From: Planctomycetota bacterium
Lineage (GTDB): Bacteria > Planctomycetota > Brocadiia > Brocadiales > Brocadiaceae
Assembly (NCBI GenBank): GCA_016873165.1
Contig: VGXV01000054.1
Coordinates: 1 to 21,078 of the forward strand
Direction: 5' to 3'
DNA length: 21,078 bases
A program made the position numbers and the translations under genes. Shown piece after piece: positions 1-21,078 of the stretch. Below the pieces are notes generated by a model. It did no database searches. It saw only the letters and a list, made by a program, of their open reading frames with translations, and was not told the DNA's origin. How positions within the stretch are numbered: the first letter of the stretch is position 1; each line of letters opens with the position of its first letter.

Positions 1-2093
1 ATAAAACACCCGTTGGTTTCTTCAAAAGTAGTAATTATTCCGATACATTTGCTCGATGCAGTTTGTTTGAATAAAAATATTGTATCCGTTATTATAGAAT
101 TAATATCTATGTTCTTCATAAATGCTTCTTTTGCTTTTGCCAAATCGAACATCACCTCTATAAGCCTGTTTATTCTGCCTAATTCTTTCAGAGCAATTTT
201 TTGGAAATTATTATTAAACTCTTCATTGTCTTTTTGGTGAGGCAAAAGTTGAAAATAGGTGTTAATAGGCACAAGCGGATTCTTAATTTCATGGGCAATA
301 TTCGCTGCAAGGCTTCCTAAATATGCCAGGCGGTCTGCTTGCTGTTTTTCCGCGCGAAGTATTTTTAATTCAGAGAGGTCTGTTACTATCATCAACGTTC
401 CCAGTTTTTCCCCTTTCTCCGTCTTTAGCTTGCTCGTAGAAACTCCCACCGGTATTTTTTTATTATCTCTTTCAATAATAGCCTCAATGTCATTAATTTC
501 TATATTGCTTTTCAATGCATAGAGCAGAAAACGATATATCTCCTTGCCGAGGGCTGCAACCACTTTTTCTGTAGAATACGCATTTTTCAAACCGAGTATC
601 TTTTTCGCTTCGGTGTTCATGAGGGTCACCTTCTTTTCATCCTCAAAAACAATCACGCCGCTTTTCAAACTTTGCAGGATATTATCACGATAAATTTTTT
701 CTTCATTGAGTCTGTTATAGAGCCGCGCATTATTAATTGCCATAGTCAATTGCCCTGAAAATGCCAGAAACATCTGAATATCTTCCAATGTAAATATTTT
801 CTTGTTAATTTTTTTCCCCAGCAGAATTAATCCGAAAATATCCCCTCTCTGGTAAATAGGAATACAAATATTCACCCGCAGAGAAGCCAGAGCCTGTTCC
901 AGATTATTTTCAATTTCATTTCTCGAAAAACGATTCAATTGTTCCTGAGAAAGCACGGTTTCATTCTCCCGGAGCCAGGTTATTACATTATCTCCTTCAT
1001 TAATAACGATCTCATTCCCGACAGGGAAATTGATAGATGCTTTTAAACTATACTTTTTATTTTCATCTTTTGTCAGGATGCAAATATTTTCAATTCCGAC
1101 AGAGTCATATAAGTATTGCGCCGCATTAAGGAACAGCCCCTTCAAATCATTTATGGAAGAAAACAATACTGTTGATTCCTTCAATATTGCAGGATGGCTA
1201 TATTTTACCCTGAACAATGTTTTTTCAACATAGTATTGAATCGATTCGCGGGTATACATAAAAGTTAAAATAATCACTGCGGTGGAAACACTATTTTTAA
1301 TCGTTTCTTTGTACTCGGAAACAGGCATTAATTTGCCAAGAATGAACCCAACCGCAAAATAAATAATTCCGAGGAAAACTGAGATTACACCATATACCGT
1401 GCTCCGCTTTATGATCAGCGTTATGTCTAAAAGATGATATTTTACAATTGCATACGCGACAGCAACAGGTATCGGAATAGAAGCAAAAGAAACAAACCTT
1501 TCTACCTGCCATATTCCCGCAAGCGGAAGCAGAAAGTTTGTAACAGACCCTAAAAATAACGAGGTCGCCACTCCCAGGTACAAATATCGTATCTGCAGCC
1601 TCTTAATGCCATAATAACCCTTGCTTTTTCTATATAAAATATATAAGGAATACGCCATACACGCTGTAAAATAAAAACAAAAAACTGGAAATAAGGGGCC
1701 GTAATCAGGATGATGCGACTGGTTTTCAAAAGATACCGCCCTGACAATAAAGGGGCAAAGCGCCGCAATGGCAATGCTTATCATCAGGAACAGAAAACCG
1801 AGGATTTTGTTGATTCGACTTTCCAGACGATCCGGAAACACGCTGGAAAAAAAGAAAAAAGAAAAAGGAATGAAGGACGCCGCGCAAAAAACCAACCGAA
1901 GTCTGTAAGTTGCAAGCGCGGGATCATTTGTCTGCAATGTAAAAAAGATAAAAAAATTCCAAACGGCAAACGCCTGAGCAAAAATGCAAAACCTTCTGTT
2001 CACGACATTGGAAGGATTCTTCATGAGGACAAAGATTCCAATGCCCGCATAAAACGCCGTAATAAAAGTAAGCGCGCTTTGATTGAAATTCAT
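1..2093 (-). CDS. Sensor histidine kinase, 3'-partial (multi-TM N-terminal domain, GAF, PAS, HisKA; the ATPase domain lies beyond the window edge)
   Basis: Absent from the supplied ORF track because it has no stop in the window. My manual minus-strand translation from the ATG at 2093-2091 stays open to position 3. It begins MNFNQSALTFITAFYAGIGIFVLM and has at least 7 hydrophobic segments. A GAF-like block follows (ICIPIYQRGDIFGLILLGKK...QLTMAINNARLY), then a PAS-like block (NILQSLKSGVIVFEDEKKVTLMNTEAKKILG). The H-box LAANIAHEIKNPL is encoded at 273-311. The gene starts 10 nt after the KAS stop. Confidence 0.85.
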   Translation of the reverse strand, partial: MNFNQSALTFITAFYAGIGIFVLMKNPSNVVNRRFCIFAQAFAVWNFFIFFTLQTNDPALATYRLRLVFCAASFIPFSFFFFSSVFPDRLESRINKILGFLFLMISIAIAALCPFIVRAVSFENQSHHPDYGPLFPVFCFYFTACMAYSLYILYRKSKGYYGIKRLQIRYLYLGVATSLFLGSVTNFLLPLAGIWQVERFVSFASIPIPVAVAYAIVKYHLLDITLIIKRSTVYGVISVFLGIIYFAVGFILGKLMPVSEYKETIKNSVSTAVIILTFMYTRESIQYYVEKTLFRVKYSHPAILKESTVLFSSINDLKGLFLNAAQYLYDSVGIENICILTKDENKKYSLKASINFPVGNEIVINEGDNVITWLRENETVLSQEQLNRFSRNEIENNLEQALASLRVNICIPIYQRGDIFGLILLGKKINKKIFTLEDIQMFLAFSGQLTMAINNARLYNRLNEEKIYRDNILQSLKSGVIVFEDEKKVTLMNTEAKKILGLKNAYSTEKVVAALGKEIYRFLLYALKSNIEINDIEAIIERDNKKIPVGVSTSKLKTEKGEKLGTLMIVTDLSELKILRAEKQQADRLAYLGSLAANIAHEIKNPLVPINTYFQLLPHQKDNEEFNNNFQKIALKELGRINRLIEVMFDLAKAKEAFMKNIDINSIITDTIFLFKQTASSKCIGIITTFEETNGCF

Positions 2094-2103
2094 TCTTTAC
2101 CGT

Positions 2104-3345
2104 TCAGGAATATTTTTTTAATAAAAGCACGGAATGCGACCCCCCGACGCTATGCCCGTTTATTAATATCACATTCATACTGGCATATCTCGCAACGTTA
2201 GGAACATAATCAAGATCGCAACACGGATCAGGCTCATCCAAATTAATTGTCGGTGGAATTATTCCGTTTTTCAGACTCAAACACCCTGCCACCGCCTGAA
2301 AACCGCCGCCGGCGGCAAAAGACTGGCCTGTCATAGACTTTATCGAACTGACCGGTATACGATATGCGTAATTCCCAAAAAAAACCTTAAACGCATTGGT
2401 TTCCGCAATATCATAACCTGGAATCGCATTGCCATGGGCACAAATATAATCTATTTCTTCTTTATATACTTTTCCCTTATTTAATGCCTGTTCCATCGCC
2501 GTAATCAAGGCATTTCCACTTACGTCCGATTGCACGATCTCCTGCGCCTCGCTTGATGATGCATATGATATTACCTCTGCGTAAATATCCGCTCCCCGGT
2601 TCAACGCATGATCCAGTTCCTCCATTACCAGCGTTGCTCCGCCTTCGCTCAATACCATGCCGTCGCGATCTTTATCATACGGTCTTGAAGCCTTTTCCGG
2701 CTCACTGTTTCTTTTTGAAAGGATACCCAGAGAATTTAATGCCGACATAGGAAACGGGAAAATAGGGGCATCGGAACACCCTGCCACTGCAATATCGATC
2801 TCTCCCTGCCGGATCATCCGGAAACCCCAATTGACAACATCAAGCCCCGTGATACAGCCCGAAGATAATGTAGAATTCGGACCCGTAATTTTCAATTCCG
2901 AGCAAATGTAGCCCGCTGCCACGTGAGGTGTGAGTTCCGGGGCTGTAAGCCTGCTTACGGCTTTTAATCCGCCATCCAAAAATCTTTTATATTGCCTCTC
3001 GTATATTTCGTTCTCCGCTCCTATTGTGGTGCCAAAACACACACCACATCGGTCTCTGTTTTCCGCTCCCAAATCTATACCGGAATCCTGCACCGCCATC
3101 TTCGCCGTCGCTACGCCAAAATGGGTAAACCGCGCGCTTCTTTTCACATATTTTTCCGCTAAATATTTGCACGGATCAAAATTTTTTACCTCACCGGCAA
3201 TGTGTGTATGAAGAAAAGACGGATCAAATGCGGCAATACGCTTAATACCCGATCTTCCGTTCGCCAAAGCATCCCAGTATGCCTTTTTTCCGTTGCCGTT
3301 AGGCGCCAATATTCCCAGTCCTGTAACAACAACACGTCTTTCCAT
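2104..3345 (-). CDS. Beta-ketoacyl-ACP synthase, FabF/FabB (KAS I/II) family, divergent paralog
   Basis: 413-aa ORF. It shows RVVVTGLGILAPNG at the N-terminus, the active-site Cys in LSSGCITGLD, the first catalytic His in ICAHGNAIPGYD, and a KSMTG motif. The C-terminus reads PPTINLDEPDPCCDLDYVPN, like FabF PPTINLDNPDEGCDLDFVP. The second catalytic His is Gln (see findings). Confidence 0.9.
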   Translation of the reverse strand: MERRVVVTGLGILAPNGNGKKAYWDALANGRSGIKRIAAFDPSFLHTHIAGEVKNFDPCKYLAEKYVKRSARFTHFGVATAKMAVQDSGIDLGAENRDRCGVCFGTTIGAENEIYERQYKRFLDGGLKAVSRLTAPELTPHVAAGYICSELKITGPNSTLSSGCITGLDVVNWGFRMIRQGEIDIAVAGCSDAPIFPFPMSALNSLGILSKRNSEPEKASRPYDKDRDGMVLSEGGATLVMEELDHALNRGADIYAEVISYASSSEAQEIVQSDVSGNALITAMEQALNKGKVYKEEIDYICAHGNAIPGYDIAETNAFKVFFGNYAYRIPVSSIKSMTGQSFAAGGGFQAVAGCLSLKNGIIPPTINLDEPDPCCDLDYVPNVARYASMNVILINGHSVGGSHSVLLLKKYS

Positions 3346-3429
3346 CTTGCACTTTAAATACTACCATTAGGTTTTTATGAAACGTTATACTTAAATTTAT
3401 TGTAACTCTTCAGCGTAAATGCGACACGG

Positions 3430-3605
3430 CTCTTTCCCAAGTTCCGGCTTGGGAACGCACGTGCCCGGGAAGCTTCTGCTTCTCATAACAGGAAGCAAAG
3501 CTTCCTTCACAATTGCGTTCCAAAGCCAGAGTTTTGGAACGAAAAGCCCCTTCGACTCCGCTCAGGGTGACATGCTTTTTCATATTACCATGCTGAGCGA
3601 AGATT
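3430..3605. repeat. Cluster of four consecutive palindromic stem-loops (REP-like intergenic element)
   Basis: Hairpins paired by hand. (1) 3434-3455: ttcccaag/cttgggaa, 8 bp. (2) 3468-3505: ggaagcttctgcttc/gaagcaaagcttcc, 14 bp with one bulge. (3) 3517-3540: gttccaaa/tttggaac, 8 bp. (4) 3550-3602: cgctcag...catg/catg...ctgagcg. They fill the gap between the radical SAM stop (3613) and the KAS start (3345). Confidence 0.7.
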
Positions 3606-3612
3606 TATTTGA

Positions 3613-5397
3613 CTATACAATAAAATTCTTCCTTGCTAAATATTTGCTGTAGTCATTTATTTTCCGATATGATTCTTCCAAAAATGTGTAATTTGTGCTC
3701 AATAACGCCATGTCACTTTTTATTTTAAACTCCTCAAGGCCTTTCTTACCCAAAAAACCCGCACTTCTCGCGGCAAGACAATGTTCATCCGAGACATTTA
3801 CCGTATACCCCATTTCCCTCACCTTTTTCTCCAGTAATCCCGTCATTTTAAGCATATCCAGAAATTTTATTCCGTTTAAAGATATATTGAGTTCCGGCCA
3901 CGTGCTCGGGTCTTTTGTCAGTTCATACTCATAGCGCAAAAGCGTCTGAAGATAATCTGCAGGCAATTCAAATCCATATTTGCCATGCTCCAGATGCCAC
4001 ATCGTTCCCGGCAGCGGCGCTCCGGGCGTAATAAGAACGGAATCAGGCATACAATTTTCATTTTTTAGTCTCTGCAGGAAAAATAAATTTTCCTCCAATA
4101 CTTTTTCATGAGTTATCCCGTTATCGGATGGCAACGGGCATGGATAAATAAAACTTACACCCACATCCAGGTGTTTCCCGGTATTATACGACGCCTGTTT
4201 CAATGCCTTTATTGTATAATATATATCTTCAACAGAACTCCCTTTTCCCATTACCTGCGAAAGAATATGATCATTTGCCGCTTCTGCCCCGAGAAAAACG
4301 GCTTTTAACCCGGATTGCATCACGAGTTCGTAATCTGCCACTAATGCATCCCATTTTTCTTTTGCCCTATCTTCCGCACGAACAAACATTGAATATTCTA
4401 TTTTTACGCCTTCCTTGATCAATGCGTTAGCGATTTTTTTGCTCAAGGAAACCGGTGTTGTGGACCCTGCAAATCGAAACAGGCCAATATCCATCTCCCT
4501 GATCGTATGTTTTATCTCATCCAGAATTTTCACAATATCCCCGGACTGATATTTCCCTGTAATTTTCGGATGCGTGCAAAAACTGCACTTTCCGTAATAG
4601 CAGCCTGAGGACTCTGTTATTACGGCAATATCCACCTTTCCATCCTCCTTTTCATACAGGGGAAAGTCCTTTAATCTTAACGGAATCCTTTTAACCGGAG
4701 ATTCCTTTACCTCGTTCACATCTCGGTAAATCAGATTACATATTTTCCCCTCACGAGCAAGTTCCGTTATTTTATTAATCACACCGGTTTTTTTATACCC
4801 CTGTGAATACATCTCCCTTACTATATGAATAAGCTTTACAAGAGTTTCTTCTCCTTCGACATCAATGCAAAAATCAAAAGGACTTTTCTCCAGTGTGCTC
4901 ATTTTAAACTGATTCACCTGCGGACCGCCTGCAATCACGAGCGTTTCAGGACTTATCTCATTTACTCTTCTTGTTAATTCCTCAGAATACAAAAATCTAT
5001 CCCCCAGCCATGTTTTGATCCCCAGAACCTTTACCTTGTGACAACGTACTCTTTCCGCAATCTCCTCAATATATGCTTCCATCTTCCTTTTCAGAATGCC
5101 GGAAAGTTCATTTTGAAGATTATTCCATTCCCGCACAAAAGGCGTTATTTCCTCTTTGCTTTTTCCGCCAAAAATAATTTCACACAATTCAGACAACCGT
5201 TGCGAAAGCTTATTTGCGGTAAATGACGTATAAAAATTAATTTTTGCCGGATCCTCGATAATAAAGTCAAATCCTTCGTTTTTGCATGCTCGTGCCAGAA
5301 CCCCTATGCCATTTTCCTTGAAACAGTCGCTCACAGAATAGGCTTTCCCCATAAATGAATTCCATAAGAGAAGATCCTTGCTTTTAAAATCAGTCAT
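3613..5397 (-). CDS. Radical SAM protein with an N-terminal B12-binding-like domain (class B-like)
   Basis: 594-aa ORF with RBS GGAGA 7 nt upstream of the ATG. The N-terminal Rossmann-like region contains LVIAGGPQVN. The Cys cluster is ITESSGCYYGKCSFCTHP (C266, C271, C274). Downstream radical SAM core-like strands include FRFAGSTTP and AVFLGAEAAND. There is no C-terminal SPASM-type Cys cluster. Confidence 0.8.
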   Translation of the reverse strand: MTDFKSKDLLLWNSFMGKAYSVSDCFKENGIGVLARACKNEGFDFIIEDPAKINFYTSFTANKLSQRLSELCEIIFGGKSKEEITPFVREWNNLQNELSGILKRKMEAYIEEIAERVRCHKVKVLGIKTWLGDRFLYSEELTRRVNEISPETLVIAGGPQVNQFKMSTLEKSPFDFCIDVEGEETLVKLIHIVREMYSQGYKKTGVINKITELAREGKICNLIYRDVNEVKESPVKRIPLRLKDFPLYEKEDGKVDIAVITESSGCYYGKCSFCTHPKITGKYQSGDIVKILDEIKHTIREMDIGLFRFAGSTTPVSLSKKIANALIKEGVKIEYSMFVRAEDRAKEKWDALVADYELVMQSGLKAVFLGAEAANDHILSQVMGKGSSVEDIYYTIKALKQASYNTGKHLDVGVSFIYPCPLPSDNGITHEKVLEENLFFLQRLKNENCMPDSVLITPGAPLPGTMWHLEHGKYGFELPADYLQTLLRYEYELTKDPSTWPELNISLNGIKFLDMLKMTGLLEKKVREMGYTVNVSDEHCLAARSAGFLGKKGLEEFKIKSDMALLSTNYTFLEESYRKINDYSKYLARKNFIV

Positions 5398-5469
5398 ACA
5401 TCACTCTCCGGACAGAAATAATCTCTCATACAAAAGCGCTCTCCCTTTGAATATTGCTTTTACTTATTC

Positions 5470-6846
5470 TTAATTTGCAATTTGCTCAATCCCGTATTTT
5501 TGCATCTTGTAATGAATCACGCTTCGCGTAGTGCCAAGGAGCTTTGCAGCCCTTGATTTTACGCCGCCTGCTTTCTGCAAGGCATGTTCTATCAATTGTT
5601 TTTCAATACGCGCTATTTCATCCTCGAGACACACCTTTTCATTTTCATTTGATTTCGCTTTTTGCAAATTGCAAGGAATTCCCATAATCTCTGCCGGCAA
5701 ATGTTCGGGAAGCAATACCGGTTCATTTCCATAAAGGGCTATTGCCCGTTCCAGCACGTTTTTCAATTCTCTTACATTTCCCGGCCAATGATATGCCAGC
5801 ATCAATTCCATCGCCTCACGGGAAATAAATTCGCTTTTTGCGTGGCATTCCTTTCTGTATATTTTATAGAAGTGTTCTACCAACTGTGATATGTCTTCCG
5901 GCCTCTCCCTGAGGGGGGGAATGTAGATAGGAACGACATTAATCCGGTAATAAAGATCTTCCCGGAAAAGGCCTTCTTTGATTTTTGCTTCCAAATCCTT
6001 ATTTGTTGCGGCAATAATACGAACATCCGCTTTAATGAGGGAATTCCCCCCGATACGGGAAAACTCCTTTTCCTGCAAAACCCGCAGCAATTTCGATTGC
6101 AAAAGAAGGTTTATCTCGCTTATCTCATCCAAAAAAATAGTCCCTCCTTCCGCAATTTCAAACTTCCCCTCCTTTCTCTCATACGCACTGGTGAACGATC
6201 CCTTCTCATGGCCGAAAAGTTCCGATTCCAGCAGCTCTCCCGCCAAATTAGGACAGCTTACCACAACAAAAGGCCTGTCTCTCCTGTCGCTGTCAAAATG
6301 AATCGCGCGCGCGACCAATTCTTTTCCCGTTCCGCTCTCTCCACGCAAAAGCACCGTGGCATTGACACGGGAAACACGCGAAATGGTATCGATCACCCCC
6401 TCCATTACTTTACTATGCCCATGAATTATTCTGTCCACAAAATAATTCCTGCATTCAGACCGCAAGTAACGTACTTCTCTGCTTAAATTTCTGAATTTTA
6501 ATGCCTTTTGAATCGCTAATTTAATCTCCTCAACGCCAAATGGCTTTACAATATAATCCAATGCGCCCAATTTCACCGCGTCAACGATTGACTTAACATC
6601 GTGCACCGCAGTCAGAATAATCACGCCTATTTCCTGATTTATTGGCTGCAATCTCTTTAATAATTCCATACCACCCATTTCAGGCATTCTCAAATCCAGC
6701 AACACAAGATCTATATGTTCCCTGTCTATTACCTGCAAAGCCTCTTTGCCGCTATTTACGCCAATAATCGAATAGCTTTCCTTTAAAACAAAACGCAGGG
6801 ATTCTACGACACTTTGTTCGTCATCAACAATTAATATGGTTTTCAT
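5470..6846 (-). CDS. Sigma54-dependent response regulator (NtrC/AtoC family: REC, AAA+, Fis-type HTH)
   Basis: 458 aa. REC motifs: ILIVDDE, LVLLDLRMPEMGG, KPF. AAA+ motifs: Walker A GESGTGKE, Walker B IFLDEI, sigma54-contact loop GSFTSA, and REDLYYRI. C-terminal HTH: SRAAKLLGTTRSVIHYKMQKYGI. Confidence 0.93.
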   Translation of the reverse strand: MKTILIVDDEQSVVESLRFVLKESYSIIGVNSGKEALQVIDREHIDLVLLDLRMPEMGGMELLKRLQPINQEIGVIILTAVHDVKSIVDAVKLGALDYIVKPFGVEEIKLAIQKALKFRNLSREVRYLRSECRNYFVDRIIHGHSKVMEGVIDTISRVSRVNATVLLRGESGTGKELVARAIHFDSDRRDRPFVVVSCPNLAGELLESELFGHEKGSFTSAYERKEGKFEIAEGGTIFLDEISEINLLLQSKLLRVLQEKEFSRIGGNSLIKADVRIIAATNKDLEAKIKEGLFREDLYYRINVVPIYIPPLRERPEDISQLVEHFYKIYRKECHAKSEFISREAMELMLAYHWPGNVRELKNVLERAIALYGNEPVLLPEHLPAEIMGIPCNLQKAKSNENEKVCLEDEIARIEKQLIEHALQKAGGVKSRAAKLLGTTRSVIHYKMQKYGIEQIAN

Positions 6847-8968
6847 TGCACATTATATCCGGCAGCAACACATTAAAACAACTGCCGCAATTCTCCTCCG
6901 TTGAGAAATAAATAAAACCATCATATTCTTCGATAATTCTCTGCGAGATAGAAAGTCCAAGCCCGACATTATGCGTCTTTGTGGTAAAAAAGGGAAGGAA
7001 GATTTCTTTGATATTTTCTCTGCTTATTCCGCATCCCGTATCTTGTATCGATACTTCGACGTAATTTTCAGGTTCTTCGGACGGCATTCTGATATTATAA
7101 AATTTTGACATGACTCCGCTGGAATTTATGGAATGAAACATCTCCTTAATTCTTGTATCATCCAATACCAATCTGTTAAGTTTTATTGTTAATGATCCTC
7201 CCTCTTTCATTGATTCCAGCGCGTTAAGAATTATATTGGAAAACGCTTCCTGCAGTTTTTCACTATCCCCATTTACAAAGGCTGCGTCGCCTGAAAATTG
7301 TTTTATTAATTTCACACGTAATTTTTCCACTTTGTCTGCATGGAAATTTAATGCCTGATCGATTGCGAACCTGACATCCACCATCCTCCTCGTAATATTG
7401 CCGTTTTCTCCCAAAATTGTTAACTTTTTTACCATGAGGTCGAGTTTATTTATCTCATTTTGCGCCACAGGGAAAAATTGCCCCTCAAATTCCTTTTCTT
7501 CGTGTTTTTCGGGAAATAAATCAACGAACGTTTTCACCGCCACAAGGTGATTCTTGATATAATGCGCCATATTTTTGCTTAACATATGATAAAACGCCTG
7601 ATTTTCCAGCGTTTTCACCCGGGACTCCAGTTTTTTCACCTCGCTCAAATCGGTAAAAACCATAATTGCCCCAAGCAAGTTATCCTTGTCAGATAATAAA
7701 GCGGTGCTCACTGCAAATGTAGCGTGCGTCACCGGATGTTCAATTTCATACACCTCATATATTTTTTTCTCCTTCAGCGTCCTTAAAATAATATCGGCAA
7801 AGAGAGAACCTATATATTTAACATCCTTTCCTAATATATTCTGCGGGGAAGTATGCAGCATATTTGCCGCGCCTTTATTGAAGGTATTTACTTTATAGCT
7901 GCAATCGATTGCAATCACACCGCACGGTATATTTTCCAAAACATTCTCGTTATGAATTTTCCTCAGATTCACTTCCTGATAAAGAATGGCGTTCTCCAAG
8001 GCCATGCCTATGTATCTTGACAACATTGTAAGCAATTCAATATCTTCATCATTGAATTCCTTCCCTGTTATTTTATTTCCCAGTGAGATGGCACTGATAA
8101 GGCTTCCCTTTACAAAAACAGGGACACAAAGTTGTGCTTGTAATATATTAATTTCCTTCTGAACCCTTATTATTTCCCGTCTTTTTAGGTTATCTGTAGC
8201 AATCTTTTTTTCAAAAATATCCCTTTTTAATATCTGATGCTTTTTCGATAACCACAACATCACCCCATCGTGCGCACTGAAAGAGATATTATTTGCTGTA
8301 GTTTCATCAATCCCTATGCAGCGAAACGGCTTGCATATACCATCTTCTTTGTCTGTCAATAAAAAAACTATCTTGCCTACTCTAAATATTTCAGACAATG
8401 CTTCCACTATCAGGTCAACAAGTTTTTTAAGATCATGGACATACGCCAATGCCTTTGAAAATTTTTGAAAGACCTCTTTATACGCAAGCTGATAATTTTC
8501 TCTCATGCTTGTTTGCCGGGCATAATTATGCTCCATTGTTCCGTTGCCCTTGCCATTCGAACTGAAATGCCGCATTTGTGTTTGAATAAATCCGATCTCT
8601 TTTTTCAGTTCCTGCCTCTCTAACGCCCGCTTAACGGCATATTGCACTGCTTCGCTTTTCAATGGTTTTTCAAGAAATTCATACGCTCCGATTTTTATCG
8701 CTTCCTGCACTAATATCGGCTGGGCAGAGGGCACAAGGGCAATAATTGTCGGGTCCGCGTTTGTTTGACGAAAAAAATCAAACATTCGATTTGTTTCTTC
8801 GGTTTTCATGAGAATATCCAAAAAAACGACATCAATTTCCTGATTCAAAAATAAATGGAACGTATCTTCTGTGTTTTTGGCAAAAAGGAGGGAAAAATCT
8901 CTCTGAAAAGATTTTTTTAGAAGATTCTGCATCGCATCATCTTTTGAAATTAATAGAAAGGAATGCAT
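6824..8968 (-). CDS. Hybrid sensor histidine kinase (N-terminal REC, GAF, PAS, HisKA, HATPase_c)
   Basis: 714 aa with RBS GGGGAGA 5 nt upstream of the ATG. The REC-like N-terminus has DVVFLDILM and EKPL. A GAF-like block (VPVFVKGSLISAISLGNK) and a PAS-like block (VLENIPCGVIAIDCSYKVNTFNKGAANML) follow. The H-box is NMAHYIKNHL. The ATPase G-boxes are QDTGCGI and GLGLSISQRII. Its stop overlaps the response-regulator start by 23 nt. Confidence 0.88.
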   Translation of the reverse strand: MHSFLLISKDDAMQNLLKKSFQRDFSLLFAKNTEDTFHLFLNQEIDVVFLDILMKTEETNRMFDFFRQTNADPTIIALVPSAQPILVQEAIKIGAYEFLEKPLKSEAVQYAVKRALERQELKKEIGFIQTQMRHFSSNGKGNGTMEHNYARQTSMRENYQLAYKEVFQKFSKALAYVHDLKKLVDLIVEALSEIFRVGKIVFLLTDKEDGICKPFRCIGIDETTANNISFSAHDGVMLWLSKKHQILKRDIFEKKIATDNLKRREIIRVQKEINILQAQLCVPVFVKGSLISAISLGNKITGKEFNDEDIELLTMLSRYIGMALENAILYQEVNLRKIHNENVLENIPCGVIAIDCSYKVNTFNKGAANMLHTSPQNILGKDVKYIGSLFADIILRTLKEKKIYEVYEIEHPVTHATFAVSTALLSDKDNLLGAIMVFTDLSEVKKLESRVKTLENQAFYHMLSKNMAHYIKNHLVAVKTFVDLFPEKHEEKEFEGQFFPVAQNEINKLDLMVKKLTILGENGNITRRMVDVRFAIDQALNFHADKVEKLRVKLIKQFSGDAAFVNGDSEKLQEAFSNIILNALESMKEGGSLTIKLNRLVLDDTRIKEMFHSINSSGVMSKFYNIRMPSEEPENYVEVSIQDTGCGISRENIKEIFLPFFTTKTHNVGLGLSISQRIIEEYDGFIYFSTEENCGSCFNVLLPDIMCNENHINC

Positions 8969-8997
8969 TGCTGTCTCCCCGACAAAAAAGTCTAATT

Positions 8998-9014
8998 ATT
9001 AAATTAATGTGCCA
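8998..9014 (-). promoter_or_regulatory. Candidate sigma54 promoter (-24 perfect, -12 degenerate) for the kinase operon
   Basis: The minus strand reads TGGCAC-ATTAA-TTTAAT, against the consensus TGGCAC-N5-TTGCW. The -24 hexamer is perfect and lies about 45 nt upstream of the ATG at 8968. The conserved GC at -12 is missing. Confidence 0.25.
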
Positions 9015-9024
9015 AAATATACCA

Positions 9025-9071
9025 TTTTGAATAATTTTATCAACTGTTTTATTGTTTTTGAATAATTTTAT
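9025..9071. repeat. Two identical 16-bp direct repeats (TTTTGAATAATTTTAT) with 31-bp periodicity
   Basis: Exact copies at 9025-9040 and 9056-9071, directly upstream of the candidate -24 element on the minus strand. An IHF-like TATCAACTGTTTT lies between them. Function unknown. Confidence 0.6.
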
Positions 9072-9137
9072 ACACTTTCCTGTGAAATCACATGAAAATC
9101 AATTATATGCACCTTTTTATTTACTTATTATAGCGAT

Positions 9138-9153
9138 ACAAGTTATGACTTGT
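9138..9153. promoter_or_regulatory. Palindrome ACAAGT-TATG-ACTTGT, possible activator binding site (UAS)
   Basis: 6-bp perfect inverted arms. It lies about 125-140 bp upstream of the minus-strand TGGCAC, a typical enhancer distance for bacterial enhancer-binding proteins. Confidence 0.35.
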
Positions 9154-9267
9154 TTACGTTCCATTTTTTCAAAGGTACAATAACTGCGTACGTAATAGGA
9201 GACAAATATAAGGTTCCCGAAATATTTTTTGTAGCAAAAAAACTCATCAAAGGGGGGGGGCTAAACA

Positions 9268-9495
9268 TTGGCAGATATTGATTCTTCTCATTCTGAACAA
9301 AAAACAGATACCAATAATTCGCAAAGGACGCTATGTCCTTTTTTTGAATGCCCACCTAGTTCTCATTGTTATTGTGTCAATGTAAATAGCCTGAAGATCC
9401 CCAATTTATTACACTATTGCGCAAAAAATTTTACCCGGTGCGACATTTATACTTCAAATCATACCGTATTGTATTCAAAGAAAGAATGCCGTTAA
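9268..9495 (+). CDS. Possible small Cys-rich protein (75 aa, TTG start), hypothetical
   Basis: ORF-track entry. The Cys/His pattern is CPFFEC-x5-HCYC-x17-C-x6-C. A G-rich tract 8 nt upstream could act as a Shine-Dalgarno sequence. It has the same orientation as the downstream REC/HD-GYP gene, 98 nt away. I recognise no family, so it could be non-coding. Confidence 0.3.
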   Translation: MADIDSSHSEQKTDTNNSQRTLCPFFECPPSSHCYCVNVNSLKIPNLLHYCAKNFTRCDIYTSNHTVLYSKKECR

Positions 9496-9593
9496 TATCG
9501 TATACATTATGCGCAAAATACCCTTCCGAGGCTTTCACTTCAGCCCTCTGCTAAAAAACAAATTCGTTTACAAAACCCCCTGGAGTTATTGCT

Positions 9594-10583
9594 ATGAACA
9601 AAATGGTACATCTTGCAAATATACTTGTAATTGATGATGAAATAGGGATAAGGGAATCGCTGCGGATAATTTTTCTTGATACGTATGAGGTGCATCTCGC
9701 CGCAAATATCGCAGAGGCGACTCTGTTTTTGAAAGAAATTGACATTGATATCGTTTTTCTTGATATAAAAATGTCGCATGAAAACGGCCTTGACTTCCTC
9801 AAAACCATAAAAACCACGTATCCAACAATTCCTGTTGTTATAATAACGGCATTTCCCTCATCACAAACTGCAATTGCCGCGCTAAGAAATGGGGCATTTG
9901 ATTATATTGTCAAACCGTTCGATTACGCGGAAATTCTTGAGACGGCAAAAAGGGCCTTAAATCAACGTTCAAGCGATGCCGATAAGGAAAATATGATTTA
10001 TTCCTTAAGAAAGGCTGTCCATCAGAACTTTTTTTCCACTACGGAAGCACTGCTGCATGCCATCGATGCTAAAGACTCCTATACCGCAGGGCACTCCAAA
10101 AGGGTATCGTTTTCGATTGCTTTTATTTCGGAAAAACTGGGAATGAACACTCTTCAGACTGAAACGCTCCGATACGGAGCTTTTCTTCATGATATCGGAA
10201 AGATTGGTGTGAGTGACTTTGTTCTGACAAAACCAGGCCCCCTTACAGAAGATGAGTTTGAAATGATAAAACGACACCCGGATATAGGATATAAGATCCT
10301 GGAGCCTATACATTTCTTAAAGGATAGTTTATCAATTGTACGGCATCATCATGAATGGTATAGCGGAGAAGGATATCCTGACGGGTTAAAAGGCGATGAA
10401 ATACCCTTTGAGGCAATGGTTCTTTCTGTAGTGGATGCATATGACGCATTGACAACAGACAGGCATTATCGTATAAAATATTCACATAAAAAGGCTCTGG
10501 AAATTATATCAGAGAGAATAAATGTACAATTTGCTCCGTCTATAACCGAAAAAATTCTTTCTATTATCGATAAATACCATTAA
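9594..10583 (+). CDS. Response regulator with an HD-GYP domain (RpfG-type c-di-GMP phosphodiesterase)
   Basis: 329 aa with RBS GGAG 9 nt upstream. REC motifs: ILVIDDE, IVFLDIKM, VVIITAF, VKPF. HD-GYP motifs: HSKRV, FLHDIGKIGV, RHHHEWYSGEGYPDGL. Confidence 0.92.
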   Translation: MNKMVHLANILVIDDEIGIRESLRIIFLDTYEVHLAANIAEATLFLKEIDIDIVFLDIKMSHENGLDFLKTIKTTYPTIPVVIITAFPSSQTAIAALRNGAFDYIVKPFDYAEILETAKRALNQRSSDADKENMIYSLRKAVHQNFFSTTEALLHAIDAKDSYTAGHSKRVSFSIAFISEKLGMNTLQTETLRYGAFLHDIGKIGVSDFVLTKPGPLTEDEFEMIKRHPDIGYKILEPIHFLKDSLSIVRHHHEWYSGEGYPDGLKGDEIPFEAMVLSVVDAYDALTTDRHYRIKYSHKKALEIISERINVQFAPSITEKILSIIDKYH

Positions 10584-10607
10584 TTGAACACCCCTGGTAA
10601 TGCCCGA

Positions 10608-11954
10608 ATGAAATTGCAAAAAAATATCTTTGAAAAAATTTTATTTCCCCTTTTCCTATTACTTCCTGTTTATTTCCTTATTCATTTTTCCGCAGAAACA
10701 AATGTTTCGGCGCAAATAGCATCCGGATTGCATAATCCTACATTTTGCGCATCCGGGCTTGCGCAGGGAAATGCTGTTGTTGCCCGCACGCATGACGCTT
10801 CTGCCGTTCTGTTTAATCCTGCCGGTCTTACTCAATTAGAAAGAGCCGAAGTTTCTGTCGGCGCCAGTTTTGTAACTCCTTTTATCGAGTATCACGGCAA
10901 TGGCATAAGCGAGGATATGGACACGCAAATAAATACGATACCAAACGTTTATTATGCCTCTCCCATAATAAACAACACATTAGCCGCAGGCATCGGCATA
11001 ACCGTTCCTTACGGACTCAGCGGAGAATGGGAGGAAGATGGGTTTTCCCGATATGTTGTTACCGATTTTTATCTGCAGGTAATCAATATTAATCCGACAA
11101 TTACCTACAAACCGTTTTCATTTCTTTCAGTCGGGGCGGGTTTTGATTACTACACAACAGAATTTGACCTGGAAAGACGCCTCAATCTCGGAGCGCTGAA
11201 CTCTTCACTAACGGGAACTGCAATAGACCCTTCGACGTCTGAGGGATATCAGGATATCGATGATATGCACGGCGATGGTTACGGATATAATGTTGGCATA
11301 CTCTATAACATCACTCCCCGCCACAGTATCGGCGCTTCGTTCCGGAGCAAGGCTGATATTGATGTAAAAGGCTCTATGAAGTTTTTTAATTTAAGCGGCG
11401 CAACTGCCGGAATCTTTGGAGCAGAAACATACTCCACCCGCGCAAAAACAGATACTACTATTCCGGAAATGCTTACCTTTGGTTACGCATATCATCATGG
11501 AGAGCGATGGAGTATGGAGGCGGATATCCAGTGGACAAACTGGTCACGTTTCGATGATCTTAGATACAGTTTTGATCCGACAAATATCTTGCTGGAATCC
11601 GACAATACCGACGAAAGAAACTGGCATAACACACTCGGAGTCGCATTGGGCGGAGAATATCAGATTAATGCCGCCCTGAAAGCGCGAGGGGGATATTCTT
11701 TTCACGAAACTCCCGTCCCCAGCGATACATTTGAACCCTCAGTTCCACAGGGAAGCAGGCATGGAATTCATCTCGGCGCAGGGTATGGTTGGGGAAAATA
11801 TTTAAACAAAGTTGTGGATGTTGCTTACAGCGCAATATTTTACGAGGACAGAACAATAAACAATTCTGTTGGAGATGCCTCTTTAGGGCCTATTGACGGG
11901 ACGTATGAAATAATTACCCATATTCTTGCCGTCAATTTCACCTACAAATTCTGA
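10608..11954 (+). CDS. Outer-membrane transport protein, OMPP1/FadL/TodX family
   Basis: The ORF track starts at TTG 10584. I prefer ATG 10608, which gives MKLQKNIFEKILFPLFLLLPVYFLIHFSAETNVSA|Q, a signal-peptide-like N-terminus. The FadL-type N-terminal region is SGLAQGNAVVARTHDASAVLFNPAGLTQL. The body has alternating beta-strand character and ends in the barrel signature NFTYKF. Confidence 0.85.
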   Translation: MKLQKNIFEKILFPLFLLLPVYFLIHFSAETNVSAQIASGLHNPTFCASGLAQGNAVVARTHDASAVLFNPAGLTQLERAEVSVGASFVTPFIEYHGNGISEDMDTQINTIPNVYYASPIINNTLAAGIGITVPYGLSGEWEEDGFSRYVVTDFYLQVININPTITYKPFSFLSVGAGFDYYTTEFDLERRLNLGALNSSLTGTAIDPSTSEGYQDIDDMHGDGYGYNVGILYNITPRHSIGASFRSKADIDVKGSMKFFNLSGATAGIFGAETYSTRAKTDTTIPEMLTFGYAYHHGERWSMEADIQWTNWSRFDDLRYSFDPTNILLESDNTDERNWHNTLGVALGGEYQINAALKARGGYSFHETPVPSDTFEPSVPQGSRHGIHLGAGYGWGKYLNKVVDVAYSAIFYEDRTINNSVGDASLGPIDGTYEIITHILAVNFTYKF

Positions 11955-12107
11955 AGATGTGTTTTTATTAAAAACTTTTCTGGAATTAGCAGAATTAGAA
12001 TTGCCGGAATTGCCTGCGGAATTCAAGAAAAATCTGGCGGAATATCGAATGTAAAATTCATTGCCATAAGCATCAAAAAGAGTATAATTTGAAGGACTCA
12101 TTAGTGA

Positions 12108-12353
12108 GTGCACTTTAATAAATGCAAATATTTAGAGCAAAATTTACTTAGGAAAGAACCAGAGGGTGGCTATCCGGTAATTGATCCTTCTCTACCATGC
12201 TATATTACCTATGGAAATACTATTGATGATGCAGTCAAAATGGCAAAAGAAGCAATTGAGCTGTATATAGAAAGTTTGAAAACACACGGTGAAGAAATAC
12301 CTACAGAGGAAGATACCTTAGAATGCACCTTAACAATAAAATCTCATACCTAA
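12108..12353 (+). CDS. hicB: HicB-like / UPF0150-family antitoxin-fold protein, possibly frameshifted at its 5' end
   Basis: The core is KEPEGGYPVIDPSLPCYITYGNTIDDAVKMAKEAIELYIESLKTHGEEIPTEE. This matches the HicB pattern (E)GGY-V-PDLPGC-T-G-T-EEA-KEAIEL-LE-GE-IP. The listed start is GTG. An ATG at 12122 in another frame encodes MQIFRAKFT and then a stop. That peptide would fit a canonical HicB N-terminus if one base near 12148 were removed. Confidence 0.6.
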   Translation: MHFNKCKYLEQNLLRKEPEGGYPVIDPSLPCYITYGNTIDDAVKMAKEAIELYIESLKTHGEEIPTEEDTLECTLTIKSHT

Positions 12354-12367
12354 ACTTCCGCCTTGTA

Positions 12368-13483
12368 CTACCGATACTCAAGAATTATCGGCATTGTTTG
12401 CGAGAATACCGGTTCAATCAGATCCGTCTCAAAACTGTTGGTCAGAAGCACCCAGATGAGTCCGCTATCCGGAAAATAATAGTATTCGCCCTGAAACCCG
12501 CTCGATGCACCGCTATGGGTCCACGTTTCGCCGAAGTCGGTCATCACCCGTTCGACGCCGAGTCCGTAATCGCTCTCCGCTCCGAATCGCGTCATCTTGT
12601 CCAGGGACTCCTCCGATAACACCGTCTGGTCAATAAAGAGAGCGAGGAGGAAGCGGGCAACGTCGGACGGAGTCGAAATGATTCCACCGTCACCGAGACC
12701 AAGCCCGTCATTGTAGTCCGTGACGTCCTTCAGCCTCTTGTTGTCGTCATATTCGTATCCATGCGTCGACAGGGAGCGCGTACTTGCCTCGAATTCAACG
12801 AAGGTATCCGAGAGTTCGAGCGGATCGAATAACAATTCCCGCATAAGCGTCGATAACCGCTTGTGCATCACGCGACTCAATATCTTCCCCATCATCGTGT
12901 AGTTGGTATTCGAGTAAAAAAACTTCTGTCCCGGGCTGAATTTCGGGGAGAGGTCATATACCATCTCGATCGTCTCCTTGGCTGTCCAGCGATGGTGCGG
13001 ATTCGATGAGTACACCTCATCAAAACCTTCGGTATCAAGGTAATCAGGAATCCCGCTCTTCATCGCAAGCAGGTGACGGACGGTTACCTTTTTCCCGTTA
13101 GGCACCCGGTCGAAATCCACCACGTCTTTCAGATAACGTCTTGCCCGCGACTTGAGGCGTAAGGACGAGTTTTCCTCCAGCATGAGGCTGACGGCCGCGA
13201 TGAACGTCTTCGTCATACTCGCTATTCGGAAATTATCCGACGTGGTCAGCGATTGTCCACCCTTGCCCCGCTTATTCTTTCCCGATGCGAGCGAGACTAT
13301 CTCGTGGTTCGGCAGGATCACGCATAAGGACGCGCCGGGCGTAACCGTCGAGTCGGACACCTTCTCATCGAGAACCTTTTGCAACCGGCCCGTAAGCTCG
13401 TCCACCGTATCGGCATGGGCCGGCAACGGGACGCACACGAACATCGCCAGGAACAGGATCAAGGCCATGCGCATAAATATCAT
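12368..13483 (-). CDS. Secreted serine hydrolase, beta-lactamase/transpeptidase-like (class C / esterase EstB-like family)
   Basis: Motifs: SxxK (ASMTKTF), YxN (FYSNTNY) and a KTG-like HSG (WTHSGASSG). I prefer ATG 13483, giving MIFMRMALILFLAMFVCVPLPAHA|D, a signal peptide, with GGAGA 2 nt upstream. The track start at 13537 lies inside the MITE. The gene is clearly GC-richer than its surroundings. Confidence 0.85.
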   Translation of the reverse strand: MIFMRMALILFLAMFVCVPLPAHADTVDELTGRLQKVLDEKVSDSTVTPGASLCVILPNHEIVSLASGKNKRGKGGQSLTTSDNFRIASMTKTFIAAVSLMLEENSSLRLKSRARRYLKDVVDFDRVPNGKKVTVRHLLAMKSGIPDYLDTEGFDEVYSSNPHHRWTAKETIEMVYDLSPKFSPGQKFFYSNTNYTMMGKILSRVMHKRLSTLMRELLFDPLELSDTFVEFEASTRSLSTHGYEYDDNKRLKDVTDYNDGLGLGDGGIISTPSDVARFLLALFIDQTVLSEESLDKMTRFGAESDYGLGVERVMTDFGETWTHSGASSGFQGEYYYFPDSGLIWVLLTNSFETDLIEPVFSQTMPIILEYR

Positions 13484-13493
13484 CGTCTCCAAC

Positions 13494-13633
13494 GGGAGCA
13501 TTCCCAATTTTTTGTAAATCAAAATAAAGCCGACCATAAAGGATCGGCGCTACCATGCAATATGTGTCGTAGCGCGGGTGGTTTATCCCCCGCATAATAC
13601 CTCCACATTTTACAAAAAATTGGGAATGCTCCC
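13494..13633. mobile_element. 140-bp MITE (non-autonomous derivative of the IS at 20869)
   Basis: It has 25-bp terminal inverted repeats: GGGAGCATTCCCAATTTTTTGTAAA at 13494-13518 and its reverse complement at 13609-13633. A 9-bp direct duplication GTCTCCAAC flanks it at 13485-13493 and 13634-13642. The first 60 bp are identical to 20869-20928. Internal hairpins include gcgctac...gtagcgc. Confidence 0.8.
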
Positions 13634-14063
13634 GTCTCCAACCTCATTGCATCGTGATGAAATTAATGTGTTAAGAAATAAAAATTTGACATTTTCAACA
13701 AAAATATTTTTCACAAAGTCTGTATGCCGCTTTATATAAGGCTTTGGAATACGTTTTCCCATTGTCCTACTCTTGTCATTTTCTCTGCGCCCTGCAGTGA
13801 ACGGTTTACCCTTCCGACTCGTACGGGCACTGTTATTTTGTCCTTCTTCCCGATCTTGTTTTCCGTTCCTTCCAGATGAGATGATAGGAAATGGTTTTTT
13901 TAGCTTGAGGCGATATTAACCTAAAAATGAAAAAGATGTCAAGTTTTTAAATTCATTCAGCTAAATTGAATATTAAAAAAGGGTGCAGATGGAAAGAATG
14001 GCGCGAAACGATAGGAGTATTATCTGTGGATGGGTAATTTGCAGCAAATTCCTATTTTTTATG

Positions 14064-14290
14064 TGGAATACCCGATTAATAAAGCACTGAAAGCGCGAGG
14101 GGGATATTCTCTTCACGAAACTCCCGTCCCCAGCGATACTTTCAAACCATCGGTTCCGCAAGGGAAGCAGGCATGGGATTCATTCCGGCGCAGGGTATGG
14201 TCGGGGAAAATATTTAAACAAAGTTGTGGATGTTGCTTACAGCGCGATATTTTACAAGGACAGAACAATAAACAATTCTGTTGGAGATGC
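14064..14290 (+). pseudogene. Degenerate duplicate of the 3' end of the FadL-family gene
   Basis: It aligns by eye with 11653-11878 at roughly 90% identity (about 20 mismatches). One extra base near 14160 breaks the frame. Compare INKALKARGGYSLHETPVPSDTFKPSVPQG with INAALKARGGYSFHETPVPSDTFEPSVPQG. Similarity ends abruptly at GGAGATGC, 18 nt before the tusA-like stop. Confidence 0.8.
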
Positions 14291-14308
14291 GGTTTTCTTT
14301 GGAGCTTC

Positions 14309-14539
14309 TTATTTCACTTTTTTCACAAATACGTGAATTTCTCCTTCTTCCTCCTTTATCTCTAAAAGCTCATTTCCCGTACTGTTGCACCACGAGACAA
14401 TGTCCTTTTTTATCCCTTCATCCGTAGCTATTATCTCAAGTATTTTGCCGGGTTTTATTTCGTTCATCTTGCCGGCAGTTTTAAAAATAGGCATTGGGCA
14501 CATAAGCCCGTAACAATCCAACGTTTCATCTGCTTTCAT
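14309..14539 (-). CDS. tusA: TusA/SirA-family sulfur carrier protein
   Basis: The CPxP motif sits in LDCYGLMCPMPIFKT, and the length is typical of the family. ATG 14539 gives 76 aa (MKADETLDC...). The ORF track starts at an upstream TTG, 14566. Confidence 0.85.
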   Translation of the reverse strand: MKADETLDCYGLMCPMPIFKTAGKMNEIKPGKILEIIATDEGIKKDIVSWCNSTGNELLEIKEEEGEIHVFVKKVK

Positions 14540-14585
14540 TGGTTTTGACCCTATCTTTACCTTCAATTAAAGTTCATCATTACAG

Positions 14586-15026
14586 TTAAGGATGAAAATC
14601 CGGTTCGTGATGATGATCATCATGCGAATGTGTTTTCTTTTTCTCAAGACCTTTTCCCGTTGTCTTCTTTAAATAATCGTCAATTGCACCCTCAATTGCT
14701 TCTTCCGCCAATACGGAGCAATGCATCTTCGCGGGCGGCAAACCGCCTAATGCCTCCGCAACCGCCTTGTTGGTAAGCTGTAATGCTTCATCAAGAGTTT
14801 TTCCTATAATCATTTCCGTAGAAATACTGCTTGTGGCAATCGCCGCGCCACAGCCAAATGTCTTGAATTTTGCATCTACAATGACATTATCTTTTACTTT
14901 AATCGACATTTTCATAATATCGCCGCATGCCGGATTTCCCACCTCTGCAACACCATCTGCCTCAGTAATTTCTCCCACATTACGCGGATTTGCAAAATGA
15001 TCCATTACCTTTGCGCTATACTGCAT
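14586..15026 (-). CDS. iscU: Fe-S cluster scaffold IscU/NifU N-terminal-type, with a His-rich C-terminal tail
   Basis: Motifs: NPACGD, FKTFGCGAAIA and LPPAKMHCSVLAEEA (all three Cys ligands, plus Asp and His). The tail is KKKTHSHDDHHHEPDFHP. Confidence 0.95.
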   Translation of the reverse strand: MQYSAKVMDHFANPRNVGEITEADGVAEVGNPACGDIMKMSIKVKDNVIVDAKFKTFGCGAAIATSSISTEMIIGKTLDEALQLTNKAVAEALGGLPPAKMHCSVLAEEAIEGAIDDYLKKTTGKGLEKKKTHSHDDHHHEPDFHP

Positions 15027-15041
15027 AGAAAACTCCTTATT

Positions 15042-15596
15042 TCAAAATATATCTTTTAATTCTATTTTTAACCCTTTTAAAGAAGGCGACTCAAGGGTAT
15101 CGGTTTTAGAATACGTAGCATGAAGCGGATAAATACACTCCTTCAGGATATGAACTTCTATTTCTTTCTCTTCCGGAATCACTATCCAGTATTCCCTTAC
15201 GCCGAATCTTGCATAAAGCCTCTTCTTCTGCACCATATCCCGGTAAACACTGTATTCTGAGAGAATTTCTATCACAATATCCGGCGCACCCTGTATATTT
15301 TTTTGACCGATAATGTTCAGTCTGTTTTTTGAGATAAAAAAGATATCCGGATGGACTACATTTTCTTCGTCAAAATATACATCGCACGGAGCATAAAGTG
15401 TTTTTCCAAGGTCATTTCTTAAAACAAAATCTTTTAACCGGCTATAAAGTTCCGACGAGACTAATTGCTGTTTAGGGACAGGGGATGGAGTCATGAGCAG
15501 TTCTCCGTTAATGAGTTCATACCACTTGTCATCTGGAATTTTTAAATAATCTTCGTATGTATACTTTTTCTTTTCTACGATAAGAGTCGATGTCAT
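15042..15596 (-). CDS. Uma2-family (DUF820) putative endonuclease
   Basis: 184 aa. Matching segments: YELINGELLMTPSP, VVHPDIFFIS, GAPDIVIEILSEYSVYRDMVQKKRLYARFGVREYWIV. These fit the Uma2 pattern ELI-GE...PD...GAPDLVVEILSPS...D...K...YA..GV.EYWIVDP. Confidence 0.85.
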   Translation of the reverse strand: MTSTLIVEKKKYTYEDYLKIPDDKWYELINGELLMTPSPVPKQQLVSSELYSRLKDFVLRNDLGKTLYAPCDVYFDEENVVHPDIFFISKNRLNIIGQKNIQGAPDIVIEILSEYSVYRDMVQKKRLYARFGVREYWIVIPEEKEIEVHILKECIYPLHATYSKTDTLESPSLKGLKIELKDIF

Positions 15597-15607
15597 ACCG
15601 CACCTCG

Positions 15608-16780
15608 TTAAAAATTATTTTTCCGATTATATAAAGGCGACATTTGTCGGAGGCGTTCGACAATGGGCGGCAATTTTTCCAGGACGTATTTCACGTCGTT
15701 CTCGGAATTATCAATCCCCATACTGAAAAGCACGGTTCCCTGAGCAATCGCCGCATCAACACCTGTGGCCATTATAACATGTGATGCCTTCAACGAACGT
15801 GAGGTGCATGCAGACCCGCTTGATATTGCAATCCCCTGCATATCCAAAAACAACAGCACAGACTCGCCTTCAATAAATTCGATACAGATGCTCAGATGTC
15901 CCGGAAGCTTGTTTGCCGGATGCCCATTTACATATATATTGCTTATTTTCTTCAACAGTCCTTCGCACAACATATCTCTTAGTTTCCGTACATGTTCCAG
16001 CCGTTGCGGCATTTCAGTTTTTGCCAATTCGGCAGCCTTTCCCATGCCCACAATTCCAATAACATTCTCGGTTCCGGCCCTTCTTCCTCCCTCCTGAACC
16101 CCGCCTTCTATAAAAGGCATAATCCTTATCCCCTCTCTCACATAAAGAGCCCCGATTCCTGTCGGGCCGTAGAACTGGTTCGCAGACATGCTTAACACGT
16201 CAACAGGCATCGTTGAAACATCTATTGGAACATTCCCCGCCGCAGCTACGGCATCCGTATGAAAAATAATATCCTTTGCCTTAACAATTTCCGAAATTTC
16301 TCTGATAGGTTCAATAGTTCCGATTTCATTGTTGGCAAACATTATTGATGCCAATATCGTTGTCGGTTTAATTGCGCTTCTTACGTCATCAGGGTGCACC
16401 AATCCGTATTTATCAACGGGCAAATAAGTTATTTCGTATCCTGATTTCTCTAGTGATTTCAAAGGATTGAGAATGGAAAAATGTTCTATCTCTGAGGTAA
16501 TGATATGGTTGCCCTTCTTTTTATTCGCGGCAGAGATTCCTTTTATCGCAAAATTGTTAGCCTCCGTGCCGCTTGCTGTAAAAATAATTTCATTCGCTTT
16601 TGCATTGATAAGGCTTGCCACATTCTCCCGCGCAATTCTTATCGCATCATTTGTAATTTTTCCAAATTGATGCAGGTTTGAAGGATTGCCAAACCCTTCT
16701 TTTAAAAATGGAATAATTGCCTCTCTCACGTGCGGATGCATTGGGGTGCCTGCCGCATTATCCATATAAAGTTTTTCCAT
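15608..16780 (-). CDS. nifS: NifS/IscS-like class V aminotransferase-fold protein (cysteine desulfurase homolog lacking the PLP lysine)
   Basis: 390 aa. Motifs: YMDNAAGTP, FTASGTEANN, SEIEHFS, FHTDAV, GGRRAGTENV and the active-site loop SSGSACTS. The usual S-x-H-K-x-x-GP-x-G motif reads SANQFYGPTG (see findings). Confidence 0.9.
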   Translation of the reverse strand: MEKLYMDNAAGTPMHPHVREAIIPFLKEGFGNPSNLHQFGKITNDAIRIARENVASLINAKANEIIFTASGTEANNFAIKGISAANKKKGNHIITSEIEHFSILNPLKSLEKSGYEITYLPVDKYGLVHPDDVRSAIKPTTILASIMFANNEIGTIEPIREISEIVKAKDIIFHTDAVAAAGNVPIDVSTMPVDVLSMSANQFYGPTGIGALYVREGIRIMPFIEGGVQEGGRRAGTENVIGIVGMGKAAELAKTEMPQRLEHVRKLRDMLCEGLLKKISNIYVNGHPANKLPGHLSICIEFIEGESVLLFLDMQGIAISSGSACTSRSLKASHVIMATGVDAAIAQGTVLFSMGIDNSENDVKYVLEKLPPIVERLRQMSPLYNRKNNF

Positions 16781-16801
16781 TATGCCTTCTTTCTTTTGCT
16801 C

Positions 16802-19009
16802 CTAGGTTACCTTTTCCAATTTTGCATACGCCAGCATGAGATTCCTGGTTCCGCCAATGTTAAAATTGACCTTTACGCCGGCCTTCTCATTGCATCCATA
16901 TGATTCCAAAACCCTTCCGATGCCAAAAACAGGGTGCCTTACCACTTCACCGCTCGAAAAATTCTGAGGTTTTTCTTGGGGAAAAGCGTTTCTTTCCAAA
17001 TATTCATTATACTCTTCTCTTAAATCTCCTTCAAAACCTGTTTCATTTTTCCATGAATTATTTTTATCATAAAATTCATATGAATCTTTGTTTTCCGTTT
17101 TATCCCGCCAATCCAAACACCCTGCATGTATTTCATTTAAAAAGCGGGATGGAACACACGGTATAAGCTGTCCATACCTCATCCTCCTTTTCGTGTGGGT
17201 AAGAAAAAGCTCTTTCATTGCCCGGGTTATTCCCACATAGCACAACCGTCTTTCTTCTTCAATTTCTTCATCAGAAATCCTGGATTCCGAATGCGGCAAT
17301 AAACCTTCCTCCATGCCTGAAATGAAAACAACGGGAAATTCCAATCCTTTCGCAGTATGCAATGTCATAAGCGTCACGGCTTCCGCCTTGTCATCAACCG
17401 TATCCAGATCGGAAATTAACGCCACTTCCTCTAAAAACCCCTGCAAAGAACCTTCAGGATGCTTGATATCATACTCATGCGCCGCATTAACTAATTCTTC
17501 AATATTAGCAATCCGGTCTTCACACTCTTTTTCTTCCGACTTTCTGAGAAACGCCACATACCCCGTTTTATCAATCACTCGTATAATGATTTTTTCCACA
17601 GAAGTTTGAGGATCGTGCCGTAAAAGCATAATAAGTTCATAAAATTTTTTTATTGCCGCAACAGTCTTGCCGGTAATGCCCGGTACCATCTCTACCGCGC
17701 TAATAGCATTGAGGAGGCTTATGTTCTGAACAGCAGCCCATTCCTTTAGTCTTGTTATACTGGTGTTTCCAATGCCCCGCGCCGGCGTATTAATAGTGCG
17801 TTCTAATGCCACCTCATCGGACGGGTTTACGCATAATCTGAGATACGCCAGTATATCTTTTATTTCTTTTCGCCGGTAAAATTCAACTCCGCCAACAATT
17901 ACATACGGAATCCCGGAATTTCTAAGGGCAATTTCCAGCACGCGGGATTGCGCATTGGTGCGGTAAAACACCGCCACATCCGTATATTTCATTCCCTTTC
18001 CATGCATTCTCCTGATAACTTCCGCAATTTCTTCCGCTTCAGCGTGCTCACTCTCGCAATGTATTACTTTTACTTTTTCACCATGATCATTTTCCGTCCA
18101 GATTTCTTTCTGTTTTCGGTATTTGTTTTTTTGAATAACGCTTGAAGCCGCCAGCAGGATATTCTTTGTTGAACGGTAATTTTGCTCCAGCAACACTACT
18201 TTTGCATCAGGATAATCTTTTTCAAAATCCATTATGTTCCTTAAATCAGCGCCACGCCACCCGTAAATCGACTGGTCAGGGTCACCGGTGACACAAATAT
18301 TTCTGTATTTCTGCGCAAGCAAACGCGAAATAGCGTACTGCACATAATTTGTATCCTGATATTCATCGATAAGAATATATTTAAATTTTTCCTGATACGA
18401 CGTCAAAATATCCGGACATGTCCTGAAAAGTTCTACCGTCTTTATGAGAAGATCATCAAAATCCAGGGCATTATCTGTTTTCAGAAGACCTTCGTACTTC
18501 TTATAAATTTTTGCCACCATTTGGTTATAAACACCGGAAGCAGTTGCCGCGAATCGTTCGGCATCAATAAGTTTATTTTTCGCATTACTTATGGAACTTA
18601 TAATGCTCCGCGGTTTCCATTGGGCGGTATCGATCTGTAAATCGCCCATAATGGATTTTATCCTGCTTAATTGATCCACCGTATCATAAATGCTGAAATC
18701 CTTTGAATATCCAAGCCTTTCTATATCTTTTCGTAATATCCTGGAGCACATCTTGTGGAATGTGGAAACCCACATTCCTTTATGAGAAGAAAACAATTTT
18801 ACTCTCTCGCTCATTTCGTTTGCAGCTTTGTTTGTGAAGGTTATTGCCAGTATATTATACGGAGATACGCCTTCAGACATTAAATAGCCGATACGTCGTG
18901 TAATTACGCGGGTTTTCCCGCTGCCTGCGCCCGCAACTATTAAAAGAGGCCCGTTGACATGGGTAATCGCTTCACGCTGCTTTTCGGTAATATTTTCCAA
19001 TAGTGTCAT
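16802..19009 (-). CDS. pcrA: ATP-dependent DNA helicase, UvrD/PcrA/Rep family
   Basis: 735 aa. Motifs: AGAGSGKT, FTNKAANEM, DEYQDTN, QNYRST, TLHTAKGLEFPVVF, YVGITRA. It has the C-terminal Tudor-like GEVVRHPVFGIGRVL. Confidence 0.95.
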   Translation of the reverse strand: MTLLENITEKQREAITHVNGPLLIVAGAGSGKTRVITRRIGYLMSEGVSPYNILAITFTNKAANEMSERVKLFSSHKGMWVSTFHKMCSRILRKDIERLGYSKDFSIYDTVDQLSRIKSIMGDLQIDTAQWKPRSIISSISNAKNKLIDAERFAATASGVYNQMVAKIYKKYEGLLKTDNALDFDDLLIKTVELFRTCPDILTSYQEKFKYILIDEYQDTNYVQYAISRLLAQKYRNICVTGDPDQSIYGWRGADLRNIMDFEKDYPDAKVVLLEQNYRSTKNILLAASSVIQKNKYRKQKEIWTENDHGEKVKVIHCESEHAEAEEIAEVIRRMHGKGMKYTDVAVFYRTNAQSRVLEIALRNSGIPYVIVGGVEFYRRKEIKDILAYLRLCVNPSDEVALERTINTPARGIGNTSITRLKEWAAVQNISLLNAISAVEMVPGITGKTVAAIKKFYELIMLLRHDPQTSVEKIIIRVIDKTGYVAFLRKSEEKECEDRIANIEELVNAAHEYDIKHPEGSLQGFLEEVALISDLDTVDDKAEAVTLMTLHTAKGLEFPVVFISGMEEGLLPHSESRISDEEIEEERRLCYVGITRAMKELFLTHTKRRMRYGQLIPCVPSRFLNEIHAGCLDWRDKTENKDSYEFYDKNNSWKNETGFEGDLREEYNEYLERNAFPQEKPQNFSSGEVVRHPVFGIGRVLESYGCNEKAGVKVNFNIGGTRNLMLAYAKLEKVT

Positions 19010-19672
19010 TTACTTTTCCGCAATTAAACTTGCTATCGCCTTCCTGTTATCCACAACACATTCCCGATACATAATAATCTTAAAATCCCTGAAAAAATTC
19101 AACAACTCATTCATTTCCAAAAGATATTCCTTGTTTTTCGGCCCATCGAAGCCATGTTCGATATTTTCAAGGGTAAAGGTCTCATAAACAATCATCCCCC
19201 CCTTTTTCAACGCCTCTTTCATTTGCGGGATAAGATCTCTCTGCAAATAGTAAAAACATGTTATTACCTCGTAGGAATTTTTAGGCAATTCATATTCTTC
19301 CAAATCTGCAACAAAGGCATTTATCTGCACATTGTTTTGTGCTGCCAGATTTTTCGCCTTTTCAATTGCTATTTCAGAAACATCGCAGCAATCAACCACA
19401 AACCCGCTCTTCGCCAAAAAAACTGCATTTCTGCCTTCACCCGTGGCAATATCCAATGCCTTCCCTTTGGGCAAAAGTTCAATATGTTCCCGCAAAAAAG
19501 CTACCGGTTCTTTGCCAAAAATATATTCCTCCGTCTTATATCTCGTATCCCAAAATAATTTATCCTGTTCGCTTGCAAATAATACAGAAGCACAAAATCT
19601 CACGTTTATAATGGAAAAAAAAATAAAATAGTAAAATATTATTTTCTTAAACATTATCATCGTCAAAATCAT
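19010..19672 (-). CDS. Class I SAM-dependent methyltransferase (TehB-like) with a hydrophobic N-terminal segment
   Basis: The SAM-binding motif I is LDIATGEGRNAVFLAKSG, with an acidic loop CCDVS. The N-terminus is MFKKIIFYYFIFFSIINVRFCASVLFA. Its TAA stop (19012-19010) directly abuts the pcrA ATG (19009-19007). Confidence 0.8.
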   Translation of the reverse strand: MILTMIMFKKIIFYYFIFFSIINVRFCASVLFASEQDKLFWDTRYKTEEYIFGKEPVAFLREHIELLPKGKALDIATGEGRNAVFLAKSGFVVDCCDVSEIAIEKAKNLAAQNNVQINAFVADLEEYELPKNSYEVITCFYYLQRDLIPQMKEALKKGGMIVYETFTLENIEHGFDGPKNKEYLLEMNELLNFFRDFKIIMYRECVVDNRKAIASLIAEK

Positions 19673-20055
19673 CTGTTTTTTAACAATAACTCCATTTGAA
19701 TATCATTTGCGCATATATTTTACCGCTCAGTGTGTTTCAAAGGTAAAACTATCGTTGCGAAGGGGGTGCGTTTTCATTTCTTCAAACACCCGCCTGCCCG
19801 CACAGAAAGCTGCATGTTCAGAGAAAAAGGGAGAATGTCCCACAGTTACTAAATCGGTATTAATAAAGATGAGACAGTCTGCCTCATTATTTTCAAATTA
19901 TACATGGCATCCCCAAAAATTTCCTTACAAAACTTGCACAAGAAAAGTGTTTTTTTGATCTGTACAAATCTGCTCAGCGGCGTCCCAAAACCCGACAACC
20001 TCCATAAACTTAACAACCTCGATAAACCCAAATCAAGGCGGCTCCATGTCTTTCT

Positions 20056-20083
20056 GAGGCATTTCTTGACAAATAGATTATAC
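20056..20083 (+). promoter_or_regulatory. Candidate sigma70-type promoter for the coiled-coil gene
   Basis: TTGACA (20056-20061), a 16-nt spacer, then TAGGAT (20078-20083). It lies about 50 nt upstream of ATG 20137. The -10 element matches 4 of 6 positions. Confidence 0.3.
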
Positions 20084-20136
20084 TTGTTAGGATAACCTGA
20101 AATATTAATGGACTTTTATAGAACGAAACAGAAACC

Positions 20137-20442
20137 ATGGTAAAAGAGTACCTCACATCGGCTATAAAGAAGGTAACACTTGAATTAATATACCAGGTAG
20201 TCGCTGAACGCACAGAAGATATAATAGCCAAAATTGGCGACGTAAAAAAGAGGCAAGAAGACGACTTCAGGCATCTCATTCAAAAGATTGATACGGACGT
20301 TGGACAGTTAAGAAGTGAAATAGGGCAGTTAAGAAGTGAAATGAAGGGCGAGATAGGTCAATTAAGGAGCGAGATAAGCCAGCTAAACCAGAGGATTGAC
20401 ACGGTAATCCAAATGCTAATGAATATAAGCCAAAAGCAATAG
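20137..20442 (+). CDS. Hypothetical coiled-coil protein with heptad GQLRSEI repeats
   Basis: 101-aa ORF followed by a clean terminator. The central segment is VGQLRSEIGQLRSEMKGEIGQLRSEISQLNQRI. The Shine-Dalgarno sequence is weak and I recognise no family. Confidence 0.6.
   Translation: MVKEYLTSAIKKVTLELIYQVVAERTEDIIAKIGDVKKRQEDDFRHLIQKIDTDVGQLRSEIGQLRSEMKGEIGQLRSEISQLNQRIDTVIQMLMNISQKQ
20302..20397 (+). repeat. 21-bp (7-codon) tandem repeats inside the coiled-coil gene
   Basis: Units: ggacagttaagaagtgaaata (20302-20322), gggcagttaagaagtgaaatg (20323-20343), a 12-nt spacer, ggtcaattaaggagcgagata (20356-20376), agccagctaaaccagaggatt (20377-20397). The units diverge progressively. Confidence 0.8.
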
Positions 20443-20482
20443 CACAAAAGGGGTTAGCTCTTTTGTGATTTTAAAATTTTTT
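20443..20482 (+). terminator. Rho-independent terminator
   Basis: 8-bp perfect stem cacaaaag (20443-20450) / cttttgtg (20460-20467) with a 9-nt loop, followed by attttaaaatttttt. It starts 1 nt after the stop at 20442. Confidence 0.7.
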
Positions 20483-20594
20483 CCCATATTTCAAAAAAGT
20501 CGTACACCTTTTAGTGCATTTTTCCCGCTCTTAAAAATAATCTTGGACTTTGGGTTAAATAACAGAACTAAAGAAGACCTATTCCCATCGTTTT

Positions 20595-20868
20595 TCAGTT
20601 ACAGGGTACAACCGATTTTGAGGAAGATACAGTCTTTTCATAAAATGTGACACCTACGCGACGGATATGACTGATAACATCGGGATCGTTGATATTTTTA
20701 AAAAGTGATACATCAATCGTATAGGGCAAAAGCAAGTCTCAAGCTCGTCCATTATTTTATACAGCGTCTTCAGCGTTAATTCATCCCCACCCATCAGGGT
20801 TAGGTCGATATCCGAGCCGTTTTTAAAATTCCCTTTGGCACGTGAACCGTACAACACGGCTTTTTCTA
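20595..20868 (-). pseudogene. MNT-type nucleotidyltransferase (DNA polymerase beta superfamily), 5'-truncated by an IS and frameshifted
   Basis: The listed frame gives (LEKA)VLYGSRAKGNFKNGSDIDLTLMGGDELTLKTLYKIMDELE and then nonsense. A shift of one base near 20735-20745 restores LLLPYTIDVSLFKNINDPDVISHIRRVGVTFYEK, the typical family C-terminus. The expected N-terminal 20-30 residues are missing because the IS end begins at 20869. Confidence 0.8.
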
Positions 20869-21078
20869 GGGAGCATTCCCAATTTTTTGTAAATCAAAAT
20901 AAAGCCGACCATAAAGGATCGGCGCTACTGTCACGTCAACCTTGCAATGTCGTAAATAGTGTGATATATTATCTTCATTTCAACCACAACCATTGGGGGA
21001 TTGAATATGAAGAAATACATCGTGACGCTTGCCAAAGACGAACGCGAAGCTCTTGGCAGACTTACTTCCAAGGGCAAG
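20869..21078 (+). mobile_element. Left end of an insertion sequence (continues beyond the window)
   Basis: It starts with the same GGGAGCATTCCCAATTTTTTGTAAATC... as the MITE, with 60 bp identical. A transposase ORF with a strong RBS follows 138 nt in. Confidence 0.75.
21007..21078 (+). CDS. Transposase, N-terminal 24 codons only (HTH-type N-terminus as seen in IS630-like transposases)
   Basis: The sequence is MKKYIVTLAKDEREALGRLTSKGK, preceded by GGGGGA 6 nt upstream. The K-Y-x-V-x-L-x3-E-R-x2-L-x2-L-x3-GK pattern is typical of IS630/Tc1-like transposase N-termini. The family is uncertain (see the rejected notes). Confidence 0.65.
   Translation, partial: MKKYIVTLAKDEREALGRLTSKGK

Follow-up and report, generated by a model that had tools for sequence, protein, structure and literature searches.

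Fatty-acid-derived quorum sensing is known from the CqsA/CqsS-LuxO system of Vibrio and from the RpfF/RpfC/RpfG system responsible for DSF signaling in Xanthomonas. DesK/DesR-Des is the membrane-fluidity circuit of Bacillus subtilis, and FabF is the thermal-response enzyme of Escherichia coli. The FadL/TodX/TbuX channels, which serve for fatty acids or hydrocarbons, are frequently controlled by sigma54 activators. As far as ladderane lipids are concerned, the accepted candidate genes are those of Cluster I (KustE3603-3608), the protein Kuste2805 lacks the active Cys, and the lipid-biosynthesis model TIGR04072 (rSAM_ladder_B12) was presumably built on the Kuste2803 family.

The DNA analyzed here (21,078 nt, referred to below as the window) originates from a member of the Brocadiales and includes the genes of a FabF-like β-ketoacyl synthase (KAS) and of a B12/radical SAM enzyme (rSAM) located among those of sensor kinases and response regulators. 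We tentatively read this locus, with a confidence somewhat short of even, as one copy of an ancient module, a self-contained circuit in which a lipid metabolite is synthesized and sensed; it is possibly quorum-sensing-like and appears to be undescribed.

Organization and distribution of the module

All the ORFs of at least 140 aa present in the window were annotated, domains being assigned with Pfam. The ORF coordinates and translations confirmed the cluster of five co-directional genes reported in a preliminary description, along with its tight junctions (an overlap of 23 nt and gaps of 72, 267, and 10 nt). These five genes were correctly identified, but the extent of the module was underestimated, as the genes encoding the HD-GYP regulator and the FadL channel also belong to it. 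The HD-GYP gene is divergent from the operon, and the FadL gene is contiguous with the HD-GYP gene. The full length of HK2, as read in the identical contig L001, is 863 aa.

Features of the module in the window (coordinates are those of the window)
Feature	Position	Strand	Remarks
HK2 sensor kinase	1..2093	-	start at 2093; C-terminus lost at the left edge of the window
FabF-like KAS	2104..3345	-	413 aa
rSAM/KAS spacer	3346..3612		267 nt; palindromic insertion
B12/radical SAM enzyme	3613..5397	-	594 aa
Sigma54 response regulator	5470..6846	-	458 aa
HK1	6824..8968	-	714 aa; first gene of the operon, read from 8968 to 6824
Sigma70-like promoter	9016..9043	-	upstream of HK1; promoter scan
HD-GYP response regulator	9594..10583	+	PF00072, PF13487, PF01966
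FadL/TodX-family outer-membrane channel	10584..11954	+	PF03349, E 7.6e-74

The hairpins said to fill the rSAM/KAS spacer correspond to inverted repeats (a pair of 45-nt arms showing 73% complementarity, plus pairs of 12 and 10 nt); no terminator-like site was found in this spacer, and the 57-aa ORF called there is probably spurious. The spacer amounts to about 40-50 nt in the orthologous loci (about 45 nt in that of Kuenenia hertensis, L005). Its palindromic element is present as a single copy in the window and was found elsewhere only in the identical contigs L001-L004.

The acpP, fabG, fabZ, fabI, and fabD genes are absent from the window, as previously stated, judging from the annotated ORFs and from tblastn searches with two ACPs, which gave no match. 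The description of the KAS as a lone enzyme applies to the window but not to the family, since some orthologous loci in Brocadia also carry an ACP and a KS/CLF-like pair. The possibility that this pair might be amxFabF2/amxFabFmut was rejected, as these are not the same proteins. No thioesterase, reductase, or ACP was detected in the window, which was counted against the synthase and sensor reading, since any product would have to be released.

The conservation of the module was surveyed in 80 genome loci, using tblastn and ORF maps. The same gene order was found in more than 40 independent loci belonging to several phyla, and the arrangement is therefore not attributable to chance. It is kept in nearly all the Brocadiales genera sampled (K. 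hertensis, Brocadia, Jettenia, Loosdrechtia, Wunengus, and Anammoxibacter) in the order FadL, RR-HD, HK1, (RR54), rSAM, KAS, 7TM-HK, where RR-HD is the HD-GYP regulator, RR54 the sigma54 regulator, and 7TM-HK the HK2-type kinase. In a second group, referred to here as clade C, which consists of Omnitrophota, Ratteibacteria, Elusimicrobia, and uncultured lineages, the module is rearranged, with RpoN, REC-HK, and FadL in one block and rSAM, KAS, 7TM-HK, REC-PAS-HK, RR54, and RR-HD-GYP in another. The KAS gene follows the rSAM gene at 22 of the 23 Brocadiales loci and at all 14 clade-C loci, and the pair previously noted along with its flanking regulators is thus a genuinely conserved one.

The condensing enzyme and the radical SAM enzyme

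The KAS consists of the PF00109 (147 bits) and PF02801 (86 bits) domains. It belongs to the KAS I/II superfamily, scoring 400.5 with the broad KAS II subfamily model NF005589 (cutoff 387), but its score with the FabF equivalog TIGR03150 (412.8 bits) is below the cutoff of 493.75. Its best matches in the PDB are FabF proteins (about 320 bits to the solved structures). Alignment with the latter identified the motifs GCITG, AHGNAIP, KSMTGQ, and NGHSVGG: the nucleophilic Cys, the first His, and the Lys are kept, whereas the second catalytic His is replaced by Gln, giving a Cys-His-Gln triad. HGNAIP and NGHSVGG occur where FabF has HGTSTP and NSFGFGG, the gatekeeper Phe400 is replaced by Val, and the Phe398 position is occupied by His. 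The FabF signature (the Cys-His-His triad, HGTSTP, and the GFGG gatekeeper Phe) is therefore not present. In an active-site comparison including 55 KAS, the module enzymes showed a Cys-His-(Gln/Asn/His) triad (Cys-His-Asn in clade C), a new His, conserved among them, where FabF has Phe398, and the loss of Thr305/Thr307; they form a single separate clade in an NJ tree.

It is hardly credible that the KAS is merely a paralogue of the housekeeping FabF which, along with a radical SAM enzyme unrelated to it, came to lie between regulators by chance. The broad NF005589 match and the FabF structures heading the PDB matches speak for this explanation, whereas the score below the equivalog cutoff, the separate clade with its derived active site, the lack of fab genes and ACP in the window, and the cross-phylum synteny with translational coupling speak against it; the conserved synteny already refutes it.

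The rSAM shows the class B (cobalamin-type) architecture, with a PF02310 domain (36.9, threshold 32.1) and a PF04055 domain (34.5, threshold 29.5). Its cluster motif is CX4CX2C (C266/C271/C274) instead of the canonical CX3CX2C; the three Cys are invariant across 19 relatives, and distant relatives have either CX3CX2C or CX5CX2C. Non-canonical catalytic motifs had been announced for both enzymes, and both do carry them. Neither enzyme falls into a characterized family, since the NCBIfam scores of the rSAM are also far below the cutoffs (BchE, TIGR02026: 77.1 versus 481; PhpK: 68 versus 600; TIGR04072: 58.2 bits versus 360). The best PDB profile match is OxsB (48.5 bits), and with the AF2 model (pLDDT 93.5), the best Foldseek matches are TsrM and OxsB (E 1e-16, TM about 0.5-0.6). 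The protein also has a C-terminal domain of its own, which is conserved and measures about 170 aa. The clade-C rSAM proteins score best with the methyltransferases PhpK and rSAM_ocin_1 and the RiPP rSAM protein ApyD. The rSAM is thus a cobalamin-type enzyme of an uncharacterized family, in which cobalamin binding and methyl transfer are predicted. Methylation is not assured, because the nearest structural relatives include the non-methylating OxsB and AprD4.

The genes adjoining those of rSAM relatives outside the module (clade B) encode AMP-dependent (acyl-AMP) ligases and FeeM N-acyl amino acid synthases, and sometimes HD-GYP regulators, methyltransferases, or lipid exporters; one relative (P0083) is fused to a methyltransferase. 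The ligase and FeeM neighbors point to a fatty-acyl substrate. As some modules also include an ACP with a KS/CLF-like pair or an HpnR-like lipid methylase, the acyl-chain substrate suggested in the preliminary description is still the most coherent reading of these sequences.

It had also been suggested that the module might be involved in ladderane biosynthesis or remodeling specific to anammox bacteria. The origin of the window, the occurrence of a fab-like gene together with a radical SAM gene, as in the published candidates, and the KS/CLF-like pair and ACP added in some Brocadia are in line with this idea. However, modules with equal domain architectures occur in Omnitrophota, Ratteibacteria, and Elusimicrobia, and neither searches of 5.8 billion proteins nor a scan of GTDB species genomes yielded an orthologue of the rSAM, the KAS, or the 7TM kinase from K. 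stuttgartiensis or Scalindua, whereas a ladderane gene should occur in all the producers and only in them. The rSAM score with TIGR04072 given above, the presence in the KAS of the active Cys that is missing in Kuste2805, and the location of the accepted candidate elsewhere, in Cluster I, likewise argue against it. The ladderane link is therefore not supported and is largely refuted, and we take it to be very unlikely. The conserved occurrence of the module from anammox bacteria to Omnitrophota suggests instead that its probable function is to produce or detect some modified compound of the fatty-acyl type. The module proteins were also compared with Kuste2803/TIGR04072, Kuste2805, and Cluster I, and these identifications were rejected, since the protein families are different.

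Kinases, regulators, and promoters

HK2 shows the domain organization HisKA_7TM-GAF-PAS-HisKA(-HATPase) (PF16927, PF01590, PF00989, PF00512), while HK1 is a hybrid REC-GAF-PAS-HATPase kinase. The HK1 orthologues are located upstream of the rSAM in Brocadiales, and this architecture comes after the 7TM kinase in clade C. The tightest pair in the module consists of the KAS and HisKA_7TM kinase genes, which are 3-14 nt apart (10 nt in the window) or overlap. The kinase directly follows the KAS at 21/22 Brocadiales loci and 11/11 clade-C loci, and the pair is also present in L085, L089, L091, L092, and the P0236 place, one of these places being devoid of rSAM. This adjacency and overlap are conserved; the genes of a quorum-sensing synthase and its receptor kinase would, in addition, be co-transcribed.

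The regulator is of the NtrC/AtoC type, with REC, AAA+ (Sigma54_activat), and HTH_8 domains (PF00072, PF00158, PF25601, PF02954), and has the architecture of a sigma54 activator, its GAFTGA loop reading GSFTSA. It was found at 16/25 Brocadiales loci and 9/16 clade-C loci, many of these loci being truncated; its absence from several Brocadiales clusters counts against the preferred circuit. The HD-GYP regulator, which has REC and HD-GYP domains and carries a motif of the HHExxDGxGYP type, with HDIGK and HHEWYSGEGYPDG read in its sequence, is a predicted c-di-GMP phosphodiesterase; it is syntenic at 19 Brocadiales loci and also occurs in clade-C modules. The FadL protein, belonging to a family of channels for hydrophobic compounds, is encoded at 15/21 Brocadiales loci and 11/12 clade-C loci.

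The scans performed did not detect any -24/-12 sigma54 promoter (GG-N10-GC) in the intergenic regions of the window, nor in the K. hertensis and L024 loci; these results were also counted against the synthase and sensor reading. The operon lies instead behind a sigma70-like promoter (TTGATA, a 16-nt spacer, and TG-TATATT; 10/12 matches), which is conserved in K. hertensis. In Brocadia, Jettenia, and Loosdrechtia, sigma54 promoters precede both the HK1-led operon and the RR-HD-FadL genes; the sigma70-like promoter of the window resembles the former in its placement, but is nearer to the start codon. The idea of a private sigma54 circuit is consequently not supported for the window, although sigma54 promoters exist in the sister genera. 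Perfect sigma54 promoters also precede the FadL genes of clade C (TGGCACACTTTTTGCA), and a sigma54-like one precedes that of Brocadia.

These FadL promoters would be expected if the kinases detected an exogenous hydrophobic compound and the sigma54 regulator induced the FadL channel for its uptake, the rSAM and thiolase-fold enzymes then transforming it. This assimilation process, which is in keeping with the frequent sigma54 control of such channels and with the fact that the kinase and regulator score best with the AtoS/AtoC models, yet under the cutoffs, is nevertheless unlikely: the module includes no degradative-type acyl-CoA/ACP ligase, dehydrogenase, hydratase, or thiolase, the KAS is KAS II-like with its condensing Cys and first His intact, and sigma70-like promoters drive the rSAM-KAS-kinase genes in clade C and the window, so that induction is not obvious.

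Membrane-lipid homeostasis of the DesK/DesR-Des kind, where the 7TM kinase would sense the thickness or fluidity of the bilayer and the bulk acyl chains would be adjusted, with their length altered by the KAS and methyl branches added under anoxia by the B12 radical SAM enzyme, is on the whole somewhat unlikely. The gene of a membrane-embedded sensor immediately behind that of a chain-elongating enzyme, the HpnR-like methylase of some modules, the proximity of the clade-C modules to mreBCD (including that rearranged in L081), the MlaDEF genes adjoining the module in contigs of the window lineage, and the thermal role of FabF in E. coli all speak for such a process. On the other hand, it leaves the sigma54-controlled FadL of clade C and the HD-GYP regulator unexplained, and the KAS, which lacks the Thr contacting ACP/malonyl and the second His, looks specialized rather than suited to bulk fatty acid synthesis. 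The rSAM family is otherwise associated with FeeM N-acyltransferases and exporters, and the Mla adjacency is limited to two Kuenenia-like loci. The mreBCD adjacency in clade C was also counted against the synthase and sensor reading, and a 7TM kinase located beside lipid enzymes is equally in keeping with membrane homeostasis.

The putative synthase and sensor circuit compared with known systems

In the synthase and sensor circuit we propose, the FabF-derived KAS would extend or condense an acyl thioester by means of its KAS III-like Cys-His-(Gln/Asn) triad, and the rSAM would modify an unactivated carbon on the resulting acyl chain, most likely by C-methylation; the substrate and chemistry of both enzymes are suggested by family resemblance. 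The hydrophobic product would cross the outer membrane via the FadL channel, and the 7TM kinase encoded right after the KAS would read either this product or the change that it brings about in the membrane. This kinase and the second, REC-GAF-PAS kinase would feed the sigma54 activator (transcription) and the HD-GYP regulator (c-di-GMP). Taken together, these steps would make the layout that of a synthase-plus-receptor circuit, and we infer a signaling rather than a structural role for the module, with the 7TM kinase as the sensor of the product. Of the earlier interpretation as a whole, the conserved KAS-rSAM pair, the dedicated regulators, and the acyl reading are retained, whereas the ladderane proposal and, for the window, the private sigma54 proposal are not supported.

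Like FabF and the other KAS II enzymes, the KAS has a two-domain thiolase fold and the Cys, first His, and Lys common to KAS, but it differs from them in the Gln (or Asn) replacing the second His, the HGNAIP motif, the altered Phe398 and Phe400 positions, and its location outside any fab operon, ahead of a 7TM histidine kinase gene. The amide at the second His position is reminiscent of KAS III and chalcone-synthase-type enzymes, to whose triad that of the KAS may be mechanistically equivalent; since the fold and sequence are of the KAS I/II type and not the FabH/CHS type, this likeness would be convergent. The rSAM shares the N-terminal B12-binding Rossmann domain and the radical SAM barrel of TsrM, OxsB, PhpK, BchE, and HpnR, but is only 13-15% identical to the TsrM and OxsB structures, and its CX4CX2C motif and C-terminal domain set it apart from the class B enzymes. 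The published ladderane genes, which are also present in anammox genomes with fab-like genes beside radical SAM genes, belong to other protein families, and the module also exists outside anammox bacteria.

The module resembles DesK/DesR-Des in that a multi-pass membrane kinase gene lies beside that of a lipid-modifying enzyme, but its kinases number two or three, a sigma54 activator and an HD-GYP regulator are present along with an outer-membrane channel, and a KAS and a radical SAM enzyme take the place of the desaturase. As in CqsA/CqsS-LuxO and RpfF/RpfC/RpfG, a synthase gene adjoins that of a multi-pass membrane kinase, the output passes through a sigma54 activator (compare LuxO) and a response regulator of the HD-GYP type (compare RpfG), and the signal would be a hydrophobic compound derived from an acyl chain. 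It differs from these circuits in its synthases (a KAS and a B12 radical SAM enzyme versus the PLP-dependent CqsA and the crotonase RpfF), in its HisKA_7TM sensor domain, and in that its signal is a putative one.

Gene cluster in the window

The genes for the sensor kinase HK1, the sigma54-type response regulator RR54, the B12-domain radical SAM enzyme rSAM, the FabF-like condensing enzyme KAS and the second sensor kinase HK2, which had been described as co-directional, are all located on the minus strand, and their coordinates were confirmed. The junctions were found to be exactly as claimed in the preliminary description (an overlap of 23 nt, followed by gaps of 72, 267 and 10 nt), and the window carries neither an ACP gene nor any other fab gene, as was also claimed. 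Two further genes, encoding an HD-GYP response regulator (RR-HD) and a FadL-type outer-membrane channel for hydrophobic compounds, diverge from the HK1 operon.

Genes of the module in the window, and example of the additional KS/CLF genes in Brocadia
Feature	Position	Strand or orientation	Description
HK1	8968..6824	minus	714 aa; REC-GAF-PAS-HATPase (Pfam, NCBIfam)
RR54	6846..5470	minus	458 aa; REC-AAA+(sigma54)-HTH_8 (Pfam, NCBIfam)
rSAM	5397..3613	minus	594 aa; B12-binding + Radical_SAM (Pfam, NCBIfam)
KAS	3345..2104	minus	413 aa; ketoacyl-synt N + C domains (Pfam, NCBIfam)
HK2 (7TM kinase)	from 2093 past left window edge	minus	HisKA_7TM-GAF-PAS-HisKA (Pfam, NCBIfam)
RR-HD	9594-10583	divergent from HK1 operon	REC-HD-GYP, motif HHEWYSGEGYPDG; module member
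FadL/TodX	10584-11954	divergent from HK1 operon	E 7.6e-74; module member
KS/CLF example (L065)	6988-9576		and, in addition, the ACP ORF ahead of rSAM

The hairpins reported between the rSAM and KAS genes correspond to an insertion of about 220 nt consisting of nested inverted repeats (gap 3346-3612); at the orthologous loci, the same gap measures only about 45 nt. The insertion looks like a small MITE-like element; the window has a single copy, and its sole other occurrences are in the identical contigs L001-L004. Terminator prediction gave no candidate site within it. The 57-aa ORF that gene callers put in this gap was treated as a non-gene, since it lies in a palindromic insertion missing from the orthologous loci. 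No Rfam family matched any part of the window.

An identical locus is present on the JGI metagenome contig L001, and the nearest named genome is that of Candidatus Kuenenia hertensis (82% identity for rSAM, 91% for KAS and 83% for HK2). These identities place the window in a Kuenenia-like anammox bacterium within the Brocadiales. The phospholipid ABC transport genes encoding MlaD, MlaF and MlaE (L001 13851-16194), just left of the window and convergent to the 7TM kinase gene, were not counted as part of the module because they occur at this position only in the window lineage and K. hertensis, and are absent from it in the other genera.

Several other features of the window were recorded. Between the divergent HK1 and RR-HD-FadL operons, which are 625 nt apart, there is a G9 homopolymer tract (9252-9260), a possible slipped-strand site. 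The beta-lactamase/PBP-like gene (PF00144) at 12368-13537 coincides with a G+C peak (0.547 vs about 0.40 for the window) which suggests a foreign origin, and a HicB-like antitoxin ORF was called beside it in L001. A gene of the Uma2 family (15042-15596), putatively restriction-endonuclease-like, is inserted between the genes for a cysteine desulfurase (15608-16780) and an IscU/NifU scaffold (14586-15026).

Distribution and regulation of the module

When one genome of each GTDB species was scanned, rSAM relatives were found at 80 loci; the window proteins were mapped onto these, and all the ORFs of the loci were clustered. The module is larger and far more widespread than the preliminary description implied. 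Clade A includes K. hertensis, Brocadia spp., Jettenia, Loosdrechtia, Wunengus, Anammoxibacter and further Brocadiales, and its gene order is FadL and RR-HD on one side, diverging from HK1, RR54, rSAM, KAS and the 7TM kinase, although RR54, the activator gene, is missing from the cluster at several Brocadiales loci. Clade C consists of Omnitrophota, Ratteibacteria, Elusimicrobia and uncultured bacteria, in which the proteins show 26-31% (rSAM) and 40-47% (KAS) identity to those of the window and have matching domain architectures. In this clade, a forward rpoN gene, which places sigma54 itself in the neighbourhood, is followed by REC-HK and FadL genes in reverse orientation and then, again forward, by those of rSAM, KAS, the 7TM kinase, a REC-PAS-HK, RR54 and an HD-GYP regulator.

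Among the loci with enough flank, KAS follows rSAM in 22 of 23 cases in clade A and in all 14 in clade C, so that the adjacency initially noted in the window is conserved. The 7TM kinase follows KAS at 21 of the 22 clade-A loci (gaps of 3-14 nt, and one of 134 nt) and at 11/11 clade-C loci, where the two genes overlap by up to 14 nt or are separated by up to 3 nt, except for a single gap of 538 nt. The same pairing occurs in further KAS relatives from metagenome lineages (46-57% identity). Since the pair is kept so widely, and at one place even without rSAM, KAS and the 7TM kinase form the invariant core of the module. Their genes are predicted to be translationally coupled, which would tie the condensing enzyme to a membrane-embedded kinase.

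In the Omnitrophota and Ratteibacteria loci of clade C (L069-L084; e.g., L078 19982-21007), the HD-GYP regulator gene is followed by a small ORF resembling EF-Tu domain 2 and then by mreB-mreC-mreD. In L081 (e.g., 2851-3510), the RR-HD-mreBC block is located on the opposite side of the module, with its adjacency kept.

The five genes had been described as a private sigma54 circuit. The regulators are true members of the module, but sigma54 control cannot be demonstrated from the window DNA, where a sigma70-like promoter and no sigma54 promoter is found. The sequence TTGATA-16-TATATT (9043-9016) ahead of HK1 is conserved in K. hertensis, and no sigma54 promoter was found in the intergenic regions of the window, K. 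hertensis or L024. Searching the window for TGGCAC-N5-TTGC gave 14 matches vs 15.9 expected, and a GG/GC-anchored scan matched only within genes; the TGGCAC at 9000-9014 was rejected, having neither a -12 GC nor a conserved counterpart in K. hertensis. Elsewhere, in Brocadia, Jettenia, Loosdrechtia and Wunengus, HK1 is preceded by a sigma54 promoter at a distance of 13-185 nt (e.g., TGGCACTATAATTGCA in L021 and TGGCACAAAAGTTGCT in L017). A conserved sigma54-like element precedes RR-HD-FadL (TTGGCACAAGAARTG in Brocadia, TGGTACAAAAAATGC in Loosdrechtia and Jettenia, TGGCACAAAAGCTGC in L024), and the clade-C FadL gene has a perfect sigma54 promoter, TGGCACACTTTTTGCA, in L071, L078, L080 and L081. 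A NifA-like TGT-N10-ACA site (L005, L078) was dropped for want of convincing enrichment, its density being 0.38/kb in intergenic DNA (only 15 matches) vs 0.24/kb in coding DNA.

The condensing and radical SAM enzymes

The non-canonical motifs reported for both enzymes were confirmed. In comparison with the solved FabF structures, the window KAS retains the nucleophilic Cys (GCITG), the first His (AHGNAIP for AHGTSTP) and the Lys, while the second His is replaced by Gln (KSMTGQ) and NSFGFGG by NGHSVGG. The substitution of the second His by Gln is found in most Brocadiales KAS, and by Asn in those of all the clade-C loci; the module enzymes also have a conserved His at Phe398 (FabF numbering) and have lost both Thr residues of HGTSTP. 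They form one group in a neighbour-joining tree, apart from E. coli FabF, the canonical Brocadia KS and the CLF-like proteins. A housekeeping FabF standing next to rSAM by chance is hardly credible. The window KAS passes the broad KAS II subfamily model and stays below the FabF equivalog cutoff (412.8 vs 493.75). The Cys-His-Asn/Gln triad is that used by KAS III and chalcone-synthase enzymes for decarboxylative condensation, from which we infer that the module KAS probably remains a condensing enzyme whose substrate pocket has changed. Whatever its product, a KAS II variant with Cys-His-Gln/Asn is an enzymological curiosity open to direct testing.

At eight rSAM-bearing Brocadia loci and the truncated L059, a CLF-like KS whose triad positions read Ala/Ser/Phe is inserted, together with a canonical KS and an ACP, between the sigma54 regulator and rSAM (L012-L015, L021, L034, L058, L059, L065). 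The second catalytic position of the module KAS has reverted to His at six Brocadia loci, all of them among those having this insert (6/8). The KS/CLF pair was ruled out as the amxFabF2/amxFabFmut of Cluster I, its score against 9s5h, which we take to be the structure of the amxFabF heterodimer, being below its ordinary FabF score. These genes constitute a second KS/CLF-type system of anammox bacteria, which differs from ladderane Cluster I.

The rSAM cluster motif, C266-x4-C271-x2-C274, is invariant among the relatives; since just these three Cys are invariant, the enzyme carries no auxiliary cluster. No curated NCBIfam family includes it, the best scores being 77 bits for BchE (cutoff 481), 68 for PhpK (600) and 58 for TIGR04072 (360). 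The AF2 model is confident (pLDDT 93.5). Among solved structures it comes closest to two cobalamin radical SAM enzymes, TsrM and OxsB (13-15% identity, E about 1e-16, TM 0.5-0.6), with AprD4 and MiaB next; OxsB is also the first match of the sequence profile. Some variants of the module carry a second B12 radical SAM protein of about 460 aa (L085 10288-11679, L091 2623-3996) which best matches the hopanoid C-3 methylase HpnR (about 255 bits vs a cutoff of 650), and in L032 a second rSAM ORF, with 467 aa close to this size, follows KAS. The assignment of the L085 and L091 proteins to the Kuste2803 family was rejected, as they are HpnR-like and score only 66-75 bits against TIGR04072, which is presumably based on Kuste2803.

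For rSAM, gene context is the most telling evidence. The clade-B relatives, a middle clade (29-37% identity), are distributed among Latescibacterota, Omnitrophota, SAR324, Negativicutes (Sporomusa, Anaerospora), Nanoarchaeota and others, and only 1/24 of their loci has a KAS nearby. They adjoin genes for AMP-dependent acyl ligases and FeeM-type N-acyl amino acid synthases, accompanied at part of the loci by HD-GYP regulators, kinases, SAM methyltransferases, LolE/DUF1302 transporters or RND exporters; one relative, P0083, is a methyltransferase fusion. At the Negativicutes loci L052-L063, including those of Sporomusa acidovorans and Anaerospora hongkongensis, genes for a PAS histidine kinase and for a FeeM-like N-acyltransferase with a fused cyclic-nucleotide-binding domain stand ahead of the clade-B rSAM. 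As these hosts are cultured, they could be used to find the rSAM substrate. A fatty-acyl substrate is probably the common denominator of all these contexts, and because the best-scoring matches of the clade-C enzymes are the methyltransferases PhpK and rSAM_ocin_1 and the RiPP rSAM protein ApyD, we propose that rSAM might carry out C-methylation.

The KAS-rSAM pair had been put forward as a ladderane-type candidate, a lead which did not hold. The published candidates are Kuste2803, a B12 radical SAM protein, Kuste2805, a KAS without the active Cys, and Cluster I, a set conserved across Kuenenia, Brocadia and Scalindua (KustE3603-3608); the window proteins match none of them. Orthologues of rSAM, KAS and HK2 were present in most Brocadiaceae genera, and none was found in K. 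stuttgartiensis or Scalindua among 5.8 billion proteins and in the GTDB scan. The 90%-identity clusters with the K. hertensis proteins have one member each, so that they hide no K. stuttgartiensis copy. Given these results and the occurrence of the module in non-anammox phyla, a role in ladderane synthesis is very unlikely; this explanation and that of a chance housekeeping FabF are effectively excluded, and a tempting but wrong candidate is taken off the list.

Proposed function of the module

Besides an outer-membrane channel for hydrophobic molecules, the module comprises two or three kinases and two response regulators, and its sole enzymes are one or two acyl-handling proteins. Every part falls in a known superfamily. 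Full-text literature searches, the coverage of which was incomplete, yielded no description of the KAS-rSAM-7TM kinase pairing. What is apparently new is the KAS subfamily, tied to a 7TM sensor kinase, the cobalamin radical SAM family which usually accompanies it, and the arrangement of the system, conserved over several phyla.

An uptake and assimilation module would have use for the FadL channel, but the catabolic enzymes expected in that case are missing, and this explanation is quite improbable. The main rival is a DesK-like module for membrane homeostasis, which accounts for the 7TM sensor and for the mreBCD adjacency in clade C; as it leaves both FadL as a sigma54 target and the HD-GYP output unexplained, we consider it rather unlikely. 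Were the product a membrane lipid, the module would amount to an anaerobic pathway for modified fatty acids, equipped with a fluidity sensor of its own.

We tentatively favour, at somewhat less than an even chance, a synthase-plus-receptor circuit for a modified acyl metabolite, since the layout is shared with fatty-acid-derived signalling circuits. In its full form, this synthase-receptor proposal would have the KAS II-derived enzyme and the cobalamin rSAM make a modified acyl signal, e.g., methyl-branched or beta-keto, which would cross the outer membrane via FadL and be perceived by the HisKA_7TM kinase, the outputs being sigma54 transcription and HD-GYP-dependent c-di-GMP turnover, which could govern aggregation in anammox consortia. 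That all these steps hold, and that the module represents a family of cell-cell signalling systems, based on lipids and so far unrecognised, in most anammox genera, Omnitrophota, Ratteibacteria and Elusimicrobia, is unlikely. Aggregation and c-di-GMP in anammox bacteria are important for wastewater technology. A signal would be relevant to these bacteria and would mean new quorum-sensing chemistry in almost entirely uncultured lineages; in that case, this control of aggregation would be missing in K. stuttgartiensis, where no copy of the module was found.

Fatty-acid-derived signalling circuits with such a layout are CqsA/CqsS with the sigma54 regulator LuxO, and RpfF/RpfC with the HD-GYP regulator RpfG. 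The module described here resembles the former in combining a putative synthase with a membrane kinase and a sigma54 regulator, and the latter in combining a putative synthase with a kinase and an HD-GYP regulator.

Follow-up and report, generated by a model that had tools for sequence, protein, structure and literature searches.

The β-ketoacyl synthase (KS) gene in the window, by which we mean the whole 21,078-nt stretch of DNA analysed here, encodes a FabF-like protein with a Cys-His-Gln active site, and its glutamine (Gln341) is a fixed trait inherited within a separate clade of ketosynthases with the FabF fold. A Cys-His-His triad is regarded as the hallmark of elongating ketosynthases, and the Cys-His-Gln clade is an unstudied branch of the fatty-acid-type condensing enzymes. 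The KS gene adjoins a gene for a 7TM sensor histidine kinase, an arrangement that recurs at nearly all sampled loci and suggests a lipid-linked signalling unit rather than routine or ladderane lipid synthesis. The features of the locus are listed in Table 1.

Pfam domains PF00109 (E 7.7e-43) and PF02801 (E 2.6e-24) together extend over the full length of the KS, which scores below the cut-off of the NCBIfam fabF equivalog TIGR03150 (412.8 versus 493.75 bits) and above that of the broad subfamily model PRK07314 (400.5 versus 387 bits). The FabF fold is predicted to be intact in the AF2 model (pLDDT 95.1), which has the same full-length thiolase-type fold as FabF/KAS II of B. subtilis (4LS5, 4LS8; Foldseek) and E. 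coli (1KAS, 2GFW), with a TM score of 0.97, an rmsd of 1.2 Å and 37–40% sequence identity. Common to these proteins are Cys164, His304, Lys336, the SRPxDxxRDG motif and a length of ∼413 aa, whereas the second His, E349, F398, F400, N404 and TxT of FabF/KAS II correspond here to Gln, Gln, His, Val, His and N-A-I, respectively, gating loop 2 is replaced, and the gene sits with a sensor kinase instead of in a fab cluster. The host, which belongs to the Kuenenia/Brocadia group of anammox bacteria, encodes a canonical FabF separately, and paralogue comparison identified two KS/CLF-like pairs in its genome that match kuste3605/3606 and kuste2804/2805 (cf. PMC2649909; bioRxiv 10.64898/2026.05.19.726425). 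The identity of the KS to the other KS genes of this genome does not exceed 41%.

The initial annotation had placed the codon CAG at residue 341, opposite His340 of E. coli FabF. This reading holds by the codon itself (context SIKSMTGQSFAAGGG in the minus-strand translation), by phmmer alignment to solved FabF structures, where Gln341 lies opposite the His of KSMTGH in Listeria FabF (5sxo, 3o04), and by a profile alignment of 290 KS domains, in which it again occupies the column of the second catalytic His. The Cys (SSGCITG), first His (CAHGNA) and Lys of KSMTG that had been described as retained are all present (Cys164, His304 and Lys336), and the reported change of NSFGFGG to NGHSVGG was confirmed by phmmer alignment of residues 396–402 to the same Listeria structures; the altered triad and gate loop do set the KS apart from FabF. 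The reservation that Gln341 might be a single-base error can be dismissed: the codon is identical in contigs of four lake-water metagenome runs (two of which carry no flag as a possible source of the window), the sole variant in the KS gene being T>G at position 2234, and Gln is found in 118 of the 150 members of the clade (∼80%). As Gln is thus the majority state among the homologues, neither chance nor error explains Gln341. CAG is indeed one base away from CAC or CAT, but it is highly improbable that the altered triad stems from faulty sequencing or assembly, or that the protein is a CLF-like partner or a paralogue in decay and inactive: independent contigs agree, more than 100 homologues have Gln, the frame is intact, the structural model is confident and, in contrast to CLF-type proteins, these enzymes have conserved the catalytic Cys, His and Lys.

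A tree of the 290 KS domains united 150 of them in the Cys-His-Gln clade with a support of 0.99. Position 341 is occupied by Gln in 118, His in 16 and Asn in 13 members of the clade, and the core residues Cys164, His304 and Lys336 are found in 147, 146 and 146 of the 150, respectively. Parsimony reconstructs Gln as the root state, with at least five separate groups having His, and a sister group of the clade has Cys-His-Asn. A few relatives have Ser, Met, Ala or Ile at this position, residues that are weak hydrogen-bond donors or no donors and thereby speak against the mechanism preferred below.

The change at position 341 is accompanied by others at co-varying positions 306, 308, 311, 344, 350, 398, 400 and 404. 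The TxT motif that follows His304 is lost (T306 to N/V/P and T308 to I/L/M), loop 2 (DAYH-type in FabF) is replaced and reads SEAQEIVQSDVSG in the host KS, and the GFGG gating loop with the gatekeeper Phe400 has given way to H-S-V-G-G. His398 (in place of F398) is found in 140 of the 150 members and His404 (in place of N404) in 103, with V, M or L at position 400 instead of F400. The most invariant marker is Gln350 (149/150), opposite which 82 of the 105 Cys-His-His relatives have Glu. This clade of kinase-coupled enzymes is defined in the present analysis and has not been published before; its definition combines Gln350, His398, an aliphatic residue at 400 and Gln, Asn or His at 341, all of which the host KS has. 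A DPxCDLDYV pattern is common to canonical FabF, and a scan of the genome contigs for it matched only Cys-His-His FabF genes. In FabF, the TxT motif and the F400 gate help to position malonyl-ACP (PMC9006962), so their loss means that the donor may not be malonyl-ACP, and an altered donor substrate is possible on these sequence grounds. In the literature available for searching, nothing relevant was found on a Cys-His-Gln KS family, FabF-like signal synthases or H340Q/H333Q-type mutants.

Table 1. Coordinates of the features of the KS–kinase locus in the window.
Feature	Position	Strand	Basis and remarks
HisKA_7TM-GAF-PAS-HisKA sensor histidine kinase	3..2093	minus	Pfam; cut by contig end, continues on contig C120
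FabF-like β-ketoacyl synthase, 413 aa (P0001), Cys164-His304-Gln341	2104..3345	minus	Pfam, NCBIfam, AF2, Foldseek
Remodelled gate/oxyanion loop N396-G-H398-S-V400-G-G-S-H404 (canonical NSFGFGGxN)	2134..2160	minus	Clade alignment
Gln350 codon, Glu in canonical KS (E. coli FabF E349)	2296..2298	minus	Alignments
CAG codon, Gln341, aligned with E. coli FabF His340	2323..2325 (read 2325-2323)	minus	Codon reading, alignments, metagenome contigs
Lys336 codon, Lys of KSMTG	2338..2340	minus	146/150 in clade
His304 codon, first catalytic His, CAHGNA; canonical T-x-T after it is N-A-I	2434..2436	minus	Alignments
Cys164 codon, acyl-accepting, SSGCITG	2854..2856	minus	Cys in 147/150 of clade
Intergenic spacer with palindromic dispersed repeat, between radical SAM and KS genes	3346..3612	minus	Fold, copies, depth
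B12-binding radical SAM enzyme (P0003), upstream of KS	3613..5397	minus	Pfam PF02310 and PF04055
Sigma54-dependent response regulator, REC-AAA+-HTH_8	5470..6846	minus	Domain searches, synteny
REC-GAF-PAS-HATPase hybrid histidine kinase	6824..8968	minus	Domain searches, synteny
REC-HD (HD_5) response regulator, divergent from the operon	9594..10583	plus	Domain searches, synteny
FadL/TodX-family outer-membrane channel for hydrophobic compounds	10584..11954	plus	Domain searches

An amide at the third triad position is shared with the Cys-His-Asn condensing enzymes (FabH/KAS III and type III PKS, e.g. chalcone synthase), in which it stabilises the enolate or oxyanion. These form another subfamily of the thiolase superfamily, with different length and topology, whereas the enzymes described here have the KAS I/II scaffold and usually Gln rather than Asn. 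Within anammox bacteria, the FabF paralogues amxFabF2 and amxFabFmut (Cluster I) and, more generally, KS/CLF heterodimers (actinorhodin, 1TQY) offer a further comparison. The host paralogue that matches amxFabF2 (NNAHAFGG) also has His398, yet it keeps Cys-His-His, F400 and E350. The mut and CLF partners lose Cys and both His, and the CLF-like paralogues of the host genome lose Cys, His and Lys (VNE, FNE); the Cys-His-Gln KS lies outside the amxFabF2 and KS/CLF branches of the tree. It does not resemble a chain-length factor or inactive partner, having kept its catalytic core, and there is no adjacent second KS in the window or at most loci. The suggestion of the initial annotation that it may act as a non-decarboxylating partner is therefore unlikely to apply in the CLF-like sense, as Cys, His and Lys are each present in 97% or more of the 150 members.

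The conserved coupling to the 7TM kinase is the strongest feature of the locus and was absent from the initial annotation. In the window, the kinase gene begins 10 nt after the KS stop codon. A kinase homologue directly follows the KS gene at 57 of the 60 metagenome loci and 11 of the 12 genome loci; the gap at the metagenome loci has a median of 4 nt, with 4-nt overlaps in many pairs. Among the 12 genomes of the family that were compared, nine have both genes and in three neither was found, and the host genome encodes no paralogue of the kinase. The literature available for searching contained nothing relevant on KS combined with HisKA_7TM. A search among proteins of 724–2065 aa revealed no KS–kinase fusions; the KS fusions found there join a canonical-site KS to a second KS or to a PocR-GGDEF, PilZ or B12 radical SAM domain. 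Fold searches with the 7TM domain of the kinase returned GPCR transmembrane domains (TM ∼0.5–0.6), a generic likeness of seven-helix bundles that we do not accept as homology.

In anammox bacteria, the unit consists of the hybrid kinase, sigma54 regulator, B12 radical SAM enzyme, KS and 7TM kinase genes, with divergent REC-HD and FadL genes. The radical SAM gene is syntenic at all 12 genome loci. Its product matches NCBIfam models weakly, far below cut-off (BchE, 77 bits; PhpK, 68 bits; rSAM_ladder_B12, 58 bits against a cut-off of 360), and a sequence search of the PDB gave no match. FadL is syntenic in Brocadiaceae-type loci and is also encoded beside the Cys-His-Asn/Ser relatives L147, L201 and L215. 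Insertion of a pair of CHH and CLF-like KS genes in the same operon at some Brocadia-type loci, together with the FadL or ∼280-aa secreted protein genes that adjoin many loci, makes a biosynthetic role for the KS plausible. Some long ORFs beside high-GC metagenome loci (e.g. L207 1-2703) look wrong-frame and were left out. No ACP, reductase or thioesterase is encoded near the KS, which, like the lack of KS–kinase fusions, counts against the interpretation that we prefer.

On balance, we consider it somewhat probable that the KS is catalytically active in condensation, with an amide in place of the hydrogen bond-donating His, and that it is paired with the kinase in a signalling unit of the synthase/receptor type. 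The interchange of Gln, His and Asn at position 341 argues for a conserved role as hydrogen-bond donor. The amide N-H of Gln341, held by Lys336, would take on the role of the His N-epsilon-H and, like Asn in the Cys-His-Asn enzymes, could polarise the thioester or enolate oxygen and stabilise it as condensation proceeds. The KS would thus stay a working condensing enzyme with a re-shaped donor and gate site and, together with the radical SAM enzyme where one is present, may make or process an acyl or ketide compound, which would serve the kinase as its ligand or inform it of acyl-ACP status. The pair would then serve as a synthase/receptor-type signalling unit and not in bulk or ladderane lipid synthesis. 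A more specific version of this proposal, that the KS, aided in anammox bacteria by the B12 radical SAM enzyme, produces fatty-acyl or ketide signals of a class not yet described, which the 7TM kinase senses and relays to sigma54-dependent transcription and the HD regulator, is put forward tentatively. Alternatively, the KS could be under the control of the kinase, or the two could have a part in membrane homeostasis, as adjacency alone does not make the product a signal.

The concerted remodelling of the donor side (positions 306, 308, 341, 350, 398, 400 and 404 and loop 2) might instead reflect changed chemistry. The protein would then be an acyltransferase, a non-decarboxylative condensing enzyme or an enzyme with another extender unit, that still relies on Cys164 and His304, has given up the decarboxylation of malonyl-ACP and has gained His398 and His404 as new catalytic or binding groups. 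This would accord with the higher conservation of His398 (140/150) than of Gln341, and the B12 radical SAM neighbour could provide an unusual substrate. We regard it as rather unlikely, however, since Gln, His and Asn are exchanged at position 341 with the other markers kept, as if the classical role were retained, and since the paralogue matching amxFabF2 also has His398, although amxFabF2 works with amxFabFmut in malonyl-ACP decarboxylation (bioRxiv 10.64898/2026.05.19.726425). Thus, His398 alone does not imply new chemistry. Less likely still is a KS that acts as a metabolic sensor subunit, binding or being acylated by acyl-ACP or malonyl-ACP and passing its state to the 7TM kinase, with turnover secondary. 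In favour of this reading, the KS and kinase genes are closely paired, perhaps with translational coupling, they show the same distribution among genomes, and most loci have no ACP or tailoring enzymes. The KS domains found fused to signalling modules (PocR-GGDEF, PilZ) would also fit a sensor, except that their sites are of the canonical Cys-His-His type and they fall into other branches; against a sensor, too, the KS has conserved its whole catalytic core, and the anammox loci look biosynthetic, with an added radical SAM enzyme and, in some, a KS/CLF pair.

The anammox host of the Kuenenia/Brocadia group and the weak match of the radical SAM neighbour to the 'ladder' family bring to mind a dedicated step in the synthesis of ladderanes or other anammox-specific membrane lipids, but such a role is very unlikely. 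The match, at 58 bits, falls far short of the family cut-off of 360. Two of the four same-genus genomes have no orthologue of the KS, among them a complete, one-contig genome with seven KS genes, and several other genera of the family likewise have none; the majority of relatives stem from non-anammox metagenomes, and one has a Rokubacteria label. The KS is absent from the eight K. stuttgartiensis KS genes analysed for ladderane synthesis (PMC2649909, PMC4790861). It is neither orthologous to the KSs of the ladderane clusters (kuste3605/3606, 2804/2805 and 3346/3348/3349) nor present in all producers. Thus, the Cys-His-Gln KS is not a ladderane-cluster KS, and its gene can be struck from the list of candidates for ladderane synthesis.

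For the preferred combination of an active KS with a receptor kinase, we take the synthase–kinase pairs CqsA-CqsS, LqsA-LqsS and PhcB-PhcS, and ketosynthase-type signal synthases such as PpyS, to be analogues. In the pairs, a gene for an enzyme of lipid-metabolism type likewise adjoins that of a multi-pass membrane histidine kinase (cf. PMC4578411, PMC8023197), to which the FadL channel for hydrophobic compounds near the KS–kinase pair may be added. The synthases themselves are unrelated to the KS, being PLP enzymes, methyltransferases or KAS III-like proteins. The strict pairing of KS and 7TM kinase offers a testable way into a possible new lipid signalling system, which, if real, would mean lipid-based cell–cell or autocrine signalling in anammox bacteria and in other, uncultured environmental bacteria, organisms that are genetically hard to handle and that matter for nitrogen cycling. 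A large natural clade with Cys-His-Gln or Cys-His-Asn on a KAS scaffold, which has repeatedly gone back to His, is in effect a mutagenesis experiment done by nature, which bears on the debated contribution of the second His to decarboxylative condensation.

Scans of the window for sigma54 promoter consensus sequences gave no more matches than expected by chance, those for sigma70 promoters and terminators were also at chance level, and Rfam gave no match. The spacer between the radical SAM and KS genes has a predicted fold (z-score −7.3) and more than 30 partial repeat copies in the genome, and contig depth is very high at positions 3425–3540 within it. At orthologous loci, the spacer between these two genes is far smaller or their ORF calls overlap, and the repeat-bearing spacer is an insertion specific to the host genome.

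The ketosynthase (KS) gene of the window encodes P0001, a FabF-like protein of 413 amino acids in which, according to the initial annotation, Gln replaces the second catalytic His. Re-reading of the minus strand at 2325–2323 returned the same codon, CAG, for Gln341, which lies within SIKSMTGQSFAAGGG. When P0001 was aligned by phmmer with FabF proteins of solved structure, this residue fell opposite the His of KSMTGH (E. coli His340) and the C-terminal NGHSVGG (396–402) opposite NSFGFGG; in a profile alignment covering 290 KS domains, Gln341 occupied the same column, in agreement with the substitution and the altered C-terminal motif as first described. The Cys, first His and Lys are indeed retained (Cys164 in SSGCITG, His304 in CAHGNA, Lys336). 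P0001 positions 396–404 correspond to E. coli FabF 396–404, and 164, 304, 336 and 341 to E. coli 163, 303, 335 and 340. The AF2 model of P0001 (pLDDT 95.1) superposes on B. subtilis FabF with a TM score of 0.97 and an rmsd of 1.2 Å, so that the scaffold is a complete KAS II fold. The protein scores below the fabF equivalog cut-off (412.8 vs 493.75) and passes only a broad subfamily model.

A single-base error had been considered as the source of the Gln codon. Several lake-water metagenome runs contain the window stretch, and the contigs of four of them, two without a flag as a possible source of the window, carry codon 341 unchanged. Among the 120 closest database clusters, Gln occupies this column in ∼100 and His in ∼15, one Brocadia subgroup being among the latter; N-x-H-S-V-G-G-(T/S)-H is common to all of them. 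Sequencing error or decay is thus refuted. The sole variant within the KS gene in the metagenome contigs covering it is T>G at 2234, found in contigs of two runs (X8 and X9); it affects the middle base of codon 371 on the coding strand and, by our own count, is a polymorphism that exchanges Glu for Ala within LDEPDP.

Phylogenetic analysis (FastTree, midpoint rooting) of 290 KS domains, drawn from the word-index hits, from 50%-identity representatives and from the genome's five other KS proteins, placed P0001 in a clade of 150 domains with support of 0.99. Members of this clade mostly retain Cys164 (147/150), His304 (146/150) and Lys336 (146/150), and position 341 is occupied by Gln (118), His (16), Asn (13) or, once each, Asp, Ala and Ile. 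Under parsimony the clade starts from Gln and needs nine changes, and its His members fall into at least five separate groups. Gating loop 2 reads SEAQEIVQSDVSG in P0001, as opposed to DAYHMTSPPEN in E. coli FabF (PMC9006962). The positions that separate the clade from its Cys-His-His relatives are 306 (canonical Thr, clade Asn/Val/Pro), 308 (Thr, Ile/Leu/Met), 311 (Asn, Tyr), 341 (His, Gln), 344 (Gly, Ala), 350 (Glu, Gln in 149/150), 398 (Phe, His in 140/150), 400 (Phe, Val/Met/Leu) and 404 (Asn, His in 103/150).

In FabB and FabF, judging from mutagenesis and structures, the malonyl thioester oxygen accepts a hydrogen bond from N-epsilon-H of the second His, and the Lys, itself salt-bridged to Glu349, fixes this His in the right tautomer; in Cys-His-Asn enzymes the Asn amide donates an equivalent hydrogen bond. 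An amide of Gln or Asn at 341 could make the bond otherwise made by the second His, and the repeated Gln/His/Asn interchange at this position, with the Lys conserved, fits a hydrogen-bond-donor role. The coupled replacement of Glu by Gln350 is likewise consistent with a re-tuned Lys network, and the joint loss of TxT, Phe398 and the gate Phe400 leaves open another donor substrate or another mode of gating.

The closest homologues of P0001, by database name, come from Candidatus Kuenenia (91% identity) and from Brocadia and Jettenia (70–75%), the label 'Kuenenia/Brocadia' resting on the names of near-identical proteins. The source genome (4.05 Mb, 40% G+C) has six KS genes: a canonical FabF (Cys-His-His, NSFGFGG), a CHH/VNE pair matching amxFabF2/amxFabFmut (kuste3605/3606), a CHH/FNE pair matching kuste2804/2805 (PMC2649909; PMC4790861; bioRxiv 10.64898/2026.05.19.726425) and P0001. 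No P0001 orthologue was found in a same-genus, single-contig 4.4-Mb genome with seven KS genes (the best match, at 40%, is canonical FabF), in a second same-genus genome, or in genomes of other genera of the family. With the ladderane-type pairs of the genome separate and these relatives devoid of an orthologue, a ladderane role is disfavoured; P0001 is not a ladderane-cluster KS. In a 301-genome sample of the phylum, members of the clade were found in this family only; apart from the genome that holds the window, 8 of its 11 genomes have one. The other two above-threshold matches, in genomes G176 and G216, are Cys-His-His/Glu350 genes outside the clade. Another family of the same order holds one 57%-identical clade member.

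Comparison of loci shows a remodelled but conserved KS, with its catalytic residues, whose gene is paired almost without exception with that of a 7TM histidine kinase. The conserved order in 12 genome loci comprises FadL and a REC-HD regulator, both on one strand, from which a hybrid kinase, a sigma54 regulator (8/12), a B12 radical SAM gene and the KS diverge. The 7TM kinase directly follows the KS in 11 loci, and several genes separate the two in the twelfth, that of the 57%-identical relative. A metagenome scan (DLDYVP, 15 codons, HxxGG) returned 80 loci which, since the motif demands His398, are no gauge of the conservation of that residue. Gln350 is present in 73 of these, two of them amxFabFmut-type, with the triads CHQ (39, plus 8 partial), CHH (15, plus 2 partial), CHN (4), CHS (2), CCN (1) and VNE (2). 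A homologue of the window kinase lies downstream in 57 of the 60 Cys-bearing family loci that have a downstream same-strand ORF; similarity begins in the 7TM region. The two genes lie a median of 4 nt apart, and a 4-nt overlap is seen in many pairs. One example locus encodes, by Pfam, HisKA_7TM-GAF-PAS-HisKA-HATPase, with another GAF-PAS kinase and then a hybrid kinase behind it; at locus L147 a sigma54 regulator follows. Just six of the 80 loci have the B12 radical SAM gene as a neighbour: three are of anammox type, and the others are L147, L190 and L201, whose triads are Cys-His-Asn or Cys-His-Ser. FadL recurs at L147, L201 and L215.

In the 301-genome sample, strong matches to the kinase 7TM region occurred in exactly the nine KS-bearing genomes, and the search gave none in the three genomes of the family without the KS. 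The kinase gene runs on into contig C120 and has no paralogue in the genome. At loci L175, L186 and L266 (G176:C31, 1519–4229), KS genes with Cys-His-His and Glu350 directly precede a 7TM-kinase homologue; thus, the coupling is older or wider than the Gln341/Gln350 substitutions. The modelled HisKA_7TM region (AF2, pLDDT 85) forms a bundle of seven helices in which helix 4 is followed by a beta-hairpin; for this fold Foldseek gave only a generic likeness to GPCR transmembrane domains (TM about 0.5–0.6).

We infer that the KS product may be the kinase signal, or that the KS may report acyl-ACP status to the kinase. The KS, joined in anammox bacteria by the radical SAM enzyme, would make or process an acyl or ketide molecule to be sensed by the 7TM kinase, and the handling of a hydrophobic compound would fall to FadL and the secreted neighbour. 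Rival readings are a changed KS chemistry without decarboxylation and a KS acting as a sensor subunit. Two genomes of Brocadia type, and one locus from the metagenomes, have an extra KS pair inserted between the sigma54 regulator and radical SAM genes. The pair combines a Cys-His-His member with NSFGFGG and a CLF-like member with Ala-Ser-Phe at the triad positions, and its insertion favours a biosynthetic role of the operon. The familiar synthase/kinase pairs CqsA–CqsS, LqsA–LqsS and PhcB–PhcS (PMC8023197) and ketosynthase-type signal synthases such as PpyS (PMC4578411) are analogues in layout only, not homologous in the relevant sense.

Coordinates of the KS gene, its neighbours and other features
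Feature	Location	Coordinates	Strand
KS (P0001), ORF call	window	2104..3345	minus
Modelled HisKA_7TM region (kinase residues 1–270)	window	1284–2093	
Spacer between radical SAM and KS genes	window	3346–3612	
Small ORF, HicB-like antitoxin domain (PF15919)	window	12108–12353	
Beta-lactamase/PBP-family gene	window	12368–13537	
NifU_N scaffold	window	14586–15026	
Uma2-family gene (PF05685)	window	15042–15596	
Class-V aminotransferase/cysteine desulfurase-like	window	15608–16780	
Secreted protein, ∼280 aa	L170	128–982	minus
Secreted protein, ∼280 aa	L226	119–949	minus
Extra KS pair	L044	11613–14200	
Extra KS pair	L045	3215–5796	
Extra KS pair	L222	10932–12128	

The secreted protein, which is conserved and has a Tat-like signal and a sub-threshold DUF3108 hit (19 bits) as its sole Pfam match, is the product of a divergent gene that immediately precedes the KS–kinase pair in eleven metagenome loci. 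KS domains are tied further to signalling modules, and to B12 radical SAM enzymes, by canonical-site FabF-like fusion proteins (P0324–P0335, P0341, P0350, P0337, P0384), whose partners are PocR + GGDEF (about 780 aa), PilZ and B12-binding radical SAM (1253 aa, a cluster of 17 sequences). The 267-nt spacer upstream of the KS gene is palindromic and strongly folding (z -7.3). The genome has >30 partial copies of it, and its contig depth in the metagenome runs is very high; because orthologous loci show only short spacers or overlapping ORF calls, it resembles a MITE/REP-like element that has inserted into the operon. Elsewhere in the window, the Uma2 gene, a putative restriction endonuclease, splits the usually adjacent aminotransferase and NifU_N genes, and the HicB-like ORF lies beside the beta-lactamase/PBP-family gene.

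Follow-up and report, generated by a model that had tools for sequence, protein, structure and literature searches.

In the window (the whole stretch of DNA analysed, 21,078 nt), the minus strand encodes a protein of the IscS/NifS type in which the lysine that forms the Schiff base with PLP in cysteine desulfurases is absent. We refer to this protein as IscS*. The genes and codons considered here are listed below, with residue numbers compared with the E. coli IscS sequence, which is identical to that of PDB 1P3W.

14309-14566, minus strand: TusA sulfur carrier with a CPMP cysteine motif (PF01206, 8.3e-25)
14586-15026, minus strand: IscU/NifU_N scaffold, 146 aa (PF01592, 1.4e-50; TIGR03419, 205.9 bits, above the cutoff of 187.9)
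15042-15596, minus strand: Uma2-family gene (PF05685; Pfam, 7.5e-32), between IscS* and IscU
15608-16780, minus strand: IscS*, the Lys-less IscS/NifS-type protein, 390 aa; type I, class V aminotransferase fold
15728-15730, minus strand: codon of L351, at the position of E. coli R354
15806-15808, minus strand: codon of Cys325 in the SSGSACTS loop, kept
16175-16180, minus strand: codons of N201-Q202, replacing H205-K206 of E. coli IscS (K206 is the Schiff-base lysine)
16244-16246, minus strand: codon of A179 (in FHTDAVAAAG), at the position of E. coli Q183
16802-19009, minus strand: UvrD/PcrA helicase (Pfam), ending 21 nt upstream of IscS*

The preliminary description of this locus had placed IscU and TusA partners just downstream of IscS*. 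Pfam does find both genes there on the same strand, but neither is directly adjacent: IscU begins 582 nt downstream, beyond the Uma2 gene. In the window's IscU, the Cys, Asp and His-Cys ligand motifs are all canonical, and the C-terminal tail is rich in His. The Uma2 gene (dN/dS 0.095) occupies an equal position in Brocadia (L001) and Kuenenia (L090), and the entire order IscS*-Uma2-IscU-TusA is conserved in these two genomes. Alignment with the TusA of other operons containing a Lys-less IscS points to the ATG at 14539 as the probable true start of TusA (MKADETLDC...). DsrE2 is absent from the anammox operon. On the upstream side, the UvrD/PcrA gene recurs beside the copies of L089 and L090, and is a conserved neighbour, probably functionally unrelated to IscS*. 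We found neither a Lys-bearing desulfurase nor genes for HscBA, Fdx or an A-type carrier in the 21-kb window; beyond it, a genome scan for a second desulfurase yielded no loci other than those surrounding relatives of IscS*.

The reading frame of IscS* is intact, and residues 5-365 match the class V aminotransferase fold (PF00266, 4.4e-81). Its nearest solved structures are 9wep (1e-129) and then Archaeoglobus fulgidus IscS (4eb5, 3e-114), within a set of PDB relatives ranging from 1e-129 to 1e-94. Among NCBIfam models, only the broad subfamily NF002806 is passed (307.8 vs. a cutoff of 304). The protein scores below TIGR03402 NifS (518.1 bits vs. 530.75), NF010611 (416 vs. 548) and TIGR02006 (402 vs. 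643), and thus reaches none of the curated equivalog cutoffs for type I cysteine desulfurases. AF2 models (pLDDT 35 from the single sequence; 61.7 from a 46-sequence anammox alignment, with the Cys loop below 50) were too poor for pocket analysis.

The departures from the desulfurase pattern are concentrated in the active site. By alignment, H205 and K206 of E. coli IscS correspond to N201 and Q202, encoded by aac (16180-16178) and cag (16177-16175) and lying within VLSMSANQFYGPTGIGALYV (minus-strand reading), as had been described from the codons. The same holds for the second altered cofactor contact: A179 aligns with Q183, the PLP O3' contact. Also as described, the loop cysteine and the GTENV motif are retained, C325 corresponding to C328 of E. 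coli IscS and C321 of the A. fulgidus protein, and T237 to T243; further equivalences are H100 with H104 and D176 with D180. The catalytic cysteine is thus present on its flexible SSGSAC loop. To these changes we add the replacement of R354, which binds the substrate carboxylate, by L351 (GTVLFSMG vs. SSIRFSLG in E. coli). Because this arginine is gone as well, the case against a desulfurase is stronger than the preliminary description had stated.

The altered residues are under strong constraint. The lysine is absent in all 120 of the closest database homologs (73-100% identity, all Brocadiaceae), which represent independent database clusters derived from many assemblies; where the motif is readable, the pair at the lysine site is N-Q in 114 of 115 sequences and S-Q in the other. 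In the 46-sequence anammox alignment, N201, Q202, L351 and C325 are invariant, as are the PLP-contact positions T72, H100, D176 and T237, with S199 nearly so, and the gene displays dN/dS values of 0.047-0.060, indicating strong purifying selection. Both N-Q and the Gln-to-Ala change thus recur in orthologs, the check proposed in the preliminary description, and its argument that the substitutions do not stem from sequencing error is borne out. Conservation in orthologs and purifying selection together exclude errors of sequencing or assembly and likewise a pseudogene in decay, an explanation with a vanishingly small probability: the same residues recur in 120 database clusters, dN/dS is about 0.05, the frame is intact, and nothing speaks in its favor. 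Since N201-Q202 are invariant and several other PLP contacts are invariant or nearly so, the former cofactor pocket is still under constraint, and might hold PLP non-covalently or another ligand.

The loss of the lysine is not an isolated event in the family. We surveyed 150 representatives of 50%-identity clusters, with scored sets of 130 Lys-bearing and 29 Lys-less sequences, and found that loss of the lysine accompanies loss of Gln183 and Arg354. The Q183 position holds Gln in 126 of the 130 Lys-bearing representatives and Ala in 22 of the 29 Lys-less ones; the R354 position holds Arg in 129/130 and 3/29, respectively. The loop cysteine, in turn, is kept in every Lys-less representative (29/29).

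A characterized protein of this kind is A. fulgidus IscS (IscS2; structures 4EB5, 4EB7, 4HVK and the D199K variant 4R5F), which in work by Yamanaka from 2013 is said to carry no PLP. It shares with IscS* the type I fold and 46% sequence identity (E = 3e-114), an Asn in place of the His, a replaced Lys, Ala for Q183, Leu for R354, a retained loop cysteine (C325 in IscS*, C321 in A. fulgidus) and a co-encoded IscU. The two differ in the residue at the lysine site (Gln in IscS*, Asp in A. fulgidus), in their host (an anammox bacterium of the Planctomycetota rather than an archaeon) and in gene order, which is IscS*-Uma2-IscU-TusA in anammox bacteria and TusA-DsrE-IscS*-IscU in A. fulgidus-like loci. 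The A. fulgidus protein is reported to have no desulfurase activity, and its cysteine to be a ligand to a [2Fe-2S] cluster on IscU within an (IscS-IscU)2 complex (work cited in PMC7585200; PMC13066941). The precedent on which the preliminary description leaned is real: A. fulgidus IscS (PDB 4EB5/4R5F) carries N198-D199, A176 and L347, and both the inactivity and the role of the cysteine as ligand of the IscU cluster are reported (PMC7585200). Methanosarcina acetivorans IscS1 is likewise without the lysine (PMC7585200). "Cysteine desulfurase" is thus the wrong pipeline name for IscS*, which is a bacterial member of the A. fulgidus IscS kind.

With canonical NifS/IscS proteins (E. coli IscS, 1P3W; clostridial-type NifS-NifU, TIGR03402/TIGR03419), IscS* has in common its fold, length, SSGSAC loop, GTEN motif and C-terminal RLRxxSPL motif, and a NifU_N-type scaffold encoded nearby; the anammox IscU itself resembles the Firmicutes-type IscU (LPPAKMHCSVLAEEAI). 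It differs from them in missing K206, H205, Q183 and R354, in its sub-cutoff TIGR03402 score, and in the presence of TusA in its operon, which is seen in none of 65 canonical loci. The closest relatives outside the anammox bacteria, at 55-61% identity, are Lys-less IscS proteins of Dehalococcoidia, other Chloroflexota and Aminicenantes (L011-L023). They resemble IscS* in their N-Q (or S-Q, N-M) motif, in FHTDAVA, in an adjacent IscU and in TusA within the operon. Unlike in anammox bacteria, their operon reads IscS*-IscU-Zn ribbon-DsrE2-TusA, without Uma2, and their IscU has LPKNKxHCSNLGAQAL where the anammox IscU has LPPAKMHCSVLAEEAI.

What is new here is the tight linkage of Lys-less IscS genes with TusA, often together with DsrE2. 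At 11 of 15 Lys-less loci, a same-strand TusA gene is found no more than 2 kb away, vs. 0 of 65 Lys-bearing control loci, mostly Firmicutes NifS-NifU pairs (Fisher p = 1.3e-10, not corrected for phylogeny), and IscU adjoins IscS at 13 of the 15. The Dehalococcoidia operons include a DsrE2-type gene. In the A. fulgidus-like S-S-N-D family, examined in metagenomic loci, TusA lies upstream in 49/59, a DsrE-like gene in 33/59, and IscU lies downstream in 64/69; in L091, a 78%-identical relative, the IscS gene is immediately preceded by TusA and a DsrE-like gene. Active-site columns were masked for a neighbor-joining tree, in which the anammox clade reaches a bootstrap of 100 and its grouping with the Chloroflexota/Aminicenantes Lys-less proteins one of 33, and the A. 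fulgidus group is placed apart from the anammox clade, with support near 0 at the deep nodes. The occurrence of the TusA link in two gene orders and two sequence groups is better explained by a functional connection than by synteny handed down from an ancestor. In our search of the full-text literature, Lys-less IscS was not described for anammox bacteria or Dehalococcoidia, and neither was a link to TusA/DsrE2; Lys-less IscS proteins are also missing from a review of bacterial cysteine desulfurases published in 2021, and the anammox core-genome paper does not mention Fe-S assembly. That search did not extend to Garcia et al. 2022 or to the TusA review by Tanabe/Dahl, either of which may contain an earlier mention.

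We favor, with a probability of about 70%, the view that IscS* is a folded, conserved protein that would not carry out PLP-dependent desulfuration and would act as the partner of IscU in a minimal Fe-S assembly module, with sulfur supplied as sulfide or by a persulfide relay. Having lost the Schiff-base lysine, the adjoining histidine, the PLP-contacting glutamine and the substrate-binding arginine, IscS* would be unable to desulfurate cysteine, and from its sequence we infer that it binds no PLP and has no desulfurase activity. The reading of the preliminary description, a PLP-free partner of IscU, gains support from the conservation and the A. fulgidus parallel, its absence of PLP and of activity being a prediction from the residues. 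As described for A. fulgidus IscS, IscS* would dock IscU, with C325 serving as cluster ligand, as persulfide hand-over site, or both. The complex with IscU, like the source and direction of sulfur flow, is a predicted one. Sulfur may arrive as free sulfide or through a persulfide relay by the co-operonic TusA (and by DsrE2 as well in related lineages). The linkage with TusA suggests that such a relay, or sulfide, may replace cysteine as sulfur source, and hence that Fe-S clusters in this anammox bacterium are made without the usual enzyme chemistry.

Two known arrangements resemble this putative module. As in MIS (MisS/MisU), an IscS-like protein is paired with an IscU-like one, and neither chaperones nor carrier proteins accompany them. 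Use of sulfide has been ascribed to MIS (PMC13066941), and TusA lies outside its definition, yet is found in the IscS* operon. As in the E. coli relay (PDB 3LVJ), a TusA with a CPxP cysteine is paired with an IscS-type protein, and as in the TusA/DsrE2 relays of sulfur oxidisers, a DsrE2-type protein stands beside TusA in operons related to that of IscS*. In E. coli, unlike here, sulfur passes from an active IscS to TusA, which receives it for Moco and tRNA pathways; there TusA and IscU bind neighbouring, partly overlapping sites on IscS and compete for it (PMC11446229). Since IscS* is predicted to be unable to generate a persulfide, any sulfur flow would have to originate elsewhere.

Among the other explanations, the one we take most seriously, although we consider it unlikely, is that IscS* serves mainly as a docking hub for TusA in the formation of thio-cofactors (tRNA thiolation, molybdopterin, thiamine), passing sulfane sulfur via C325, either towards TusA or away from it, rather than in Fe-S assembly. 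The flow from IscS through TusA to Moco and tRNA in E. coli is in line with this, and so are several gene neighborhoods: a Latescibacteria-type locus ordered ThiS-MoaE-IscS*-TusA-Mrp-ThiI, MnmE following the copy of Ca. Brocadia pituitae, and IscS*-DsrE2-TusA without IscU in the metagenome-assembled genome BMS3Abin14, whose phylum is uncertain. IscU is, however, present in the operon of the window and adjoins IscS at the large majority of both the Lys-less genome loci and the A. fulgidus-like loci counted above, and the two roles are in any case compatible with each other. It is considerably less probable that IscS* remains a working desulfurase, holding PLP non-covalently or through another lysine (e.g., the invariant K331, in the Cys loop) and using a non-canonical mechanism. 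The invariance of T72, H100, D176 and T237, the near invariance of S199, and the fact that N201-Q202 do not drift could be read in this way, but the equivalents of K206, H205, Q183 and R354 have all been lost together, the equal pattern in A. fulgidus goes with an absence of desulfurase activity (PMC7585200), and in the Lys-bearing relatives (130/130) Gln and Arg are almost always retained as well.

A regulatory role is at least as improbable. Inactive enzyme paralogs often serve as regulators, and IscS* could in principle be a decoy, vying with an active desulfurase for IscU or TusA and so throttling sulfur flow; in E. coli these two proteins compete for IscS (PMC11446229). The window, however, encodes no active desulfurase; operons shared with the scaffold in several phyla are more in keeping with a stoichiometric partner than with a regulator, and a decoy would not need the conserved Cys325. 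We also considered that IscS* might donate sulfur for DNA phosphorothioation in the manner of DndA/SspA, or belong to a defence island that includes Uma2 and the UvrD-like helicase, given that in PADLOC it matches DndA (1e-142) and SspA (3e-141), that Uma2 matches the candidate family PDC-S03, and that UvrD matches GajB models. Any protein resembling IscS or UvrD will match these models, DndA/SspA require the PLP lysine as well, and the partners actually encoded are IscU and TusA. With generic matches of this type, and with dndBCDE and sspBCD not found in the window, we rejected this very improbable reading.

The preferred role of IscS*, as IscU partner in a minimal Fe-S module, touches on an unsettled question, the source of Fe-S sulfur in strict anaerobes. 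In Methanococcus maripaludis, cysteine has been excluded as the Fe-S sulfur source, and the minimal systems MIS and SMS are barely characterised (PMC13066941). Anammox bacteria are extremely dependent on proteins containing Fe-S clusters or heme, and here an anammox gene of the IscS type is predicted from its residues to be catalytically dead, yet is strongly conserved; in several phyla, genes of this kind are accompanied by TusA and DsrE2. This combination makes IscS* and its companions a testable candidate for a non-cysteine route of sulfur entry. More tentatively, and with the odds somewhat against it, a Lys-less IscS with TusA (often DsrE2) and IscU may constitute a widespread cysteine-independent pathway supplying sulfur to Fe-S clusters and thio-cofactors in anaerobes. 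Sulfane sulfur from sulfide, polysulfide or thiosulfate would pass via DsrE2/TusA to the loop cysteine and on to IscU, reversing the IscS-to-TusA transfer of E. coli. Lys-less IscS proteins occur in Brocadiales, Dehalococcoidia, Aminicenantes and relatives of Archaeoglobus, in a cluster with members from Latescibacterota, Zixibacteria and Gemmatimonadota, and in another with a Nitrospirae-labelled member. Brocadiaceae homologs of IscS* carry the name "cysteine desulfurase" in their source records, and the cutoff of NF002806 is passed too; because pipelines label Lys-less IscS proteins in this way, metabolic reconstructions of anammox bacteria and Dehalococcoidia may credit these proteins with an activity that they are predicted to lack.

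The Brocadia copies of IscS* differ in their surroundings. Some of them (L009, L010 and L089) have neither IscU nor TusA nearby, which weighs against the preferred role, as does the absence of DsrE2 from the anammox operon. One of these, L089, displays the methyltransferase-UvrD synteny found upstream in the window, without IscU/TusA, and L001 has Uma2-IscU-TusA without UvrD. A 391-aa Brocadia copy is a possible separate paralog.

A gene in the window encodes an IscS/NifS-type protein without the PLP Schiff-base lysine found at K206 of E. coli IscS (hereafter Lys-less IscS, or the query in comparisons). As the preliminary description had stated, IscU and TusA are encoded downstream; they share its strand, and a Uma2 gene sits between IscS and IscU:

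15608..16780, minus strand: Lys-less IscS, open reading frame of 390 aa
15042..15596, minus strand: Uma2 (PF05685), starting 11 nt past Lys-less IscS
14586..15026, minus strand: IscU, 15 nt past Uma2, with canonical ligand motifs and passing TIGR03419
14309..14566, minus strand: TusA, with a CPMP motif; the ATG at 14539 is the probable start

Lys-less IscS matches the class V aminotransferase family PF00266 (4.4e-81) and belongs to the type I (NifS/IscS) group. It scores 518 bits against the NifS model TIGR03402, slightly short of the 530.75 cutoff, and passes the NCBIfam subfamily NF002806 (307.8 versus a cutoff of 304). Its nearest solved structures are 9wep (1e-129), Archaeoglobus fulgidus IscS (4eb5, 3e-114), and E. 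coli IscS (1p3w, 9e-94). Direct reading of the minus strand places N201-Q202, inside VLSMSANQFYGPTGIGALYV, at 16180-16175, encoded by aac and cag. We aligned the query with A. fulgidus IscS, 9wep, and an E. coli IscS sequence identical to 1P3W.

Aligned active-site residues (query; E. coli IscS; A. fulgidus IscS)
T72; T76; T70
H100; H104; H98
D176; D180; D173
A179; Q183; A176
S199; S203; S196
N201; H205; N198
Q202; K206; D199
T237; T243; S234
C325; C328; C321
L351; R354; L347

The replacement of His-Lys by Asn-Gln, the alanine in place of glutamine, and the retained cysteine loop, GTENV motif and histidine, all proposed from the sequence alone, are present. The alignment reveals an extra loss that had escaped that reading: L351 replaces R354, which in the structural literature on IscS is the arginine that binds the substrate carboxylate.

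These changes are conserved among orthologs. In a search of 5.8 billion proteins, none of the top 120 clusters (73-100% identity) has lysine at the position of Q202; among the 115 in which the motif could be read, 114 have N-Q and one has S-Q. Wherever one of the 120 clusters carries a source name, it is Brocadiaceae, Kuenenia, or unclassified Planctomycetes, and close homologs keep both FH(T)DA(V)A-A and SSGSACTS. Across a 46-sequence anammox alignment (mean column identity 81%), N201, Q202, L351, C325, D176, H100, T72, and T237 are invariant. Between Brocadia copies dN/dS is 0.047-0.060; between the window and Brocadia, synonymous sites are saturated. Given this ratio and the invariant residues, the gene is functional and constrained. 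A sequencing artifact at N201-Q202, already considered improbable in the preliminary description, is ruled out by the recurrence of the same residues across the 120 clusters and by purifying selection. Since the former PLP contacts T72, H100, D176, and T237 are invariant together with N201-Q202, and S199 nearly so, the old PLP pocket is itself still under constraint, which could reflect a structural role or some ligand.

The pattern is that of A. fulgidus IscS, whose motifs in the PDB alignment are S-S-N-D, HIDATAS, and LLL. The two proteins share the Asn, Ala, and Leu substitutions and the loop cysteine, and differ at the lysine position, with Gln in the query and Asp in A. fulgidus. This precedent, named in the preliminary description, is real: A. 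fulgidus IscS naturally carries N198-D199, and because its lysine is replaced it is reported to have no desulfurase activity (PMC7585200, citing Marinoni 2012, Yamanaka 2013, and Pagnier 2014), while in the crystal structure it gives a cysteine ligand to the [2Fe-2S] cluster of IscU (PMC7585200, PMC13066941). Methanosarcina acetivorans IscS1 likewise lacks the lysine (PMC7585200). Because the query matches this reportedly inactive, cluster-ligating protein, the sequence evidence, as far as it goes, supports its interpretation as either a PLP-free scaffold partner or a protein of sulfide-dependent Fe-S assembly, not an active desulfurase. Among Lys-less IscS proteins, first described in A. fulgidus, it is a newly recognized bacterial member. 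Public records call its orthologs "cysteine desulfurase" or "IscS subfamily cysteine desulfurase" despite the missing catalytic lysine. Since it lacks this residue, which defines canonical IscS/NifS, EC 2.8.1.7 should not be applied to it. No second desulfurase gene occurs within the 21,078-nt window.

The active-site losses are coordinated across relatives. HMMER, run exhaustively over 1.84 billion cluster representatives, gave the best 150 relatives, of which 21 are without the lysine. Adding six anammox proteins, A. fulgidus IscS, and the query itself makes a Lys-less set of 29, which we compared with 130 Lys-bearing proteins.

Residues at E. coli IscS positions (Lys-bearing; Lys-less)
Q183: Gln 126/130; Ala 22/29, Gln 1/29
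R354: Arg 129/130; Arg 3/29
H205: His 119/130; Asn 16/29
C328: Cys 128/130; Cys 29/29
D180: Asp 130/130; Asp 29/29

The nearest Lys-bearing relative, P0122 (L171 491..1675; 57% identity), retains His-Lys, has lost the equivalents of Q183, R354, and T243, and carries an odd cysteine loop, ASASTCTMM; it may be an intermediate toward loss of activity. Its neighborhood is Rrf2-type regulator-IscS-IscU, with TusA absent. In neighbor-joining trees with active-site columns masked, the anammox clade has bootstrap 100, and a wholly Lys-less clade of 25 leaves joins anammox with Chloroflexota/Aminicenantes genes at a bootstrap of only 33. The A. fulgidus group is placed elsewhere, and deeper nodes are without support.

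Upstream of Lys-less IscS in the window lie UvrD/PcrA and a TehB-like methyltransferase. A Kuenenia metagenome-assembled genome (L090) has the identical order, methyltransferase-UvrD-IscS-Uma2-IscU-TusA, and a 1.39-Mb contig (L001) with P0028, a member of the Brocadia-type ortholog group, has IscS-Uma2-IscU-TusA. Uma2 (L090 6186..6740; L001 9200..9751) is annotated "putative restriction endonuclease," also matches the PADLOC candidate family PDC-S03, and has dN/dS of 0.095; its place in the operon is conserved, and a part for it in Fe-S assembly is not obvious. Near some Brocadia Lys-less IscS copies, of 391 aa, IscU and TusA were not found (L009, L010, L089). In Ca. Brocadia pituitae (AP021856.1, L009 6001..8619) the gene is followed by that of the tRNA modification GTPase MnmE, and L089 (5001..6176) retains the methyltransferase-UvrD synteny upstream. 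Brocadia may therefore have two Lys-less copies, or a split operon. At its C-terminus the window IscU carries a His-rich tail, THSHDDHHHEPDFHP (14586..14630, minus strand), similar to AHAHDEHHEH in L001; some Firmicutes IscU proteins have shorter ones. The tail may be a metal-binding extension.

The link to TusA extends beyond anammox bacteria. We scanned one genome per GTDB species, classified the 80 loci by motif, and identified neighbors with HMMs built for this analysis. Fifteen loci were Lys-less, two from Brocadia and 13, mainly N-Q and 55-61% identical, from Dehalococcoidia, other Chloroflexota, or Aminicenantes; the 65 Lys-bearing loci were mainly Firmicutes NifS-NifU pairs. IscU is adjacent in 13/15 Lys-less and 62/65 Lys-bearing loci, whereas TusA lies within 2 kb on the same strand in 11/15 versus 0/65 (Fisher p = 1.3e-10, a statistic that ignores phylogeny and uses controls biased to Firmicutes). 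The Dehalococcoidia operon reads IscS-IscU-double zinc ribbon-DsrE2 (PF13686, 1.7e-49)-TusA. The zinc-ribbon gene (~62 aa, CPYC...CxxC...CPxCG) is fused to the IscU C-terminus in Aminicenantes; zinc-ribbon and fusion loci are at:

L012 7581..7772
L013 7576..7761
L019 5717..6304
L020 7179..7778

Other arrangements are IscS-DsrE2-TusA in the metagenome-assembled genome BMS3Abin14, ThiS-MoaE-IscS-TusA-Mrp-ThiI in a cluster with named Latescibacteria, Zixibacteria, and Gemmatimonadota members, Rrf2-IscS-IscU-TusA-DsrE in one with a Nitrospirae-labeled member, and TusA-IscS in an A. fulgidus-like representative; the contexts of two other Lys-less cluster representatives did not show the TusA/DsrE2 link. 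With A. fulgidus IscS as query, a scan of metagenomes gave 80 further loci (L091-L170), all S-[SA]-N-D, among which the order TusA-(DsrE-like)-IscS-IscU is conserved (e.g., L091 3381..5623). Of the 59 loci with sufficient flank, 49 have TusA at most 1 kb upstream and 33 have a DsrE-like gene between TusA and IscS; IscU is directly downstream in 64/69. This suggests that the characterized A. fulgidus system likewise has TusA and DsrE partners. Because the link occurs in two sequence groups and in different gene orders, functional coupling of Lys-less IscS and TusA fits better than inherited synteny does. Our literature search, of partial coverage, found no description of Lys-less IscS in anammox bacteria or Dehalococcoidia, and no account linking it to TusA and DsrE2.

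Lys-less IscS has thus lost four cofactor- or substrate-handling residues and kept the mobile-loop cysteine, is under purifying selection, shares an operon with IscU and TusA, and has a homolog, A. fulgidus IscS, for which desulfurase inactivity and donation of a cluster ligand are reported. We suggest that it would dock IscU, with C325 serving as cluster ligand and/or persulfide hand-over site. Sulfur might enter as sulfide, or by a persulfide relay via TusA (with DsrE2), which would reverse the transfer from IscS to TusA of E. coli. On E. coli IscS, the TusA and IscU sites are adjacent and partly overlapping (PMC11446229).

Elsewhere in the window, a beta-lactamase-family gene (PF00144; 12368..13537, minus strand) and ~770 apparently non-coding nt (13538..14308) separate TusA from a FadL-like gene; both are missing in the otherwise syntenic Kuenenia L090. 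The stretch 2104..5397 (minus strand) holds a FabF-like beta-ketoacyl synthase and, adjoining it, a B12-binding radical SAM protein; a sigma-54 response regulator and a hybrid GAF/PAS histidine kinase are their neighbors. For an anammox bacterium, the pair of synthase and radical SAM protein resembles the genes proposed for ladderane-lipid biosynthesis.
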